From a virus: a stretch of DNA of 64,000 bases. The position numbers and the translations under genes were made by a program. The notes beneath the pieces are model-generated. The model made no database searches. It worked only from the letters and a program-made list of their open reading frames with translations, and was not told where the DNA came from. This document shows, one piece after another, positions 1-64,000 of this stretch; position 1 is the stretch's first letter; each line of letters begins with the position of its first letter. The DNA lies in IMG/VR virus record IMGVR_UViG_3300021964_000026, positions 1-64,000 of that record. One strand, 5' to 3'.

Positions 1-555
1 GATGCCGCTGTTGCTGTGCTGACCAAGGCACAGTCCAACGGGTCGGGTGTCTACATGGACATCAACGGAGGAAAGACCTTCATTGAGCCATCCCAACTCG
101 CCTCCCGTCTCGGCTGGGGCGAGGACTATTGGCTCATGTCTGCCGCCTTTGAGATGCTCCGCATTGCTCCGAAGCGTTCCGTCAACCGAGCCGACCACTT
201 CAACCCGAAGACCGGAAAGCGATACAAGACCCGTCAAGCCTTCTCGGAATTGGTTGCCACCAAGGACCCCACCAAAACCGCTCGCCGTCGCAACTTCTTG
301 AAGCGCATCGCCGCTTTCATCATCACCGAGTCGGGGGCCAACTTCTACAACCACCGCTTCGCTTACTACATCACCGATGAAGCCGCCGAGGACATCCACG
401 CCGCCATTCACCTCAACACCGAGGTGGCCTCATCCAAGGTCATTGGTGGCAAAGCCGCTTCATGGCTGTGGCCCTACGAAGAAGCCAATTGGAAGAGCAA
501 CGGCTCCAAGGCCGAAGCCGCCCCCACCGGTGGCTTCTCCCTCAACGACCTTTGA
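1..555 (+). CDS. Hypothetical protein, 5'-truncated by the window edge
   Basis: Frame is open from base 1 (DAAVAVLTKA...) to TGA 553-555, with C-ending codon bias like the other + strand genes. Confidence 0.8.
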   Translation, partial: DAAVAVLTKAQSNGSGVYMDINGGKTFIEPSQLASRLGWGEDYWLMSAAFEMLRIAPKRSVNRADHFNPKTGKRYKTRQAFSELVATKDPTKTARRRNFLKRIAAFIITESGANFYNHRFAYYITDEAAEDIHAAIHLNTEVASSKVIGGKAASWLWPYEEANWKSNGSKAEAAPTGGFSLNDL

Positions 556-597
556 GGCGACACAGTAGCCCAACCAACGGACACACCCAACCATTCA

Positions 598-925
598 CGC
601 TGGCCCAGCGACACAGGGCCACCCACCGGAGGCCGTCCCCGCTTCGGCGGGGTCGGCTTCCACCTTTTTTTTTATGTCTCACAACGGCTGTGCTACCGCT
701 TCGCCGTTGCTCTCTCTTGACATAAAAAACAAGGTTCACGCCGACCGTATGGTTGGAGACTCGCGTCTATCCTATGTTCTCCATCAGCGAGAATATCTCA
801 TGCTCTCGTCAAGCACGCACGATTCTTCATGCCCTTGACATATCACCTGTCGCTGTTCAAGCGACGCTTCACATTCACCTCGTAGCATTTCCCTCTCCCG
901 CTACGCTCATGTAGCCTCGTGCTAC
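598..925. ncRNA. Candidate structured non-coding element (pseudoknot plus about 9 stems)
   Basis: Back-to-back inverted repeats in a non-coding gap; stems are listed in findings. Confidence 0.4.
628..673 (+). terminator. GC-rich hairpin with cUUCGg tetraloop followed by T9
   Basis: GGAGGCCG-T-CCCCGC-TTCG-GCGGGG-T-CGGCTTCC (628-661), then TTTTTTTTT at 665-673. Confidence 0.75.
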
Positions 926-989
926 CTCAACATTTGACACCGCGTCTATTCACAATCACAACACGACTCTTCTCGCGAATCTTACGCAC

Positions 990-1045
990 TTCTAATAAGA
1001 ATAATATAATCTATTTCTATAATAAGAATCCAATAATAACAAGAA
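990..1045 (+). promoter_or_regulatory. AT-rich block upstream of the early operon (promoter or origin candidate)
   Basis: TAATAAGAAT occurs twice in a strongly AT-rich patch within GC-balanced sequence, directly before the helicase start. Confidence 0.5.
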
Positions 1046-1049
1046 AGGA

Positions 1050-2663
1050 ATGAAAGACATGACATTGAACATCGGAAACATAACCATTGACAGCACCCAC
1101 ACCAGCGACGACATCCCGTTGCTTGACATCGGGACCATCAACACCTCAACCTTTGAGGATGTGATGAGCATTGAGGTTCAAGCGAAAATGCGAGCAAGCC
1201 TCCCATCCAACCGAACAGGTGAGCAGTTGCTTGAAGGTGCGAGGGAGTGGCAAGCGCGAGCCTACAACATGTGGCTTGGCCTATCCAAGAAGCGCATGTG
1301 TGTCAAGGCGGCAACAGGTGCAGGTAAGACTCGTCTCGCCACCACCATCATTCACAATTGGTTGACCGACCAAGCGCATGCTGTTCCCAACAAGCGACAG
1401 ACCGTTGTGTTTGTCGTTCCCTCCAAGTCCCTGCTGATACAGACCAAGCAAACCCTTCTCGCTTGGGACTTGAGCATCGGCCTCATCGGTGGCGGCTACA
1501 AGCAGACCTCTCCCAACAAGGATGTCTACATCACCACCTACAACTCCCTTCACAAAGTGTCCTCGCTCAAGCACATCAAGGAAGCGAATGTCCTTCTCGT
1601 TCTTGACGAATGTCATCGGGCAGGTGGAGAGAAAGCACTCGCGAAACTCAAGAAGTTTCAAGGCAATGCTTGTCTTCTCCTTAGCGCAACACCAAACCGT
1701 AGCGATGGCGTTTGTGTCATGCACGAGATGAACACCCACCCCGAAGGCGCACCTTGTAGTGGTGGCGACAGTTGCAAAGCGGGTATTCACTTTGAGTTGT
1801 CCCTCATTGAAGGCATCAAACAATCACGCAACGGTGATGACGCGTTGGACTTTACCTTCCACATCGTGCATTGCACCATGACTCCTGCCGAACAGATTGA
1901 ATACGACGATTTGAGTGAGCGCATCAGCAAAAAATATCACAAGTGCTACAAGATGGTCAGCGAATCCTACGGTGGCAACCCACACAACCTGTTTGACCGA
2001 TGCAATTGGTCGCTTCCACCCAATGTCAAGCGCGAGTTGGCAATCTATCAAGCCCTGTGCAATCAGCGTAAGCGACTGATGAACGACATGGACTCTCGCT
2101 ATGACTACGCACAACAAATCCTCAACCTTTCCATTGGGCGCAAGTCTGCGCTCTTCCATGAAACCATCTTCGGTATTGAACGCCTTCACGGTATGTGCAT
2201 GGAGTTGGGTATCCATCCCCATGTCTACCACAGCGGAGTCAGCGAGTTGCCTCCCGATGTGTTCATCACTTACCCCGAACTCAACAACCCATCATTCATC
2301 CGACGCTTCTCCCAATGGGGCGACGAGTCCGACAAAGAGTTGCGACGATGGATGCGCTCTCCATCCGACGCGCTTCTCACATGCAAGTCGTTGAAGGAGG
2401 GTTTCAATGCACCCGATTTATCAGTCCTCGTAATGATGAGCGGAACAAATCAAGTGCGCTCTCGTGTTCAAACCATTGGTCGTGCTTTCCGAGGCACAGG
2501 CCACAAAGACATCGTGATGTTTGTCTATCCCAGCGGAGACAGCGAGCGACCAAGCGGTGATGAACGCTCACTCTCGCAACTCATTCACGATACAGGCACA
2601 CCCGCCGAGAACATCGCATGGCACACCAACGGGCTGAACCCAGCCCATTTCATAGTCCAATGA
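1050..2663 (+). CDS. Superfamily 2 (DExH, XPB/ResIII-like) helicase
   Basis: Motif I AATGAGKT, motif II DECH, motif III SAT, motif V LKEGFNAP, motif VI QTIGRAFR. Confidence 0.9.
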   Translation: MKDMTLNIGNITIDSTHTSDDIPLLDIGTINTSTFEDVMSIEVQAKMRASLPSNRTGEQLLEGAREWQARAYNMWLGLSKKRMCVKAATGAGKTRLATTIIHNWLTDQAHAVPNKRQTVVFVVPSKSLLIQTKQTLLAWDLSIGLIGGGYKQTSPNKDVYITTYNSLHKVSSLKHIKEANVLLVLDECHRAGGEKALAKLKKFQGNACLLLSATPNRSDGVCVMHEMNTHPEGAPCSGGDSCKAGIHFELSLIEGIKQSRNGDDALDFTFHIVHCTMTPAEQIEYDDLSERISKKYHKCYKMVSESYGGNPHNLFDRCNWSLPPNVKRELAIYQALCNQRKRLMNDMDSRYDYAQQILNLSIGRKSALFHETIFGIERLHGMCMELGIHPHVYHSGVSELPPDVFITYPELNNPSFIRRFSQWGDESDKELRRWMRSPSDALLTCKSLKEGFNAPDLSVLVMMSGTNQVRSRVQTIGRAFRGTGHKDIVMFVYPSGDSERPSGDERSLSQLIHDTGTPAENIAWHTNGLNPAHFIVQ

Positions 2664-2691
2664 GACAAACAAAAAAAACAAGGTGAAAAAT

Positions 2692-3099
2692 ATGAACCAA
2701 GAAAAACAATACCAACCAGCAGGTTGCATGACAGAACGCGAAGCAGTTGAGCGACTTGCTCAACGCCGATACAAGACACGCCAAGAGCGAGGTTTCGCTC
2801 ACCCCCAAGCGCGACCAAGCATTACTTTTGAGAATGCTGAAGGCCACAAGATGAAAGCATGGCGAAGCAAGCACGCTGTCCATGTGCGACGAGTCGGAAC
2901 GAGCGTTTGCGCTACGGTGACTTACAACCTTCCTCGCACACACACCACCGATGTGCCGAAGTCTTCGCCCTTCGCTGGCTGGACTGTCATTGAACTCCGA
3001 AGAGAGTGCCGTTTCCTCGGCCTCAAAGTGAGTGGAAACAAGAGCCAACTCTTCCGCCGCCTCAACAACAACCTCCACCTCCGAGGTGAAGAAGAATGA
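2692..3099 (+). CDS. SAP-domain DNA-binding protein
   Basis: C-terminal WTVIELRRECRFLGLKVSGNKSQLFRRL fits the SAP motif; AGGTGA SD precedes ATG 2692. Confidence 0.75.
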   Translation: MNQEKQYQPAGCMTEREAVERLAQRRYKTRQERGFAHPQARPSITFENAEGHKMKAWRSKHAVHVRRVGTSVCATVTYNLPRTHTTDVPKSSPFAGWTVIELRRECRFLGLKVSGNKSQLFRRLNNNLHLRGEEE

Positions 3100-3593
3100 G
3101 CGATGACATTCGTTCCTTCACCGTTCACCCCATCATCCTCACCCACAGCGGTGCGCGTGTTGAAGAACCACGACGCATGACTCATCGTGAAGTTGTCAAC
3201 TTCATGAACGCAACCAACGAATCAACAGGTGTCGGCGTTCGCTTCGCGCTTACCGGCGAGAGAGCGAAAGTCATTGCTCGTCAACACGACATTGACAATG
3301 GCCTCCAAGTGATGCGCTTCTTCAAAGTCTGCTTCCGACATGAAGGTGCAGACTACACCACCACCATCACCGTTCCCACCAGCGAAAGACTCTACCTCGC
3401 TGGGGGTTGTGCATTCTACATCCCTGCGGGTGCTGACTACCGCGAGATGGAACATGTTCTCAACCTCCGACGGAAAGCCTCGCTCAAACTCGCCATGCAA
3501 TCCATGTTCGCTGAAGAAACGCGCTACGCTGATTGGCTCGTTGAGGAATCAAACCTCATTGTCATTGATGAAGTTGAGGGTGATGACCAATGA
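3096..3593 (+). CDS. Hypothetical protein
   Basis: ATGA overlap with the upstream gene and GAGGTGA SD. Confidence 0.8.
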   Translation: MSDDIRSFTVHPIILTHSGARVEEPRRMTHREVVNFMNATNESTGVGVRFALTGERAKVIARQHDIDNGLQVMRFFKVCFRHEGADYTTTITVPTSERLYLAGGCAFYIPAGADYREMEHVLNLRRKASLKLAMQSMFAEETRYADWLVEESNLIVIDEVEGDDQ

Positions 3594-3778
3594 GCGACAA
3601 GCCAAACATCACCGTCATCACCGATGAGTGCATCTACGAAGAGTTTGGAGATGTCTCAACCCAAGCCGTTCTTCCACGCGACTTTCACAAAGCGTGGAGA
3701 CAGGCACAAAAAGCGCGCAAGATGATGCGCATTCACAGTCCACAGGACACCAAGAAAAACAAGGAGGAAAAACAATGA
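3590..3778 (+). CDS. Small hypothetical protein
   Basis: ATGA overlaps at both ends; GGGTGA SD. Confidence 0.75.
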   Translation: MSDKPNITVITDECIYEEFGDVSTQAVLPRDFHKAWRQAQKARKMMRIHSPQDTKKNKEEKQ

Positions 3779-4194
3779 CCCCGAAACCCAAGACCAAGAA
3801 GCCCCACAACCCGAAGCACCGCCGCGTCTCGTTCCGCAAGGCACGACTGATGCGCGAAGCAGAAGCCAAGATGCCGCGCCTTGATTGCGGTTGCATTGAC
3901 TACAACGACGACGCGTTTGTCGGTTGTGAATCGTGCGGCTACAAGTCATGCCTTGACCACCACCACATTGACAGCACCCCTGCGAATGTGGATGATTGGA
4001 AATGCAAAGAAGGCTACGGATGCAAGTCGCACTACAACTGCACGCGCTGTGGACACATGGGTGAGAACAACCTCGTTCACGAAGTCGGCATGGTCTGTGA
4101 TGGTTGCATGACCAAAGAAGATTGGCGTGTTTGGGACTTGGAGAACCGCAAGTCCAACCCCGACTCATACGACTCACGAGGTGAAGAAGAATGA
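3775..4194 (+). CDS. Cys-rich multi-Zn-finger protein
   Basis: CGC, CESC, CTRC and CDGC motifs; AGGAGG SD and ATGA overlap at 3775. Confidence 0.75.
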   Translation: MTPKPKTKKPHNPKHRRVSFRKARLMREAEAKMPRLDCGCIDYNDDAFVGCESCGYKSCLDHHHIDSTPANVDDWKCKEGYGCKSHYNCTRCGHMGENNLVHEVGMVCDGCMTKEDWRVWDLENRKSNPDSYDSRGEEE

Positions 4195-4544
4195 TTGCAG
4201 ACCGACGCGAACCTCATGAAATGGAAGCGCGCATCTTTGTCGTCATGCACGACAAGTTTCTCAGCGGTTTCGGACATGCCCCTTCTCGCTCATTCCTTGT
4301 TGTCGCATGCCCCACCACCAGCCTCGCTGAACAAGTGGCTTATCATGCGGAGAACCGACGCACCGAGATGAGGCGCGTCAGCATTCGCTACGGCACACTC
4401 AAGAGCGCACTCTCATCACGCCGACTACGCGGTGGCGACCATGCCTCCGTCATCGGTGTTGATTCTCATTGGCTCGGCTGGCCTTTCAACGAGGCCAACG
4501 AGTCGTCAATCAAAACCCAATGGAACAAGGAGGAATCCGAATGA
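4191..4544 (+). CDS. Hypothetical protein
   Basis: ATGA-coupled ORF with GAGGTGA SD. Confidence 0.75.
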   Translation: MIADRREPHEMEARIFVVMHDKFLSGFGHAPSRSFLVVACPTTSLAEQVAYHAENRRTEMRRVSIRYGTLKSALSSRRLRGGDHASVIGVDSHWLGWPFNEANESSIKTQWNKEESE

Positions 4545-5383
4545 AGAAACCATACCAAAAGAAATACCGACCCAACCAGCCCGAAGACCTGCACAGCAAC
4601 GGAAAAGTCAACCGACTCGCTTTCGTTTCGCGCATCGTCAACACCGAGAACAAACACCTGTCCGTCAAGGAAGCGTGGTCATTGACCAACAAGCGCGACG
4701 CCAAAGACATCGGACTCACCCAAACACGATTCGGTGCGGCACTCTCCGCCGCCGTTCGTAGTGGCCGACTTGACAAGACGCGAATCCAAGAGACTCCCAC
4801 GAAGACTGTTGTTGTGTTCCACCCAATCAACATGAAGCCGATGGGTCTTGACATTCCTGTTCCTCTCTACACGCGGGACACCACCAACGACAACGATGTG
4901 TTCACCTTTGACGACGACGACGACCTCTCTACCTTTGATGACTACGAACAGGCAGAAGCGGCAGTCAACAGCAAGCCCGATGCTGTCAAGGTTGCCGAGC
5001 AGGTCATCGCTGGACTCCCTGCCGATGGCCCAACTGTCTCCGACACTCCCCCCACTTTGGATGCGTTCTCCTTCAACGAAGACGAACCGAAGGAAGACTT
5101 TGTGGACTACATGGAAAGGCGGAAGAAAGAAAACGATGAGGCAGAAGAGGCGCGTCTCGCTGGACTCTCTTCTACCATCCAACACCACTTCACAGCGGAA
5201 CAGTTGCTTGACACACTCAACGCATTGAACCCCAACCTCCATGATGATGTTCTTGTCGCAGTCTACGAAGCACTCGGCAAGCCTGTCTATGATGGACTCG
5301 GCTCGCTTCTTGAACCACTACCGCGCAAGACTGAACACATGTCTTGGGCTTTCATCAACGGAAACTTGGTGGTGAAGCAATGA
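4541..5383 (+). CDS. Hypothetical protein (basic, possibly wHTH N-terminus; acidic middle)
   Basis: AGGAGG SD and ATGA overlap at 4541; D/E-rich linker. Confidence 0.75.
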   Translation: MKKPYQKKYRPNQPEDLHSNGKVNRLAFVSRIVNTENKHLSVKEAWSLTNKRDAKDIGLTQTRFGAALSAAVRSGRLDKTRIQETPTKTVVVFHPINMKPMGLDIPVPLYTRDTTNDNDVFTFDDDDDLSTFDDYEQAEAAVNSKPDAVKVAEQVIAGLPADGPTVSDTPPTLDAFSFNEDEPKEDFVDYMERRKKENDEAEEARLAGLSSTIQHHFTAEQLLDTLNALNPNLHDDVLVAVYEALGKPVYDGLGSLLEPLPRKTEHMSWAFINGNLVVKQ

Positions 5384-5643
5384 AGCCAACACCAATCCCC
5401 GAAGACGGCTGGACTGACGCTGACATCGGACGCGAAGTGGTTCTCAAGATGCCTCACGGCACGCTTGTTCAAGACCGCATCGTGTTCATCAACACTCACG
5501 ACGGTGGACAATACATCGGTCCCGCGACAGAACTCGGTGCGCTTGCCGCACGCATGAGTTATGTCATTCCCATTCTCCTTGAGCATGATGCTTTCATCAT
5601 GAGCATGGACGACGACACAGAAAAACAAGGTGATGAACAATGA
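5380..5643 (+). CDS. Hypothetical protein
   Basis: GGTGGTGA SD and ATGA overlap. Confidence 0.7.
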   Translation: MKPTPIPEDGWTDADIGREVVLKMPHGTLVQDRIVFINTHDGGQYIGPATELGALAARMSYVIPILLEHDAFIMSMDDDTEKQGDEQ

Positions 5644-6044
5644 CCCCCGAAGAAGAACAATGGAGAAACAATACCCTGCAACGCATTGCTGTTGATATGC
5701 TGACGCGCATTGACAGCGGCGCACGAATGACCAGCGACGGCATCGCTCGCTACATGATGGACTTGGTTGCCAACTACGGCTACACCTCTTACGAAGAAGT
5801 GGCGAAGCGCGTGCTTGCAATCTTTCATTCAAACCCCGACAACTTCTGTGGTGATACCCCACTACGGTATCACAACCTCACGCTTGTGTGGCGAGAGCAA
5901 TTCCCCGAATCCTACGAAGCACATCAACAACGACTACGCGCACAGCAGGGCTTGGACAAGGTGAACAAGACCGTTGTTGACATGATGATGGATGACATGA
6001 GTCGCGGCTTCGTCGGCTTTGAACCAACGGAGGGAAGCGAATGA
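5640..6044 (+). CDS. Hypothetical protein
   Basis: AGGTGA SD and ATGA overlap. Confidence 0.75.
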   Translation: MTPEEEQWRNNTLQRIAVDMLTRIDSGARMTSDGIARYMMDLVANYGYTSYEEVAKRVLAIFHSNPDNFCGDTPLRYHNLTLVWREQFPESYEAHQQRLRAQQGLDKVNKTVVDMMMDDMSRGFVGFEPTEGSE

Positions 6045-6595
6045 CCTTCAACCAAGACAACTTCAACCTGCTCATCAGCGACAAGCGCACCGTCATCTCG
6101 TTCACCAACAACGACGCTGGAAACGGTAAGCGCAACATCATCATGGATGCAATCATCCGACCACACTCGTTCCTTCTCAACGAGAAGAAGACGGGCATCA
6201 TCAATCCGCACCGAAGCATGTCCAACATTCCTGTTGAATATGTCCGCGCTTGTCCACGATGTCATGATGATTGGTTCCCTGTTCAGCAAACCTACACGAG
6301 TGGAAAAGCAGACTACACGACTTACACCTGCGCCAACAAGTGCGGTGTTTCAATCTGCGATGACACCTTCAATCGTTTCAGTCCGCGCGGTATCAAAGTT
6401 GATAAACCCTCAACGACAGGAGAAACTATGGCGCGCGCCACAGAAACATTCACACTTGACATCGGCGACATCACAATTGATGTTGGCGACATCACAATTG
6501 ACTTGGGCGGAGTTGACTCCGCGCAAGACGAACCCACCATCGTGAACACCGATGTTCTTGACATCGGAGACATCACCATCGGAGGTGAGGAATGA
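6041..6595 (+). CDS. Zn-ribbon protein with C-terminal LDIGDITID repeats
   Basis: CPRC...CANKC; tail reads LDIGDITIDVGDITIDLGG...LDIGDITIGG. Confidence 0.8.
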   Translation: MTFNQDNFNLLISDKRTVISFTNNDAGNGKRNIIMDAIIRPHSFLLNEKKTGIINPHRSMSNIPVEYVRACPRCHDDWFPVQQTYTSGKADYTTYTCANKCGVSICDDTFNRFSPRGIKVDKPSTTGETMARATETFTLDIGDITIDVGDITIDLGGVDSAQDEPTIVNTDVLDIGDITIGGEE

Positions 6596-6780
6596 TGCGT
6601 CGCTTTGAAACAGCAACCAATTCAAAAGACGACGCGTTCTTTTACATTCACATCGTTCACGACGAAGAAAAAGAACAACAACAACAACTCAATGACTTCA
6701 AGAAAGTCATTGAGATATATTGCGAGAACTTGAAGTCTCGCACATCACAGTCCAACGGACACAAAACAAAGGAGGCCTAA
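6592..6780 (+). CDS. Small hypothetical protein
   Basis: GGAGGTGA SD and ATGA overlap. Confidence 0.6.
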   Translation: MMRRFETATNSKDDAFFYIHIVHDEEKEQQQQLNDFKKVIEIYCENLKSRTSQSNGHKTKEA

Positions 6781-6782
6781 AA

Positions 6783-8825
6783 ATGGAAAATGAAACCCCC
6801 AACGGAGCCAGCACACGGACTGCCATCATCGGTAGTTTGGTAGAAAACAAAACGACGGAGTCGGTGGTGTGGGTGCAAGCAACGCACCAAGAAGCACCAC
6901 TCGCCATCCCTGCACCATGCGTCGCCGCGAAGGTAGACTGCGGAGAGATGACCGTGTTCTGTTTACAGAACGCGGAATCACACGGCACACTTGTTGAAGT
7001 TGCCACCTTCCCGCAATACACCAACTACGACACGCAAGGCAACCGCGCCCTTCAAGACGCGGTTGACATGTGGGTTGAGTTCGGCGAGACGCTACCAACT
7101 GCACCACCATCCCTTGACATCGGTGAGGTCAGCCTTGACCTTGACCTTGACATCGGGACCATTGACATCGGTGGAGACGACAGCACACCCAACTTTGGAG
7201 ACGCGCTGAACATTGAACTCGCCGACCATGTGTTGGCCGAGAACGAGACGACGGAAGAGGCCGCTGTAAAGAAGGCCAAGAAGAAGTTGTCCGCGATGGA
7301 GAAGGCGAAGAAGGCTCGCGAAGAACGGTTCGCCGAGTCCGCCAAAATCAAGGACAACCTCAACTCCGACATCAGCAAGGCGATGGCTGACGGAAAGCGA
7401 CACGAAGACTTCGGTCCTTGGAACTTCCGCACCAAGACCTACGACATGGTTGCGCGCTCAACCGACCCCATCACAGGTGAGACTTCCTACCACGAAGTCT
7501 CATCCGAGAAGGGCGACACTCGCGTTCGTGCCATCTTCAACCCAACGCTGGCGACACAGGACAACCCACTTGGTCATTGTTTGAACCGAGCCATCGGTCC
7601 CAACTTCGTCCCTGTTGAACACCCCGATGTCTTCGTCCCCATCATTCAAACGGTGCGCGGAATCAACGAATCCAACGGCTGTGTCTACGAACTCAAGGAG
7701 GGCGACAAGGTTGCTTCGCTTGTGTCGGGTCAAGAACTCATCACTTGGGACGCGTTCTCTTTCAACAAGGGTGCGCGTGCCATGATTAACCTTGACTTGA
7801 CGGGCTACTCAACCAAGACTCGCAAGGAATCGGCAAAGGGACTGTCTGCCTTCGGGTATGTCAACCTGTCCGCGAACCGAATCAGCGACGCGCTTGTTGA
7901 GGAACAGGGTGGACACCGTGTTGGTGTCTCCATCATCAACTCCCACGACGGTAAGTCCGCGCTTCAAGCCTTCATGTCTGTGCTTCGCACCTACTGTGGC
8001 AACCTCGCCGCACGCGGTGGTGTTCAAGCCCTGCTCATGGCTGGCGACCGCACGAAGATTCGCCACATGGAAGGTGTTGTCTCGGAGTTTGACCCCGAAC
8101 AGTTCGCGAGCCAACTCGGTGCGGCCATGCTTGAGTCGCACAAGAACATGGTTGCGATGCACATTCTGCGCCACCTCCCCATTGAAGCCAATGTGTTTGA
8201 CAAGGTGATGACTTCCTTTGCTTCCCACCGCTTGGTTGCACAACCATCCCTCACCATTGAGGCTGGCGATGTTGACCAAATCCCACGAGACGAGAAGGGC
8301 AACCTCATCGTCAACGCGGCGATGATGACGAAGGATGCTGTCAAGGTCGGACACGGCCACGCTTACAACGCCATGATGCAGGGTTGGATGAACCCCGACC
8401 TTGACTATGTGGCGATGGGTGAGAACGGCTCCGAACTTGACCGCGAGTCAGTCGGCACGATGTTCCACGCCGCGCAAGCATTGACGGGAACCATCACGCA
8501 CAACCCAATCTTCTCCGATGGCAAGCGCGTTCTTCACGGACAGAAGCAGGGCATTGAGTTGCTGATGAAGAAGTCCGACACCGCCGTGAACCTCCTTGAA
8601 GAGATTGCCTTCGGTGCTGTTGATGCCTACGCCGCACACACAGGCCAGCCTGTGGATGACCTCTCGGCGATGGGCCAATGGGTCGCTGACAACCCCGACC
8701 AATTCAAGGTTCCTTACTCCAAGACGAAGAACGGAAAGAAAGTGATGACCCCCATCACCGAAATCCCCGCGTTCATGGACACTTGGAACTACAAGGTCAA
8801 GACCGTCACGGTCAACAAGGCTTGA
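6783..8825 (+). CDS. DUF932 (TIGR03299-like) phage/plasmid protein with N-terminal extension
   Basis: IINSHDGKSAL...LRTYCGN matches the family's NSHDG...R..C.N signature; GGAGG SD precedes ATG 6783. Confidence 0.75.
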   Translation: MENETPNGASTRTAIIGSLVENKTTESVVWVQATHQEAPLAIPAPCVAAKVDCGEMTVFCLQNAESHGTLVEVATFPQYTNYDTQGNRALQDAVDMWVEFGETLPTAPPSLDIGEVSLDLDLDIGTIDIGGDDSTPNFGDALNIELADHVLAENETTEEAAVKKAKKKLSAMEKAKKAREERFAESAKIKDNLNSDISKAMADGKRHEDFGPWNFRTKTYDMVARSTDPITGETSYHEVSSEKGDTRVRAIFNPTLATQDNPLGHCLNRAIGPNFVPVEHPDVFVPIIQTVRGINESNGCVYELKEGDKVASLVSGQELITWDAFSFNKGARAMINLDLTGYSTKTRKESAKGLSAFGYVNLSANRISDALVEEQGGHRVGVSIINSHDGKSALQAFMSVLRTYCGNLAARGGVQALLMAGDRTKIRHMEGVVSEFDPEQFASQLGAAMLESHKNMVAMHILRHLPIEANVFDKVMTSFASHRLVAQPSLTIEAGDVDQIPRDEKGNLIVNAAMMTKDAVKVGHGHAYNAMMQGWMNPDLDYVAMGENGSELDRESVGTMFHAAQALTGTITHNPIFSDGKRVLHGQKQGIELLMKKSDTAVNLLEEIAFGAVDAYAAHTGQPVDDLSAMGQWVADNPDQFKVPYSKTKNGKKVMTPITEIPAFMDTWNYKVKTVTVNKA

Positions 8826-8868
8826 GCCAAGCGTGCTGATTGAATAACACGGCCACCCCAACTATCTA

Positions 8869-8994
8869 CCCTGTTCGCGGTCAGGGAAAACAAAACCGCG
8901 TCTTTCTCAAGGGGGGAGCGCATGCATTGCATCCCACCCCGCACAGTCTTCCTTGTTCATTTTGACTGATGCGCTCCCCCCACCCTCCCCTTGA
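8869..8994 (+). ncRNA. Candidate 3'-UTR RNA structure: H-type pseudoknot plus 13-bp GC stem
   Basis: CCCTG/CAGGG and CGCGGT/ACCGCG form a pseudoknot (8869-8900); GGGGGGAGCGCAT (8911-8923) pairs with ATGCGCTCCCCCC (8969-8981). Confidence 0.5.
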
Positions 8995-9046
8995 CAGATG
9001 GTTGCCTCATGGAATGATGACGCGCTATCCAAGAACGGTGAAAACA

Positions 9047-9364
9047 ATGACCGACCAAAACGAAAACAGAAAAGAAGAAACCCCCTTTGACAGCCCCAAC
9101 GATACCGTTGAGATTGTCTGCCCGAACTGCAATGAAACAGGATTCATGGTGCAACACCAACAGGTGTGGCAACGCTATCCTATTGCCTACACCGCTGACG
9201 GTGGAGACATTGACCACAACGGCGGAGAGTTCACGAAAGAGTGGGCTGGCGACGGAACCCATGACTGCTACATGTGTCTTCAATGCGAGACGGACTTTAC
9301 CTACGGCGCGCTACTTGAGACTGACCAAGCAATCGCACTCCAAGAAGAAGGAGATGATGAATGA
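9047..9364 (+). CDS. Zn-ribbon protein
   Basis: CPNC...CLQC; GGTGA SD precedes ATG 9047. Confidence 0.75.
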   Translation: MTDQNENRKEETPFDSPNDTVEIVCPNCNETGFMVQHQQVWQRYPIAYTADGGDIDHNGGEFTKEWAGDGTHDCYMCLQCETDFTYGALLETDQAIALQEEGDDE

Positions 9365-9942
9365 TGACTGACAAAACAATTGGAACCAAAGGTGTTGAGT
9401 GGATGCTCAACGCACAGAACAAAGAAACCACATCCGATGGCGAAGAACTGACACGCGCAGTTCAGCAAGTCATTGATGTTGACAACACAGACCGCGATGC
9501 TGTTCTCGCTGAACACATGGGTGCTGATGCGCTGACTGCATTGGCTACGCTCTACGGCGAAGAACCAATCCAGCGTGTGCAAGGCATTGCATTCGTTGAC
9601 GGACGACCCATCATGCTTGGCGACTGCCCCTGCAAAGGAGAGAAGTGCCGCGCCGCATGGGGTGTTTCGTGGGTTGCACGCGACCTTGACATGGTGGGAC
9701 ACCGAGGTAGTCTCAAGTCCCAACCCTGCGAGTCCATGCCAGCCACCGAGTTTGACCCAGCGACGGGGAAGTTCCTCCGACCTGTCCCTCTCGGCATGAA
9801 CCCCGACGAATGGTATCGCTACGAGCGTGCGCATTGGGGAGACGCGAACAAAGCAGACTTGGCTAACTTCATGAACGCAAATGTGGCGAGCGCGGAAAAC
9901 AACAAAGGGTATCACGCTGGTGATTGGGTGGTGGACGAATGA
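9361..9942 (+). CDS. Hypothetical protein
   Basis: ATGA-coupled ORF. Confidence 0.75.
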   Translation: MMTDKTIGTKGVEWMLNAQNKETTSDGEELTRAVQQVIDVDNTDRDAVLAEHMGADALTALATLYGEEPIQRVQGIAFVDGRPIMLGDCPCKGEKCRAAWGVSWVARDLDMVGHRGSLKSQPCESMPATEFDPATGKFLRPVPLGMNPDEWYRYERAHWGDANKADLANFMNANVASAENNKGYHAGDWVVDE

Positions 9943-10253
9943 GCAACGACACAATTGAAATGTTTTACATCAGCAACTACGAAGACCCCGAAACAGGAGA
10001 ACGCGAACAAGACAAGCAGGGCGTGAGCATTGTTTCGCGCGAAGCCTACATTGATTTCTCGTATGGTTCATGCTTGGCGTGTGATGTGCAAGGATGCCTG
10101 TCATGTTTCCTTGACAAAATAAACGGATGGGCTGATGGCTACGGCGACACATGCACCGAACTGTGGTGGGGCATTGACCCTGCTACGGGCAAACAATGGA
10201 ACCCAAGAGCCATTCTTGCGGAGCGCAAAGCAAAATGGGGTGATGAAGAATGA
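9939..10253 (+). CDS. Hypothetical Cys-containing protein
   Basis: CLAC..GCLSC; ATGA overlaps at both ends. Confidence 0.7.
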   Translation: MSNDTIEMFYISNYEDPETGEREQDKQGVSIVSREAYIDFSYGSCLACDVQGCLSCFLDKINGWADGYGDTCTELWWGIDPATGKQWNPRAILAERKAKWGDEE

Positions 10254-10567
10254 GCATCACACTCGCTGACATCCGCATGGCTCTTCCCAACTTCACCAAG
10301 GAAGAGTTGCGTCAACTCAACAGCGAACTGTGCGACATCATCAAGCACAAGCGCGCTTCCGCTTCTCACGAGGCGATTCAAAACTTCAGCGTTGGCGACA
10401 AGGTTTCCTACGAGGACAGGGGACACCGCACAGGTGTCATCACCAAAATCAACAGGACGCGTATCGTCATTCAGCCCGACCACGCTCATCGCAAAATCAG
10501 CGGCCCCGCTTACATGTTCACCAAGTGTGCGCCAGCGTTTGACCCAACGACAGGAGCGTGGGAATGA
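10250..10567 (+). CDS. Hypothetical protein, possible SH3/KOW-like fold
   Basis: FSVGDKVSY...TGVITKINRTRIVI pattern; ends in FDPTTGAWE. Confidence 0.7.
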   Translation: MSITLADIRMALPNFTKEELRQLNSELCDIIKHKRASASHEAIQNFSVGDKVSYEDRGHRTGVITKINRTRIVIQPDHAHRKISGPAYMFTKCAPAFDPTTGAWE

Positions 10568-11502
10568 TGGGATACACACACTACGCTTACCTTGAGTCTC
10601 GCACCATCTCCGATGACGAATGGAATGACCTCCGTATTGAAATCACGGCTCTCAACTTAGCGCGACTTGAACACATCACCATCAACGACGAGTTGATTCA
10701 AGTGCGCGGTGATTGTGAATCGTTTCACATCCCTCGTTCTGTTCCCGGCGGCACACAACACTTCACCTTCACCAAGACCAACCGACGCGACTACGACCAC
10801 ATCATCGTTGCATGCTACATGGCATTGTATCGTTGTGTGCGCGGAGTCAAGTTGTCAAGCGATGGTGAGTGGGCTGAACTTCAAGCAGGTCGCGACTACT
10901 ACAAAGACACGCTGGGATGCACACTCGGAGAGTTGCGCAAAGCATTCGCCAAGACCATCCACGACCCACGACAGAAGTGGTTCATCGGCAATCCAATCTA
11001 CGCGTGTGATGAACACGACAAGAAGGAATGGTTTGACTTCTTGTCTCATGCTGACCCTCTACTCTCCAACGACGACGGCACAGGAATCACTTTCATGTGG
11101 AAGTGGAACCAGCGCGTTTGGGTTCACGACACCGAGAACATGGGGAACACCCCCGTTGTGATTCGCCACGACGGTGAAGAACATCGCATTGAACTTGGCA
11201 ACCGCTTCGCCATTCTCCCTGCTCCGCTTTTCTGTGAGGAATCCATCAAGGACTTTGACACTTCGGCTGGACGCTACGCCATTGTTTGGGCGCGCAACCG
11301 ACCTGTTTTTGAGTTTGACAAGAACACCTTCCCCCGAATGACCTACACCATTGACATGATGACAGGTGTTGACACCAGCGGACACTCCGCTTGTGAAGCC
11401 TGTGGTGAATGGGTTGAGGACAGAAACATTTGGCACGACGCGGAAGCAAATCACATTTGCGCTGACTGTCATGGGGATGAAGACGAAGGAGAGGAATACT
11501 GA
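10564..11502 (+). CDS. Conserved-looking viral protein (MGYTHY...KT.R..YD...SSDG domain) with C-terminal Zn finger
   Basis: N-terminal motif pattern recalled from uncharacterised phage proteins; CEAC...CADC at the C-terminus. Confidence 0.7.
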   Translation: MMGYTHYAYLESRTISDDEWNDLRIEITALNLARLEHITINDELIQVRGDCESFHIPRSVPGGTQHFTFTKTNRRDYDHIIVACYMALYRCVRGVKLSSDGEWAELQAGRDYYKDTLGCTLGELRKAFAKTIHDPRQKWFIGNPIYACDEHDKKEWFDFLSHADPLLSNDDGTGITFMWKWNQRVWVHDTENMGNTPVVIRHDGEEHRIELGNRFAILPAPLFCEESIKDFDTSAGRYAIVWARNRPVFEFDKNTFPRMTYTIDMMTGVDTSGHSACEACGEWVEDRNIWHDAEANHICADCHGDEDEGEEY

Positions 11503-11993
11503 TGCGACAGACGACAGAAGATTGGCTGGAAGGAAAGAGAAACCCATTCAAGTTTACAGGACGCAACCACAAGTTTTCGGGCATTATCAACGATACCGCG
11601 TCCATGATGATTGTTCCCCTCTCCAAAGAAGCGCGCATTGACATGATGACCAAGCATGGTCAGCCTCACAACGCGGAGAAGAATGAGGAACTGATGAACC
11701 AAGTCGTTGCGAACCCTGCGACTATGTATGTTGAGAACCTTCGCGATACTCTCAAGGCCTTGGACGACGAGTTGTTCCGATACTACGACGCGTTCTTTGA
11801 GCCGAAGTTGCTCAAGACATTCATCAAACCTTACATGCGCAAGACGGACAAACTCACCATTTGGTTCAACAAGACCATCATGCACATCATCTGTCCCGAC
11901 GGTGATTGGGGTTGCTTCATCGCACCGCACATCGTTGAGGAAGACGAAACCAAACCCAAGACATTCAACCCAGCAACAGGAGCGTGGGAATGA
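11502..11993 (+). CDS. Hypothetical protein with PCNA-like C-terminal pattern
   Basis: ...LLKTFIK...DKLTIWF...CFIAPHIVEE; ends in FNPATGAWE. Confidence 0.7.
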   Translation: MRQTTEDWLEGKRNPFKFTGRNHKFSGIINDTASMMIVPLSKEARIDMMTKHGQPHNAEKNEELMNQVVANPATMYVENLRDTLKALDDELFRYYDAFFEPKLLKTFIKPYMRKTDKLTIWFNKTIMHIICPDGDWGCFIAPHIVEEDETKPKTFNPATGAWE

Positions 11994-12262
11994 TGAAACA
12001 ACGAACCATCAACAGACTTCAAGGAGAAAGCAAGAAGCAACGAAGACGGCGCAACATGATGGCGATTGTTCACGAGGTCGTTGATGTCGGTGAACAAGTT
12101 AGGGCGTTTCAAATCTATCAGCGTCTTTGTGATGCTCACCCGAACGGTCATCACTCTCTTCCCTTGAGCGTGAACCAACTTGGACAAATCATGCGCGGAG
12201 AAAAGAGCATGAGAAAAATTGAAATCAACATTAACCAATACGAATGGAGGCGAATTGAATGA
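11990..12262 (+). CDS. Putative winged-helix protein (paralog A)
   Basis: Helix pattern AFQIYQRL...SVNQLGQIMR; ends in WRRIE. Confidence 0.65.
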   Translation: MMKQRTINRLQGESKKQRRRRNMMAIVHEVVDVGEQVRAFQIYQRLCDAHPNGHHSLPLSVNQLGQIMRGEKSMRKIEININQYEWRRIE

Positions 12263-12513
12263 CAAAGAAGAAGAACACACAAGAACGATACCACGGATAC
12301 ATCCTCGCGATTGTTGAAGTGGGTGAAATCACAACCGCAAATGAACTGCAACAAAGACTGTTTGAGTTTGACCCGAACGAATACGCAGGGAGACAAGCGC
12401 GAGCCTTTCATCACAAGGAGATGCCGACGACGACAGTCATTGGATGGATTCTTAGTCGCTCCGCGCACTTTGAAAAGGCAGAACAGAAAGCACATTGGAG
12501 GCGAATAGAATGA
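12259..12513 (+). CDS. Putative winged-helix protein (paralog B)
   Basis: ILAIVEVGEITTANELQQRL...TTTVIGWILS; ends in WRRIE. Confidence 0.65.
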   Translation: MTKKKNTQERYHGYILAIVEVGEITTANELQQRLFEFDPNEYAGRQARAFHHKEMPTTTVIGWILSRSAHFEKAEQKAHWRRIE

Positions 12514-13043
12514 ACATTTTCGTATTGGACGAATGCCCTATCACATCCGCGTTGATGATGTGCGACAAACACATCCCGAAGATGGCGGTAGAGACTGCAC
12601 AAATGATGGCGAGCGCGTTGCGACGACATGGTGCTACCGATGATGTCATGCCGCTTACGAAGGCTGGCCGCCCCTACAAAGGGGGCTATCACAATCACCC
12701 CTGCACCGTTTGGGCTGGCGACACTCGCAACAACTTCCTTTGGCTCCTTCATCATGGACTCGCGCTCTCGGCTGAATACATGAAGCGTTTCAACCGACAG
12801 CACGCGTGTCAAGCACCCATCTACGATATGGGTGAACTTTTCAACATGATTCCAGCAGGTGGCATGACACCATTTGCGCGCGCTTTCAACAAAGAAACAT
12901 ACCCGTTCCTCTACGATGAGGACACTTACTCCGCGGTAGAAGCATACCGCGCTTACTATTCTCTTGACAAGGCATACTTCGCCGAGTGGAACAAAGGCAC
13001 ACCCGCGCCTTCATGGTGGGTAAACAATGAGGTGAAACAATGA
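12510..13043 (+). CDS. Pyrimidine-dimer DNA glycosylase / endonuclease V-like protein
   Basis: MNIFVLD..P...A...CDKHIPKMAVETAQM, HNHPCTVW, AYRAYY...K and P.WW match this family's pattern. Confidence 0.8.
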   Translation: MNIFVLDECPITSALMMCDKHIPKMAVETAQMMASALRRHGATDDVMPLTKAGRPYKGGYHNHPCTVWAGDTRNNFLWLLHHGLALSAEYMKRFNRQHACQAPIYDMGELFNMIPAGGMTPFARAFNKETYPFLYDEDTYSAVEAYRAYYSLDKAYFAEWNKGTPAPSWWVNNEVKQ

Positions 13044-13219
13044 ACCGACAAACAAACATGAACGAGGCCCGACTGAAAGAAGAAAACGAGAGGTTGAAAA
13101 GCAAGTGGGAAACCCTACGCGCTTGGCTCAACGAGGTCGCTGATGGACACATCAGCGGCGGCGATGTGCTAAGAGTGATGGACAGCATTCTTCTCATACC
13201 ACGAGGTGAAGAAGAATGA
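13040..13219 (+). CDS. 59-aa protein missing from the ORF track (paralog of the next gene)
   Basis: MNRQTNMNEARLKEENERLKSKWETLRAWLNEVADGHISGGDVLRVMDSILLIPRGEEE; GAGGTGA SD and ATGA overlaps at both ends. Confidence 0.8.
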   Translation: MNRQTNMNEARLKEENERLKSKWETLRAWLNEVADGHISGGDVLRVMDSILLIPRGEEE

Positions 13220-13407
13220 GTCTTAGCAATCAACAAAAATTGGAAGACCGTCTTGAGCAATTTGAAACCCATTGGGTTTTCCTACGCGCTTGGTTGAAAG
13301 AAATGGTGAGTGTTGACAATACCGTTTCCACCAAGCACACCATCCCCGTTTACGCGAAGGTGTTGCGTGTGATGGACGAACTGCGACAACGAGGTGATGA
13401 ACAATGA
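13216..13407 (+). CDS. Small helical protein
   Basis: Shares LRAWL.E and VLRVMD with the upstream gene. Confidence 0.8.
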   Translation: MSLSNQQKLEDRLEQFETHWVFLRAWLKEMVSVDNTVSTKHTIPVYAKVLRVMDELRQRGDEQ

Positions 13408-13628
13408 ACATAGAAAACGAACTGAAATCAATTGAAGCAAGCATCGCGAAGAAGAAAGAGAAGGGTGAGTTGCGAACTTACATCGGCAACCCCAACTACA
13501 CGGTGCTTAAACACATAGAGCATCGCTTTGTTGTGAACGGCACATACACCATGATGAGAGACTATCAGCCCTACTATCCCAATCATGGCGGTATGGGCTG
13601 GTGGCTTTGTTGGGGGGTTGAACAATGA
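13404..13628 (+). CDS. Hypothetical protein
   Basis: ATGA-coupled ORF with GAGGTGA SD. Confidence 0.7.
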   Translation: MNIENELKSIEASIAKKKEKGELRTYIGNPNYTVLKHIEHRFVVNGTYTMMRDYQPYYPNHGGMGWWLCWGVEQ

Positions 13629-13951
13629 GTCCCGAAGAAGCATTGGAACAAATGGCGCAAAAAGAAAAGGAGATGGCGGAAGAAGCCGCCAAAATGATTG
13701 AGCGCGTTCGTAGACTGCAAGAGATTGCCTACTGCACAAAGAACGACCATGAATGGAGTGCTGACCACATTACTGCTCTTGTTCCTTGGCGACCCGACTA
13801 TGCGAGAATGTCGTGCAATCATTGCGGCGCGTTCTTCACAGTCGCGCGAACCAACGGGACGAACGCTGAAATCAGTCCGCTCTTCATTGAACACGAAGGG
13901 AAGAATGTCAGCGTTGAAGCCTTCCTTGACAACAAGGAGGAAGAAGAATGA
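13625..13951 (+). CDS. Coiled-coil plus Zn-ribbon protein
   Basis: C.KNDHEW...CNHC. Confidence 0.75.
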   Translation: MSPEEALEQMAQKEKEMAEEAAKMIERVRRLQEIAYCTKNDHEWSADHITALVPWRPDYARMSCNHCGAFFTVARTNGTNAEISPLFIEHEGKNVSVEAFLDNKEEEE

Positions 13952-14469
13952 CATTCATCGTGCTTGACGCAAACCCTGTCCGCTCCGCCAACCGACTGTG
14001 CTGGCTTGACTGTGAGAGTGCCGCCTTTGAGGGTGCGCGCATCATTGTCTCGGCCTTCCAGCATCACGGTGGTGAAGTGAGTGAAGACTTTCTCCCTCAA
14101 TCCAAAGACCACCCGCTCGTTCGCTGGGCGATTGTGTCCGCTGAAAACGCGCGTTGGTTGTTCCGCTACACACAAGCGGCAACCATCAAGTGGGGTGCTG
14201 AACACAAAATGAAGGACTACAAAGCGATGATGGAACAACTCAACAAAATCGCTTCGCGAATTGACACCACGCTCCCTGTTGGTCAGCCATTGACGCTGTT
14301 CGGGAACTTCTACATTGATGGAAAGAACGACGGGCAGATGACTCACCAATCCATTGAATCAAACCGCGCGTTCTACGAACGCACACGACAACATCTATCT
14401 TGGGGTGATGACAAACCATCAGTCTACGGTGGATACGGAGAACGCTTTGAAGGAGGCGAAGAAGAATGA
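13948..14469 (+). CDS. Divergent paralog of the pyrimidine-dimer glycosylase-like protein
   Basis: MTFIVLDANPVRSANRLC...E.ARII.SA...HG...DHPLVRWA..S.EN.RWL aligns by eye with 12510-13043. Confidence 0.65.
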   Translation: MTFIVLDANPVRSANRLCWLDCESAAFEGARIIVSAFQHHGGEVSEDFLPQSKDHPLVRWAIVSAENARWLFRYTQAATIKWGAEHKMKDYKAMMEQLNKIASRIDTTLPVGQPLTLFGNFYIDGKNDGQMTHQSIESNRAFYERTRQHLSWGDDKPSVYGGYGERFEGGEEE

Positions 14470-14591
14470 AGTGCGAGCATTGTGATAAGCCAACTGAAAG
14501 CAACCATTCAACCTGCATCCATCATCGCGTTTGTAGCGTTTGTATGGAAACATTCGGGCAATGCATTGAATGTCGGAAGGTGATACAATGA
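14466..14591 (+). CDS. 41-aa C3HC4 RING-finger-like microprotein (not in the ORF track)
   Basis: MKCEHCDKPTESNHSTCIHHRVCSVCMETFGQCIECRKVIQ; fills the gap exactly, with ATGA overlaps at both ends. Confidence 0.75.
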   Translation: MKCEHCDKPTESNHSTCIHHRVCSVCMETFGQCIECRKVIQ

Positions 14592-16546
14592 ATATAACAT
14601 ACGAACGATACACAGACGACTACGGTGCGCGCATCGCACTCAACAAAATCCCCTTTGACTTGAAGGACGACATGAAAGCCCACATGGGCTGGCCTCAATT
14701 CTCATGGAACGGCGCGAAGGGTCTTTGGACAATTCAAGACCGCGCGGATGTCATTGAGAAGGCCGTCGCTTTCCTCGCTGACCACGACATCACGGTGGAA
14801 GGGTTGGAATACGATGAGTCCGCTATTGACATCTCGTCAAGCGCAACTGCGACTTACACGGCCCCCGACCAACTCGTTCTCAAGTGGGACTTTCAGCCCA
14901 ATTGGAAGGACATCAACGCCGCCATGAAAGACGCGGCGGCTGGCAACGCCAAGTGGCAAGGGAACACGAAGACATGGATGATTCCTGTCGCTACGGCAAT
15001 GGCTGTCGCCAACGCTGTTCGCCCTCACTTTGAGCCGTTGGCTGATGCCATTGAGAACAACGAGCAGGTTCAACTCGCTCACGCCGCTACCCTGCAACGG
15101 GTGGAACTGTCAAGCGCGGTTGAAACCAAACTTGAACTTCCCGACATGCCTATCTATAATATGATGCGACCCTATCAATGCGTAGCACCTATCATGTATC
15201 GCACAGGTGGTCGCAACCGTATTCTCATCGCTGATGAAATGGGTCTTGGCAAATCATTACAGGCTCTTGCTTGTTCTCACTTTGCTGAACATCAACGCGT
15301 CTTGATTGTATGCCCTGCTATTGTTAAACACAATTGGGCTAACGAGATAACCAAATGGTTGCAGACATCATCTTTCATCATCAATGGTTGGCAAGGAGAT
15401 ATTGAAGAGACGCGCTTTAACATTATCAACTATGATATTTTGGAGAAGCGTCTTGACCACTTGATGGCGATTGACTATGACTGCATTATTTTTGATGAGG
15501 TTCACAGAATCAAGAACCCAAAGAGTAAGACAACCAAAGCCGCGCTGAAATTGGCTCAAGGCAGACAGGGCATCATCGCATTGTCGGGAACACCCATCAC
15601 CAACAGGCCGATTGAGTTTTTCACATCGCTGAACATGATGATGCCAGCAACCTTCGCCAACTACTTCACCTTCGCCAAGAAATACTGCAACGCACGCAAG
15701 ACTGACTTCGGCTGGGATATGAGTGGTGCATCCAACATTGACACGAGCCGAGACGGTATTACCACACCACTCAATCACATTCTGCGCGACTTCATGTTGC
15801 GTCGTTCAATGGACGACCCGCGCATTGCTGGTGAGATGCCCGACTTGGTTGAAACCATCATCAAACTTGACCTTCCCGACGAAGCACTCAAGCAATACAA
15901 ACTTGAATACAACTCATGGATGGAAGAATGGCAGAAGCAACAGGCCAACTTTGGTTCAACAGACGCGGGCTTTACACTCAACATGATGACACAACTCCGA
16001 CACATCGCTGGTCGTCTCAAAGTAGACGCGGCAGTTAAGTGGGCGAATACTTACTTCCAAAACAACGGAAAGCCCCTCGTCGTTTTTGCGCACCATAGAG
16101 ATGTTCTTGAATCACTTTACTTGAAACTCCATGTTGAAAATGAAATCAAACTAATCAACGGTGAAACAAGTGAAGCAGACCGTCAATCATTCATTGAACA
16201 ATTCCAAAATGGAGGGTTGCGCTATCTCATCTGTTCCACCAACGCCATGCGAGAAGGGGTCAACCTTGACCACGCCAACACCACGCTCTTCGTTGAGCGT
16301 GAGTGGGTTCCAGCATGGGAGCAACAAGCCGCCGCGCGTGTTCGTCGTATGACACAGGAGGCATCCACTTGCCACAAGGTGGTGCTTTCAGCCAACGACA
16401 CCATTGACGCACTCTTTGACCAAGTGGTTGCGGAGAAAGCCGACCTCGTTCAGCGCACGCTGGATGGTCAGTCGGGAACGACGCGTGATGCAATCGGCAA
16501 AGCACTTCTCAAGAAATTGAAAACAGGAAAAGGAAGCATGATATGA
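14588..16546 (+). CDS. SNF2-family (SMARCAL1/HARP-like) helicase
   Basis: LIADEMGLGKS, DEVH, LSGTPITNRP, EGVNL, QAAARVRRMTQ; two N-terminal HARP-like repeats (FSWNGAKGLWTI and AKWQGNTKTWMIP). Confidence 0.9.
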   Translation: MNITYERYTDDYGARIALNKIPFDLKDDMKAHMGWPQFSWNGAKGLWTIQDRADVIEKAVAFLADHDITVEGLEYDESAIDISSSATATYTAPDQLVLKWDFQPNWKDINAAMKDAAAGNAKWQGNTKTWMIPVATAMAVANAVRPHFEPLADAIENNEQVQLAHAATLQRVELSSAVETKLELPDMPIYNMMRPYQCVAPIMYRTGGRNRILIADEMGLGKSLQALACSHFAEHQRVLIVCPAIVKHNWANEITKWLQTSSFIINGWQGDIEETRFNIINYDILEKRLDHLMAIDYDCIIFDEVHRIKNPKSKTTKAALKLAQGRQGIIALSGTPITNRPIEFFTSLNMMMPATFANYFTFAKKYCNARKTDFGWDMSGASNIDTSRDGITTPLNHILRDFMLRRSMDDPRIAGEMPDLVETIIKLDLPDEALKQYKLEYNSWMEEWQKQQANFGSTDAGFTLNMMTQLRHIAGRLKVDAAVKWANTYFQNNGKPLVVFAHHRDVLESLYLKLHVENEIKLINGETSEADRQSFIEQFQNGGLRYLICSTNAMREGVNLDHANTTLFVEREWVPAWEQQAAARVRRMTQEASTCHKVVLSANDTIDALFDQVVAEKADLVQRTLDGQSGTTRDAIGKALLKKLKTGKGSMI

Positions 16547-16881
16547 TGACCGAAGAAGAAACAAACCAACCACCAAGCGCACCGTTCAGTTTGACTGACA
16601 GAACGGGAAGGAGAATCTACATTACCGACGCGTCGGACAAGATGTTGAAGAACAAGATGATGAGCAACATGCGCAAACTGCGGAGGATGATTTTTGACAT
16701 CGCCGCCATCAAGAGTGAGATGGAAGCGCGCGGATACGCCAACGCTCTTGAAAACTTCACGCTCTCAAAGGACTTCAACATTTTTCAAATGTTGACGCAT
16801 CAATCGCTCATCGCCGTTCACCGATTCAACGAGTCCTACCCCGAACGAGCGTTCAACACCGCCAAGGAGGAAGAGGAATGA
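16543..16881 (+). CDS. Hypothetical protein
   Basis: ATGA-coupled ORF ending in KEEEE. Confidence 0.75.
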   Translation: MMTEEETNQPPSAPFSLTDRTGRRIYITDASDKMLKNKMMSNMRKLRRMIFDIAAIKSEMEARGYANALENFTLSKDFNIFQMLTHQSLIAVHRFNESYPERAFNTAKEEEE

Positions 16882-17324
16882 CCCGATACTACCACGCCAC
16901 ACCGAAGAACAACCTCTACCCAATCATGGAGCAGGGCATCGTCAGTCGCTTTGATGGTGTCTACTGTTCAACCAGCGAAGAAACAGCAGTCCGTTGGATT
17001 TGCTTCACTCGGCGAGAGGCGGAGGAAATTGTCGTGTTGCCGTTTGACCGACCCGAAGGAGATGAGCGCATGTCCATCGGTGTTGACCACTCACCGATGA
17101 TGACAAACATTCTCGGTGTCAGCGACGAGGGCGCGTCTTTTGTTTCATCGGAGAACATACCGATGACGGACATTGATTGGGAAGCCGTGATGGTTTACAA
17201 GAACCCGTTCTACTCACACCCGAACTCACTCAAGCGATGGAAGACCTCAAGAAGAAACAGGAAGAATACCGCGCGCGTTTCAAGGAAGGTGAAGAAGAAT
17301 GATGCCAGCCCAAGAACCGCTTGA
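16878..17324 (+). CDS. ADP-ribosyltransferase-fold (Tpt1/DarT-like HxT) protein with apparent frameshift near the 3' end
   Basis: YYHATPKNNLYPIMEQGI...GVYCSTS matches the H-x-T...I...G...VY.S pattern; the coherent C-terminus lies in the -1 frame, ending at 17302. Confidence 0.6.
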   Translation: MTRYYHATPKNNLYPIMEQGIVSRFDGVYCSTSEETAVRWICFTRREAEEIVVLPFDRPEGDERMSIGVDHSPMMTNILGVSDEGASFVSSENIPMTDIDWEAVMVYKNPFYSHPNSLKRWKTSRRNRKNTARVSRKVKKNDASPRTA

Positions 17325-17493
17325 TGTCATCATCATTCCCTACGCGCCCTGTCCATGCCGCAAACACGCGCAACCCTCGGAACTCTTCATCTACCGCACC
17401 GTCCCTTACGGTGTCTTCGCCAAAGCCGAAGTGCATTGTGTTGAAGGCAACGGAGTATGGGACGCGTCGTTCCTTTTCATGCCGCAAGAATAA
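17299..17493 (+). CDS. Small hypothetical protein
   Basis: AGGTGA SD; contains CPC. Confidence 0.7.
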   Translation: MMPAQEPLDVIIIPYAPCPCRKHAQPSELFIYRTVPYGVFAKAEVHCVEGNGVWDASFLFMPQE

Positions 17494-17519
17494 ATAGGTT
17501 GCGCCTCTTCGGGGTGAAT

Positions 17520-17816
17520 GTGCCGATTTCATTTGACATTAGCGTGGCTGATTTTACCGATGATGGAAGGTTGTTGAAACCAAACGGTCAAGACGCGGTT
17601 ATCAAAGGCATCCGTATTGATACGGGTGATGGTGAGTCTCAATTCCTTGAAGGCTTTGATTATGTCAGCCACCTTCTCGGTGATGTTGTGATGTGCGCCT
17701 GTGGTGAACAGATTGACCCGCACCACATCGCACTCTTCACAAAGAAGCGTGATTACATTCTCGTCCCAGCGCGCTGTTGCAACAAGTTTCGCTGGTTTCG
17801 GGGTGATGCGGAATGA
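17520..17816 (+). CDS. Hypothetical Cys-containing protein (start uncertain, possibly leaderless GTG)
   Basis: CAC...RCC; TAAATA at 17491-17496 lies about 24 nt upstream of GTG 17520. Confidence 0.6.
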   Translation: MPISFDISVADFTDDGRLLKPNGQDAVIKGIRIDTGDGESQFLEGFDYVSHLLGDVVMCACGEQIDPHHIALFTKKRDYILVPARCCNKFRWFRGDAE

Positions 17817-18457
17817 TTGAAGACGAATGGGAACCAACCGAAGACGACATTGAATGGACGCGTGGACAACTTGAACGAATGCAGGTGGGCGACACATGGG
17901 GTGTCGCTGATTCTGTGTTGCGCAAAGACATTGACAATGTTCTCACCGTGGTCCAAGCCAGCCCTGCATCCATCATGCCTCTCCAACGAATCGGAAAGGT
18001 GTGTGCGCAGATTGGATACAAACTCATCACCGAGGGGGCCGAAATCATTCACGACCCTCAAGCCGCCGCGCAACAAGCCGCCCAAGAATGGGAACACGAA
18101 GGTATCCCTGTCGTCAACTACGATTTGGAGAACGCGGAGTGGATGTGCATTGACCCCGATGCGGAATCGTGGCGGGTGATTGTGCGACACGAATCGGACG
18201 ACCCCGACAAACCTCACGAAGTCGCCTTGAGTCCAATGGACTACAACCTCGTTGCGGGTGATGAACTCTTCTTCACATGGGATGGGATGCGCGTCCTTGA
18301 GCGAGAGGAAATCATTGAGATGGCTGACAACGACACGCTGATGGCGAATCTCGGTGCGGGTTTCCTCATCATCATGCCGACAACTTGGAATAAGCGTCTC
18401 GTCCCTCCACATTTGCGCGGCCTCATTTTCTACAAACACCGAGATGAGGAAGAATGA
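17813..18457 (+). CDS. Acidic hypothetical protein
   Basis: GGGGTGA SD and ATGA overlaps. Confidence 0.8.
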   Translation: MIEDEWEPTEDDIEWTRGQLERMQVGDTWGVADSVLRKDIDNVLTVVQASPASIMPLQRIGKVCAQIGYKLITEGAEIIHDPQAAAQQAAQEWEHEGIPVVNYDLENAEWMCIDPDAESWRVIVRHESDDPDKPHEVALSPMDYNLVAGDELFFTWDGMRVLEREEIIEMADNDTLMANLGAGFLIIMPTTWNKRLVPPHLRGLIFYKHRDEEE

Positions 18458-19758
18458 AGTTTGAGGATTTAGCGAGCGTGGTTGCGACCGCGCAGACTGA
18501 ACCCAAGAACGCCAGCCACCTCACCGTCCTCTTCAAGAGACACGCAGATAGCGCACACGACATCATCACGATTTGCTGTGCGAATCCGCGCTCATCCGTC
18601 AAACCTCACCATGTCATCAAAATGTTAGCGCAGTCTTACGGTCTGTTCCCCGAAGAATATGACGAATTGATGGAAGAACACGAAATGCCCCTGCTTCTTG
18701 CGAGCGAATCTCCCCAAGAAGTAGACGAATCTATCACGCTTCGCCAAGCAATTGAGTTCAAAGAAATGATACTGCGCGGCGAACTGAACGCTGACATTCT
18801 ATTCAACTCCTTGTCGCAATTGAGTGCGATGCTGTTTTGGGGATATGCCTTCGGACGAAACGCTCTCGGATTTAGACGAATCATGCAAGCGGTTGCGTCT
18901 ATCACAAAGTATGACACGAATCACCTCCAACGCATGCGCTCCATCATGCCAGCAGGTGATGTCATTGAGCGTGCGCTAAACGAAACACTCCCCGATGAGT
19001 TCACCATCCAACCTTCCTACCCGTTCAAAGCACCGCACTATTCCCGTTGGAACAAGTGGTCGCTCCCCTTCAAAGAGACGCACTACGATGTGGTGCGTGG
19101 AAGACGCTACTACGCGCACAGACGGGGAGGCTCCGTTTTTTGTTTTGACACGACGGGCGCGCGCGTGCGTCTGTCCCCCACACTTCCGTATCACGACGAC
19201 TGTGTGTGCGAAGTTGACGAAGACGGGAACATCATTGAGTGGTTGCACCGTGAAGACGAACCGAATCTATGGAGAGAAAAGCGCAATGTGCGCGCACTCA
19301 AACCACAGGTGGTGAAAGACCGAGCGCACTTTCGTGCTATCGTTCAATCGCTGGATGAAGGTGAAGTGTTGCGTCTCATGGATGGCGAGCGTGCGTATTT
19401 CCATAGTGGAGCAGTTGGAGGATTTATCGTGCCGCGCAGAACATTTGACATACCGTTGCTGATACTTGGTGGCTTCCGTGATGGGGAAGGTATACGAATC
19501 AAAATAGCCGCGCTTGATGGCTTTGACCCATTCCCTGTCGGGTATGCGTTTGTCAAAACAGATGACATCCCCGACCGACTCGCACGACTCTATGATGCGC
19601 AGGGGATGATGGACATAGACGAAGGGCTGGTGGGTATTTTCCACACGCTCGGATACGAACACGAAACGAAAACGCTACGCGCACCTTACTTGACACGAAT
19701 TGACACGACTCTCGGACAAAGCGACGCTATGCAGATTGGAGATTTGATGGAGAGGTGA
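18454..19758 (+). CDS. ATP-dependent DNA ligase homologue with degenerate active site
   Basis: Ligase-like order of motifs: VVRGRRYYAHRRGGSVFCF (motif I region, no Lys), EGEVLR, FDIPLLILGG, LRAPYLTRID. Confidence 0.6.
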   Translation: MKFEDLASVVATAQTEPKNASHLTVLFKRHADSAHDIITICCANPRSSVKPHHVIKMLAQSYGLFPEEYDELMEEHEMPLLLASESPQEVDESITLRQAIEFKEMILRGELNADILFNSLSQLSAMLFWGYAFGRNALGFRRIMQAVASITKYDTNHLQRMRSIMPAGDVIERALNETLPDEFTIQPSYPFKAPHYSRWNKWSLPFKETHYDVVRGRRYYAHRRGGSVFCFDTTGARVRLSPTLPYHDDCVCEVDEDGNIIEWLHREDEPNLWREKRNVRALKPQVVKDRAHFRAIVQSLDEGEVLRLMDGERAYFHSGAVGGFIVPRRTFDIPLLILGGFRDGEGIRIKIAALDGFDPFPVGYAFVKTDDIPDRLARLYDAQGMMDIDEGLVGIFHTLGYEHETKTLRAPYLTRIDTTLGQSDAMQIGDLMER

Positions 19759-20117
19759 GCATGGACGAAGACGCATTCTTCCTCGGATGGCTGGCACGAG
19801 ACTGCCGCTTTCAGTTGAGCGTTCACTTCGCACCAAACACACGAATTGGATACCGTGTGGCACGCCGCGTCTTGGTTTCACGAAAGGATGAACCCGCCCT
19901 CAACATGTGGCTATCCACGAAAGGCATCAACGCACGCATCCTCAAAGACCCCGACCTCATCCGACAACTCATCCGCTTACTCACCCCTGTCAAAGAGCAT
20001 GTGGCGGATATTGATAACATGCTCAAAATGATACGCTTGATGGACTACAAGGGGCGTGCGCCCACACACGAACAGATAGAGGACATCATTCGGATGATAG
20101 ACGGAACCGCGGATTGA
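19755..20117 (+). CDS. Single-motif LAGLIDADG-like protein, degenerate
   Basis: FFLGWLARDCRFQLSV...RIGYRV resembles the LAGLIDADG helix plus first beta strands. Confidence 0.5.
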   Translation: MSMDEDAFFLGWLARDCRFQLSVHFAPNTRIGYRVARRVLVSRKDEPALNMWLSTKGINARILKDPDLIRQLIRLLTPVKEHVADIDNMLKMIRLMDYKGRAPTHEQIEDIIRMIDGTAD

Positions 20118-20129
20118 GGCGTGGCTGTT

Positions 20130-20250
20130 CTTATTCTCAATAATTTTACATTCTTATTAGAATAATAATATACTATTTTTATTATAACAATAATACAATA
20201 ATATCAACAAAACCCTGCGGTTTGCCCCGTTTTTTTTCAACCCCTTATAA
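20130..20250. promoter_or_regulatory. AT-rich intergenic block before the replication module (origin or promoter candidate)
   Basis: About 80 nt of nearly pure A/T with AATAATA repeats and short palindromes; TTATAA near 20245. Confidence 0.55.
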
Positions 20251-20291
20251 GGGAGTCGCCAACCCTTTCTTGAGGGGCGAGGACGAAACAC

Positions 20292-21176
20292 ATGCCCGAA
20301 CACAAACCCCGAAACCTTTCCGAATACATCGGAGCCAACGACCCAGCCAACCCTCTCTTCTACCTTGACGAGTGGGAAAGTGATAGCCCCCAATGCCTTC
20401 TGTTCTACGGACAGCCCGGACTTGGAAAAACAACCGCCGCGTATCTCATAGCCCAGCAGTTGAACCTTGACCTCGTTGAACTGAACGCCAGCGACGAGCG
20501 AGGCATTGATGCGGTGCGAACCAAAATCAAAGAGATGGCTTTCAGCAGTTCGCTTTGGACAGCGCGCCTCATCCTCTTGGATGAGTGTGAAGGAATGACC
20601 AAGCCAGCACAGGAAGCACTCAAGCGCATGATGGAGAAGAGCAATTGCTGGTGGATTCTCACCTGCAACGACCCATCAGCCGTCATCCCTGCACTCAAGT
20701 CCCGTTGCGTGCAATTCCAATTCAAACCCTACACCGCAGAACAAGTGCGCGCGTATACGCAACTCTTGATTTCCACGCATGGTGTGATTTCAACCGATAG
20801 CCCCGACGCACTCCATTCATACTTCGGTGGCGACCTTCGCGCGATTGGAAATCACATCATGAGTGGGGCGAAACTTGACAATTCTCAAACAGACTTTGAC
20901 TCCCTCACCCTTGACATCGCCGCTGGCGATTGGGAGTCAACACACCGAGCCATGCTTGAAATGGTTCGCAACGGCGCGTCTCTTCACATGGTGATGCGCA
21001 AAATCCAAGACCATGTGAAAACCATCGGTTTAGAAACCGAACAATTATATGCCTTCTTCGCTGTGTGGGGTAATTTCGTGTTACGAATGCACGCATGGCC
21101 GCTGTCATCGGAGTCCTTTGTGGACTACTTTGTAGCGACCCTGCACCGCGAAGACACAAACCAAAAGGAGGAATAA
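20292..21176 (+). CDS. rfcS: Replication factor C small subunit-like clamp loader
   Basis: GQPGLGKT, ELNASDERGIDAVR, LDECE and SRC motif. Confidence 0.92.
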   Translation: MPEHKPRNLSEYIGANDPANPLFYLDEWESDSPQCLLFYGQPGLGKTTAAYLIAQQLNLDLVELNASDERGIDAVRTKIKEMAFSSSLWTARLILLDECEGMTKPAQEALKRMMEKSNCWWILTCNDPSAVIPALKSRCVQFQFKPYTAEQVRAYTQLLISTHGVISTDSPDALHSYFGGDLRAIGNHIMSGAKLDNSQTDFDSLTLDIAAGDWESTHRAMLEMVRNGASLHMVMRKIQDHVKTIGLETEQLYAFFAVWGNFVLRMHAWPLSSESFVDYFVATLHREDTNQKEE

Positions 21177-21178
21177 AA

Positions 21179-22501
21179 ATGCCAAACCTAACCGGAAACG
21201 AAGCCAAAAACAACGAACAGAACAACGGGTTGCACCCCGATGTGGAGGAACGCCTAAAGTGGTGGGCCGAGAAACACAACAAGTCGCTTGATGATGCGAC
21301 CGGTGATTTCTACACCTACCTCAAGACGGAACTCGGAGTGGACAACCCCGATGCCGAAGAAGCCGACTTCATGATTGATGCCGCAGAAACCTTCGTGGTT
21401 GAGCGACGCGTCATGTCGGGAACATCCCAAGCAAACGCAACCGAACTCGTCGGATACTTTGTCGGCGTTGACCCGAAGATGCGAGACGGTGTGGAACGCA
21501 AGCGCGCTCCCGCTGTTTCAGCCGCCATCAACGACCTTGACGACGCCATCCAACAGGGGCTTGTTGCACGAGCCTTCACCCAAGACGGCGTGTGGATGCT
21601 TGAGAAGAAAGACGGTGTGGTTGCTACCGAAGAATCAGCAGACGCGAAACCGTGGTTCCTCTTTGAAGAGAACAACCTCTCCATCGCCATTTTGCAGAAC
21701 AACCCCGATTGGTCCCGCTACGGTGAACCCATCACGCCCTACCGATGGCAACGCACCTACCACTTCCTCGGCAACGAGAAGGACCACTTCTTGGATGACC
21801 AACGATTGCTCCGCATCACCGTGACGCTTGGCTCCGGTGGTTGGTTTGTCCCACAACTGTTCGCTGAATGCACCTTGAAGGTGCGAGCGCAATCGGCCAA
21901 TGTCAAGCCGGAGTGGGCTGACACCTACAACGCGTTTGCCCTCCCCGGCGCAGTTGCTTATGGTAACGACTTCGTGGAAGAGCATTTGCGCTCCGCCATT
22001 GCACCCGAACGCCTCATCCCTGCTCTTGAGAAGTCCTACATCAAGGACTTGTCAACACTCGCAGAAGTCTTTGAGACGCGTCAAGAAGTCATCCCCGGAT
22101 ACAACCCTGTTGGTCCTCTCGTCTTCATCCGAGCGAAGGTGAGCGACATGCGAAAGGAAGCACGCGAAACCGAGTGGGACCCGACGGGTCATGACTACTC
22201 CATGAGCGTTTCATCCTTTGACCTCATGCGCACCTTCAACGGCGGAATGCGTCAAAACCTGCCTTGTTACATCCACGGATTGCTCGGCGATGACGGCCAT
22301 CCGTTTGACTACGCCACCGCCGAAGGTTGGAAGCCCTACGCTGTCAAGTCCACCGTCATTGTGTTTGGACGATTGAGCGTGCGCGCAACCGATGATGGAC
22401 CACTACCTGCCATCAAGACCCTCGGCGTCTTCGCAGTCCCACGCCTCGCCATCCCTGCTGGTGAAGGCGGCGACACATCAACAACGCAATATGGAGAGTG
22501 A
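21179..22501 (+). CDS. Replication-module protein, possibly an OB-fold ssDNA-binding protein
   Basis: Long ORF between RFC and the ATPase with AGGAGG SD; beta-rich and aromatic. Function inferred from context only. Confidence 0.5.
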   Translation: MPNLTGNEAKNNEQNNGLHPDVEERLKWWAEKHNKSLDDATGDFYTYLKTELGVDNPDAEEADFMIDAAETFVVERRVMSGTSQANATELVGYFVGVDPKMRDGVERKRAPAVSAAINDLDDAIQQGLVARAFTQDGVWMLEKKDGVVATEESADAKPWFLFEENNLSIAILQNNPDWSRYGEPITPYRWQRTYHFLGNEKDHFLDDQRLLRITVTLGSGGWFVPQLFAECTLKVRAQSANVKPEWADTYNAFALPGAVAYGNDFVEEHLRSAIAPERLIPALEKSYIKDLSTLAEVFETRQEVIPGYNPVGPLVFIRAKVSDMRKEARETEWDPTGHDYSMSVSSFDLMRTFNGGMRQNLPCYIHGLLGDDGHPFDYATAEGWKPYAVKSTVIVFGRLSVRATDDGPLPAIKTLGVFAVPRLAIPAGEGGDTSTTQYGE

Positions 22502-22506
22502 AAAAC

Positions 22507-23505
22507 ATGCCAAACCTCAACGATTTGAAAACAGAAGCCACGAAAACCTTTGACCCAACCACCGGTGAAACCGTTTCGGTTCCGCTGGTTGAAGAACAGC
22601 CCGCGCAAAGCAGACCCATCGCCGCATCCGTGTGGGATGAGATTGTCAGCGCAGGTGAAACCGTCCCCAACAGCATGATTTTGTGTGGACTTGTCGGACC
22701 GGAAGGTGTTGGCAAGACGGGCATTGTCTTGGACAGCATGACCGACGAAGAAAAGAAGCGCGGAGATGTCATCTTTGTGCTTGACTTTGACGGTGGCGGA
22801 CAGACGACACGCGTGACCCATCACCGTGAGTTCGCCAACAACATCCGGTGTCTCAACCCGAATGTCATGTTCCAAACCTTTGACGAAGACGGGGAGACTC
22901 GTGAAGCGAAGGACTACCCAGCGACCCATCGTCGGGTTATGAAAATTGGACAGACGCTTGTTGATTGGGCCGCAAACCCCGGTGACAAACCACGCCTCCA
23001 CTCCGTTCTCTTCTCCGCAGTTGACCTGTGGGATGAAGTCGCAAAGAACTGCATGTTCATTGAAGACTTGGGAACAGCACCCGATGGCATTGGAGCCAAA
23101 GTCAAGCCTCATGAGCAGGTTGGCATGCGGTTCAATTGGCAGATTCGCTCAACGCGGTTCCACCAACTCACCACCATCGCTCGCACCTTGATGTCGCTTG
23201 GAGTCCGCGTCTACCTTGAGACTCACTTCACCGACCTCATGGACAAGGCTGGCGTCATCACCGGGAAGAAGCCTTCTTGGGAAAAGCACACCGCCAACTA
23301 CCTCAACCAAATCATTCACTTCCACAAGAAAAAGGTGCGCGGTGAAGACGGCTCACCTACGGGAGAAACGCGATACGAAGTTGAGTTCGTCAAGTGTAAG
23401 ACGAACCCCGAACTTCTTGACCAGCGACGAACCATCATGGTCACGAAGCAGAACGCGTCCCCCGAATGGTTCGGTCTTCCGGAACTTCGGGAGGGCGGCA
23501 TTTGA
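22507..23505 (+). CDS. RecA-like / AAA_24 (Sak4-type) ATPase
   Basis: Walker A GPEGVGKT, VLDFDGG, downstream VYLETH strand; adjacent to the putative SSB. Confidence 0.7.
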   Translation: MPNLNDLKTEATKTFDPTTGETVSVPLVEEQPAQSRPIAASVWDEIVSAGETVPNSMILCGLVGPEGVGKTGIVLDSMTDEEKKRGDVIFVLDFDGGGQTTRVTHHREFANNIRCLNPNVMFQTFDEDGETREAKDYPATHRRVMKIGQTLVDWAANPGDKPRLHSVLFSAVDLWDEVAKNCMFIEDLGTAPDGIGAKVKPHEQVGMRFNWQIRSTRFHQLTTIARTLMSLGVRVYLETHFTDLMDKAGVITGKKPSWEKHTANYLNQIIHFHKKKVRGEDGSPTGETRYEVEFVKCKTNPELLDQRRTIMVTKQNASPEWFGLPELREGGI

Positions 23506-23855
23506 TGGAATGGAAACGCACCGGGACTCCCGCACACAACAACGCCACCGCGCGTAGCGAAGAAGACCAACCATACCTGCCAAACCCGACCTGCCCTGTT
23601 TGTGCTGGGTCGGGTGAGGTGGTGACGGAACGACCTCTCCGCAACCACGAAGGTGAATGCGTTGATGTTGAGTTTTACAATCACCCATGCGATTGCGTCT
23701 TTCAAAAGTGGGTTGCGAAACCCGAACCGAAGTGCAATCAATGCAACGGCACAGGCGCAGTTCAAGAACGACTCCTTCATCCTACAACGAAGGAGGAATA
23801 CATCATGTTCCACGACTGCATCTGTCTACGATTTGTCAAGGAGATGACCGAATGA
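23505..23855 (+). CDS. Tandem Zn-finger protein (DnaJ-type CxxCxGxG repeats)
   Basis: CPVCAGSG...CDC and CNQCNGTG...CIC form an internal duplication. Confidence 0.8.
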   Translation: MEWKRTGTPAHNNATARSEEDQPYLPNPTCPVCAGSGEVVTERPLRNHEGECVDVEFYNHPCDCVFQKWVAKPEPKCNQCNGTGAVQERLLHPTTKEEYIMFHDCICLRFVKEMTE

Positions 23856-24010
23856 ACGAAAATGAAGTAAGACACATCAAAGGAAAAAAGAGCGCGCGAC
23901 TTTGCGGTTCCAAAGGAAACTACGAACCCGTTGGCACGAACACGGAGTTGCCGGTTTGCCACGCTTGTCAAACCATCCACTTCACATTGACGGGGGAGAT
24001 GATTCAATGA
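23852..24010 (+). CDS. Small Zn-finger protein
   Basis: H...LCG...CHAC; ATGA overlaps. Confidence 0.7.
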   Translation: MNENEVRHIKGKKSARLCGSKGNYEPVGTNTELPVCHACQTIHFTLTGEMIQ

Positions 24011-24768
24011 GCCTTGCTCAAGCAACTTTCAACAATGATTCACTTTGGGCTTTCATGACAGGATTCGGAGAGGGCGTCAACGACCTTCGTTGCACCCTCG
24101 CTGACCTGCGACTCAAAGCATCCGTGGATACGGCGACGCATTTCTTCACCAAGACCATCGGCATTCACGGAGTGGAAGACGACTACCGAGCAGGTGTTAT
24201 CTACATCCCCGATGTCCACAAGGTCGGCGCGTTTCTCAAAGCGTGCGATGAAGACTACACCACCATCCGACATGTTGGCAACACGCTGACATTGAAGAAC
24301 GGCAACAACGAGTTCAGCACACCGACCTCCGACTACATCATGTCGCACACCACCGTGGACCGAGCCGAGACTGCCATCAGTTATGCCGCACAGAACAAGT
24401 GGGCTAAACTTGGCCGCGCGGATTTGGAATGTCATGGGACGCTGACCGTTGGTGCGACTCGCGGAATGACCGCACTCACCAAAGTCATCGGAAAGGATGC
24501 ACCCGTCAAGGTTCGTGTGGCTGATGGCGAGATGACCATTGCCGCTGGAACAAACCGTGGCGCGCGTATGACACGACAATGCGATGTTGACACCGAATAC
24601 AACGGGACATGTGAAACAGTCTTCGGACCTCACTTCCCGAAGTTGTTGAACCTCATGCCATCCGGACCCGCCATCTTTCACATGGGAAACAAAAGCGCGC
24701 TTGTTATTGTTCACGCTGAACTTGCATGCACGCTTGTTCTCAAACACCAAGAGGGGGTAGACCAATGA
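24007..24768 (+). CDS. Divergent PCNA-like sliding clamp
   Basis: 253 aa with a two-domain alternating alpha/beta pattern; located between RFC and PolB. Confidence 0.55.
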   Translation: MSLAQATFNNDSLWAFMTGFGEGVNDLRCTLADLRLKASVDTATHFFTKTIGIHGVEDDYRAGVIYIPDVHKVGAFLKACDEDYTTIRHVGNTLTLKNGNNEFSTPTSDYIMSHTTVDRAETAISYAAQNKWAKLGRADLECHGTLTVGATRGMTALTKVIGKDAPVKVRVADGEMTIAAGTNRGARMTRQCDVDTEYNGTCETVFGPHFPKLLNLMPSGPAIFHMGNKSALVIVHAELACTLVLKHQEGVDQ

Positions 24769-24884
24769 GCGAAGAAGAATGTTTGATGTGCAACGGTGAA
24801 GACTGCGATTCAAGAGACGACTATCACCTGTTGTGCAAAGAGTGCTACGAAATGGTGACATGGCCGAAGGAGTTGGACCAATGA
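24765..24884 (+). CDS. 39-aa Zn-finger microprotein (not in the ORF track)
   Basis: MSEEECLMCNGEDCDSRDDYHLLCKECYEMVTWPKELDQ; ATGA overlaps at both ends. Confidence 0.7.
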   Translation: MSEEECLMCNGEDCDSRDDYHLLCKECYEMVTWPKELDQ

Positions 24885-27232
24885 TTGCTGACGCTATCTA
24901 CCACGATGACCGACCACCAACACTCTACACCCGATACCGTGATGATAAGGGCGCGCTGATTGAAAACCGCGTTGACGACTACAAACCTCACATGTTCATC
25001 CCTACATCAACACCGGAGTTTCGCATCAACCAAATGCTTCGCTCATTCCCTACCGCTGAATTGTTGAAGGACAAGACCTACGAGGGGCTTGACGGTGCTA
25101 CGCTTTGGCGTGTTGAAACGGACAACCCCTACGACATCGCCGCCATGCGAAACATGTTCAGCCGTTCCTACGAAGGAGACATGCGCTTCGTTGACCAATA
25201 CTTGGTTGAGAACATCACCGAGATGCCGAAATGGAAGCCGCGCAAATGGTGGTATGACATTGAGTGCAACACCGGCGACGACAATTTCACGACCGTCATC
25301 GCCGTCATTGATTCCGACATGGACCTTCCCGTTGTTTTCGCATGGGCTGATGAGCGAACCAATTGTGCTTACGAGACTCCACCCGAAAGCGTCACTTGGC
25401 GACGCAAGGTTCGTGATGAAGAATACAGGTTGCGTCTTTTTGATTCGGAGAAAGCAATATATGATGAGTTCATTCATTTTCTTCACCATCGCAACCCCGA
25501 CATGATGATTGCTCACGCGGGAACTTTCTTTGACATACCTCACATGATTGAACGCCTTGACCACATCTACGGTCATGGTGGTTCACACAGGTTGAGTCCA
25601 CTCGGCATCATTCGCTACCCCAAGAAGGGTGAGCGATACCGCTTTGACGACCAACCCATCGCTGGCCGTTGGCAATTTGATACCGCGGCCCCTGCGCAAT
25701 CCGGCACAGGATTTGAGCGCGTATGGAAAGACAGCGGTGGTGGACAACTACCCAACCGTAAGTTGAATACTATCGCTGAAACGCTGGGCCTCGGCTCCAA
25801 ACTCACCGAAGAGATTGAGGGCATGGATGTCCACAATGGGTGGTATGAGTATTGGTCGGAGTTCGTTGACTACTGTTTGCTTGACACCGTTCTCCTTCGT
25901 GGGATTGATGAAGCGCGAAATGTCACGGACTTCTTTGTTGAAATGGTGCGTCTTTGTGGCGTCTCCATTCAATCATCAACCAATGTGTCAAACTTCATGC
26001 GCGGTTTGCTTGGACGCAAGACCCACTTGATTGCACCTTCTCGCATCAATGTGCAGAAGCCCGACATTCAAGGAGCGGAGTTCATCATCAAAGACAACGG
26101 CCTCTACGAAGGTGTTGCTGTTGTTGACTACAAGGGACTGTATCCCTCACTCATGACCGGCTTCAACTTGTGCTGGACAACGAAGCGAGATGGCCCCGGC
26201 CCCGGCATTCTTGAGATGGAGAACGGAACCTTTTGGGACCAAGAATCCAAAGGCATCCTCCCCCAAGTTGTTGACGACCTGTTTGAATACCGAGCATTGT
26301 GCAAACAACGCATGCGCGAAGCAGAAACCAAAGAGATTCGTGCCGCTTGGAACACCACACAGGCCGCAGTCAAGCGCGTCATGGCGAGTCTCTACGGGGC
26401 AACCGCGAGCGTCGGGTTCGGCTGGGCCGACCTTGACATCGCCGAAACCATCCTCTCCGAAGGACGACGATGCATTGCTTTGCTTGACACGGTGGCGACC
26501 AACATGGGCTACAATGTTCTCTACGGTTTCACCGACTCCGCTTTCATCCAAGTGCCGCTTGAGGAAGCCGAAGCATTGGCCGCGCGTATCACAGATGTCG
26601 TGCAGTCTACGACGGGCAACGAGAAGTTGATTGCTGAACTTGAGGCTTACATGCCGTATTGGTTGCTGGCTGGCAAGAACCGCTACGCGGGAAAGGTCAC
26701 TTATCCCACCGAGGATGCTGGCAAAATGAAGACGGCGAACTTCATGAAAGGTAGCAGTCTTGCACCCATCAGCAAACAAGCCGAAGGGACGGTGCTTGAC
26801 CTCGTGTGCGACGGTGCGTCCGAAGCCGATGTGCGAGCCGCCGTTCTTGACATGGCTCTCCCTGTGCGACGAGGTGAAATGGACTTGAAGACCGTGACGC
26901 AATCAACAAGAATCAGCGCGAATCCGGAAGACTACAAAACACTCTCCGGTGCTTCAAAAGCCGCGCACTACTACAACCAACACATGGCGGATGGCGACCC
27001 GTTTGTATCGGGCGACTCCGTTCAATGGACCTATGTTTCAGCCGTTCCGAATGGTTTGCCAGCAACCAAAGTAGTTGCATACCGTGAACCTGCTGAACTT
27101 GAGGACTTTGAATTGGATGCCAAAACCATTTTGAACAAATCAATTGAGAAGAAAATCTCCGGCATTTTTGAGGTCTTGGGTTGGGACCTTGAAGCCGCAA
27201 TCGGAACCCCCCGACCCGCAACATATTGGTGA
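24881..27232 (+). CDS. polB: Family B DNA polymerase with 3'-5' exonuclease
   Basis: ExoI YDIEC, ExoII FFDIP, ExoIII YCLLD; pol motifs DYKGLYPS, KRVMASLYG, YGFTDS, KNRY. Confidence 0.95.
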   Translation: MIADAIYHDDRPPTLYTRYRDDKGALIENRVDDYKPHMFIPTSTPEFRINQMLRSFPTAELLKDKTYEGLDGATLWRVETDNPYDIAAMRNMFSRSYEGDMRFVDQYLVENITEMPKWKPRKWWYDIECNTGDDNFTTVIAVIDSDMDLPVVFAWADERTNCAYETPPESVTWRRKVRDEEYRLRLFDSEKAIYDEFIHFLHHRNPDMMIAHAGTFFDIPHMIERLDHIYGHGGSHRLSPLGIIRYPKKGERYRFDDQPIAGRWQFDTAAPAQSGTGFERVWKDSGGGQLPNRKLNTIAETLGLGSKLTEEIEGMDVHNGWYEYWSEFVDYCLLDTVLLRGIDEARNVTDFFVEMVRLCGVSIQSSTNVSNFMRGLLGRKTHLIAPSRINVQKPDIQGAEFIIKDNGLYEGVAVVDYKGLYPSLMTGFNLCWTTKRDGPGPGILEMENGTFWDQESKGILPQVVDDLFEYRALCKQRMREAETKEIRAAWNTTQAAVKRVMASLYGATASVGFGWADLDIAETILSEGRRCIALLDTVATNMGYNVLYGFTDSAFIQVPLEEAEALAARITDVVQSTTGNEKLIAELEAYMPYWLLAGKNRYAGKVTYPTEDAGKMKTANFMKGSSLAPISKQAEGTVLDLVCDGASEADVRAAVLDMALPVRRGEMDLKTVTQSTRISANPEDYKTLSGASKAAHYYNQHMADGDPFVSGDSVQWTYVSAVPNGLPATKVVAYREPAELEDFELDAKTILNKSIEKKISGIFEVLGWDLEAAIGTPRPATYW

Positions 27233-27237
27233 GAAAA

Positions 27238-27579
27238 ATGACCGACAAAAACGAAAACGAAAAACTGAAAGACGAACTAAGACTGCTGAAAGAGGACCTT
27301 GCTGACAAGGAGAACATCATTAACGGGTTGGCTGACGACCTTGATGTGGTGCTGAGTAAGGTGTATATGATTGATGAAATCATCGCCGCGTGGAACGACC
27401 GCTTCCCCGATGACCGCATACATGTTAAACGACCAAAGCGACCCGAAAGCGATTACCTCTTGACCGACAAAGAATGGAAGGAGCGCACGCATATCCCCCA
27501 TCCTCGTGACGCTCTCCTTCGTTCTCTTTCTTCACGCAATGTAAAGCAATTCAACATTGAGACGGGGGAGTGGGAATGA
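27238..27579 (+). CDS. Coiled-coil hypothetical protein
   Basis: GGTGA SD; heptad-like N-terminus; ends in FNIETGEWE. Confidence 0.75.
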   Translation: MTDKNENEKLKDELRLLKEDLADKENIINGLADDLDVVLSKVYMIDEIIAAWNDRFPDDRIHVKRPKRPESDYLLTDKEWKERTHIPHPRDALLRSLSSRNVKQFNIETGEWE

Positions 27580-27866
27580 TTGCCAAAATCGTCTACTTTG
27601 AAACCGGCACAAAAAAAGTGCGCGAAGCAGAAGGTGAATTGCTGTTCGGTGATGCGCTTTTGTCCGAATACATCGGAGTGAAGCGACCCGGCAACGACTA
27701 CATTCTTGTCCCATCAGCCACCATCATTGAGATTCAAACCTGCGAGTTGGATGAGGACCTCTACACCATTGACATTGATTCAATGAAGCGTTCAAAGGCT
27801 CATGCTTTGAAGAGGATGCACATTGACATGGACCGAGACAACACACCCGGAGGCGCATTTCAATGA
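27576..27866 (+). CDS. Hypothetical protein
   Basis: ATGA overlaps at both ends. Confidence 0.75.
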   Translation: MIAKIVYFETGTKKVREAEGELLFGDALLSEYIGVKRPGNDYILVPSATIIEIQTCELDEDLYTIDIDSMKRSKAHALKRMHIDMDRDNTPGGAFQ

Positions 27867-28765
27867 GTCGCATTTACGATGACGGCTCTTCGTATGCGTG
27901 GACGCCCGAAATGGGCGAGGACGGCATCGTTATCCGCATCAGCAAATCAACTGCTGGTTCAATTGGTTGGTGTGTTCAGCAGATGTGGCTTGAGCAAAAC
28001 TATCCGCGCCCACAGGAATTGGTCAAGCACCTCGTTGTTGGTGATGATGTTCACAACGGTCTTGATTTGTTTTATCAATCCATTCAAAGCGATGGTTTGA
28101 TTCAACAGATGATTGACAAGGGGGCTAACATGACATCCTACCTCAAGAAGCACATCCCCTCCGAGAAGACTATCGTTGAAAATCGCCGCGCGGAAAACAA
28201 AGACTTCCCGTTCTATCACGACGATTACTACTACAACATGAATTGGTTGATGGAATATGAAAACGCGCGAATGCGGCTTTCTAAAACCCCATTACCTTTG
28301 GCGAATGAGGTTCGTCTTGAAGTTCGTAGAGACATGGATATTGAAGGCTACGGCACAATCCCTGTCCAATTCGTCGGTATCATTGACCGAGTGTTTGAGG
28401 CAACCGACGGTGGCCTTCTGCTCTTTGAGTTGAAGACCGGTAAATGGAAAGACGCAAAGACCACGGAGATGAGAAAAGAAATGGCTTACTACAAGTTTTT
28501 GATTGACAATGCAGACGCCGACTATTTGAAAGAGCGCGGAATCAATCGCCCTGTCACCCATTGGGGGTGGCGATACTCCGCCGCTGACTATTGGCACAGC
28601 GAGAAAGTCAAGTCCATCAGCGAACGCTCCATGATGAAGCGCGTTAAGGACCTCATCAAAATGTATCTTGACAATCACTTCCCTCCAACGAAGGATGACT
28701 TCAAGTGTTCCTACTGCTCAATGATTGAGTTGTGTCCAAAATATGCAATACAGGTGAGCGAATGA
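27863..28765 (+). CDS. Cas4/RecB-like PD-(D/E)XK exonuclease
   Basis: GIIDRV...ELKTG...EMAYY; N-terminal Cys plus C-terminal CSYC.....C (Fe-S staple pattern). Confidence 0.85.
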   Translation: MSRIYDDGSSYAWTPEMGEDGIVIRISKSTAGSIGWCVQQMWLEQNYPRPQELVKHLVVGDDVHNGLDLFYQSIQSDGLIQQMIDKGANMTSYLKKHIPSEKTIVENRRAENKDFPFYHDDYYYNMNWLMEYENARMRLSKTPLPLANEVRLEVRRDMDIEGYGTIPVQFVGIIDRVFEATDGGLLLFELKTGKWKDAKTTEMRKEMAYYKFLIDNADADYLKERGINRPVTHWGWRYSAADYWHSEKVKSISERSMMKRVKDLIKMYLDNHFPPTKDDFKCSYCSMIELCPKYAIQVSE

Positions 28766-28944
28766 GTGAATATGAATTGATGATGAGTTTGATGCACACC
28801 ATCAAACGGTTAGACGACATGAGAATACTCGGCATCCCGTTCAAACAATGGGATAGCGATTTGCAAGAACAGGTTATGTCAGCGTATGTTGATACGAGAG
28901 ACTACGAATACGATTTGGAGGTTGAAAAAAATGAAGGCGTGTGA
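28762..28944 (+). CDS. Small hypothetical protein
   Basis: AGGTGA SD and ATGA overlap. Confidence 0.6.
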   Translation: MSEYELMMSLMHTIKRLDDMRILGIPFKQWDSDLQEQVMSAYVDTRDYEYDLEVEKNEGV

Positions 28945-29074
28945 GTTGTGTGGAAAGAAAAGCGGCGGTCTTCGTCATACGAGATATACCGCATGCTCAT
29001 CGTGCATTGACAAAGTGCTTGAGTTTGCCATTACTGCTGAAATGAGGTTTGAAAATGAATCCACTTCACTTTGA
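28931..29074 (+). CDS. Small Zn-finger protein
   Basis: CELC...CSSC; GGAGG SD. Confidence 0.65.
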   Translation: MKACELCGKKSGGLRHTRYTACSSCIDKVLEFAITAEMRFENESTSL

Positions 29075-30638
29075 TTTTCCGAAAGAAGTTGGCCTGTTCC
29101 GAAAAATCATTCACGATAACGCGGAGTTTGAACGGTATTGGTCATCGCTACAAAACTCACAATGCGCCTACATGTCAGTCTACGGTTTCCGAGCCGTAAA
29201 GCCAAATGGTCGCCGCGCGGAATACAACACCGCTATCATGAAGCACTTCGTGCTGGACTTTGACAAGAAGTATCGCAAAGGAAGCAACATGGTTGAGGTT
29301 GAGGGCGACGAGGTTGTTGAACAGGTCCGCCGCCTCCAACGGTATCTCCTTGACGAGAACATCAACCACGGCGTTTGGTTCAGCGGCAATGGATTTCACA
29401 TTTGGATTTCACTTGAGAAGACGCACCTCCCATCCAGCGGAACGCAGGTGTCGCACATCAAGGCGGCTGGAAAGAAGGTCATCAATCAATGGAAGAAGGA
29501 CATGGAACTCTACTGCATGGACCCGACTGTGCCATTTGATACTGCGCGTATGATTCGTGTCCCTAACTCCTACAACGCCAAGCAACATGTGCTTCGTTGG
29601 AGCATCCCACTTGAAAGTAATGAGTTGCTTACTTTGTCATGGGATGAGATTTGTGAGTTGGCTCAAAAGCCACGCAACACCGCTTACTTCTACGGTGAGA
29701 AAGGAGTCTACCTTCCTGTCAAGCAAGTGCGAGAAAGCCAATTCAAGGTGTCGGGTGAACCCGTCAACTTTGATACTGTCAAAATGGGTAGCATCAAAAT
29801 CCTCCCATGCCTCATTGAAGCGGCATGTCAAGTGGGAAGCAATCCGCCGCATATCAGCCGCGCGAGTTTGGCTATCTACCTTGCATCGCGCTTGCGAAAC
29901 TTCCTACCCGTTCAACGAACGACTGTCCAAATGCGCGAAGCGCATATCCTCACACTCCACGATTTCATCAAGACCCTTCAATGGGCTGACTACGACCCCA
30001 GCACAACCGAGTATCAACTGCGCTCCATCGTTGATGGTGGCTACACGGAACGATGCGAAAGCCTCATCGGGAAGGGGCTTTGCATCGGGCGTTGTCAACT
30101 GTGGGATAAAACCGGAGAACACCAAGACACTACGGAAACAATTCAACTCACACCTCAAGAAGTCAATGAAACCTATGCTTTAGCGAAACGAGAAGTTGAA
30201 AAACATAGTGAGCGCGTAGGAGAATACTCTCATAACAATGTGTCTTCAACATTTATTGGGTTAAAAGCAGAAGCCGCCGTTAGTTTTTATCTATCGCGAT
30301 TCTTTGATGTGCAAAAAGGCAAAGGCGATTTACAAATCAACGGATTGCCGATTGAGGTCAAAACCGTGACTGAAGAGCAATGGGACAAGTTAGGAAGAAT
30401 GATACCCCCTCGTCAACTCAACAAATATGTAGCCAACAAAGCAATTGTTGTTTGGGCTACTGTTGATTCTTACGACCACACGGATTGCAATGTCAATCTC
30501 AAAGGATGGAATAACGCTTACGAAATCAAAGCAAAAGGCGCGCCTATCAAAACAAGTTGCGACAACATTTGGTTGAAGAACGAAAGAGACATGAAGGAAA
30601 TTGCAACAATTTATTCTGCTTTGAAGGTGATGCAATGA
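29055..30638 (+). CDS. Archaeo-eukaryotic primase (PriS-PriL fusion) with extra C-terminal PD-(D/E)XK-like domain
   Basis: VLDFD, SGNGFH, RMIRVPNS (PriS); LPCL..., PPHISR, C...LCIGRC (PriL Fe-S domain); GLKAE...GDL...IEVKT tail. Confidence 0.85.
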   Translation: MNPLHFDFPKEVGLFRKIIHDNAEFERYWSSLQNSQCAYMSVYGFRAVKPNGRRAEYNTAIMKHFVLDFDKKYRKGSNMVEVEGDEVVEQVRRLQRYLLDENINHGVWFSGNGFHIWISLEKTHLPSSGTQVSHIKAAGKKVINQWKKDMELYCMDPTVPFDTARMIRVPNSYNAKQHVLRWSIPLESNELLTLSWDEICELAQKPRNTAYFYGEKGVYLPVKQVRESQFKVSGEPVNFDTVKMGSIKILPCLIEAACQVGSNPPHISRASLAIYLASRLRNFLPVQRTTVQMREAHILTLHDFIKTLQWADYDPSTTEYQLRSIVDGGYTERCESLIGKGLCIGRCQLWDKTGEHQDTTETIQLTPQEVNETYALAKREVEKHSERVGEYSHNNVSSTFIGLKAEAAVSFYLSRFFDVQKGKGDLQINGLPIEVKTVTEEQWDKLGRMIPPRQLNKYVANKAIVVWATVDSYDHTDCNVNLKGWNNAYEIKAKGAPIKTSCDNIWLKNERDMKEIATIYSALKVMQ

Positions 30639-30874
30639 AAATCAGCGACCAATACATGAAGGTTGGTAGGAAAATAAACAGAAGCCGCAAATCAATTTAT
30701 CACATTCTTCAACGGAACACCGAAGAACGCGACACCTGTTTGTGTGGCGCAATTATTTTTGACACCAACGGTTGGAACATTATTCTTGATGATGATGATG
30801 ATGAACGAAGAGTGTCGCTCAATTGTGAGAAAGCATACAAAAGTGTAGTTCGCGCTAAGAGGTGGAAGCAATGA
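30635..30874 (+). CDS. Small AT-rich hypothetical protein
   Basis: AGGTGA SD and ATGA overlaps; H...CLCG. Confidence 0.65.
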   Translation: MKISDQYMKVGRKINRSRKSIYHILQRNTEERDTCLCGAIIFDTNGWNIILDDDDDERRVSLNCEKAYKSVVRAKRWKQ

Positions 30875-31560
30875 AGCCACCTCTCATCATTGACACCAAT
30901 GAACGCGGTTCACTCGTGTCAGCACTTGAGCGACGCGCAAAATCACGCTCTCCCCGAATTGATGTCTTGCGGCAGAACCTTGTCAACGGCGACTACAAGT
31001 GTGGAGATTGGTTGATTGAAGCCAAGAGCATTGACGACCTCTTCACATCCATGAGAAGCGGACACCTTATGCGACAACTTGACAACATGGATGCAAACGA
31101 TGGCAACTACGGGTTGGTGATTTGGGGTGAGATTGGTGGCTACATTCACCGAGCGCGTGAGCGTGGTTCCACCATCACCGCCAGCCAAGCCCTCAAACAA
31201 ATGACAGGATTCCTCGGTAGAGTTGTAGCCGACTTTGGTTGCCTCATCTACCGCGCACCTAACGCAAGTGAAGCGGCGGCGTTCATGGTCGCCCTGCACG
31301 AGAAAACCTACAAGAAAGCGAGCCGTCATGGTGCGCAAGCCGTTCGGCGCGTATCCACAAACGATGTTCGCAAAGACATGCTCCTTACGATTCCCGGTAT
31401 CGGTCCGGAAATGGTGGAGGCAATCATTGACGCGTGCGGCTCAATTGAAGAAGCCGCATGTGGTGATTGCTTGCGTGATGTTCCCCGCATGGGGAAGGTG
31501 TTGCGCAATCGTGTTGTTGAAGTATTGACCAGCGAAGAAGAAGTTCGCTTTGAAAGGTGA
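30871..31560 (+). CDS. ERCC4/XPF-family structure-specific nuclease with HhH motifs
   Basis: IIDTNE, GDY, IEAKSIDDL (ERKxxxD variant), IPGIGP and VPRMGK HhH motifs. Confidence 0.88.
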   Translation: MKPPLIIDTNERGSLVSALERRAKSRSPRIDVLRQNLVNGDYKCGDWLIEAKSIDDLFTSMRSGHLMRQLDNMDANDGNYGLVIWGEIGGYIHRARERGSTITASQALKQMTGFLGRVVADFGCLIYRAPNASEAAAFMVALHEKTYKKASRHGAQAVRRVSTNDVRKDMLLTIPGIGPEMVEAIIDACGSIEEAACGDCLRDVPRMGKVLRNRVVEVLTSEEEVRFER

Positions 31561-31682
31561 GCGCGCATGTTTGATATTTTATACACAGTCGCAAATTATC
31601 TTTATAAGAAGATAGCGAGAAACAAGAAAACGAGAAATGGTTATAGGCTGACCACCATACCCCAAGAGTCATCCGCCCCCCA

Positions 31683-33128
31683 ATGGAGAGAGTAAGAATG
31701 CCCCAAAGACAATGGAACCAATACACAGCCGTGAAAGAATACCCGATGATGAAGGAATACCTTGAGCGTTTCCGGACGACTTCGTTTTTCAACGAAATCC
31801 CCGGACTCATTTCCTTCTTCTACCTGCAAGGTCAAGCCCTTGTAGACTATGTGCGAATACCCGTTTGGGCTTCGGCCCTTGACCCGCGAATCCATGTATT
31901 TTGGATTCAAGCAACGCGGTCCGGAAAGTCAATCGCATGGGAGTTTACAGGCGAAGTCGCAGACTTGGCAGGGTTGAACATTGACATGTTCACCAGCGGA
32001 ACAGACAGCGCGCTTATCGGGTCAATTGACTCGGTGAGTGATGGCGAAGGTGGATACGAAATCGTGCAGAATGAAGGACTGCTCGGAGGAAAGAAATGTT
32101 TGAACTTTGATGAAGGGTCAATCCTTCTTCAATCCAACCCCAAGCAATTCTTCTCCGAAGTTATCCTTTACCTGCAACAAGCGATGAATCCTGTCGGAAG
32201 CCACAGCAACACCTTGACCAAGCACATGAAGAACGGTAAAGTGGAAACAGAATCCCGCGTATCGTTTTGGATTACCTCGTTTCCGCCCAGCGGTGTCAAG
32301 GAATATGTGCTGACCAAAGGATTGTTTCAGCGTGTCTTGTTGCTCTACCGACCGTGGAGCGATGACATGCGTCAACTCGTTTCGGAGCGACGCATGGAAG
32401 GTGTGTTCAAGAACAAGTTGACCGAAGTGCAATCCCTTGAAGACATCGCCCAACATTTCATCCGCATTCGTGAGAAGACCGAGGCTCGTTTGTTGAGCAT
32501 CGCCAACATGACCCATCAAGAATGGGAAGCCCTCGCACCATCCAGCAAAGAAGAAGTTGCGCGTGGTTGCATGCATGAGATGTTCACCATTGAACCCTCG
32601 GTTCATCCACAACTGATGGCTTCGGTTGAGGAATACTACACGCTTGTCCGAGGGATGGACAAACACCTGTCCGATGTCGTTTGTTCGTTCATTCCGAATG
32701 TCCTCAACTACACGGTGATTTTCGCTACCCACCTCGCTTTGATGCGCGTTGAGCGTGATGGTCTTTCACAAGACGCGGAATGGATTGTAAGTGGTGATGA
32801 TGTTGAGATGGCGACTGAAATCCTCTACGATATATACGAGCAACTTGTCCTTTGGCTTGAGTCCGAGGTTGAAGTCGGAGCAAAGGCCGCTGAAAAAGTT
32901 GCGCGTAAAGAGGAATGGTTGGATGCAATGAAGAGTCTCAAGTCCGTGGAGATTGAAAACAAAGGCGAAGGCTGGGTTCTCAAGAACGACATGTTCCAAC
33001 GCTATGCAAACAAAATGGGCTTGAGCATGCCAAGCGTTTATCGGCGATTCAAGGATGTGGAAAAGATGTTCCGCACCCAGCGTGTCGGTAGCGCAGTCTA
33101 CATTCAAATGAAGGAGGAATCCCAATGA
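31683..33128 (+). CDS. AAA+ ATPase, MCM-like replicative helicase candidate
   Basis: Walker A ATRSGKS, TDSALIG, Walker B NFDEG, GLFQR arginine finger, C-terminal wHTH-like segment. Confidence 0.65.
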   Translation: MERVRMPQRQWNQYTAVKEYPMMKEYLERFRTTSFFNEIPGLISFFYLQGQALVDYVRIPVWASALDPRIHVFWIQATRSGKSIAWEFTGEVADLAGLNIDMFTSGTDSALIGSIDSVSDGEGGYEIVQNEGLLGGKKCLNFDEGSILLQSNPKQFFSEVILYLQQAMNPVGSHSNTLTKHMKNGKVETESRVSFWITSFPPSGVKEYVLTKGLFQRVLLLYRPWSDDMRQLVSERRMEGVFKNKLTEVQSLEDIAQHFIRIREKTEARLLSIANMTHQEWEALAPSSKEEVARGCMHEMFTIEPSVHPQLMASVEEYYTLVRGMDKHLSDVVCSFIPNVLNYTVIFATHLALMRVERDGLSQDAEWIVSGDDVEMATEILYDIYEQLVLWLESEVEVGAKAAEKVARKEEWLDAMKSLKSVEIENKGEGWVLKNDMFQRYANKMGLSMPSVYRRFKDVEKMFRTQRVGSAVYIQMKEESQ

Positions 33129-33727
33129 GCAAAGTGATGGCTATTGACATTGAGACGGCCAACTACTCTCACGAGGTCGGAGGATGGGGCAATACCCACA
33201 TGTTTGAGCCGACCGTCGTTGCCACATGGGACGGCGAAGAAGCACATGTGTTCACCAAAGCCGACGATGCAATTGTAGCAGACGCGCACATGCATCCTCT
33301 TCACCCACGCGACCTTGGTGAACACCTCAAGAAGCATGTTGACTCCGGCGGTATCATCGTTGGACACAACATCCGAGGGTTTGACCTCCCCGTTCTCCGA
33401 GATGCGCTGGACATGCACTATGCTGGCGTGTTGCTCAACAAGAAAGAGAACATCCTTGACACCTCGTGGTCCCTGCGTGAAGCATGTGGAAAGAGCCACC
33501 ACCTTGACTCGCTGTGTAAGCACACGCTGGGTAAAGGAAAAGAAATCATGGATTCAGCAGACGCGCCTGTGGCTTGGAAAGAAGGCCGACACGCGGAAGT
33601 CATCAAATACTGCATCGCAGATTGCAAACTCAACTATGACCTGTTTCTACACGGTAGAAACGAAGGTTTCGTCAAAGGGCGGAACGAGGAAACAGGCATC
33701 GTTGAGGAATACCACATAGGATGGTGA
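33125..33727 (+). CDS. DEDDy RNase H-like 3'-5' exonuclease
   Basis: IDIET, GHNIRGFDLP, YCIAD. Confidence 0.85.
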   Translation: MSKVMAIDIETANYSHEVGGWGNTHMFEPTVVATWDGEEAHVFTKADDAIVADAHMHPLHPRDLGEHLKKHVDSGGIIVGHNIRGFDLPVLRDALDMHYAGVLLNKKENILDTSWSLREACGKSHHLDSLCKHTLGKGKEIMDSADAPVAWKEGRHAEVIKYCIADCKLNYDLFLHGRNEGFVKGRNEETGIVEEYHIGW

Positions 33728-33733
33728 ACCCCC

Positions 33734-35230
33734 ATGACAGAAGAAAGGAAAACAGGAAGAGAAGCCCAAATGAGCAACATTCGTGCCGCTGTGCAAGTGG
33801 CCGAAACCGTGAGGTCAACGCTTGGCCCTGCGGGTATGGACAAAATGCTCGTAGACGAACGCGGAGAAAGCATCGTGACCAACGACGGTATCACGATTCT
33901 CCGAGAACTTGACACCGCACATCCCGGTGCGCAGATGATGGTTCAAGCGAGTCAAACGCAAGAAGAAGTGTGCAAAGACGGAACGACCAGCGTGGTTGTG
34001 CTGGCTGGACAAATGCTGGCCTTGAGCGAGGGATTGCTCATGCGAGGCATTCACCCGCAAACAATTGTGCGCGCATACAACAAAGCATCCAAAATCGCCC
34101 TTGAAAACATGCCGCTTCCCGAAACAAACATCGCTGTTGATGTGGTGGCCGCAACTGCTTTGCGCGGCAAAGCGTCCGAGTCTGCTCTTGGATTCGCCGC
34201 TCAACTCGTTGAAAACGCCGCGTTGACTGTTAATGGCAACCTTGACCGTGTTCGCACACTCACTCAAGCGGGTGGCGACATGAGTGATTCTTACATCCAC
34301 AGCGGTCTTGTTCTCAACAAGACCTTCGTGAATCCCGACTTTACCGGGAAAGAAAATCCGCGCATTCTTCTCCTTGATGGAGGAATTGACGGCTTCAATT
34401 ACGAGGATGTCCAAATGCAAATCAGCGACCCAGCCCAACTTGATGCAATCCGAAAACAAGAGATGCAGATTTTGAGTAGCGTGTCCCACGCTCTTTCCGA
34501 GATGGCTGACATTGTGATTGTCCGAGATGGTGTTCACGAGGCCGTTGCCAAATACCTTGACGCACAGAACATCGGTGTTGTCAGTCGTGTCCAGCAAAGC
34601 GACATGGACAGCATCGCTCGCATCACAGGTATCCCCGTCCACCACCGAATCACCGAAGTTGCTGATGACTACGAAGCGCGTATTGAAGGTTCAATCAAAT
34701 CCATTCGCATTGGCGACCTTGACTATGTGTCGGTTGAAGCGAAGGAAAGCGACACCATCACCATGATTGTTCGGGGCGCAACCCGACAAACGCTGGATGA
34801 ATACGAGCGTGCGTTTGACGACGCTCTTGGTGTGGCTTGTCTCTACTTGAATGACAAGCGACTCTACCCCGGTGGTGGTGCTGTTCTTTCTAACTTGGCG
34901 ATGACTGTGCGTAGTCATGCTACACATGAACGACAGTCTTCTGCTCGTGAGCGTATGTGCATGGAAGCCTTTGCAGATTCCCTTGAAATCATCCCTGCCG
35001 CTATTGCCAGCAACGCTGGTATGGACGCGCTTGATGTGGTGATGGAGTTGCGTTCGGTGACGAACAACTACGGGCTTTACATTGACTTTGCAGGGGAAGG
35101 CTCAATCGGTGATATGGTCAAGCATAATGTGTGGGAACCTGCCGCGCTTGTTGAACAAATCATCAAGTCGGCTACCGAGGTTGCTTGCTCCATCCTTCGT
35201 ATTGATGACATTATCGCGAGGCGTGGTTAA
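33734..35230 (+). CDS. ths: Group II chaperonin (thermosome subunit)
   Basis: STLGPAGMDKML, TNDGITIL, DGTTS, PGGG, ILRIDDII. Confidence 0.95.
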   Translation: MTEERKTGREAQMSNIRAAVQVAETVRSTLGPAGMDKMLVDERGESIVTNDGITILRELDTAHPGAQMMVQASQTQEEVCKDGTTSVVVLAGQMLALSEGLLMRGIHPQTIVRAYNKASKIALENMPLPETNIAVDVVAATALRGKASESALGFAAQLVENAALTVNGNLDRVRTLTQAGGDMSDSYIHSGLVLNKTFVNPDFTGKENPRILLLDGGIDGFNYEDVQMQISDPAQLDAIRKQEMQILSSVSHALSEMADIVIVRDGVHEAVAKYLDAQNIGVVSRVQQSDMDSIARITGIPVHHRITEVADDYEARIEGSIKSIRIGDLDYVSVEAKESDTITMIVRGATRQTLDEYERAFDDALGVACLYLNDKRLYPGGGAVLSNLAMTVRSHATHERQSSARERMCMEAFADSLEIIPAAIASNAGMDALDVVMELRSVTNNYGLYIDFAGEGSIGDMVKHNVWEPAALVEQIIKSATEVACSILRIDDIIARRG

Positions 35231-35355
35231 TGATTGAAGTCTTACTGATTGCCTTCTTGGTGCTGATAGGCATTGAACTTGGCTTCGTCATGCTTGACAT
35301 GATTTACCGCGCGGCAAGCAACATCCCTATCCCGAACTCAAAGGAAGAGGAATGA
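35230..35355 (+). CDS. 41-aa single-pass membrane microprotein (not in the ORF track)
   Basis: MIEVLLIAFLVLIGIELGFVMLDMIYRAASNIPIPNSKEEE; TAATG overlap with the thermosome stop. Confidence 0.65.
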   Translation: MIEVLLIAFLVLIGIELGFVMLDMIYRAASNIPIPNSKEEE

Positions 35356-35356
35356 A

Positions 35357-36394
35357 TCAAACCACATAAGCGCGTCCGCAGTTGTAAGGACATTTAAGCC
35401 CTCTACGCTGTGGGTTGTTGACAAAGTTGGCTGGCTGACCTTCTTGGATGTATTGACCGCACTCTATGCAGTTGCCCCCGTATTTTGCGGGAAATGGGGC
35501 CTTGATGACTCCTTCTTGTTTCATTTTCTCCCAAAACGCATCCTGTCCCGCCCCACCTTCTGTGTTGATTTCACGAAGGTTGGGGTGGACTTCTCGCAAT
35601 TCTTCGGTGAGATTTCTCAAAGCGCGAGTCCCCCTTCCTTCACCACGCTTATCACGGTGCGTTACGAACCCTAAGATGTTGGCTTTGTTGTCTTTGACAT
35701 TCACCACCCCGCGTGTTGACCTGTCGGGGGATTCGTATTGGTATTGGGTGGGTGCTTTTATGTGGTCTGTGAGAAACTTAAAGTCATGCTCAAAAGGGTC
35801 GGGCAAGAATCGGTTGCGATTTGGGTTGCGTGCTTGAAAATCAGTCATGGGTTGAGGTGCGCCAGCGACTTGCTCACCTGTGTTTACATCATGTAGCGGT
35901 GCTTTCAACAAGCGCGCAACAACATCCATCGGCTCGCTGTGGAACATCATATCGTTCTCTTGATTGAATTGCTCTTGTGCTTGAATGAGACAAGCGGAGC
36001 ATACTGACGCGCCCATTTGCTGATTTGATACAGCCGCCTCCTGTCCACTCATCGGTGCGTTGCACATTTCGCATTCAGCGGACTGACCGTAGAGGTTCAT
36101 TTGTGGAGCCTTGACGATGACCATTTTCAGCGTGGAGCCTACGGACGGATGAGAGCGCGCCCTGTTCGTGTGCGTTTCCTCCGGCACAATTTTTCCTTCT
36201 TTCGTGTGGCTCATGTCTTTGCCGCCCTTTCCAGCGACCCCGCGCTTGCGACGCTCCCTCTCCAACTCCCGTCGGTATTTCTTACGCGCGGGCGTAGATT
36301 CGTATTGCGTTTCGTATTTGCGCTTGTGCGCAATGGCGGCGGGAGACTTGGCCTCCTTCTTCATTTTCGTGATGCGCCACCAAAGGTCCGACAT
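35357..36394 (-). CDS. Modular protein: HNH-like + Zn finger + GNAT-like + Zn finger
   Basis: GKDMSH...NRAR; CEMC/CSAC; HRDKRGEGRGTRAL...FWEK (acetyl-CoA-binding pattern); CIEC/CPYNC. Confidence 0.7.
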   Translation of the reverse strand: MSDLWWRITKMKKEAKSPAAIAHKRKYETQYESTPARKKYRRELERERRKRGVAGKGGKDMSHTKEGKIVPEETHTNRARSHPSVGSTLKMVIVKAPQMNLYGQSAECEMCNAPMSGQEAAVSNQQMGASVCSACLIQAQEQFNQENDMMFHSEPMDVVARLLKAPLHDVNTGEQVAGAPQPMTDFQARNPNRNRFLPDPFEHDFKFLTDHIKAPTQYQYESPDRSTRGVVNVKDNKANILGFVTHRDKRGEGRGTRALRNLTEELREVHPNLREINTEGGAGQDAFWEKMKQEGVIKAPFPAKYGGNCIECGQYIQEGQPANFVNNPQRRGLKCPYNCGRAYVV

Positions 36395-36403
36395 GCGCGC
36401 ACC

Positions 36404-37921
36404 TCACACATAGTCCATGATGTTGCCTTCTTTCATTCGCACATCCGTGTCTGCTTCGCGTTGTCTTTGCATGCCGTAGTTGGGCGACGGCGAGTCGTCT
36501 TCATTGCCGAAGTCCATTGTGTTGCGCGTCTGCTCCCTTGCTTCCTCTCGGTATTGTCTCAATCGGTTTTGCTCGGCTTGGTCGTTGCGCATAGCCATTT
36601 TCGCGTCAAGGAAAGAGGCAGGTTTTCCTTCCTTTATTCTTCTCATCACCTTTCTTTGATGTGTGGGGTTTCGCATTTCCTCCATCCTGTCAGCCGCGCT
36701 CTCGTCGTCTTCATTTCCAAGACGCTCATCAAATGGGTTCTGCTCGTTCAAGTGGATTTGCGCGGCAAGGTCATCGTAAACCATAGCCGCAGGGTGATTG
36801 ATAGCGCGCCCTTCTGCGTCACGCATGCTTCGGTTGCCCTTCAACAAAGCCCACGCCGCGTCCATGACATTCAATGGATTGTCAAACGAAGTCTGCATTT
36901 GGAACGGACGAACTATCATCCCTTCACCTTGACCTTCGCGCGGACTCATAAGCGGTCCGAGGTCGCGCGGGTTGGCAGTCTGCGATTTTGGCGTTTCAGC
37001 ACCAATGCTTGCCGCAGAAAAACCCACATTCGGGTCTTCGTCGTCGTCTTGGTTTCGCATACTAACATTGAACTCATGGTCCGATGGGCTAAAGTGATAA
37101 CTGTCAGTCAAATAACGCGCCGCCATTTGTTCAGCAACTTCGGGAGAAAAGCGCGCAGATAACAAGCGCGCAATTCTTTCCAAATCCATATCGTCGGGTT
37201 CGCGCTTAGGCGCACGCATCCCTCTATTTCTTTCTTTGAACGCTTCGTCTTCCTCATACAACCGGTCGTGTTCCAATTGCTCTTCAATTTGGCGTTCCCC
37301 CAAACCCATAGCGCGCAGTTGTGCGCGCCTGTCTCCACCACCACCGCCACCGCGTGAAGACGGTCGTTCTTCTCGTGTGGGTGTAAAACCGCGACCTTCA
37401 CCTCTCCTTCTGTTGCGTTGCTCTTCAACACGGTCGTTATCGGTGAGGCTGTCAATGCGGTCCGACCACTCCATGAAAGGGTCTTCATCAAGCGATTGAC
37501 GGAGTTGACTGAAAGAAACCCCTCGGTTCCGCAACAAGCGTTGCAACCCTGCGTTTTGCGGGTCATGTCCTTCGTTTGCGGCTTTCATTTTGCGCGCCCT
37601 TTTCATGCTTTCAATGATGTTAATGCTTTCGTCACCAATGGCTTCATCAAGCGATTTGCCATGATGGTGTTCAAAGTATTTGTTCATGAAGTCTTCATTC
37701 ACATTGAAGCGTTCAAATTGTCGTTGGAGATAGTCCGGGTCTTCATCCATGCGCTCTTTCATTTGCACTTTGCGAGAACGATTGCTGGCCGCACCGCCAC
37801 CGCGTCGCCGCGGTCCACTCTTTTTGAGGTCGCCTTTCTTGGGTTTTGTTGGTTTCCCTACACCAATGACGATGACCATACCGCCTTTCTTGGGTTTCTC
37901 AAGGTTCTCACCTTTCGCCAT
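36404..37921 (-). CDS. Highly charged low-complexity protein, candidate virion internal protein
   Basis: R/E/D-rich long ORF with internal NPLNVMDAAWALLKG. Confidence 0.75.
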   Translation of the reverse strand: MAKGENLEKPKKGGMVIVIGVGKPTKPKKGDLKKSGPRRRGGGAASNRSRKVQMKERMDEDPDYLQRQFERFNVNEDFMNKYFEHHHGKSLDEAIGDESINIIESMKRARKMKAANEGHDPQNAGLQRLLRNRGVSFSQLRQSLDEDPFMEWSDRIDSLTDNDRVEEQRNRRRGEGRGFTPTREERPSSRGGGGGGDRRAQLRAMGLGERQIEEQLEHDRLYEEDEAFKERNRGMRAPKREPDDMDLERIARLLSARFSPEVAEQMAARYLTDSYHFSPSDHEFNVSMRNQDDDEDPNVGFSAASIGAETPKSQTANPRDLGPLMSPREGQGEGMIVRPFQMQTSFDNPLNVMDAAWALLKGNRSMRDAEGRAINHPAAMVYDDLAAQIHLNEQNPFDERLGNEDDESAADRMEEMRNPTHQRKVMRRIKEGKPASFLDAKMAMRNDQAEQNRLRQYREEAREQTRNTMDFGNEDDSPSPNYGMQRQREADTDVRMKEGNIMDYV

Positions 37922-37922
37922 T

Positions 37923-38129
37923 TTATTCAACTCCATGCTGTTTGAACTTGGGTTTTGTCAATCTTGACTCGCGCCAAAGTCGCGAGCAAAGTGGACACTC
38001 CCAAATGAGGACACGCGTATCACGGTCATTAACATATCGCCCTTCAAGGCGTTGCGCGAGAATCGTCTCGTGACAACCGGGACACGATTGACTTAAGCGC
38101 GCCTTTAGTTTTCCCAAAACTTCCACCAC
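37923..38129 (-). CDS. Zn-ribbon protein (start uncertain)
   Basis: CPGC...WECPLC. Confidence 0.7.
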   Translation of the reverse strand: MVEVLGKLKARLSQSCPGCHETILAQRLEGRYVNDRDTRVLIWECPLCSRLWRESRLTKPKFKQHGVE

Positions 38130-38203
38130 CGTTTGAAAATGCTGTTCGTCACAACTTGTTGCTCCATTACATCGCGCACATATTCGTCAAGCCATTTATC
38201 CAT
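38105..38203 (-). CDS. 32-aa microprotein ending KRWWKFWEN (not in the ORF track)
   Basis: MDKWLDEYVRDVMEQQVVTNSIFKRWWKFWEN fills the gap after the fibre gene. Confidence 0.6.
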   Translation of the reverse strand: MDKWLDEYVRDVMEQQVVTNSIFKRWWKFWEN

Positions 38204-38212
38204 CGTATCACA

Positions 38213-40882
38213 TCAAGGTCTTGTGGTGAGAGGCGGGGTCAAAGTTGGACCGTAAGTTATCACATAAGAATCAATCCAAGCGGCTAACCTGTCCAGCGCG
38301 TCAGCCGTTGTTGCTGGAACAGGACCGCTCCAATGACCACCAACGGCAGGGGAATAAGCATCTGCCGCCGCGTCTGTCGTATCTGTTGTTGAGTATGCTT
38401 GGTCGCTAAGGTTGCTCGCGGCAACGAGGTCGCCGTTTGCGTTAGCGACGAGGACTGCCGAAGTGACATCCGTTTGTCGGATGCCACCTGCGACATGAAG
38501 TTCTTGAGCGGGAGCGGTAGTGCCAATACCGACATTACCATCGCTTCCTCGGACAAACAACGCCGAGGTTTTGTTGTCCGACTCAACGCGGAAGTCCATG
38601 TCAATTGAGTTTTCATTGACACACACTTCGGCTTGCCCTGTCCCTGCGATTCCACCATACCCACGAAGACCGAGGAAGGAACGGTTGTTTCCTGCGACCA
38701 ATCCTTGAAAGAACATGTTGAAGTCTTCCGCTCCGCTTGTTGGGTCGCCAAGTTGAGCCTTGATGTTCCCGTATTCCAACAGGTTTGCGCCGCTACGACC
38801 CTTAAACACAAGACGGCCCAAAAAATCTCCGCTTGCGGGGGTTGACGAATCCCGAATCATGCTGATGTCGGGGCCACTATTTGTTCCAGCATCGGTGCAT
38901 TCAAGCACGAAAATGTTCCCCGTAGCCGCAGACTCAACATGGAGGTCTGCATCGGGGGCATTCGTGCCGATACCAAGACGGTTGTTGGTGTCGTCCCAAT
39001 GTAAGTTTGCATCGTCGCTGGCGAACGCCGCCCCGTCGCTGAACTGAACTGCACCAGCAACACCCGATGGTGTCCCACCGCCGCCAGCAGAAGCAAGCGC
39101 GGTGTCAATTCCAGCAAGGTGAGCCTCAACATCAGCGGTAGCGGCGGTGTAGTTGCTCGGCGTAGCGGCCACAGGAACTTCGTCAGCGTCTTGGTCAGCG
39201 GTCGCCGCAGTTTCAATACCCCCCAACTTTGTCCGTTCAGCCGATGTGATGATGGCTCCACTACCCGCATTGGTCACATCATTGAGTTCAGTCACGCTGT
39301 GAGTTGAAAGGTCAGTAATGTCGCTCGGCTTGTTGAGGATTTGCGCGTCACCACTTACCGCATTCCAATCAGCGTTGACATTGACTTCAGCACCCGTAGC
39401 AATACCGTTCAACTTGGTGTGGTCAGCATCGGTGAACACATTGGAATCGGTAGCCGCTTCAACCGCCGCGCGGATTTCAGCATCGGTTTGGTCAGCCGTC
39501 GCACCCGCCTCAACACCAAGAAGGGTGAGCATTTCTCCTTGCGTGATACCTGTCGCAAAGGCTGGCGCACCGCCGCTGATTTCAATTGCAGGGGCATTAG
39601 CGATGATGGCTGACTGATAATCACACCGAACCCACACCGTTCCTTCGTAGATGAATGTAGCGCGGTGTCCCGATGAGAGTGTAGCATTCAGTCCGCTCGG
39701 TGTAGTTTGGTTGTCAAACACAATGTCCCCCACACCATCGTTGCACACCTCAATGATGTGGCCTTCGGGGAACTTGTAGTTCGCGCTTCCGTCTCGTTCG
39801 GGGTTGAGCGTGATGGTCACGCCGCTGTTTGGCGAGAGCATGAGGAACGAATCACCTTCCGCCGTCAACACCCAAGTGCCGTTTGTGGTTAGCGCGGTGC
39901 TGGTTGCATCAACGCCTCGCCCCTGCAACCGCACCGAGTAGTGTCCCGTCTGTTCGTTGTTGCGCCCTGCGAAGTAAAACGAGTCAGCCGCGTGGCTACC
40001 GCCACGGTCTGCGCCGCGTGATGGACCTTGCCCGTAGCCAGCGTCGCTGGCCGATGGTGGAGTTTGAGCAAATGCACCGTAGCGCGGATGGCTTACCCAA
40101 TGCACATTCACGGTATCGGTGATAGCGAGTTCGCCGTTATCGTTGTGGATAGCGTTGAGGTGTGCGATGTTGTTGATACCTTCCGCACCACCGTCTGCAA
40201 TCTCGCCGCCGCTGGTGATTGTTCCGACAGAAAGAGGCACACGGTAATCGGCTGTGCTTTCCAAGAACACGCGCTTGTCGTTGATTTCAACAATGTTGAG
40301 GTTGTTTGTTCCACCACCGCTGGCGGCGTATTCCACACGGACATGCGCAAGCACGATGACTTTGGAGTTATCACCCGATGAAAGCGTCTTGTAGTTGATG
40401 AGGTATTGATTGGACGCGGATGGGTAAAGTCCCGTTGTTGTATCCGCAGGGCTTCCTCCTTCGTAGTGGACTTTGTTGTTGCCGCCGCTCGGCGCAATGT
40501 AGATGGTGTAAATGGCTTCTTCGTTGGCCGACAATGAAAGTGCGCCTGTTCCGTGTGAACCGCTGTTGAGGTCAAGCGTGATGGTGTTGCCAACGCCGCT
40601 TCCAAACTCGTAGAGCGCGCCATCAAGCACAGCAAAACCACCGCTCACGGTGAGTGTGCTTTTGGTTGCACGCACCATTGAACCGGGCTGGTTGCCGCTG
40701 TTCGTTTCGTTGCGCGTAGAGCCGAAGGCTCCGTCTTGATACCGAAGAATGCCGTTGCCATGCACACCCTGCATCATGTTTGTCAGCGTCGTGGGCGACA
40801 ACGAATCGCCGTCTCGCAGTCCGTCTTCGCCAAGTGTGTTCTGCGCGGCTGTATGCCCTGCTATGTTATCTGTTGCCATCAC
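38213..40882 (-). CDS. Tail fibre / virion structural protein
   Basis: G/A/T-rich; contains fibre-type repeats NNRLGIGTNAP, GNVGIGTTAP and KLNGIATGA. Confidence 0.75.
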   Translation of the reverse strand: MMATDNIAGHTAAQNTLGEDGLRDGDSLSPTTLTNMMQGVHGNGILRYQDGAFGSTRNETNSGNQPGSMVRATKSTLTVSGGFAVLDGALYEFGSGVGNTITLDLNSGSHGTGALSLSANEEAIYTIYIAPSGGNNKVHYEGGSPADTTTGLYPSASNQYLINYKTLSSGDNSKVIVLAHVRVEYAASGGGTNNLNIVEINDKRVFLESTADYRVPLSVGTITSGGEIADGGAEGINNIAHLNAIHNDNGELAITDTVNVHWVSHPRYGAFAQTPPSASDAGYGQGPSRGADRGGSHAADSFYFAGRNNEQTGHYSVRLQGRGVDATSTALTTNGTWVLTAEGDSFLMLSPNSGVTITLNPERDGSANYKFPEGHIIEVCNDGVGDIVFDNQTTPSGLNATLSSGHRATFIYEGTVWVRCDYQSAIIANAPAIEISGGAPAFATGITQGEMLTLLGVEAGATADQTDAEIRAAVEAATDSNVFTDADHTKLNGIATGAEVNVNADWNAVSGDAQILNKPSDITDLSTHSVTELNDVTNAGSGAIITSAERTKLGGIETAATADQDADEVPVAATPSNYTAATADVEAHLAGIDTALASAGGGGTPSGVAGAVQFSDGAAFASDDANLHWDDTNNRLGIGTNAPDADLHVESAATGNIFVLECTDAGTNSGPDISMIRDSSTPASGDFLGRLVFKGRSGANLLEYGNIKAQLGDPTSGAEDFNMFFQGLVAGNNRSFLGLRGYGGIAGTGQAEVCVNENSIDMDFRVESDNKTSALFVRGSDGNVGIGTTAPAQELHVAGGIRQTDVTSAVLVANANGDLVAASNLSDQAYSTTDTTDAAADAYSPAVGGHWSGPVPATTADALDRLAAWIDSYVITYGPTLTPPLTTRP

Positions 40883-41229
40883 GATACCTCCAATATGAAT
40901 GAGAAGCGCACTTCGTTCTCCGCGCTCTTTGTGAGCGAATGAATGTCAGCGCGATACACAGGAACGAACTCTCCCGTAGACGCGTCTTTGTATTGCAGGT
41001 AAACCTCTTGGATAGGTTTGGCAAACACATGCGACGCGTTTAGCACACCTTCTACGAGAATGCTGGTGTCGTCAATGATTTGCACACGAGGCACGATGCG
41101 TGCCAGCGTGCGCGCACCGCCGTCTTCGGATGTGGCGATGGTTCCGTCGCTACCGACATGCAACTCGTTGACAAGCGTCGCAAGGTGTTCCACCAAGCGT
41201 CTCTTGACAGCGTTGAGCATTGGCATCAA
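40879..41229 (-). CDS. Small tail/baseplate protein
   Basis: Overlapping start/stop within the tail operon; beta-rich. Confidence 0.6.
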   Translation of the reverse strand: MMPMLNAVKRRLVEHLATLVNELHVGSDGTIATSEDGGARTLARIVPRVQIIDDTSILVEGVLNASHVFAKPIQEVYLQYKDASTGEFVPVYRADIHSLTKSAENEVRFSFILEVS

Positions 41230-42896
41230 ATCTTCCTCCGTATTCGTCGTCCCTTCGTGGTTCGCATTTCGTGTGCGCGCGGTCGGAGCATACGCACCTC
41301 CGCCGCTGAACCGGGTATTGCGGCTCCGCTTACCAAACTTACGCCTGTGAAAGTGGTGGCTGTTTTGCCGCTATACGATACGAGCGATTGGTCAGCGATG
41401 ATGAGGTGGCCGCTTGAGTCAAAACCGTCGGTGCTGGCGACTGTGATAGCCCCCGCCGAGTGTGTGCCGCTGATGCGCTTCGTGATACCGAAGCCAAGTG
41501 CTGACCGACCCGAACCATATCCGCTGTTGCGGTGAGCCAAAAGCATGCCAGCGTGGATGTCCGAGCCTGTGTTTGTTGCGCTTGTTTTGGTTCTCGCCAA
41601 CTTCCCGATAACAGGACGGATTCGCAGTATGCCGCGCACCTTCAACTCCGCGCTACCTACGCCGCTTTTGTTGACGCTAACAACCTGTTGAGTTCGGTCA
41701 GCCTCACCTGCTTCATCGTCTACATCTGCGTCGTTGCCGAAAGCGTTGACCACAGCCTCAAGTCCCGCTTCGTAAGAAATCATTTGAAAGTTTGAAGTGC
41801 CATCCGAACTGTGTTCCAACTCAATGATGGCTTGACGCGATTCGCTGAATGAGGATTTGTAGTCAACGACATCACCGGGTTCCATGTCCCAAGACTGCGC
41901 GTGAAGGTTTGACTGCAACGCACCTTGCGCTTTTTTGTTGAGGCGAAGCATTTGGTTTGCGCTACTTCGTGCTTTTGTTTCGTTGTTCACAGTAGGGTCT
42001 TTGACCTTCATTTGTTTGATTGAGCCTTGTCGCTTCTGTGCTTCCGCGTCATCTACTTCAACGCTGATGGCGTCGTTGAGAGCGATGCCTGTGCCGCGCA
42101 TAAGAATGCGATTAGCGACATCGGTGATGGGGTCAACTTTGGTTTTGCCGATGCCGCGCTGGATACCCAACTCACGGTCTTTGATGTTGAAGATTTTAGG
42201 CGCGTATGTGAAGTTCCCAAAGCGGTCGTAATACATGATGAAGTGGTCGTGCCGACCAACAAAGCGCACCGCTGTTGGCAGAACAGTTGAGTTGAAGTTT
42301 TGCGCAACGAAGAGCGTGCTGATACCTTTCGCTTGCACGCTGTTCAATCCATGCAACGCCTTCGTGAACAACTTCTCAACTAAATCGGTGCTTCGCAAAC
42401 CAACGCTCACCGTTTGTCCAGCGCGAACATGACTTGTCTCAATCATTTGATAGTCAGCCAAACTCTTTCCTCTCATGTTGATAAGTTGAACTTGCGCGCC
42501 TTTGGTTGCTGACGCAACACCCTGTGTTCGCAGACGAAGTGTTGGGTCGTTCGCATCAATCAACAACATGGGGCGAGATGATGACGCGCTTAGTTGTTCA
42601 CCGTTGAAGAAAGGTGCGTCTTCGTGTGTTGTGTGCGCGAGTCTTACTGATGATTGTTCTTCGCTGATGCGATAACGACGAGGGTGAGTCGGTTGGAAAT
42701 CCTCTTGGTTGGGTTTGCTCACTTGCGTTGTCTTGCTGGTGTCTTGAATTGTTTCGTAAACAACATGATGAACGGCGTTATCCACAAAGGTTGGGCTTTC
42801 AGCGATAGCCCCCACTTCGTCGTGAACTTCTTTTGCACGCCCAAGACGCTGACCCGCGTATGAAGTATTGGTTGGTGATGGAACGCTGAATGTCAT
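41226..42896 (-). CDS. Putative baseplate hub / tail tip protein
   Basis: Position in the tail module; YYDRFGNFTY..., NRILMRG and PGDVVDY are hub-like patterns. Confidence 0.6.
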   Translation of the reverse strand: MTFSVPSPTNTSYAGQRLGRAKEVHDEVGAIAESPTFVDNAVHHVVYETIQDTSKTTQVSKPNQEDFQPTHPRRYRISEEQSSVRLAHTTHEDAPFFNGEQLSASSSRPMLLIDANDPTLRLRTQGVASATKGAQVQLINMRGKSLADYQMIETSHVRAGQTVSVGLRSTDLVEKLFTKALHGLNSVQAKGISTLFVAQNFNSTVLPTAVRFVGRHDHFIMYYDRFGNFTYAPKIFNIKDRELGIQRGIGKTKVDPITDVANRILMRGTGIALNDAISVEVDDAEAQKRQGSIKQMKVKDPTVNNETKARSSANQMLRLNKKAQGALQSNLHAQSWDMEPGDVVDYKSSFSESRQAIIELEHSSDGTSNFQMISYEAGLEAVVNAFGNDADVDDEAGEADRTQQVVSVNKSGVGSAELKVRGILRIRPVIGKLARTKTSATNTGSDIHAGMLLAHRNSGYGSGRSALGFGITKRISGTHSAGAITVASTDGFDSSGHLIIADQSLVSYSGKTATTFTGVSLVSGAAIPGSAAEVRMLRPRAHEMRTTKGRRIRRKI

Positions 42897-45800
42897 GCAC
42901 CCACCCCGTTGTCTGTTCTGTCTCCTTCGCTACTGTGGTTGCTCGTGTTGAGTTTGTCGCCAGCGTAGAGCGATTGCGTGTAGCGTGGTTGCACCGTGTA
43001 GTCAAGACGAACAAATGTATCCTGTCCTTCGTTCACCGATTGCCGACGAGCCGCGTCGCCACGGAAGTGTTGTAGCGTGTTGTTGGTCACAATCATGCGC
43101 GCGACAGGTTGAGTAGCCAGCGTTGTGAAATCGCTGGCTTCACTACCGGGGATTTGAGGTCCGTTGCTGGTAGGGTCGCTTGTTGATGTCGTAAGGTCAA
43201 ACAAGTAAACAGGCGCGTATGGTGGGTTGGACGGAGCAGGGTTGCTGTTTCGCATGTAGGAAGAAGCGGCATCAGCGGCGCGTGCGTTGGGCGTGTCGTA
43301 GACAAACACACCGTAGCGACCGGCGGCAGTTGCGGACAGCACATGCGTCGTATCATCACGGAACAATTCAATGTGTTGGTTATCAAGAACGCGCACAGGG
43401 CGAACGAGGAACTTGATGGTCGTGTCCTTTGTGTTGGTTCTGTATGAGGTTGAGTCATGATTGCTGGTTTGATACGGATTGGTCGTGACACCGGAAGACG
43501 CGCCCCAATTAAGGTCGCTGATTGCCTCTCCATCCGATGAAACTTCCATGATGTAAGTGCCACCCAGCGGAGGAATGCCATGCGTGGTTCCAAACTTCAA
43601 AACCTGCTTGGCTGATGAAAGGTTGAGCGTGTGGAGATTGAGGTTGTCAACCGCGCGGTTTGCTGTGCTAACACCACCCGCGAGAATAAAGCGTTGTCCA
43701 ACCTGTCGGTCGGTGTGAACGCTGTTTGCTTCGGTGCTGGCGACAACATATCGTGGCGACATCTGTCCATCATTTTCAACAACACTCATGCCGTCAATTC
43801 CAATACGCGGTTTTGATTTTGCAATCGGTTCTTGCATGAAAGTGAAGTTTGATTTTTCAACATTGGTTCCAACATTTGCTTCGCGCTTAAGCAATCCATC
43901 ATCACCTGCGAGTTCCAACTTTGCGCTAATTCCACGAGCCACTTCGTGAGATTCCAATTGAACATTTGAAGGGCGCAAAAAGCCACTCATGAACGGCGGC
44001 TCGCTGGTGTGATGAGAAAGCACCAAACCAAACGGACGCATGTCTTCGGACACATCTTGGAGAATGTCTTCGTTGAAGTAAGTAGGATAGCGCACACCGC
44101 GTCCGTCTCCACGGTCGCCTACGCGCTTGGCTGTCGCAGGGTCAAAGAAATGAATGTGTGTTTCTGCGCTTCGTAGGTTGCTATCGGTAAACATCGTCTC
44201 GGCTACCTTTGTTCGGTCTGTTGCCCGGTATGCATCCTCCGGGTCCCAAGACGGGCGGATGCCAAAGCCGCGCACAGGGAAACGACGAACCTCTTCACCG
44301 GTCGTGTTGCCCCACCAATCAATCATGTAGTGCGCTTGAGCCAATGCGAGATTTACGCGTTGGTCATCCGCGTCTGTCCCTGCTCTATGACCCGTTGGTG
44401 AATCAGCGTGGAACTTGCGAAGAGCGGTTGTCGGGTTGCGTATGTTGCGCACCGCACAACCAAACCCTTTCGTCATTCGGCGACCATCGCTGTATCGCAC
44501 CTGTTGAAACTTAAGGTCGCTACCGATAAGCGCGGATGCGTTTGTCTGCCGCTCAATGATGCCGACATAATTTTGCTTGGTGGTTTCTGTTGTTGAACTG
44601 TTAGCACTTCCGTTTTGCACATTGGTGCGCGTCGTTGCATTTTGACTGCTGATAAACGGACCTTCGGCTTGGAAGTGATAGTAGATGTGTGGGTCGCGCA
44701 ATCCTTGATTTGCTTTGATAGACCAGCGCGGTCGGTTGTAAGGTTGACGAACGGATATACGGTATCCCCACCCTGCTTGTTTGTGTGTTGCTTTAGTTTG
44801 AATAGTATCCGTTGTCGTTTCTACATCAGCATTTGCGACAGTCAAACCCTTTGCATCCGATACCTGCTTGATGTTGTTGTCATCCCACTTGTCGCGCCAA
44901 CCGGGTGCGGCTGTGCCGTAAAGCGAAAGCGAACTCATTTGCGCACCAAAACGATGACCACCCGGCCAAAATGCACCGAGGTTGTATTTGCGCGACTTTC
45001 CGTCTATCCCTGCTTGATTGGTGAGCGCGGCCACAGAATAAGTGTCAGCGATTGAACCATCCACATTGCTCGGTGATTTCATTCGGAACTTGAACGGACC
45101 GTCGCTCATGGCGTAGGTAAACTCGTGGTAGTGAATCATCTCGTAGTGTTCGGGCGCGTGGTTGTAGGCTTTCTTGTCAACCGCCGCATCACCTTTGTTG
45201 GTTCGGCTGTCCGAAAACCATGTCATCGGACGACCGAGGTTGTAGTGCCATAGGCAAAGGTATGCATCGGGCAAATGTAGGCTGTTGGTGTCGCGCGTTC
45301 CGGACAGCAGTTGTGGCAAGTTGCGCGTAGCAACACTTGCTTGTGATTTGTTGTAGACTTCACCAGCACCGAGGTTGTTAAACTTGGACTTGATGCGGAC
45401 GGTTGCGCCTTGAACAGCCGCGCTCCAAAATCCGCTCGTGATGGCTGTCACGCTGTTGAACACAACAGGACCACTTGCGCTAAGACCGCTGATGTAGCCA
45501 CGGTCTTCGTATGATGCGGTTTGCTCTACACCACTATCATCAATGATAACAAGGTGTTGCGCATAGTAGTCAGCACCAGCAACAGGGAAAAGGTTGTTGT
45601 TGCGCACATACAGTTTGCTGTTTGATTGGTCGCCGTGTTCAACAGTCGCGGTAGGCGTAAGAGAAGTGAGGTAGTCCGTGTAAACATCAAGGTAGTGGGA
45701 CGGGTATCCAAGCATTGTCGTTTGTGTTCCAACTGCACCAAGCGTTGAACGACAGAAGAGGTAGTAGTCATCGGGGTGATAGTGTTGCGAACCTTTCCAC

Positions 45801-48800
45801 GGCGCAGTTGCCGAAAAAATCGTAGAAGAAGCAAGCGCGGCACTCCACCACGGAACGGTCACGGTGTGGCCCGGTGTTGAGCGGTGGAACATGTTTGGAT
45901 GATACGGTAGACTGCGACGCGTAAATGCACCCGAAGAAGTAGCATTGACACCGAATGGGTTGCTCAATCCGAGTGTGGGAATGTTGGTGAATTGTTCGCG
46001 CGTTGATGGGTCAATGTCCAAAATAACTTCGTTGAGGTAGATTTCACAACCGCGCACATCAGCCATTGTTGCTTCGGAAAGAATGAGGTCGCGGTCTTGC
46101 ATAGCGACGACCGTAGCAAACAGTTGGTCGGTGAGTGTGCGCACCGTTGTGTTTGTCCCACCGGGGTCTTCGGGAGCATCGGTTGAAGCAAAGGTCGTGT
46201 TCTCGTTGTTCCCCATGAATTGTTTGCTGAACAGGTTGGGTTGGATAACAATTTGATATGCGCCTACTTCTGCTGGGTCGGGGAAATGGAAGGCGGTGTT
46301 GTAGTTGGTTCCGCTTTCAAGTTGAATGCGATGACCACCAGCGGCGTTGCATGATGCGCTGTCATCTGCGACGCCGTATCCATCAAAGCGCAACTTGGTT
46401 TCAGTCAACAGCGTAAATCCATCACCGTGAATATCGCTTGGTGGGTTAGACGCGGTTGTTCCCGAAAACCACACAAGCGGGTTGGCAATGGTCTTGGTTG
46501 TGTCGTAGTCGGTTGCACCAAAGCATGCGCGATTTGCTTGGTAGATTTGTTGATAGAGTGGGTGTGCGAGGTGGCCGGGAAGCATCGCCATCGTCGGCAT
46601 GACATAGTGGTGTCCCATGCGCGGTAATGGCATGGGCGTCAATTTGTTTGCCGCGCGCACCAAAGTTGCTGGGCTTGTTCCAGCCGCGAGCGAAGTCCAA
46701 TCGGTGTGTGCTTTGTCGGGGCTGTTCCCACTCACTTCGGCGTGGTCACGCAATCTGCGCGCCGCAAACTGTCGTGTAGACCCAGCAGGGATGTAGTAAG
46801 ACGGTTTGATGGCGTCGTCTTCTTTGGCTGTAAAATCGGGCGCGAAGACAACACCTGTAAATCTGTGATAGGTCACACCCTCAATCACCACGGTTGTGTT
46901 GTTAGTAAAAGACGCGATTGTGCCATTGACTGACAGGAAGTAGCGTCCGTCCGGTGTCGGGTCTTGCTTCCAAATGTCAGCCGTGATGCTTTCATTGACG
47001 GTGATGTAGTCGTTGCCTTTGTCTTTGAATGTCAATCTGTTGAGCGTCATAGCATTGCTGACGATGCGCAACGGTTCGCGTTCCGTATAGGTGTAGCCCA
47101 TCTTGGTGATGTGAAAATACAACGCGCGGTCGTGAGGCTCGTATGCGGTTTCAAGAATGTTGGTTGATTGCAACGCGTTGTTGCTGTCGGGGAAGTTGTT
47201 TGGGTTTTGATTGATGTGTTCGTAGCCATCCTGTTCCCAAAACGGTTCTGTTCGCGGTCGGTCGCTGTCCGATTCAAACGCTTGAGACACACCGCTTACC
47301 GGTTGACTTGGGTGTTGCAACCCGCCACCACCCAGCGTTTCATGCTGGTAGGCTTGTAGGCGGTCAAAACCAGCGCGCACAAGAATGTTGCCGGGGATGT
47401 CATCGTGATTCGGCAACTGAATGCGCATGTTAGGAGAAACGCCCGAACCTGCGAGTGCGGGTGCAAGACCTTCGTTTTCTCGGTCATGCACCATTTCGTA
47501 GTCGCGAACAACAACACCCAGCGGTGAACCACCGGTCAGTCGGTGTTGTTGACCCGTATCATCAACAACTATGATTTCGGTGAATTGGATTTCTTCGTTC
47601 GGTATGTTAAGCGCGTTTCGGACTTCGTAGGGGTATTGTTCAGCGAGTGCTGGATGAGCCAACTCTTGTGCTTGGATAATTGGATACATTGCCGCGTTTG
47701 TTGTTTCAAACGAAAAGCGCACATTGCCGTAGATGGTTTCACCAAAGCGAATGTATTCCGACCCAACCTTGTGAACCTGCCACGGCATTGAACCAAGCCC
47801 TCGCGCGTTTTGAGCAGGGAGTGTAAGGTTGCCTCCACCCATCCGTTTCCAAACAACATGCTCGGCGAAGAAATTGCGTGCGGCTAATCGTCCTTTGTAG
47901 TGCGCGTAAATGCCATCGCGGTGTGTTGAATAAGTATCGTAGCCTGTGTTTTCGGTCTTGGCTGTTTCCGAATCAAACAGATTATCGTTTGGGTAGTGCG
48001 CGTTGTTGGGGTTTTCGGTCTTGTCAAAGAACAAATCACCGGTAGGATAGAGGCAGGTTTCAGCCTGTGCAAGTTGTGAAGCAGTAGCCGCCGATGTTGT
48101 CCACAACGGGTTTGCGTCTGTTGGTTCAGTCATGGTGGTGTCGTGCATTGCTTCTACATGCGGACCAGCGTTTGATTCAGCGTTGTAGCGGTCGTTGTTG
48201 AAACGGTCGTTGTGATACGCTGTGATGGTCCCGCCTTGCGTTCCTCCCCACTTGAGTTGAAGCATGTCTCCGCAGGTTTGTTGTCCGTTGCGCGCGGCTT
48301 TAGCAATGATAGGCAGGTCGCCTTCATAAGAAATAACAACAAAGTGTCGTTGATGCATTCCGACTGCATTGTGCGTGCTGGTTTTTGGCTCCCAAATATA
48401 ATCGCCGTTTTCCAACTCTCCACCTTCTGCTATGCGCAAAACCCACTCCATTGATTGAGGGTTATGACATGCGGTAGCCGCACCGTAAGGCGTAAAGCCC
48501 AACATTGGATGCCATGCGCCAAGACCAGCCGCAACTTTGTTGCTGATGTTGAGACTGTTGAGGTAGGAATAACGCTCACCATGCCAGCCGACAGCACCAA
48601 CCGCGCGTGTTCGGTCTATGGCATCAACAACGCCGTTAAAGTGGACTTGTGTTGACGCATAATGGTCAAACGGGCTGTTTGACATTTGCCCCGACGAAGT
48701 TGCTCCTGTGGCTCGCGAGCCGTCAACTGCGTTTTGAAAGCCGTTATCCCAGCGCAAATTGCCAGCCTTTGACCAAACAAACACTTTGTGACCTTCTCCC

Positions 48801-51800
48801 GTTACGCTGGTTACATCGCCCGTTCCGCTAAGGCTTGGTTGCTCCAATCGGTTTTGTCCGTTTCGGAAGTTCGCTCCAAGAATAAATGTTCCTTGCGCGA
48901 CATCGTAGTTTGAATAATACCCGTAGTAAGAATTGACTCCGTTGCTCACGCGTATCCAACCGTTTTCGGGTAGCGTCATCGGCAACGCTGTTCCTACGGA
49001 GACATGTCCGCCGCTTCCAGCGTCGGTGTAAGTGCCGAGGTCGCCAACATCAATCCAACCATAGCGGTCTTGCCGTTGCGCGTCTTGGAATGAAGGAAGG
49101 AAAGAACCACCAAGAGCCTTGAGATTTGACCGACCGGGCCATGTATTGATTGCCGCGGCAACAACTGCACCCAACTCTTCGCTGTTTTGACAGCGCGTTG
49201 CATCAATCAAGAACACATCGTCGGGAACATCAGCATCCAAGTCATGGTCGTAGTCTGTTAGCACTTGAGAACCAACCCGGAACATTGTAGCGTTGAGTCC
49301 AAGTCGGTCAATGTATTGCACCGACGCGTTTGCTGAATTGACCAGCGTGGCCGTGACAGGATGCGGTGGGTTTTTGCGCACGCTATTATCAAACCATGAC
49401 CCTCCAACCGTATAACCTCCGTCAAGGTGGAAAATCAGTTTGTCTTCACGGAAGTTGCTATGCGATGTTGGAAATCGCGCAACTGCGGTATAATGAGAAA
49501 ATGGATGACCGTATTCGTTCGCCGCGCTTTGCACCACCGAGTTTGCACCGAAAAAATGACTGCTAACATAACGCGCTTCAGTAGAAACAGTTTGATTAAA
49601 CGCGCTGTTTGGAGAACCATAAGACGGCTCCCAATGTCGGAATGTTTCGTATGGGAACACATTGTTTGCACCGTATGCATTGGTTGGTGGCAAAAATTGA
49701 TTTGCCGCGCCGTTAAGTGTTCCATTGCTCAACTCGTTAGGGAAGAAATAACCCGACTCATTGCCTTGATTGAAGGTTGTTGCCATTGCACCATCAAGTG
49801 AGCAGTATTTTTTGAACGCGGCAGTCCATTTTGCCGACGGCTCAACTGATGTCGTTATGCTCGCGCTTTCTCCACTCCAATGTTTCGGGACTGCTTGACC
49901 CGGACCGAACACCATGTAGGCTACGCTGTTGGTTGAATCCGTGTAGCGTGCGTATGGATGAGCAAACCGAAGCACGACGGGTGTTGGTTGCGCGATGTTG
50001 ACATTGGTGTAGGTGGTGTCGGGAATGGTGTGCGTGTTGTTATTGCCGTCAATGTCGGTGTTGAGAATGGCGTCTTGGTTGGCGAACGGTGGAGTCGCTT
50101 CTCCGCGATGTTGATTTGTAAGAACAGTAGCAGGGAACATAGCAAACAACGCGGTTGTGTCAAGAAGCGCGTAGGCTCCCATTTTTTCTCCGATGTCTTG
50201 TAGACCAGCACTCCCCGTTGGACCGCTTGAGTAGGGGTGTTTGTTGTGTGTGCTATAATCTACACGCGACCCATCGTTGATGTCCATAACAACACCGCTG
50301 AATCCGCCTCCAAAGTAAAGCGGCACATGGTGGTCAATGCTGTCTTGTGCGCCTCGGAAGTAAAGCAACGGGTTGCCTTTTCTGTTTGCGCGTAGACGCA
50401 ACCCTTGAATGTCATTGACGAACTTGAATCGTTGAAGGATGAGATTGGTGTCAAGTGAGTCTTTGAAATCACCTTTGCTGTCGTCGTGATGCCACGCGAG
50501 TAGATGTCGCGCTACATCAGTTGGTGCATCAATTGAACTCAACGCGGCGCAATGAATGTAAGTGTCTTCGTCAATGTCCATGCGTTTGAACGGCGACCAT
50601 GAGCCGTCAATGGTTGTGCTACCTCCGAACTCGGTTGATGAGTCTTGATTGAGATTGCTACCACCGCTGATGTGTTGCAATTGCCACGCGTATTGACGAC
50701 CAAGAACAGCAAAATGATGTGGGTCGCGCATTTCAATTTGATAGGTGTCATACGCTGTTCCACTTGGGTAGGCTAAACTTCCGCTTTGCGGGTCAAGTTC
50801 GTAAGTTGCCGCTTCAAGCGAGGGCGTGATGTGGTCGCCTTCATATCGCGTATATTTGTCGCCACGCAAATGCTTCTGCCAATCGTCAGTAGGCACAGCG
50901 TTGTTTGTTTGGTCAATGAGAATCGGTGTTGCTGTGTTTGCGTTGCTTCCTTTGTAGCGCGTAGCAATGTTGAGAAGCGTGTAAGGGATGTATCCAACTT
51001 CCTCCATTCCTTCGCCTACATCATTTCCAAGACCACCGAATTGTCCTCCCGAACTAAAAGAAGCGGAGATAGTATCGTGTTCTTGACTGCTGGCTTGCAA
51101 ACCCCAATCGCGCGATAAAGAAGCGGAAAACAATTTGTTCAACGGGATGATTTCTTTGTCGCTATTGAACTTGGTGATTTTGATAGCAGTCTGTGCGGCT
51201 TCACCCATGACTTCACCGTAAGTGCGACCGTCGGGTGCGCGCAAGTGTGAACAGTCAAAGTATTGGTCGTCTTCGTTTGGGTCTGCTGTGAAAGCGAAAG
51301 CGGTTGCCGCGGCAATCAATTCGTCAGTTACGATGGTTGTTTGGTTGAGGTGAGGACTGATAATAACAGGAGCGCGTGTGTTAGACACGCTGGTAGGTCC
51401 ACACTTGTCTTGACTGTTAAACCAAGTTGCAACCATTGAATCTGCTTCTACACCTTCAACTCCACCGAAGATGTGAGGACCGCCGCGACCGTTGTGTGTG
51501 CGCGAAGTGTATGAAAAAACGACACCAACTTTGTCGTATTGACTTCTTGATGATGGGATAGCCAGCCAAACCAACCCACTATCGGGGAAGCCCATCCAAC
51601 CCAACACATCGTCAACATCCGGCAAATGATGCCAAATACCGCCGTTGTGATAGCCGTAGCCGCTCGCGTCATGAATAGCCAACTGATTGTTTGCCATTGC
51701 TGTGTCCATTGTGACAGCGTATCCAGCGTTAGGTGTGTAGACGCCGCGCCATTTGTTGCCGCGCCAATTATAGTCTGTCGTTCCTGTGTAAAAGAACGGC

Positions 51801-54800
51801 GTTCCATCACCACCCTTGCCCCACATGTTTGCACCGATGGTGAAACCACCTTGTGCTATATCGCGGTCGTCAAAATGAATGAGCGTTTCTTCATCAATTG
51901 TGTTTGGCATAACCGAGTTGCGATGTGAAAATGATTCACCCGCGCGTCGGTAGATGTAGCGAAGAATGTGAGACTTACCACGATGGTCAACCATTTTCAA
52001 TCCGTAGAGTGGTTGAGTTCCAACTGATGCGTCGTTGACTTCTGTTGTCGGAACATACGAGTTGTATGTTTCAAAATAGGTGTCGCCTGTGGCGAGATAG
52101 TTGCCGTAAACCGAAGAAACAAAGCGTCCAGCACCCTTTCCGTCTTCACCAAAACCCCAATCGCCAGCATCGGGCGCAAAGCCGGGAACACCTGCGGCAA
52201 CGATACCGCCGAAGTTTACTCTTGCGCGTGCATAACTGCCGGTCTGTAATCCTTCACGGATGGTGAACTTTTGACCGCCGTTTTCAAACGATTCCATTGC
52301 ACCTGTGTTTGAAGCGCGTCCTGTGGTTGTTCCTGTGTTGGGTGTTTCAAACCCTTCTGCGCTGTTGAAGTTGGTGGCGTATCCGAGGTGGAGGTTGGTG
52401 AAAAACTCGTCCGAGTCTTCATCCAATGCCACATATTCGCGTAGAGTTGTGATGGGCGCAAACGGTTTGCCGTTTTTGTCAATCGGCATGGGTGCAGGGT
52501 GCATGTTTTCACCTGCAATTTCGGGTGGCGCGCAGTAGAAGTTGCGGAAACGACCACCATGCCCGATGAGGAATTGCGGTTTGTATTCTGCCTGTGCTTT
52601 GCTGTTGTCAAGCCACGCGCAAAAATTGCGGCTGGTTGCACCGGGAACGGTGCTGTGAACAACGATGCTGTATCCCTCATTGCCGTTTGCATCCTCAACA
52701 ACGCGACCTAAATGAGCGCGTAGGTATCCCATGTGAGAACCACGGTCAAATGATGTGAAGGCTGTGCGCGTGTTCCAAAACGGCGCGGGGTCATGCGTAG
52801 AGCCGGTCACGGCAAAGTCCGCGTGTTGGTGTGCGGATGTTGCGTCTGTTGGCTCTTGAGTGTCAATACCGCCTACGGAAATAGCGCGACGGTTGATGTC
52901 AAATCGTTCACCTTCACCTGCGTATTGGTCGGATGGTCGTCGTTGACTGCTACGACCGTTGAGCGCACCGCCTTGATTGATGAGACGAACAACTTCGCGA
53001 GCCGCCGCTTCAATGTCCGTGACACCTTCGCGCAACCCAATTTCACCCATGTCAATTGTGAGGCGGCGAACGAAGTCCATATCGGTCCAATGAGGTAGTT
53101 GGTTCAACCGAGCATCAACGATGGTGTTGTTTGTAGCACGCTTACCCTTCAAACAAAGGAAGGCCGAAATAACGCGTGTGCCTTCCGGTGTGTCAAAGAA
53201 AGTAGCCGAAAACTGATAGTGTCCACCGCTGTCGTCAATGATGGCCTCGGATGTGTCATGGTCAATTGTTTCGGCGTGGCGTAGAGCGGCTTTGTCAACA
53301 TCAACAGTTGACTGCGCAACGCGTCCTTGACCAAACTGCGTTGTTTCATCACCAAATGCTACGGTGTGTTCAGTTTGCCGCTTTGGTTTATTGTGTTTGG
53401 TTGCCGCAACATTGGATGTTGACATGAAGGATTCATCCATGAGCCACCACGATTTGTGTGCGTAGGCTCCTTCAACAAATTGCGACTTACCTTCGTCTTT
53501 AATGAGGTTGTAAACAACGGTGTTGATGGTTTCCGCATGCGTGCTTGATGTCGTGGCTTTGTTTTTGTCTTGCGTCTTGAATCCAGCCGCTACATCAAGA
53601 CCTTCAATCGTTGGTGTTGTTGCACTCGTTTGAACTTGCATGTGCAAGTCGTGGAACGCGATGAACTCACGGTCATGCTCTACATCGTAAAGCAACACTC
53701 GCGCGTGTGTTTCTGTGCTAAGGTAGGGGTCAAGGAACGCAACAACGGGTGCAGATGTGCTGTGTCCAAGTTCAGTCCAATTGAGTTCAATGGTTTTGTT
53801 CACATGTTGAACAAAGTTGCGAGCAGTTTCAAGACAAGTATCGCCAATAAGGAAGTTTTCAACAGGGAGAGTGTCGCGTGCTTCAACTCCAAGCGCACCC
53901 TTTCCACCATTGAAGCCCGACCATACTTCATATTCGTTGTAAACACCGCGCGATTTACAAAACATTCCCTCAATTGCGTGAGGATTGGTGTAGTGCATGT
54001 TCATCCAAACCGTATCACCGTAGCGCAATCCGCCGGGGCAGTAGGGGTTGTTCCATGTTGCGTTCGCGATACCGTCGGGTTGCTTGAGAGGTAGTTGAGT
54101 TGCGCTTGTTGCATAAATGCCAATGACGGTGAGTGTGTCCCCTGCCGCAAGACTTGGTGCGGTGCTGTCAAGAACCGGGTGAGCCACGACCTGCATTTCT
54201 CTTACCGTGGTTGTTGAGTTGTAAGTAATTTGATACTTACGACCTGTGGCTTCGTTAATAGCGGCAAACGCGTAGTTGGTTGGCAGATGTCCTTTGGGTA
54301 AATCACCTTCAAAAATAAAGGTCTGTGATGGTGAAAGCGGGTTAAGAAGAATAAGTTTGAGACGCGCACCTTTTGATTGAATGCGAGACAGATGAGGATT
54401 GGCTGTTGGTCCAGCCTTAAACTCAACCGCGCTGACATATTGGCGTAGGCCGTAGTCAAGGTTGCCTCCCTGTGTCATCACGCTTCCTCGGTCGTAGTAG
54501 AACGGTCGTCGGTATTCTTGAGCAGAAGAGTTGTAGTTGTCGTCGCCTGTAAGCGGGTATCCGTCTCCGTTTGGCAAAACACCAATGGTGATTTGAGAAC
54601 CAACATCAAGCAAAGTGAAGAAGTCGGGACTTGAATGGCTTGCGAGTCCACTCAAAGAAAAATAACTGCCGCCCGCGTATTCGTAGTAAGCCCACTCACC
54701 GTTTCCAAGCACAACTTTACGCGCGCGTCGTGTGCTAACACCTTTGACCGTCCCAGCCGCGTTGAAGTTTGAATTGGGAATGCGCCCACTTCCTTCTGCG

Positions 54801-57800
54801 ATGTAGACTCTCCTGTTGCTTCCTTGTCGGTCGTATCGCAACACCGTGGCGCGGATAGGCAGATTGTTGCTAAAACGATACTGATACTGTCCAAAGGCTT
54901 CGTAGTCGTTAGCGGCGTAGTTGGGCGCACGACGACCCACAGGTGATGGGTTCCAAGCCTGTGCTGTCATTGTTGCATCCAAATGCAACTTCATGCTGTT
55001 GTCGGGGCCGGGGAACACACCTGCGTCTCGGTCTTCAAAGAATTGTTGAGGGAAAAGGGGGATTTCAACAAGCGCGCGAGTGCTGGCGTATTGTGTTCCC
55101 AACTGATAGTCGTGTTGAACAGAACCAATGGACTGAAACAGCCGGTCGTTGACGGTTGTTCCATCCGCGCATATTGAAGAAGTTGCAAACAACGGGTCAA
55201 GCAAAACCAATTGACCTTCCTCAATTCTGCTTTTTGTGACCCAATCGGCAAACGATGCCGCTTCTTGTCCGTTAGCGAGTTTAAATGTCCCTGTTCCATG
55301 AACGAGTGTTCCGCTTGTAAAAGTGAAAGCGGTTCCGGTTTTGCTTGTGTATTCAGCACTTGCACCGTTCTGCAAATAAATACGACCGGTAGCAGGGAAG
55401 CAATAAGTCCCCCATGTTGCCAGCGATGTTCCCGCATTGTTCAATGCTTGAACCGACACGGTTCTCGCGGTGCTGTCCACTTCATTGATTTGCGCGGCAC
55501 AATCATGACGCGTATTCCATCCGATGCGCGATAATGTCGCGGGGTCCCATGTTGGTTTTGTGTTGACAGCACCTTGACCAGCACCACCGAGCGTGACCGA
55601 GACGACAGGCGCGCCCGGTTGAATCTCTTTGACGATGTGCGAATCGGGACTTCCATCACCGCTATACGCCACAGTTTGGTCGGCGACATCGGACATCATA
55701 CCCTGCCCCTCCATGATGAGGTAGCGTCCAGCACCGCTATCGTTGACTTGCATTGATGTGATACGCGCGGTAGATTGAATGTATTCAATGGTAAAGTAGG
55801 TGTTATCCGTAAAGTCCACAGTCGCGGGTGTTGCTCGCGATAACTGCATGGTGCGCTCGCGCTTTGTTGGTTGAACGATAAAGAGGTAGGAGTCGCCCTC
55901 TTTGTCGTTGTCAATGATGTCAAACATTTCAAACGCGCCGCCTTTTTGTGATGCGAACTGTTTGCTTTCTTGATAGTGAGTGGGTGATTCACCTACGGGT
56001 GGGTCGCTTGCGCCTCGTTGCATCGGTTGAAGGTGCAATTTGTGATAGGCTGACGGGTGGACTGTTGTTCCCACACCTTGTGGTGGCTTTCTTGGTTCAT
56101 CATCGGATGTGCGCGGTGTGTAGTTGCTTGGGAGGTGCGACTCATCCAATTCATCGTTGTAAGCAATACCGCCTGTGTTGTCTCCGATAAGGTGGTGCGG
56201 CTTCATAACAACCTGTGCGTTGCCTACATCGCTTGAAGAAGCAACAATCACACCACCGGGTGCGTGGATGGTCGCGTTAGCACCAACAGCGTCAGCAATG
56301 TGTTCGGCTACGCGTTTTCCGTCAATCAAAGAACCTCCATCGGGGACAGTCTTGGTGATGAGAAGGGCTGGGTTGCTCAATCCCATTTTGCCGCCGGTGA
56401 GGTCAACAGCGTTGTAGTGGATTTCAACATAACCAGCGGTGATACCCGACACTTCAAGAAGCGCGACACGAGATTCGGTTTCGGGTGTGAGGTGTGTTTT
56501 GTAGGCCGCATCGCTGGTTGAATCAACACCAATGCCGCCACCCTTCAACAAAAACGGTTGAATGTCATCAACTGAAATCGCAATGACACCCGACCGCTTT
56601 CCATCAAGCGATGACAAACCGTTATCCACCACACCGTTTGTTGTTGCTGATGTTCTAACATCCATGATTCGCGCGTTAAACGCTGTGTGTGTCAACGACA
56701 CTTTGCTGTTAATCGGCATCACCTCTTTCAGTCCGAGGTATGAGCCAGCGAAGGTCACAAGAACATCATCGGCTATACCGTCAATGGTTCGCGTGATTTC
56801 CTGTTCATGGATGGGTGGAAGCATCCGCAAAAATGGGTGTCCTTCCCTGTGAGTCAATGTGTGTCGTCCTGTGTGGCCTGTCTTGAAGCGTTCAGCGATG
56901 GTCCACGATGTCGGCGCAAAACTGTTGGTGTTGACGGCAAGAGCGCGCGAATACATGAAGCCGTGAAACTCATTCGGGCTTTCATCAATCACCATCGCAC
57001 CCGTTCGGTCAATTGCTTGACTCCCTGTGCCGAGCCGTTGAAACGGCTTTCCACTCTCGCTGTCAATCAACAAATCGGAGCGGATGAGAACCATTGCTGA
57101 ATCGTTAGCGCGATGATAAGTTGCATCGTATGCTGTGCGTGAATGAAGCACACCGCGCGAACCTGTGTCGGCTGAAACACCAAAGTCAAGGTGGATGCTG
57201 TCAACGGTGATGGTTCCGTTGGTGTTGATTTGCTTGAGACGAACGCGTTCGGGTGGGCTGTTGTTTTGCACACCTGTGAGAACATCTGTTGCTGTTGGAT
57301 TGATGAGCAGGTTGAATGGCGTGTGAGCCACGCTAATAACCTGCGCTCCCCCGCTATGCGCGGCGTTAGCAACGCGGTAGTTGCCGAGGCTTTCCAGCGT
57401 GTAGTTGCTCGCGAGCGTGTCGGACTTACCGCTTACCGTTTCGTAAAGCGTTTGACAAGCGGTGGCCCCAATGGTGATGGTGGTGTCGCCAGCAGACACA
57501 TTTGAAGTCGCGTAAAACACAGTTTCGTCAACGCTCACCGGCTCTTCAAAACGCCAAAGGCCCAGCGTGCTTGTAGAAAGCATGCATGGTTTAGCGCGCG
57601 ATTCAATTGTTGAAACATCAGCCTTCCAATGAACGGATTCAATGTAGCCGCGATACTGACCACCTTCACCACCAATGAACAGGTCTTGGTCGTTGACATT
57701 GCATGTGTAGGATTTGTTGAGTTTGTGCGACGCCATCAGTTCGCCGTTGACATACAGTTTAACCTGCTGTCCGTTGAACTCACCGGAGATGTGATACAAT

Positions 57801-58222
57801 TCTCGCTGTCCAGCGTTGTAGCCCACATCATTGCTGATGAAGGAACCCGCCGCCGTTGGATAATTGTTCGCGCTTGCGGCGATAGCGGAGGTTTTGTTGG
57901 TGAGTTGCACTTTAAACGAAGCGACACCGGGTGCATCAACGGTCCCCATTCTCAACTCAAACAGCCCTGCTTTGCTGGCAATAACACCACCGCAGTCGGG
58001 CGAAACCCAAGCCTCAACCGTGAACTGCTTGAGTGTTTGATTGTTGGCGTTGGCGAAACGATGGTTGTCGCCGTCTTGAAGAACAGGAGCAGATGAGCGC
58101 GCAACGCTACCGTTGAGTTCGCGCTTATGGCCTGTTTTGACAAAGTTGCCCTGTGGACAAACAACGCTGTCGCTTACGCCGTTGAAAAACAACGCGTGGC
58201 TTGACAGACCAATAACCGCCAC
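42893..58222 (-). CDS. Giant 5109-aa virion protein with N-terminal LamG/concanavalin A-like domain
   Basis: Uninterrupted 15.3-kb ORF; FTVEAWV...YHISGEFNGQQVKLYVNG...YRGYIESV...GLWRFEE fits LamG. Confidence 0.85.
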   Translation of the reverse strand: MAVIGLSSHALFFNGVSDSVVCPQGNFVKTGHKRELNGSVARSSAPVLQDGDNHRFANANNQTLKQFTVEAWVSPDCGGVIASKAGLFELRMGTVDAPGVASFKVQLTNKTSAIAASANNYPTAAGSFISNDVGYNAGQRELYHISGEFNGQQVKLYVNGELMASHKLNKSYTCNVNDQDLFIGGEGGQYRGYIESVHWKADVSTIESRAKPCMLSTSTLGLWRFEEPVSVDETVFYATSNVSAGDTTITIGATACQTLYETVSGKSDTLASNYTLESLGNYRVANAAHSGGAQVISVAHTPFNLLINPTATDVLTGVQNNSPPERVRLKQINTNGTITVDSIHLDFGVSADTGSRGVLHSRTAYDATYHRANDSAMVLIRSDLLIDSESGKPFQRLGTGSQAIDRTGAMVIDESPNEFHGFMYSRALAVNTNSFAPTSWTIAERFKTGHTGRHTLTHREGHPFLRMLPPIHEQEITRTIDGIADDVLVTFAGSYLGLKEVMPINSKVSLTHTAFNARIMDVRTSATTNGVVDNGLSSLDGKRSGVIAISVDDIQPFLLKGGGIGVDSTSDAAYKTHLTPETESRVALLEVSGITAGYVEIHYNAVDLTGGKMGLSNPALLITKTVPDGGSLIDGKRVAEHIADAVGANATIHAPGGVIVASSSDVGNAQVVMKPHHLIGDNTGGIAYNDELDESHLPSNYTPRTSDDEPRKPPQGVGTTVHPSAYHKLHLQPMQRGASDPPVGESPTHYQESKQFASQKGGAFEMFDIIDNDKEGDSYLFIVQPTKRERTMQLSRATPATVDFTDNTYFTIEYIQSTARITSMQVNDSGAGRYLIMEGQGMMSDVADQTVAYSGDGSPDSHIVKEIQPGAPVVSVTLGGAGQGAVNTKPTWDPATLSRIGWNTRHDCAAQINEVDSTARTVSVQALNNAGTSLATWGTYCFPATGRIYLQNGASAEYTSKTGTAFTFTSGTLVHGTGTFKLANGQEAASFADWVTKSRIEEGQLVLLDPLFATSSICADGTTVNDRLFQSIGSVQHDYQLGTQYASTRALVEIPLFPQQFFEDRDAGVFPGPDNSMKLHLDATMTAQAWNPSPVGRRAPNYAANDYEAFGQYQYRFSNNLPIRATVLRYDRQGSNRRVYIAEGSGRIPNSNFNAAGTVKGVSTRRARKVVLGNGEWAYYEYAGGSYFSLSGLASHSSPDFFTLLDVGSQITIGVLPNGDGYPLTGDDNYNSSAQEYRRPFYYDRGSVMTQGGNLDYGLRQYVSAVEFKAGPTANPHLSRIQSKGARLKLILLNPLSPSQTFIFEGDLPKGHLPTNYAFAAINEATGRKYQITYNSTTTVREMQVVAHPVLDSTAPSLAAGDTLTVIGIYATSATQLPLKQPDGIANATWNNPYCPGGLRYGDTVWMNMHYTNPHAIEGMFCKSRGVYNEYEVWSGFNGGKGALGVEARDTLPVENFLIGDTCLETARNFVQHVNKTIELNWTELGHSTSAPVVAFLDPYLSTETHARVLLYDVEHDREFIAFHDLHMQVQTSATTPTIEGLDVAAGFKTQDKNKATTSSTHAETINTVVYNLIKDEGKSQFVEGAYAHKSWWLMDESFMSTSNVAATKHNKPKRQTEHTVAFGDETTQFGQGRVAQSTVDVDKAALRHAETIDHDTSEAIIDDSGGHYQFSATFFDTPEGTRVISAFLCLKGKRATNNTIVDARLNQLPHWTDMDFVRRLTIDMGEIGLREGVTDIEAAAREVVRLINQGGALNGRSSQRRPSDQYAGEGERFDINRRAISVGGIDTQEPTDATSAHQHADFAVTGSTHDPAPFWNTRTAFTSFDRGSHMGYLRAHLGRVVEDANGNEGYSIVVHSTVPGATSRNFCAWLDNSKAQAEYKPQFLIGHGGRFRNFYCAPPEIAGENMHPAPMPIDKNGKPFAPITTLREYVALDEDSDEFFTNLHLGYATNFNSAEGFETPNTGTTTGRASNTGAMESFENGGQKFTIREGLQTGSYARARVNFGGIVAAGVPGFAPDAGDWGFGEDGKGAGRFVSSVYGNYLATGDTYFETYNSYVPTTEVNDASVGTQPLYGLKMVDHRGKSHILRYIYRRAGESFSHRNSVMPNTIDEETLIHFDDRDIAQGGFTIGANMWGKGGDGTPFFYTGTTDYNWRGNKWRGVYTPNAGYAVTMDTAMANNQLAIHDASGYGYHNGGIWHHLPDVDDVLGWMGFPDSGLVWLAIPSSRSQYDKVGVVFSYTSRTHNGRGGPHIFGGVEGVEADSMVATWFNSQDKCGPTSVSNTRAPVIISPHLNQTTIVTDELIAAATAFAFTADPNEDDQYFDCSHLRAPDGRTYGEVMGEAAQTAIKITKFNSDKEIIPLNKLFSASLSRDWGLQASSQEHDTISASFSSGGQFGGLGNDVGEGMEEVGYIPYTLLNIATRYKGSNANTATPILIDQTNNAVPTDDWQKHLRGDKYTRYEGDHITPSLEAATYELDPQSGSLAYPSGTAYDTYQIEMRDPHHFAVLGRQYAWQLQHISGGSNLNQDSSTEFGGSTTIDGSWSPFKRMDIDEDTYIHCAALSSIDAPTDVARHLLAWHHDDSKGDFKDSLDTNLILQRFKFVNDIQGLRLRANRKGNPLLYFRGAQDSIDHHVPLYFGGGFSGVVMDINDGSRVDYSTHNKHPYSSGPTGSAGLQDIGEKMGAYALLDTTALFAMFPATVLTNQHRGEATPPFANQDAILNTDIDGNNNTHTIPDTTYTNVNIAQPTPVVLRFAHPYARYTDSTNSVAYMVFGPGQAVPKHWSGESASITTSVEPSAKWTAAFKKYCSLDGAMATTFNQGNESGYFFPNELSNGTLNGAANQFLPPTNAYGANNVFPYETFRHWEPSYGSPNSAFNQTVSTEARYVSSHFFGANSVVQSAANEYGHPFSHYTAVARFPTSHSNFREDKLIFHLDGGYTVGGSWFDNSVRKNPPHPVTATLVNSANASVQYIDRLGLNATMFRVGSQVLTDYDHDLDADVPDDVFLIDATRCQNSEELGAVVAAAINTWPGRSNLKALGGSFLPSFQDAQRQDRYGWIDVGDLGTYTDAGSGGHVSVGTALPMTLPENGWIRVSNGVNSYYGYYSNYDVAQGTFILGANFRNGQNRLEQPSLSGTGDVTSVTGEGHKVFVWSKAGNLRWDNGFQNAVDGSRATGATSSGQMSNSPFDHYASTQVHFNGVVDAIDRTRAVGAVGWHGERYSYLNSLNISNKVAAGLGAWHPMLGFTPYGAATACHNPQSMEWVLRIAEGGELENGDYIWEPKTSTHNAVGMHQRHFVVISYEGDLPIIAKAARNGQQTCGDMLQLKWGGTQGGTITAYHNDRFNNDRYNAESNAGPHVEAMHDTTMTEPTDANPLWTTSAATASQLAQAETCLYPTGDLFFDKTENPNNAHYPNDNLFDSETAKTENTGYDTYSTHRDGIYAHYKGRLAARNFFAEHVVWKRMGGGNLTLPAQNARGLGSMPWQVHKVGSEYIRFGETIYGNVRFSFETTNAAMYPIIQAQELAHPALAEQYPYEVRNALNIPNEEIQFTEIIVVDDTGQQHRLTGGSPLGVVVRDYEMVHDRENEGLAPALAGSGVSPNMRIQLPNHDDIPGNILVRAGFDRLQAYQHETLGGGGLQHPSQPVSGVSQAFESDSDRPRTEPFWEQDGYEHINQNPNNFPDSNNALQSTNILETAYEPHDRALYFHITKMGYTYTEREPLRIVSNAMTLNRLTFKDKGNDYITVNESITADIWKQDPTPDGRYFLSVNGTIASFTNNTTVVIEGVTYHRFTGVVFAPDFTAKEDDAIKPSYYIPAGSTRQFAARRLRDHAEVSGNSPDKAHTDWTSLAAGTSPATLVRAANKLTPMPLPRMGHHYVMPTMAMLPGHLAHPLYQQIYQANRACFGATDYDTTKTIANPLVWFSGTTASNPPSDIHGDGFTLLTETKLRFDGYGVADDSASCNAAGGHRIQLESGTNYNTAFHFPDPAEVGAYQIVIQPNLFSKQFMGNNENTTFASTDAPEDPGGTNTTVRTLTDQLFATVVAMQDRDLILSEATMADVRGCEIYLNEVILDIDPSTREQFTNIPTLGLSNPFGVNATSSGAFTRRSLPYHPNMFHRSTPGHTVTVPWWSAALASSTIFSATAPWKGSQHYHPDDYYLFCRSTLGAVGTQTTMLGYPSHYLDVYTDYLTSLTPTATVEHGDQSNSKLYVRNNNLFPVAGADYYAQHLVIIDDSGVEQTASYEDRGYISGLSASGPVVFNSVTAITSGFWSAAVQGATVRIKSKFNNLGAGEVYNKSQASVATRNLPQLLSGTRDTNSLHLPDAYLCLWHYNLGRPMTWFSDSRTNKGDAAVDKKAYNHAPEHYEMIHYHEFTYAMSDGPFKFRMKSPSNVDGSIADTYSVAALTNQAGIDGKSRKYNLGAFWPGGHRFGAQMSSLSLYGTAAPGWRDKWDDNNIKQVSDAKGLTVANADVETTTDTIQTKATHKQAGWGYRISVRQPYNRPRWSIKANQGLRDPHIYYHFQAEGPFISSQNATTRTNVQNGSANSSTTETTKQNYVGIIERQTNASALIGSDLKFQQVRYSDGRRMTKGFGCAVRNIRNPTTALRKFHADSPTGHRAGTDADDQRVNLALAQAHYMIDWWGNTTGEEVRRFPVRGFGIRPSWDPEDAYRATDRTKVAETMFTDSNLRSAETHIHFFDPATAKRVGDRGDGRGVRYPTYFNEDILQDVSEDMRPFGLVLSHHTSEPPFMSGFLRPSNVQLESHEVARGISAKLELAGDDGLLKREANVGTNVEKSNFTFMQEPIAKSKPRIGIDGMSVVENDGQMSPRYVVASTEANSVHTDRQVGQRFILAGGVSTANRAVDNLNLHTLNLSSAKQVLKFGTTHGIPPLGGTYIMEVSSDGEAISDLNWGASSGVTTNPYQTSNHDSTSYRTNTKDTTIKFLVRPVRVLDNQHIELFRDDTTHVLSATAAGRYGVFVYDTPNARAADAASSYMRNSNPAPSNPPYAPVYLFDLTTSTSDPTSNGPQIPGSEASDFTTLATQPVARMIVTNNTLQHFRGDAARRQSVNEGQDTFVRLDYTVQPRYTQSLYAGDKLNTSNHSSEGDRTDNGVGA

Positions 58223-58223
58223 T

Positions 58224-59387
58224 TCACGACCCCACTATGAAATCAATTGGCATGAAGGTCAATGAGCCTTCGTAAACATTCTCGCCAGCCATGTAGTTGA
58301 ACGACATCGCGACAACTGTTCCGGAGATGCCTGTGAACTTACTTGTCGGGTTGAACTCAACACCGACGGGTTGATTGTTTGCCAACGCGTCTTGTTCGTC
58401 AGCATCCGCGCGCCCTGTGACCATGATGAGATTGCGTTCGGTGTAGTCATCGGAGGCGGCTGTGCTGGTGATGAGTGAGTTGTAAGGGATTTGGATACCC
58501 ACGATGTAGTCAGCCGTTTGTTTGTTTAAGAGACTCGCGTCTGCTTCAAAAATAGGGTCGTCGTCGGGTGTGTTGGCGATGGCTCCCGATGCACCAAGAA
58601 GGCTGGCGTTGCCGACATACGCGATGAGGTCTTGCAACTTATCACCCGCGCTACGGCACGACTTTGCTTGACCGCCAGCGCACACCTCAAACAACGGTGC
58701 TTTTGTAGCCAACCCCTTGCTGAAAAACGGTGTTTCGTTGTTGCCGCCAGCCCCTTTGTCCACTTGAGTGAAAGTGAGTTTTGCGTTGTTGGTCAATTCG
58801 CCGTTGCTGGTGGTGATAGTGAACGCGCTACTGAAAGTTGTGCCTGTGGTGCTGACTTGTCGCGGGCTAAAGTCGGCGGCTTCACATGCGGTCTTGACAG
58901 CCGCCGCCAAGCCATCGTCGGTGGTGATGCCTTGAATGCCAACGGTCACGGTGGGTGGAACATTGATGTCGCTATGGGACGCTGTGCTACTGTCAAATTG
59001 GATTTTGATTGGGTCGCGCGTTGTGTTCTCACCGGTGTAGGTTGATTCAATTGAAAAGGATTGACCGTTGAGGTCGCTCAATGAAACCGATGGACTGCTC
59101 CCACTCAAGTAGGATTGACGCGTTCCTCCGTCGCTGTTTGCTAACGCGCTAAAATCAATTGACGCTTTTGCCGCAACCGACTCAAACTCACTCGCCGCGC
59201 AATCGTCGTCAGCGAGAATGACATTGATTTTGAAGTCAGCCGTGACCATGTTGAGGTCAATACCGTAGCGTTCGCCAAGCACAGGCATTGGCATAACAGG
59301 AACGCTACGCGTGATGTTCATGCTGTAATCGGTCGCATCAACGGTCATGATGGTCCCGTCGTTGCGAATCAACCGTATTTTCGTCAA
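58224..59387 (-). CDS. Putative distal tail protein
   Basis: Immediately downstream of the tape measure gene; beta-rich. Confidence 0.55.
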   Translation of the reverse strand: MTKIRLIRNDGTIMTVDATDYSMNITRSVPVMPMPVLGERYGIDLNMVTADFKINVILADDDCAASEFESVAAKASIDFSALANSDGGTRQSYLSGSSPSVSLSDLNGQSFSIESTYTGENTTRDPIKIQFDSSTASHSDINVPPTVTVGIQGITTDDGLAAAVKTACEAADFSPRQVSTTGTTFSSAFTITTSNGELTNNAKLTFTQVDKGAGGNNETPFFSKGLATKAPLFEVCAGGQAKSCRSAGDKLQDLIAYVGNASLLGASGAIANTPDDDPIFEADASLLNKQTADYIVGIQIPYNSLITSTAASDDYTERNLIMVTGRADADEQDALANNQPVGVEFNPTSKFTGISGTVVAMSFNYMAGENVYEGSLTFMPIDFIVGS

Positions 59388-61087
59388 ACGCCCGACCTCC
59401 TGTTGCCGTGTGAGCGACCGCCGCGAGACATTTCAGCGCGAATAAGGTCGCCAATTTCGCGCGCAAGTTGCTTCTTATCGGTGCGGTCGGTCACGCCACC
59501 GACATTGATGTTGACCGTCATGCCACCACCACCACCCAAACCGATGCCTGTGGGGTTGTTCTTACGGTTGAGAGGCACGACAGCCTCCGGGCCATCCTCA
59601 CCAACCACCGCAAGCGTAGGGCTGGTCACGATGCCGCCTTCCGCGAGCAATGGGATTTTCGGTAAGCCCATTGTGCCGCCACCAAGAATCTCCGGCAGTT
59701 CAAACGAAAACTCTTCCGCGAAGTCGTTGTAAACGCCGATGATGCCGTTGAAAATGTCAAAGAATCCATCCTTTGCGTTGGTCCACATGCGCCCCGGCAA
59801 TTTCATGAAGTAGTCCAAAAGGCTCTCGCCACCATCTATCACATTTTCTTTTAAGGAAGTCAATGGTGTGAGCAACGCGGCAACAAGCCCCCCTACTAAA
59901 CCAACAACGACTCCGAAACCTGCTGTGAGAAGTCCGAACGCTAAGCCGAAAATCGCTTTGATAGTTGACGCGATAAAGGTCACAATTTCCGAACCGAGGA
60001 ACTTGATGAACTCCAACATCCCTGTAAGGAAGAGTGTGAATGTTTCCCAATTGCGAATAATGAAAGCAATGACGAAAAGAACCGCCGCGGTGATGGCCGC
60101 AGGGATAGCCAGCCCTGTTATCAAGAACAAGCCAACAAAGACAGCAAACGCGCCAAGAACACCAATAAGAACGCCTTTGATACCTTCACCAGCACCCATC
60201 GCGTAAGCAACAAGCGCGGCGATGCCACCAACAACAAGTCCAACACCAGCGACAATAGCACCAATGGTTCCTTGAATGGCTACTGCGGTTCCAGCCTTAA
60301 CCGCGGCAACAACTGTTTGAAGCATTAAGAAAGAACCAATGAGCGTCGCCAACACACCAACTGCGCCTACAACCGCGAGAACCACATTGTCAAACTCCGC
60401 GTTGAAAAGACGGTAAGCACCGACGGTGATAACAGCCGCACCAGCCAGCAAACCCATAGTTGCTCCAAGTGCGGCTGACGCAATACCCGCAGTCAACAAA
60501 GCCGCCGCGAGAACATCAAGCGCGGTTGCCAACCCACCCTCATCACCTTCACCTGTGATGACATAGACCAACCCCTGCATCGCATCGTGCAACGGCCCCA
60601 AGTCTTCGGTGTATGTAAGAAGCGGACTATTCGCGCCTTCAAACGCCAGCGATAAAGCGGCAAGCGCGAATCCAACAATGAGGAAAATGCTCACCAGCGA
60701 GAATGCCGACACCATGATGCGACGAAAGAGCGTGTTCTTCTTGTCCAACACCTTGTTGCCGAACTTGACTGCTACACCATGTGCAATGGTTGCCGCGGCC
60801 AATTTTTCCATCACGGTCATGTTGGCTTTCAAATCATCTCGCTGTTTGTCATTGAGGTTGGCAAACAACACGCCGCGTTTGACAACATTCACCATTGATT
60901 CAGCAAACCCTTGCAATTGAAGACGGATGGCGTTGAGTGGTGAGCGTTTTAGCGCGGTCGTGACCTTCTTCTGTTGCTTTTCAAACACGCCCATTTTCTT
61001 TGTCGCGTTCATGTTGAAAACGCCAAACTGTTCAAGCGCGACGGTGAGTTCATCCACTTGGTCTTTCAACTGCTGAATATCACTCAT
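59384..61087 (-). CDS. Tail tape measure protein
   Basis: A/G/L-rich with hydrophobic helices; C-terminal LAEGGIVTSPTLAVVGEDGPEAVVPL; follows the tail chaperone. Confidence 0.85.
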   Translation of the reverse strand: MSDIQQLKDQVDELTVALEQFGVFNMNATKKMGVFEKQQKKVTTALKRSPLNAIRLQLQGFAESMVNVVKRGVLFANLNDKQRDDLKANMTVMEKLAAATIAHGVAVKFGNKVLDKKNTLFRRIMVSAFSLVSIFLIVGFALAALSLAFEGANSPLLTYTEDLGPLHDAMQGLVYVITGEGDEGGLATALDVLAAALLTAGIASAALGATMGLLAGAAVITVGAYRLFNAEFDNVVLAVVGAVGVLATLIGSFLMLQTVVAAVKAGTAVAIQGTIGAIVAGVGLVVGGIAALVAYAMGAGEGIKGVLIGVLGAFAVFVGLFLITGLAIPAAITAAVLFVIAFIIRNWETFTLFLTGMLEFIKFLGSEIVTFIASTIKAIFGLAFGLLTAGFGVVVGLVGGLVAALLTPLTSLKENVIDGGESLLDYFMKLPGRMWTNAKDGFFDIFNGIIGVYNDFAEEFSFELPEILGGGTMGLPKIPLLAEGGIVTSPTLAVVGEDGPEAVVPLNRKNNPTGIGLGGGGGMTVNINVGGVTDRTDKKQLAREIGDLIRAEMSRGGRSHGNRRSGV

Positions 61088-61088
61088 T

Positions 61089-61382
61089 TCACCACCCCTC
61101 GCTGAACGGCATCGGGCCGTGTGTTGAGCCTACGCGTGTTTTGCTTTTTGCTCCATCGGTCGCCTTCTGCATTTCCTCGGCCTTCACGCGTTCCGAAGCA
61201 CTCGCCCAAACAAACGATGTTTCAAACGCGCTGATGCTCATGTCCCACACCTGTTGAATGCTGATTCCATAATGCTTGGCTACGAAATACGCCGCCGCAT
61301 CAAAGTTATGCGACAAGTCGGGCGATGGCTTTCGTAGAAACTGATAGGCTTCTTCTACTCGTCCGCCCCACCCGCTAAAGGG
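61089..61382 (-). CDS. Tail assembly chaperone frameshift extension (gpGT-like)
   Basis: -1 frame entered at slippery C CCT TTA (61382-61376); encodes YFVAKHYGISIQQVWDMS. Confidence 0.75.
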   Translation of the reverse strand, partial: PFSGWGGRVEEAYQFLRKPSPDLSHNFDAAAYFVAKHYGISIQQVWDMSISAFETSFVWASASERVKAEEMQKATDGAKSKTRVGSTHGPMPFSEGW

Positions 61383-61726
61383 TTCGCCAGCAGGTCTTGA
61401 GGTTGGGGCAACAACGCGGTGATTTGGTTCGCGATGAATGGCCGTAGCGACAGCATTTGCGGAATGGTGAGGCGCGGTTCTGTTTTCTCCACAGCCTCGG
61501 CAAACATGTATTTCCAATAGTTGGCGAGGTCAATATCAACCGAGCCAGCCGCGCTTAGGTTCACGAAAGTCTTGATTGCGTCTTGCAACTGCATGAAGGA
61601 GAGTTCCTTCACCCATACTTTCATGACCACTTCGGGGTCATTTTCGTCTGCTTGTATTTCATGCTCAACCGCTTGGCTACTCACCAAGAGGCTCATTGGG
61701 TCTGCTATTTTCGGCATTGTCATCAC
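61355..61726 (-). CDS. Tail assembly chaperone (gpG-like)
   Basis: Lies between tail tube and tape measure; has an in-frame slippery heptamer near its 3' end. Confidence 0.75.
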   Translation of the reverse strand: MMTMPKIADPMSLLVSSQAVEHEIQADENDPEVVMKVWVKELSFMQLQDAIKTFVNLSAAGSVDIDLANYWKYMFAEAVEKTEPRLTIPQMLSLRPFIANQITALLPQPQDLLANPLAGGADE

Positions 61727-62078
61727 TTACTCCCTCATCACTTGTCGCGGCCTCTTTGGAGGGAACGACGGCCTCGGCTTCAACTGCCTCTTTGGAGGGG
61801 GTATCGGCTTCGGTAAGGCGGGTAATGAGTTCCGCCTTTGTGCCTGTGACCGGTAGACCTCGCGCCCGTAGCAGGGCTTTGAGTTCGTCAACAGTCATGG
61901 ACTCGTAATTGGGTTCGTCAACTTCAACGGGTTGTTCTTCCGTCTGTTGCTCTTTGGGGAATGGATTGCCGTCGCTCTTGGCGGCTTCGGGGTTGAACAC
62001 TTCTTCAACGGGTTCAGCAATGAATGCACCTTCTGCAACCGCGCGAATACGCAATGGGCGGTTGCTACCAATGTGCAT
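61677..62078 (-). CDS. SAP-domain acidic protein
   Basis: YESMTVDELKALLRARGLPVTGTKAELITRL. Confidence 0.8.
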   Translation of the reverse strand: MHIGSNRPLRIRAVAEGAFIAEPVEEVFNPEAAKSDGNPFPKEQQTEEQPVEVDEPNYESMTVDELKALLRARGLPVTGTKAELITRLTEADTPSKEAVEAEAVVPSKEAATSDEGVSDDNAENSRPNEPLGE

Positions 62079-62086
62079 GTCGCGAT

Positions 62087-62236
62087 TCAAGCACCACACC
62101 CGCCTTTATCCATGCAGTCGGAACACTTGTTCTTCCCGCAGTTGTCGCAACACTTGCTCGCGCGGCAACCACTTTTGCCGCACTCGTCGCATCCATCACC
62201 TTTCATAATCGTCCAAGCATCGTTCATTGGGTTCAT
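62087..62236 (-). CDS. 49-aa Cys-rich metallothionein-like peptide with leader motif (not in the ORF track)
   Basis: MNPMNDAWTIMKGDGCDECGKSGCRASKCCDNCGKNKCSDCMDKGGCGA (9 Cys); AGGTGA SD. Confidence 0.7.
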   Translation of the reverse strand: MNPMNDAWTIMKGDGCDECGKSGCRASKCCDNCGKNKCSDCMDKGGCGA

Positions 62237-62237
62237 T

Positions 62238-62717
62238 TCATTCACCTAACCGTTGGACTCGTCGCATTGTTGACGCAGACGGCTCAAACACGCTTTGAGG
62301 GTTTTTGTCCATTGGGAATGCTTGACGATAGTCTGCACCTGCTCCCGTTTGTTCTGCTCTTTGAGCCAAACGCTGTTGTTTTGCATCGCGTCTTCGGTCC
62401 ATGAAACGCTGTTTTGGTGGTCGCGAAATCGCTGACTCTTCTTGTCCTGTGTGACCTAACGATTGAAACGAGCGTTCGTCACCGACAGATGGGTGTTGCT
62501 GACGCTCCGGCCTTCCTGCCCTGTATCCGTATTGTCCATAAGTCCGCATGTCTCTTGAAGAAGGATGTGTGTCGCCAGCATTGTAGGTTGCTCCGGGTTG
62601 TTGCACAAACTGTTGAGGTATCGTGCCTCCCGTTCCTAACCGATTCGTTCCTTGCATGTCTGCTTGTTGCTCCGGGTTTGCTTTCAACAATTTCCACGCT
62701 TCATTCATCGGATTCAT
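62238..62717 (-). CDS. Q/R/G-rich low-complexity protein with leader motif
   Basis: Starts MNPMNEAWKLLKA after a GAGGTGA SD. Confidence 0.75.
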   Translation of the reverse strand: MNPMNEAWKLLKANPEQQADMQGTNRLGTGGTIPQQFVQQPGATYNAGDTHPSSRDMRTYGQYGYRAGRPERQQHPSVGDERSFQSLGHTGQEESAISRPPKQRFMDRRRDAKQQRLAQRAEQTGAGADYRQAFPMDKNPQSVFEPSASTMRRVQRLGE

Positions 62718-62727
62718 TCTGTTCACC

Positions 62728-64000
62728 TCACATATGCAAGAAAGCATCGCGCGAAATCACGCGCACATGCTTCGGCATGATTTTCAATTCACTCTTGATA
62801 ACACCCTTGTCTTCGGGGATGGGGAGGGGAGCCTCCGTGATAATGTAGTCGTCAACAACAATAATGACCTCTTCGCGGTTTGCACCAGCACCAGCCTTCG
62901 TCAGCGTGAGTGTGATAGGTTCGGTGAAGTCATGTGTTCGGTTGGTTCGGAACTCGTGCCAAATCAACGGGTCGCTGGCGATGACGGTCATGGACAATTC
63001 GTATTCCATCGTCTTTTCAATCATGAGGTTGGCGTTGCGCGAACCACCGAAGGGGATTTGCTCAAGCGAATCGCCAGCCGTGTTGCGGTCTTCGGCTTGG
63101 CTGTTGCCGCGAATGGTGTAGATGGCTTCGGTGTTGTTGTTGCCGCTCAAAGCAAAGTTTGTGACTTGCGCGATGTTGACACCAAATGAACTGATTTGTC
63201 CGTTGTAGAAGAAGAAGGGCTTCTCGGTGTTTGGCGCGATGCCAGCCTTCTTTCGGTTGATTGTGCTATTTCCGACATTCTCAAACATGCGGTGCGCGGT
63301 GTAGCGGTCGCCTTTGTTGGAGTTCTCAAGACGACCGGTGTCGGTGTAGCAGTAGAGCGCGTCAAAGTTGATGCTCAATTTTACTTCTGCATCTGCGTCA
63401 GCCGCGAGTGAGAAGTCCTTTACTTTGCATCCTTTCCAAACGCGCGTAAGTTGTTTGCTGTCCGATGCGGAACCGGGTGCGGCTTCGTTCGCTAATGCAT
63501 CCGATGTGTTAGCGTTGTAAGAACCGGTGTTGCGAGTGCGAATGCTTGATTCAAGAGCAAAAGTGGGGAGTGTAGCACCGGAGAAAAGCAGTCGCGATTG
63601 ACGGTTGGTGATGGTTCCGTAGGTGGCCGCGTCGGTGTCAAAGTGCGGCGAACCGTTGGATGAAGCGGCATCATACTTCAAACGCTTGATGGTGTAGTTG
63701 CCGAGCGCGTGACTGAAATAGAATGGTTCGTCAACATGGATTCTGCGCTCGGAGAGCGTCTCGTCAACATACAACACTTGGCGGATTTCGTTTCGCTCGG
63801 CATTCTCCATTGTGATTCCTGTGCCGTCCGCACCCCATGTTGCGCCGGAGGCGGCGGCGGGAGTGTCCTTTGGGAAGGCAACCGTTGTGCCGTCCGCGAT
63901 GATGATGTAATCACCGGGGTCCGGCTTTCCGGTCATGGTTCCTGTGAAAGCGACATAGGTATCGCCAGCGGCGATGTCCTTCTTGGTATGACCGCTGGGG
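62728..64000 (-). CDS. Major tail tube protein, 5'-truncated by the window edge
   Basis: Frame is open to the window end; LPTFALE...RVWKGCKVKDFSL...VTNFALSGNNN is tube-like; lies upstream of chaperone and tape measure. Confidence 0.7.
   Translation of the reverse strand, partial: PSGHTKKDIAAGDTYVAFTGTMTGKPDPGDYIIIADGTTVAFPKDTPAAASGATWGADGTGITMENAERNEIRQVLYVDETLSERRIHVDEPFYFSHALGNYTIKRLKYDAASSNGSPHFDTDAATYGTITNRQSRLLFSGATLPTFALESSIRTRNTGSYNANTSDALANEAAPGSASDSKQLTRVWKGCKVKDFSLAADADAEVKLSINFDALYCYTDTGRLENSNKGDRYTAHRMFENVGNSTINRKKAGIAPNTEKPFFFYNGQISSFGVNIAQVTNFALSGNNNTEAIYTIRGNSQAEDRNTAGDSLEQIPFGGSRNANLMIEKTMEYELSMTVIASDPLIWHEFRTNRTHDFTEPITLTLTKAGAGANREEVIIVVDDYIITEAPLPIPEDKGVIKSELKIMPKHVRVISRDAFLHM

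Follow-up and report, generated by a model that had tools for sequence, protein, structure and literature searches.

We showed that a short peptide motif, LD[IV]G(D)I in this genome, is carried on the floppy ends and linkers of at least six unrelated proteins of a marine, probably archaeal virus. The positions of the motif are conserved among relatives, while its sequence is uniform within a genome and different between lineages. We consider it reasonably probable that this short linear motif is a multivalent, genome-private docking code marking a fixed set of six viral proteins, i.e. the first-ORF, SF2 helicase, Zn-ribbon, DUF932, 517-aa (by the large terminase) and 2310-aa proteins.

The window, which is the whole stretch of DNA analysed, comprises 64,000 nt (positions 1 to 64,000 of IMGVR_UViG_3300021964_000026) of a 102,931-bp genome, referred to as G000; G001, G003, L033, L045 and L048 are relatives used for comparison. 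Relatives of the virus were present in TARA and other marine contigs. The virus encodes a Hef-like nuclease and a PriS-like primase of archaeal character, and a chaperonin gene sits inside the replication cluster, with thermosome as top models (382.6 bits, under the curated cut-off of 450 and far above GroEL). Its PolB shared 21-23% identity with haloviruses. A family-B polymerase nearest to haloarchaeal viruses, a chaperonin, a size of ~100 kb and a marine source agree with a Magrovirus-like archaeal tailed virus, an assignment made by feature comparison with PMC5434244 and not by phylogeny.

Carriers of the motif

The preliminary description reported the repeat in the helicase, the Zn-ribbon protein and the DUF932 protein, and all peptides quoted there were found in frame. 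These three carriers were confirmed, with LD[IV]G(D)I sites at the helicase N-terminus, in the Zn-ribbon tail and in the DUF932 linker, but the list was incomplete, since the first gene of the arm, the 517-aa protein beside the large terminase and the 2310-aa protein also carry copies. The label 'early' for the carrier genes is read from gene order only.

1-555, plus strand: first ORF of the rightward arm, C-terminal part; the record ends cut through this ORF
1050-2663, plus strand: SF2 helicase (ResIII/DEAD; Pfam, PHROG), motif at the extreme N-terminus
1065-1145, plus strand: helicase motif copies LNIGNITID (1065-1091) and LDIGTINT (1122-1145)
4887-4940, plus strand: degenerate acidic-hydrophobic tandem pair VFTFDDDDD / LSTFDDYE (repeat family D5), in a 304-aa protein (4469-5383)
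6041-6595, plus strand: 184-aa Zn-ribbon protein, folded domain 1-115 and disordered acidic tail 126-184 as modelled by AlphaFold2
6455-6586, plus strand: Zn-ribbon tail array LDIGDITI-DVGDITI-DLGG and final copy LDIGDITIGG; 21-nt tandem unit, 2.9 copies
6780-8825, plus strand: DUF932 protein, with N-terminal domain of ~104 aa, motif linker, Lys-rich helix and DUF932 domain (Pfam, alignments)
7113-7175, plus strand: DUF932 linker copies LDIGEV, SLDLDL, LDIGT and IDIGG, between the conserved blocks DMWxEFGE and (V/T)PNFGDAL
genome 86119-87672, minus strand: 517-aa protein adjoining the large terminase, with LDVGNITM and LDVGDISVDGDD
genome 94996-101928, minus strand: 2310-aa protein with no known domain, LDVGDINIGEEKPT twice and then LDVGS

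The copies are placed at extreme N-termini, at extreme C-termini and in linkers, 2-4 in tandem per site within acidic disordered segments. The core common to the versions is hydrophobic-x-hydrophobic, x being mostly Asp and Gly usually coming next. In unbiased 4-mer counts the motif was the top multi-protein word in G000, G001, G002 and G004, and a six-frame scan of the window with the peptide pattern gave 9 matches vs 0.82 in shuffles, 7 of which fell in the helicase, Zn-ribbon and DUF932 genes.

The helicase was recognised by Pfam (ResIII, 1.4e-22; DEAD, 1e-14) and by PHROG as a DNA helicase, and its N-terminus reads MKDMTLNIGNITID...PLLDIGTINT (1065-1145). The Zn-ribbon tail reads ...TLDIGDITIDVGDITIDLGG...VLDIGDITIGGEE* (6455-6590) and is predicted to be disordered, the pLDDT (AlphaFold2, 15 sequences) being ~90 for residues 1-115 and ~33 for residues 126-184. 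The DUF932 linker reads ...SLDIGEVSLDLDLDIGTIDIGGDD (7113-7175), and the DUF932 domain (PF06067) scored 26.4 bits against a gathering threshold of 23 in a partial match to profile positions 66-168 of 227. The first ORF has its N-terminal part, with the motif copies (APTLEVDIDAPTLEVGSVGGFDLD), beyond the window at genome 102360-102929, with APTLEVDIDAPTLEVGSVGG at genome 102,741-102,810. The tandem pair of the 304-aa protein is a possible, weaker member of the motif set; this protein shares just 49% identity between G000 and G001, and its G001 orthologue has VFTFDEDDDVFTFDDDEEEPIVDF.

Selection at the level of the peptide

Identical copies of CTTGACATCGGGACCAT lie at 1122-1138 and 7146-7162, and CTTGACATCGG was present in exactly 5 copies in the 102,931-bp genome, all on the plus strand and in the L-D-I-G frame; across this genome the other frames, the non-coding DNA and the minus strand had no copy. 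When one mismatch was allowed, 11 sites were found in the window vs 1.6 expected. The third base of the Gly codon varies, and the 517-aa and 2310-aa genes, located on the opposite strand, encode LDVG with other codons. The preliminary description had favoured a peptide motif over a DNA site and proposed synonymous variation as the test. The peptide reading passed, as copies occur only in frame and synonymous sites are randomised between distant copies, codon identity between arms at identical residues being equal to the codon-usage expectation (0.37 vs 0.36 in G000 and 0.47 vs 0.46 in G003). In L012, two VSFTF copies differ at 4 of 5 codons, including TCT vs AGT. In their disordered location outside folded domains, and in the conservation of the peptide against synonymous drift, the copies resemble a short linear docking motif.

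That the copies are instead a DNA or RNA element (protein-binding site, promoter or origin iteron) which happens to fall in coding sequence is scarcely credible. CTTGACATCGG is identical in all five copies though codon usage alone predicts ~0.13 per copy, and it includes TTGACA; however, TTGACA is without promoter meaning in a probably archaeal host, and a DNA element does not account for the restriction of the five CTTGACATCGG copies to one frame and strand. The late-arm copies, moreover, differ in DNA (GATGTTGG) and lie on the opposite strand, and the DNA of relatives is wholly different while the peptide logic is kept.

Lineage-specific versions and their proposed reader

The preliminary description had tied its reading to conservation of the motif in homologues. 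This held for position, the same positions holding a motif, but not for the letters, literal LDIGDI being restricted to close relatives. In the other lineages a short motif of their own has taken the place of LDIGDI in all carrier proteins together, and this joint replacement strengthens the reading as a code. At the same positions of the same proteins, ~12 related lineages have ID[WF]G, DMNIDFG, FDMTGA, NTMPDL, EEFVFN, SFTFA, LMVLDFG, LPSISID and PVVFG, and conserved positions with jointly switched sequences were found in six orthologue sets. The aligned acidic segment of the first-ORF orthologues holds each genome's own motif (AAVDFGDAPSDAAVDFGDF in G001, AGIDFSMT in G003, DMSIDFGD in L045, TTMPALGTTMPT in L048 and DDEFSFN in L033), and the helicase N-termini read MEIDFSMT..TIDWGD..EIDWGAE in G001, MNEIIFDMNVEEEIEFDMNE in G003, MNTMPVLDDNTMPDL in L048 and EEEFVFTN..EMIFTF in L033. 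In the Zn-ribbon tails of at least 20 orthologues, lineage-specific motifs follow the conserved anchor IPS..SMARA(T/A)E; the remaining motif sites are acidic linkers that cannot be aligned, flanked by conserved blocks. Non-homologous motif regions shared 1.11 4-mers within a genome vs 0.13 between genomes (0/2000 permutations), and in marine metagenome contigs, which were independent of the origin of the idea, 2.44 vs 0.18 (0/10000 permutations), counts which overstate the independent events since related lineages share versions.

Generic acidic spacers or DNA-mimicking tails would need no specific reader, and their similarity could come from concerted evolution, i.e. tandem duplication, gene conversion and block recombination. 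The 2310-aa gene (42 nt x 2.2), the Zn-ribbon gene (21 nt x 2.9) and the first ORF (27 nt x 2) contain tandem DNA units that are perfect or nearly so, and same-arm copies share codons above expectation (0.57 vs 0.36 in G000 and 0.80 vs 0.41 in G004), so that recent duplication or gene conversion contributes to uniformity within a genome. The Zn-ribbon tail, DUF932 N-domain and DUF932 linker form one contiguous ~750-bp patch (6440-7190), in which a single recombination event can change both sites, therefore the Zn-ribbon and DUF932 sites are not independent. A precedent is given by archaeal Borg elements, whose fast-evolving amino-acid tandem repeats create disordered regions (bioRxiv 10.1101/2022.05.18.492195). 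We nevertheless regard such spacers as unlikely, because copies on opposite arms, oppositely oriented and separated by as much as 90 kb, agree in peptide sequence while their synonymous sites are random, three proteins retain extended version-specific prefixes such as DM(N/S)IDFG despite differing codons, the positions are kept across ~12 lineages, and the alternating hydrophobic residues are maintained although a pure spacer does not need them.

Most proteins of G000 and G001 share 80-99% identity (TerL 99%, portal 97%); the 2310-aa, 517-aa, first-ORF and helicase proteins share only 33-61%. The G001 Zn-ribbon and DUF932 proteins carry the G001 version and are otherwise 84-97% identical to those of G000. 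Packaging and membrane-operon proteins of the two are 95-99% identical while the motif versions differ, which points to a virus-encoded reader or mutual pairing of copies; the hosts are probably similar, judging by these sequences.

The hubs suggested in the preliminary description were not supported, nothing being found for a host SAMP/Urm1-type reader and genomes with 95-99% identical packaging and membrane-operon genes differing in version. Alternating hydrophobics with acidic flanks fit beta-strand addition, some versions (LPVIVIGE, PTIVIEEEEE, ITID) resemble SUMO-interacting motifs, and the thermosome-type chaperonin, Hef-like nuclease and PriS-like primase give the virus an archaeal character. 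Still, a host hub such as the ubiquitin-like SAMP/Urm1, PCNA or RPA, in the manner of SUMO-interacting or PIP-type motifs, appears quite unlikely: it leaves the matching of all copies within a genome unexplained as well as the different versions of G000 and G001, and the Q-x-x-h-x-x-aromatic-aromatic pattern is absent. A clamp-type reader is unlikely, because PolB of the virus is without the motif and carries a conserved C-terminal KKISGIF(E/D)VLGW instead. Among the proteins scanned, Pfam and PHROGs revealed no beta-grasp protein of the virus.

Cleavage by a viral or host protease of co-evolving specificity, with carriers cut at linkers and trimmed at their ends, would suit motifs located between domains or close to termini. 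Late proteins share a second motif, AWxLLK (then A/G/N), with the look of a targeting signal or propeptide, and both motifs occur in the 517-aa protein. However, cutting at the copies at Met1 (MNTMPVL.., MEIDFS..) would remove almost nothing, copies at the protein end (..PEIDWG*, ..PEVDFSQ*, ..IDFGEDSQ*) leave little to cut off, tandem arrays of 2-4 typify avidity and not cleavage, and the fast-diverging genes yielded no protease, so we rate this explanation as very unlikely.

For the docking code that we favour, each copy would form a short beta-strand adding onto a partner, tandem copies would supply avidity, and the marked proteins would be tethered into one assembly, in which the rightward-arm enzymes that handle DNA are linked with the 2310-aa protein and with the neighbour of the packaging motor. 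Tandem duplication would give rise to new versions, and selection for matching would spread them. A switch of version affects every carrier at once, and this makes a co-evolving reader encoded by the virus, or pairing of the copies with one another, most likely. As reader, a domain within the 2310-aa protein is our best guess and the DUF932 N-domain comes second; SAMP/Urm1, clamp, PolB and chaperonin make poor candidates. A single structured pocket would have to follow versions as unlike one another as IDFG, NTMPDL and SFTF. The reader may be tolerant and generic.

More tentatively, and as a minor possibility, co-circulating strains that are otherwise 80-99% identical could carry incompatible versions with matching 2310-aa, 517-aa, first-ORF and helicase variants, so that only cognate components would assemble, with recognition through beta-strand pairing of one copy with another or through strand complementation of a viral receptor. 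If true, such a private assembly code would be an undescribed viral way of keeping machinery private during co-infection. The motif defines a functional group of otherwise unannotated proteins, including the 2310-aa protein, in abundant uncultured marine archaeal viruses, and it predicts physical contacts that can be checked with recombinant proteins, host culture being unneeded. It offers a clean case for joint change of a many-site motif and its reader, and if a reader is identified the lineages would provide natural sets of orthogonal peptide-partner pairs.

Comparison with known systems

Shared docking peptides are textbook knowledge for a few hubs, i.e. clamps, SSB tails and SUMO. The literature searched had no report of a code that is uniform across at least six unrelated proteins of one virus yet exchanged as a whole between close relatives. 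Like the T4-type clamp tails (gp43, gp33 and gp55 on gp45) and the archaeal/eukaryotic PCNA PIP clients, unrelated proteins here carry a hydrophobic/acidic peptide on floppy ends, which for clamps serves one hub and connects replication to late functions; the polymerase tails of T4/RB69 (SLDFLFG, SLFDMFDF) resemble the IDFG and FDM versions. Clamp motifs are stable, whereas the motif here is multi-copy, hypervariable between lineages and absent from the viral PolB. The PIP box Q-x-x-(L/I/M)-x-x-(F/Y/W)-(F/Y/W) or its phage polymerase-tail equivalent was present in no version, and the PolB tail is different. A clamp-like 253-aa protein upstream of PolB shares 89% identity between NTMP and FDMTGA genomes; its structure model has a pLDDT of 46, too low for use.

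SSB-type tails (E. coli SSB-Ct DDDIPF; T7 gp2.5 and gp4 on gp5) are likewise acidic and disordered with few essential hydrophobics, and apply one tail logic across different replisome proteins; they are single-copy, strictly C-terminal and conserved, whereas the copies here are N-terminal, internal or C-terminal, tandem and genome-private. The Zn-ribbon domain model had no match among solved folds (best Foldseek E-value 0.29, best VIA Z 4.7), and a clear OB-fold match was absent among these weak matches. SUMO-interacting motifs, the analogy drawn in the preliminary description, add as a beta-strand onto a ubiquitin-like fold and also have an alternating or consecutive I/V/L core with acidic flanks, often in tandem for avidity; their consensus, (V/I/L)-x-(V/I/L)-(V/I/L) or (V/I/L)-(V/I/L)-x-(V/I/L) with acidic flank, was fitted by ITID, VIVIGE and IVIEEEE but not by IDWG, NTMPDL and FDMTG, and neither the Gly after the core nor co-variation within a genome is a property of that class.

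RHIM and the fungal-bacterial amyloid signalling motifs (BASS, HET-s type) are short motifs on the C-end and N-end of unrelated partners, closer within a gene set than between sets. The core hydrophobic-x-hydrophobic-Gly recalls I/V-Q-I/V-G, and like-with-like pairing would explain the matching. The strongly acidic context here is unfavourable for stacking. An amyloid motif was rejected, with Asp/Glu at the Q position, units of 4-9 aa vs ~20 and no G/N/Q-rich pattern. The capsid-targeting sequences of T4 internal proteins similarly address unrelated proteins to one viral structure by a short shared peptide. They are removed by the prohead protease, a role which the separate AWxLLK motif suits better, and such a sequence or prohead-protease site was rejected here, the copies being N-terminal, internal, C-terminal and tandem vs a single N-terminal copy. 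Borg repeats are also fast-evolving in-frame tandem repeats building disordered regions in archaeal elements, but they are not reported as one version common to a fixed protein set (bioRxiv 10.1101/2022.05.18.492195).

In NRPS/PKS docking domains (SLiM/beta-hairpin), a short acidic C-terminal peptide strands onto the small N-terminal beta-hairpin of its cognate and the code residues co-vary, which restricts docking to matching partners; there each peptide has one partner, whose receptor domain is recognisable, whereas here no receptor was recognised and one version is carried by at least six proteins. The private assembly code considered above may be likened to immunity or incompatibility groups.

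Carriers and lineage versions of the motif

All peptides quoted in the preliminary description were found, in frame, and the three proteins named there do carry the LD(I/V)G-type motif, but scanning of all proteins of the genome added further carriers. On the rightward arm, the first ORF carries APTLEVDIDAPTLEVGSVGG. On the leftward arm, LDVGNITM and LDVGDISVDGDD are present in the 517-aa protein, whose gene lies immediately upstream of that for the large terminase, and LDVGDINIGEEKPT occurs twice, followed by LDVGS, in the 2310-aa protein, the product of this arm's first gene. The peptide pattern was about 10 times commoner than in shuffles and was concentrated in three genes. Rightward-arm carriers are located as follows.

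1-555 (and genome 102360-102929): first ORF
1050-2663: SF2 helicase
6041-6595: Zn-ribbon protein, with an acidic tail at residues 126-184
6780-8825: DUF932 protein, with the motif linker at 7113-7175

The C-terminus of the first ORF (window 520-555 and its orthologues) is an acidic-Leu tail that is kept across all lineages and is not version-specific (GGFSLNDL*, NMSLNDLMNL*, NLDIGSLDTL*, GLDLNDLKKL*, SLDLGSLDSL*). A second, independent motif, (MNPM)xxAWxLLK followed by A, G or N, is present on at least seven late proteins (genome 35357-87672, minus strand) and is conserved across lineages, unlike the LDIG motif. The 517-aa protein ends with ASWDSLLKGLNIRG and thus has both motifs. AWxLLK carriers inside the window are listed below.

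35357-36394, minus strand: AWxLLK carrier
36404-37936, minus strand: AWxLLK carrier
62087-62747, minus strand: AWxLLK carrier

Relatives were collected from IMG/VR contigs and marine metagenomes using the DUF932 and 2310-aa proteins as handles, and extra Zn-ribbon homologues were added. The folded parts aligned well among relatives. Conservation of the motif in homologues, a check put forward in the preliminary description, held for the sites but not for the sequence, since LD(I/V)G is replaced in each lineage by a short motif of its own, which recurs in the other carriers of that genome.

Table. Versions of the motif in related lineages; G001 is IMGVR_UViG_3300018426_000075
G001, DUF932 protein: SPDIDWGDD, twice
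G001, Zn-ribbon tail: VIDWGE..EIDWG*
G001, helicase: MEIDFS..TIDWGD..EIDWGAE
G001, first ORF: AAVDFGD, twice
G001, 2310-aa protein: TIDFGEPTIDFGD and ..PEVDFSQ*
G001, 517-aa protein: PEIDFGD..PEIEFGN and PEIDFAG
L045, first ORF, 2310-aa protein (twice) and 517-aa protein (twice): DM(N/S)IDFG
G002, L048, L062, L063, all six proteins: NTMP(D/E)(L/I)
G003: I(D/E)FDM or VFDMT
G004, L046: FDM(T/S)GA
L032, L033: E(E/M)F(V/T/S)F(N/I)
G005, L070, L071: (S/T)FTF(A/V)
L054: LM(T/V)LDFG
L068, L075, L078: LP(S/T)I(S/T)I(D/E) and LPVIVIGE
L074, L077: P(P/A)(I/V)VFG
L038, L057: DDMxIDFG
L050, L052: PI(D/E)FG

Five further versions were each seen in one protein (PFNF, TL(T/V)FGG, VLNFG, IEFG(N/S)EE and LTLTLD). 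In a pattern-free count, motif 4-mers were the top multi-protein words in four of six genomes. Non-homologous motif regions shared 1.11 informative 4-mers within a genome versus 0.13 between genomes, and none of 2000 label permutations reached 1.11, with the caveat that related lineages have versions in common. Near-duplicate genomes had been removed from the permutation set, and fragments likely to come from one virus were treated as separate, a conservative choice. In the metagenome contigs, which were retrieved once the idea existed, the Zn-ribbon tail shared 2.44 4-mers with the DUF932 linker of its own contig versus 0.18 (0 of 10000 permutations), although these two sites are about 600 bp apart and could be exchanged as one block.

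Peptide nature and anatomy of the motif

The nucleotide string CTTGACATCGG has five copies in the genome, all on the plus strand and all in the L-D-I-G frame. The chance of CTT-GAC-ATC from codon usage is about 0.13, so five identical copies point to a degree of relatedness in DNA within the rightward arm. Copies of the leftward arm, on the opposite strand, are coded (C/T)T(T/G) GAT GT(T/C) GG(N). Between arms, identical residues used the same codon at the expected rate, both in this genome (0.37, expected 0.36) and in G003 (0.47, expected 0.46), and the synonymous-variation check put forward at the outset thus came out for a peptide motif. Within one arm codon sharing was in excess (0.57, expected 0.36), in agreement with the tandem DNA units, namely 2.9 copies of a 21-nt unit at 6450-6509, 2.2 perfect copies of a 42-nt unit in the 2310-aa gene and 2 copies of a 27-nt unit in the first ORF; new copies originate by local duplication.

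Copies out of frame or in non-coding DNA, which were anticipated if the repeat were a DNA site, were looked for throughout the genome and none was found, so the element is selected as protein. Since all copies are in frame and the cross-arm codons are random, a DNA element is excluded. As for TTGACA as a promoter, inspection by eye showed no plausible -10 at the right spacing, and an archaeal host is likely. Concerted evolution of generic acidic spacers would account for the DNA-level repeats but leaves unexplained the matching of peptides across the arms with random codons, and we regard it as improbable. Protease sites are also unlikely, because copies start at Met1 or end the protein and stand in tandem. 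The best explanation, which we favour with some reserve, is a docking code, in which the carriers are marked for a common partner (reader).

In nearly all versions, positions i and i+2 are hydrophobic and enclose Asp, Glu, Asn, Thr or Val, often with Gly or an acidic residue after them and often with Pro or Thr before them (LDIG, LDVG, IDWG, IDFG, LDFG, IEFG, VVFG, LNFG, FDM, FVF, FTF, ISI and LTLTL). The sites have acidic surroundings and 2-4 copies each, and the tail of the Zn-ribbon protein is predicted to be disordered, adjoining a confidently modelled domain. Judged from this residue pattern, the anatomy is that of a putative strand-forming short linear motif used with avidity. The strand-forming, multicopy character proposed earlier therefore agrees with the anatomy, but the hubs named with it were not supported.

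Genome setting and mosaicism

The window covers the first 64 kb of an IMG/VR virus record of 102,931 bp, which is estimated to be 98% complete. Its rightward arm (about 1-35 kb) encodes helicases, a family-B polymerase (PolB), a primase-like protein, an ERCC4/Hef-like nuclease and a chaperonin, and the leftward arm (about 35-102 kb) encodes the portal, the large terminase and proteins of 5109, 2015 and 2310 aa. Megablast of the region against GenBank phages gave no match, and Pfam, PHROGs and NCBIfam gave nothing for the Zn-ribbon, 517-aa, 2310-aa and first-ORF proteins or most neighbours. Gene junctions of one stereotype, CGAGGTGAAGAAGAATGA, occur at window 3082-3099, 4177-4194 and 5626-5643, and many genes terminate in G-E-E-E or G-D-(D/E)-Q and have a stop codon that overlaps the start of the following gene. 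The ends of the record cut the first ORF in two close to a run of eight Thr codons (ACC/ACA), and its two parts are out of frame with each other; probably the assembly is circular or permuted and was opened in the vicinity of these codons.

PolB is nearest to haloarchaeal tailed viruses (21-23% identity), the median pI of the proteome is 5.8, which is not halophilic, and relatives are present in TARA Oceans and other marine contigs. Three matches bear on the host.

33734-35230, 30862-31560 and 29049-30638: chaperonin (best models thermosome, E 3e-114), Hef/XPF-like nuclease with ERCC4 and HhH, and PriS-like protein (weak match)

The chaperonin scored 382.6 bits to thermosome models against a curated cut-off of 450, and GroEL models were much lower. 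By these matches, the virus is probably magrovirus-like, with an archaeal host. The genome features agree with those given for the magroviruses of Marine Group II archaea (PMC5434244), which we state as context and not as a claim of membership.

Most proteins of this genome and G001 are 80-99% identical (TerL 99%, portal 97%, membrane/GTPase operon 91-98%), and identity is low for the 2310-aa protein (33%), the 517-aa protein (35%), the first ORF (34-48%), the helicase (61%) and a 304-aa protein (49%). The mosaicism is sharp over the whole genomes, with the low-identity proteins swapped for distant variants. The DUF932 protein is 97-98% identical past residue 140, with 69% in the N-domain and 43% in the linker. 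All motif-bearing segments are thus diverged and version-matched, as would be seen if each genome required a set of matching parts. One NTMP genome and one FDMTGA genome are 87-99% identical in the replication module (PolB 91%, clamp-like protein 89%, chaperonin 94%). Together, the version-matched mosaic and the near-identical replication modules tell against both a host reader and conserved viral hubs, and the mosaic with G001 speaks against the host SAMP/Urm1-type protein that was at first named as one possible hub. A host ubiquitin-like protein or a clamp could be the reader only if that reader were tolerant and the matching had some other cause.

Candidate readers and known systems

Three candidate readers were considered. 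One is a domain within the 2310-aa protein, the tree of which runs parallel with the versions; no recognisable domain was found in this giant protein, and in a divergence scan residues about 483-540 and 695-830 were more diverged in the NTMP lineage, a signal too noisy to use. Another candidate is the DUF932 N-domain; its identity is 96% between genomes of one version and 62-68% between genomes of different versions, with 92-97% in the rest of the protein. Two motif sites share a 750-bp patch with this domain, between the NTMP and FDMT lineages it is not unusually diverged, and its divergence may be hitch-hiking. An HMM of it found no copy in other proteins, ESM Atlas gave no usable match for it or for the Zn-rich part of the 2310-aa protein, and the literature on DUF932 held nothing about function. 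The remaining candidate is pairing of motif copies with each other.

The 134-aa protein (5640-6044) was rejected as reader, being only 61% identical even at the same version (L056). RNA-polymerase DxDGD-type motifs were absent from the giant proteins. For the Zn-ribbon protein, considered as an SSB with an acidic tail, fold searches gave no convincing match (Foldseek best E 0.29, with weak SSB, RPA70N and Whirly rows; VIA best Z 4.7). Directly upstream of PolB, a 253-aa protein (24007-24768) resembles a sliding clamp in length and alternating strand/helix pattern; profile search of the PDB gave no match for this candidate clamp, and its model was poor (pLDDT 46). PolB is without the LDIG motif and has its own conserved C-terminal tail, KKISGIF(E/D)VLGWD(L/I)E (27140-27232), distinct from the LDIG code, which by its sequence could be a clamp-binding peptide of its own. 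Genome search gave 1-3 in-frame TGA inside the PolB matches of G002, G004 and G005 (L015, L016, L017); the ORF calls are intact there, so these are probably alignment overhangs.

The logic of the motif is like that of clamp-binding tails, SSB acidic tails, T7 acidic tails, SUMO-interacting motifs (whose consensus is seen in some versions only) and NRPS strand/hairpin docking, and it resembles RHIM and amyloid signalling motifs in the sense that a shared motif marks partners. It lacks the sequence hallmarks of the PIP box and of RHIM, as well as the placement that marks capsid-targeting sequences. None of the compared systems combines, as this motif does, many carriers, several copies per site at any position along the chain and a complete exchange of the version among close relatives.

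Follow-up and report, generated by a model that had tools for sequence, protein, structure and literature searches.

A short peptide on many unrelated late proteins of magroviruses, a possible address for loading cargo into the capsid

The window, that is the whole stretch of DNA analysed here, comprises the first 64 kb of a viral genome of 102,931 bp recovered as one contig. The virus fits a magrovirus of Marine Group II archaea, an assignment that follows from its gene content and thermosome, both of which match the published magroviruses (PMC5434244). In the surface ocean, magroviruses rank with the most abundant viruses of archaea; they are uncultured and carry mostly orphan genes (PMC5434244). 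Gene orientation and the layout described for the group (PMC5434244) suggest that the replication module occupies the plus strand from 1 to 35.2 kb; the sole gene recognised there, by eye, encodes a chaperonin. From 35.3 kb onward a single long block on the minus strand forms the late arm. No relative of the region was found among GenBank phage records. The neighbouring genes that matter for the analysis are the following.

33734-35230, in the putative replication module: thermosome-type chaperonin
42893-58222, minus strand: 5109-aa ORF in the tail part of the late arm
59384-61087, minus strand, late arm: tape measure
61089-61517 and 61355-61726, minus strand: two overlapping small ORFs, candidate tail chaperones
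61677-62099, minus strand: SAP-domain (DNA-binding) protein (Pfam, E = 1e-16)
62728-64674 (in the window to 64000), minus strand: tail tube (Phage_tube_2, E = 5e-8)
69417-70565, minus strand, late arm: HK97-type capsid protein
70565-71995, minus strand, late arm: S78 protease-scaffold fusion
79140-80987, minus strand, late arm: portal
84709-86112, minus strand, late arm: terminase
late arm, minus strand: fibre-like protein

The two small ORFs lie just upstream of the tape measure, in a layout that resembles a frameshifted tail assembly chaperone pair. The SAP-domain gene sits between them and the tagged genes described below, which is an odd site for a DNA-binding module. The 5109-aa protein shares 42-46% identity over 3800-5200 aa with its counterparts in two complete relatives, and two further giant ORFs, of 2015 and 2310 aa, lie beyond the window.

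Two adjacent and otherwise unrelated genes, here called A and B, begin with a near-identical leader, hereafter the tag, as a preliminary description of this DNA had noted. The same description had placed further copies inside two proteins about 26 kb away, here C and D. The carriers and their tags in the window are listed below; bit scores are those of a tag HMM.

62238-62717, minus strand: protein A, 159 aa, tag followed by disordered, basic (pI 10) orphan cargo
62682-62717, minus strand: N-terminal tag of protein A, MNPMNEAWKLLK (22.4 bits; ATG 5 nt after GAGGTGA)
62087-62236, minus strand: protein B, 49 aa, tag followed by a 37-aa Cys-rich peptide (9 Cys)
62201-62236, minus strand: N-terminal tag of protein B, MNPMNDAWTIMK (23.8 bits; ATG 5 nt after AGGTGA)
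36404-37936, minus strand: protein C, 510 aa, untagged low-complexity N-terminal module and tagged C-terminal module
36839-36874, minus strand: internal tag of protein C at residue ~355, LNVMDAAWALLK (14.3 bits)
35357-36394, minus strand: protein D, 345 aa, basic (pI 9.3), multi-module, with phrog_6437 at residues 13-81
36365-36394, minus strand: MSDLWWRITK, tentative WW-type N-terminal tag variant of protein D (PSSM -3.2, rank 12 of 440)
35903-35935, minus strand: EPMDVVARLLK, decayed internal copy in protein D (regular expression only)

The start codons of A and B each follow a GGTGA Shine-Dalgarno sequence by 5 nt, and the start codon of B is 2 nt beyond the stop codon of A. A GTG at 62245 was considered as the start of B and rejected, since the Shine-Dalgarno sequence lies 5 nt before the ATG at 62236. 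The two tags, MNPMNEAWKLLK and MNPMNDAWTIMK, are separated by four synonymous differences. Protein A has no match in Pfam or PHROG and a single relative (70% identical) in an index of 5.8 billion proteins; a word-indexed protein search with the leader region returned 2 candidates only. B-like tagged Cys-rich ORFs occupy the same slot in relatives (for example, in L012 and L013).

The internal copy in protein C is real, scoring as a good match to the tag HMM, and the ~140 aa that follow it are homologous to tag-initiated stand-alone ORFs in relatives (e.g. in L008 and L009). The copy claimed for protein D stands in part: a regular expression finds it; however, it has lost the invariant Trp and gives no HMM match, and is best described as a decayed remnant. 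The N-terminus of the same protein, MSDLWWRITK, may be a WW-type variant of the tag, a reading kept tentative because of its weak PSSM score. Another WW-type variant, MSDDWWLLLK, opens the protein at 82542-83414, which starts with TTG (~83.4 kb). Protein D also gives weak GNAT-like matches, and two CxxC...CxxC stretches can be read from its translation. Beyond the window there are five more good copies (at 67852, 67369, 82853, 84029 and 84490) and a remnant in which Trp has changed to Met, in the protein at 83408-83833, where it precedes a DUF6321 domain. The genome thus holds 7 to 8 clear copies, plus the WW-type and decayed variants; about nine of its proteins carry the tag, all of them encoded on the late strand, in the interval from 35 to 85 kb. 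The tag HMM found no copy in the replication module.

Of the 440 segments of the proteome that are centred on Trp, the PSSM gives 14-22 bits to seven, 6.9 to the WW variant and 0 or below to the rest. As judged from sequence, a chance origin of the copies is excluded because of this gap in scores, the specificity of the motif within IMG/VR, and the random level of matches in cellular genomes (see below).

The consensus of the tag, derived from 56 unique copies, spans 12 residues: M-N-P-M-[NDE]-x-A-W-x-L-L-K. Met is present at position -6 in 42 of these copies, and a Shine-Dalgarno sequence 5-7 nt upstream confirms it as the start codon of N-terminal tags. Clade-specific variants of the tag also exist, for example AWS[IV][IL]K in the clade of L035-L039. 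The preliminary description had written the end of the motif as K-(A/G). Lys is followed by a variety of residues (G, A, E, M, N and others), and K-(A/G) is therefore not part of the motif.

The suggestion that the motif would recur in related viruses is borne out widely. A scan of 116 related loci with the tag HMM (cut-off of at least 8 bits) gave 239 matches with a bimodal score distribution. Of the 136 unique copies among them, 81 are N-terminal, 11 near-N-terminal, 32 internal and 12 C-terminal, the last group lying 2-4 residues from the protein end. The modules that flank the tags fall into 67 clusters unrelated by BLAST and represent at least 50 unrelated families. In several loci (L053:1502-2540, minus strand; L051, L088, L091 and L111), proteins with a DnaJ-type CxxCxGxG zinc finger are encoded beside the fibre gene; they end in h-F-x-R-[GS]-N-P-M-x-x-A-W-R-L-L-K plus 2-4 residues and make up a C-terminal tag subfamily.

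Restriction to late genes, which had also been predicted, holds in the loci that could be oriented by the tube gene, where all 99 tagged ORFs lie on the tube strand. In addition, 47 IMG/VR loci fetched with the tail tube protein contain 82 matches to A-W-x-h-h-[KR], every one of them on the tube coding strand. In each of two complete relatives, of 107 and 101 kb, the late strand holds all 10 tags. The sole candidate exception to the rule is in the distant relative G002: a 283-aa ORF (L132:13605-14453, minus strand) that starts with MSRALEMAWMLLK, scores 10 bits and lies on the minus strand inside a plus-strand replication region. It has no Pfam match.

An exact DNA pattern for N-P-M-x-x-A-W-x-L-L-K occurs in 67 IMG/VR stretches, all of them magrovirus-like and all encoding homologues of proteins of this virus. 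They include distant groups, whose large late proteins and chaperonin show only 27-43% identity. The same pattern gave 15 matches in 596 Gb of cellular genomes, against about 17 expected by chance, and two of the 15, the only ones in context, are magrovirus fragments mis-binned into MAGs. Together, these searches show the tag to be specific, in terms of sequence, to the magrovirus clade. Mimicry of a host motif was considered and rejected, given the chance level in cellular genomes. The two mis-binned fragments are a 3.3-kb contig in a 'Methanobacteriota archaeon' bin (L118) and a 16.9-kb contig in a 'Parvibaculum sp.' bin (L130), the latter probably a binning error.

It was proposed earlier that selection acts on the peptide and not on the DNA, and the codon usage of 126 unique 36-nt copies agrees. 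Pro is encoded by all four of its codons, Leu by all six and Ala by three, and third-position entropy reaches 1.0-1.9 bits at positions with an almost invariant amino acid. Synonymous sites vary freely; therefore selection acts on the peptide. Conservation at the nucleic-acid level, for example as a recombination or translation signal at gene starts, is refuted by this analysis and can be set aside as next to impossible: the upstream Shine-Dalgarno region is indeed conserved, but copies also lie inside genes and at gene ends.

The 12-mer is amphipathic and has no hydrophobic stretch. It is predicted to be helical: in an AlphaFold2 model of the 286-aa protein E (66992-67852), which carries two tags, both are modelled as helices, with low pLDDT at the N-terminal tag and 65-77 at the internal one. 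The model is of a monomer and bears only on the fold of the carrier. A Sec, Tat or class III secretion signal was rejected as an identity for the tag, which has neither an h-region nor a twin-Arg and is also found at C-termini.

The proteins that carry the tag have some properties in common. The fraction of disorder-promoting residues is 0.57-0.65 in seven of eight carriers of this virus and 0.51 in the eighth (protein H), compared with 0.41-0.50 in the core structural proteins. About half of the carriers are basic (pI 9-10), and the core proteins are acidic (pI 4.4-6.1). Many carriers are Cys-rich or contain CxxC pairs. Pfam and PHROG scans of 30 carriers gave almost no matches, which makes the carriers orphans; the sole matches are DUF5872, DUF6321, phrog_7595, phrog_6437 and a weak DnaJ-type CxxCxGxG. 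A carrier in L085 that looks like an ADP-ribosyltransferase matches nothing in Pfam or PHROG. The idea of a RiPP leader was discarded: proteins as long as 520 aa begin with the tag, and modifying enzymes are not encoded adjacent to it. Protein B alone resembles a leader with a Cys-rich core.

How the tag is joined to its carriers is best seen in the homologues of protein E. Their alignment reveals a conserved ~110-aa module that starts with the tag. This module is a stand-alone gene in eight aligned relatives, with an N-terminal tag and a strong AGGAGG Shine-Dalgarno sequence; elsewhere it follows one of three unrelated N-terminal modules within a fused, longer protein. A split of the gene immediately past the tag in L015 leaves the tag at the C-terminus of the upstream piece. 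The phrog_7595 and DUF5872 domains are tagless in other phages; here the tag precedes the phrog_7595 domain, and another copy in this genome comes after the DUF5872 domain. These stand-alone, fused and split arrangements indicate that the tag was gained by fusion and is not a relic of one diverging family. The gene positions are more regular than the genes themselves. In 22 of 32 relatives, 1-3 tagged genes, varied in size and family, occupy the slot directly downstream of the tube gene, and tagged genes also adjoin the capsid protein gene, the terminase gene and tail genes. The module clusters, the strand bias and the codon variation support the earlier description of a portable peptide on unrelated small or low-complexity late proteins.

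Several address peptides of viruses and compartments offer a comparison. The capsid-targeting sequence (CTS) of the T4 internal proteins is about 10 aa long, N-terminal and removed by the gp21 prohead protease, and its carriers are encoded in the polymorphic internal-protein locus of T-even phages (PMC9958956). The magrovirus tag is likewise a short, helical (by prediction), portable leader common to unrelated, fast-changing small late proteins, and 81 of its 136 unique copies are N-terminal peptides on such proteins. In contrast to the T4 sequence, it is also internal (32 copies) and C-terminal (12 copies), and it is borne by about 10 carriers per genome in several slots. The host is archaeal, and the head is of the HK97 type with an S78 protease-scaffold fusion, which again differs from T4. 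By inspection, the tag does not resemble the T4 leader. In phage P1, the N-terminal signal of DarB is sufficient for placement in the head (PMC9024508). As proposed for the tag, this is an N-terminal address in a phage without a separate scaffold gene; however, it belongs to a single protein and not to many families, and has no sequence similarity to the tag. Encapsulin cargo-loading peptides are short, lie at either terminus, bind the inner face of an HK97-fold shell, tolerate changes of position and are sometimes repeated. The tag, too, is a position-tolerant terminal peptide on diverse cargo, being found at N-termini, C-termini and in linkers, and on either piece at a gene split. Encapsulin peptides differ in being Gly/Ser/Leu-rich and extended, not a Trp helix, and encapsulins are cellular compartments without DNA. 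Two short C-terminal elements, the capsid-targeting tail of the maturation protease of HK97 and the coat-binding helix-turn-helix of the P22 scaffold, dock inside HK97-fold procapsids and can carry foreign cargo, but each belongs to one protein, whereas the magrovirus tag is on many. It appears that the tag differs from known virion and capsid address peptides by its position independence, the number of its carriers and its setting in an archaeal virus.

The preliminary description had also expected the motif near maturation sites of the capsid, scaffold or portal proteins. This expectation fails, in that neither the HMM nor the PSSM gives a match there and only generic [ILV][IL]K triplets are conserved in the core proteins. 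The tail of the scaffold, ANMSWDDVHRLAxKAL, is highly conserved and by eye has a loose N-x-[AS]-W-x-x-[LV]-[KH] likeness to the tag. Mimicry of this tail was rejected for this genome, where the stretch ANMSWDDVH scores -12.4 (rank 91 of 440) and true tags score 14-22.

On our analysis, capsid targeting as in T4 is still the single reading that suits the tag best. In its specific form, the tag would be a docking helix, independent of position, by which variable cargo, be it disordered, basic or zinc-binding, enters the procapsid; we put this reading forward tentatively, with a chance of being right slightly short of even. The helix would consist of an Asn-Pro N-cap, a hydrophobic face formed by Met, Ala-Trp and Leu-Leu, and a Lys at the end. 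Through it, all carriers may bind one conserved virion-assembly partner, which in turn might most probably be the interior of the HK97-fold procapsid, with the capsid protein, the scaffold or the portal as the docking site. A single magrovirus would in this way bring about 8-12 accessory proteins into its particle, small and for the most part disordered, basic or zinc-binding, and this cargo could be delivered along with the DNA. Carriers that are small and disordered or basic would be suited to packaging with DNA and to passage through the tail. New cargo would be recruited by fusing the tag to any module, which would lead to rapid turnover of tagged genes in fixed late-operon slots.

When this virus is compared with a distant relative that also bears the tag, the capsid protein (72%; 72-81% across the comparisons made) and the portal (66%) are the best conserved of the core proteins, as a conserved receptor would need to be; since high conservation of these proteins is expected anyway, this is weak evidence for a receptor role. 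The weak points of the procapsid reading are that tagged genes also stand beside tail and terminase genes, that the capsid, scaffold and portal proteins are tagless, and the G002 exception. Taken to the scale of the clade, a position-independent peptide code would load dozens of interchangeable families into an HK97-fold capsid for delivery to Marine Group II archaea, which we regard as possible, the balance lying somewhat against it.

The location of the tagged genes can also be read in favour of a partner elsewhere in the particle or on its assembly route, be it the tail (its lumen, tape measure or tube), the baseplate or giant proteins, or an assembly chaperone. The best-conserved tagged slot is directly between the tube gene and the tail chaperone and tape-measure genes, other tagged genes come after the fibre gene at the end of the operon, and some carriers (in L103 and L067) have Gly-zipper segments like those of tape-measure proteins. 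Nevertheless, tagged genes cluster by the capsid protein and terminase genes as well, and across the clade the tag is better conserved than the tail proteins, the tube being 38% identical and the tape measure <30%. A partner of this kind is in our estimate unlikely.

Short helical motifs at termini or in linkers are typical of linear motifs that bind hubs, and this virus encodes a thermosome-type chaperonin (33734-35230). The tag might then bind a hub that is not part of the virion, be it a host protein or the viral chaperonin, and the carriers would be late effectors or clients and not packaged cargo. The chance level of the motif in 596 Gb of cellular genomes speaks against host mimicry, and the restriction of carriers to the morphogenetic strand is likewise at odds with such a hub. 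As for the chaperonin, its type varies among magrovirus groups and it is missing in about half of them (PMC5434244). We give a hub outside the virion a rather slim chance.

Cleavage requires separate consideration, since the preliminary description had supposed processing after Lys. The data give this no direct support: the P1' residue is not conserved, and in the 12 unique copies that lie 2-4 residues from a C-terminus a cut after Lys would achieve nothing, so cleavage is not needed. Trimming after Lys by the S78 prohead protease would be compatible with the docking-helix reading and is a somewhat unlikely addition to it, outside the core model, which the data do not require. A stronger version, in which the tag is mainly an S78 prohead protease site, cut after Leu-Leu-Lys to split multi-module proteins or remove leaders and with no role in addressing, is improbable. 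The HK97 protease cleaves after Lys, and internal tags lie at module junctions. Moreover, conserved hydrophobic-hydrophobic-Lys triplets are found in the protease-scaffold (IILK/G near the N-terminus, FRILK/ED at the end of the S78 domain and NVIK/G in the scaffold, the slash following Lys), and the N-arm of the capsid protein contains GDILK/AD. However, such triplets are common by chance, four being present in 476 aa against 2-3 expected by a rough hand estimate, and the putative sites in the core proteins are without the invariant Ala-Trp and Asn-Pro-Met. The variable P1' and the C-terminal tags, with only 2-4 residues past Lys, also count against it. The literature on halovirus protease specificity yielded nothing usable.

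A further possibility, which we consider very improbable, is that the tag is a self-associating sticker helix by which disordered carriers form an internal network, resembling an inner body or a scaffold condensate. Carriers are largely disordered, and two-tag carriers exist both here (proteins D, E and F) and elsewhere (L103, L044 and L067). Against this, two strong tags are present in only 6 of 233 tagged ORFs, and in the AlphaFold2 model of protein E the two tags are not reported as one packed, confident unit.

The main texts of the two magrovirus papers (PMC5434244 and PMC11706807) do not mention the motif, and we found no paper on capsid targeting in archaeal viruses. The tag can be read from sequence and brings about 10 genes in each genome, and no fewer than 50 families clade-wide, together as one functional class; it is thus a first handle on the orphan-gene dark matter of magroviruses. 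Should the tag be a packaging address, the proteins delivered into the host would be defined by it, and HK97-type particles would gain a loading peptide. A capsid-loading code, if true, would be the viral counterpart of encapsulin loading and the first cargo-addressing system known in an archaeal virus, and the injected-protein arsenal of an uncultured virus group could be defined from sequence alone.

One block of the late arm brings several carriers together. At 82.5-84.6 kb of the genome (L002:542-2547), four small basic proteins are encoded between the terminase gene and the HNH and portal genes. The block includes domains known in other phages (phrog_7595, DUF6321 and DUF5872) as well as a Cys-rich 67-aa protein, and each of its proteins has a tag or a tag remnant at a domain boundary.
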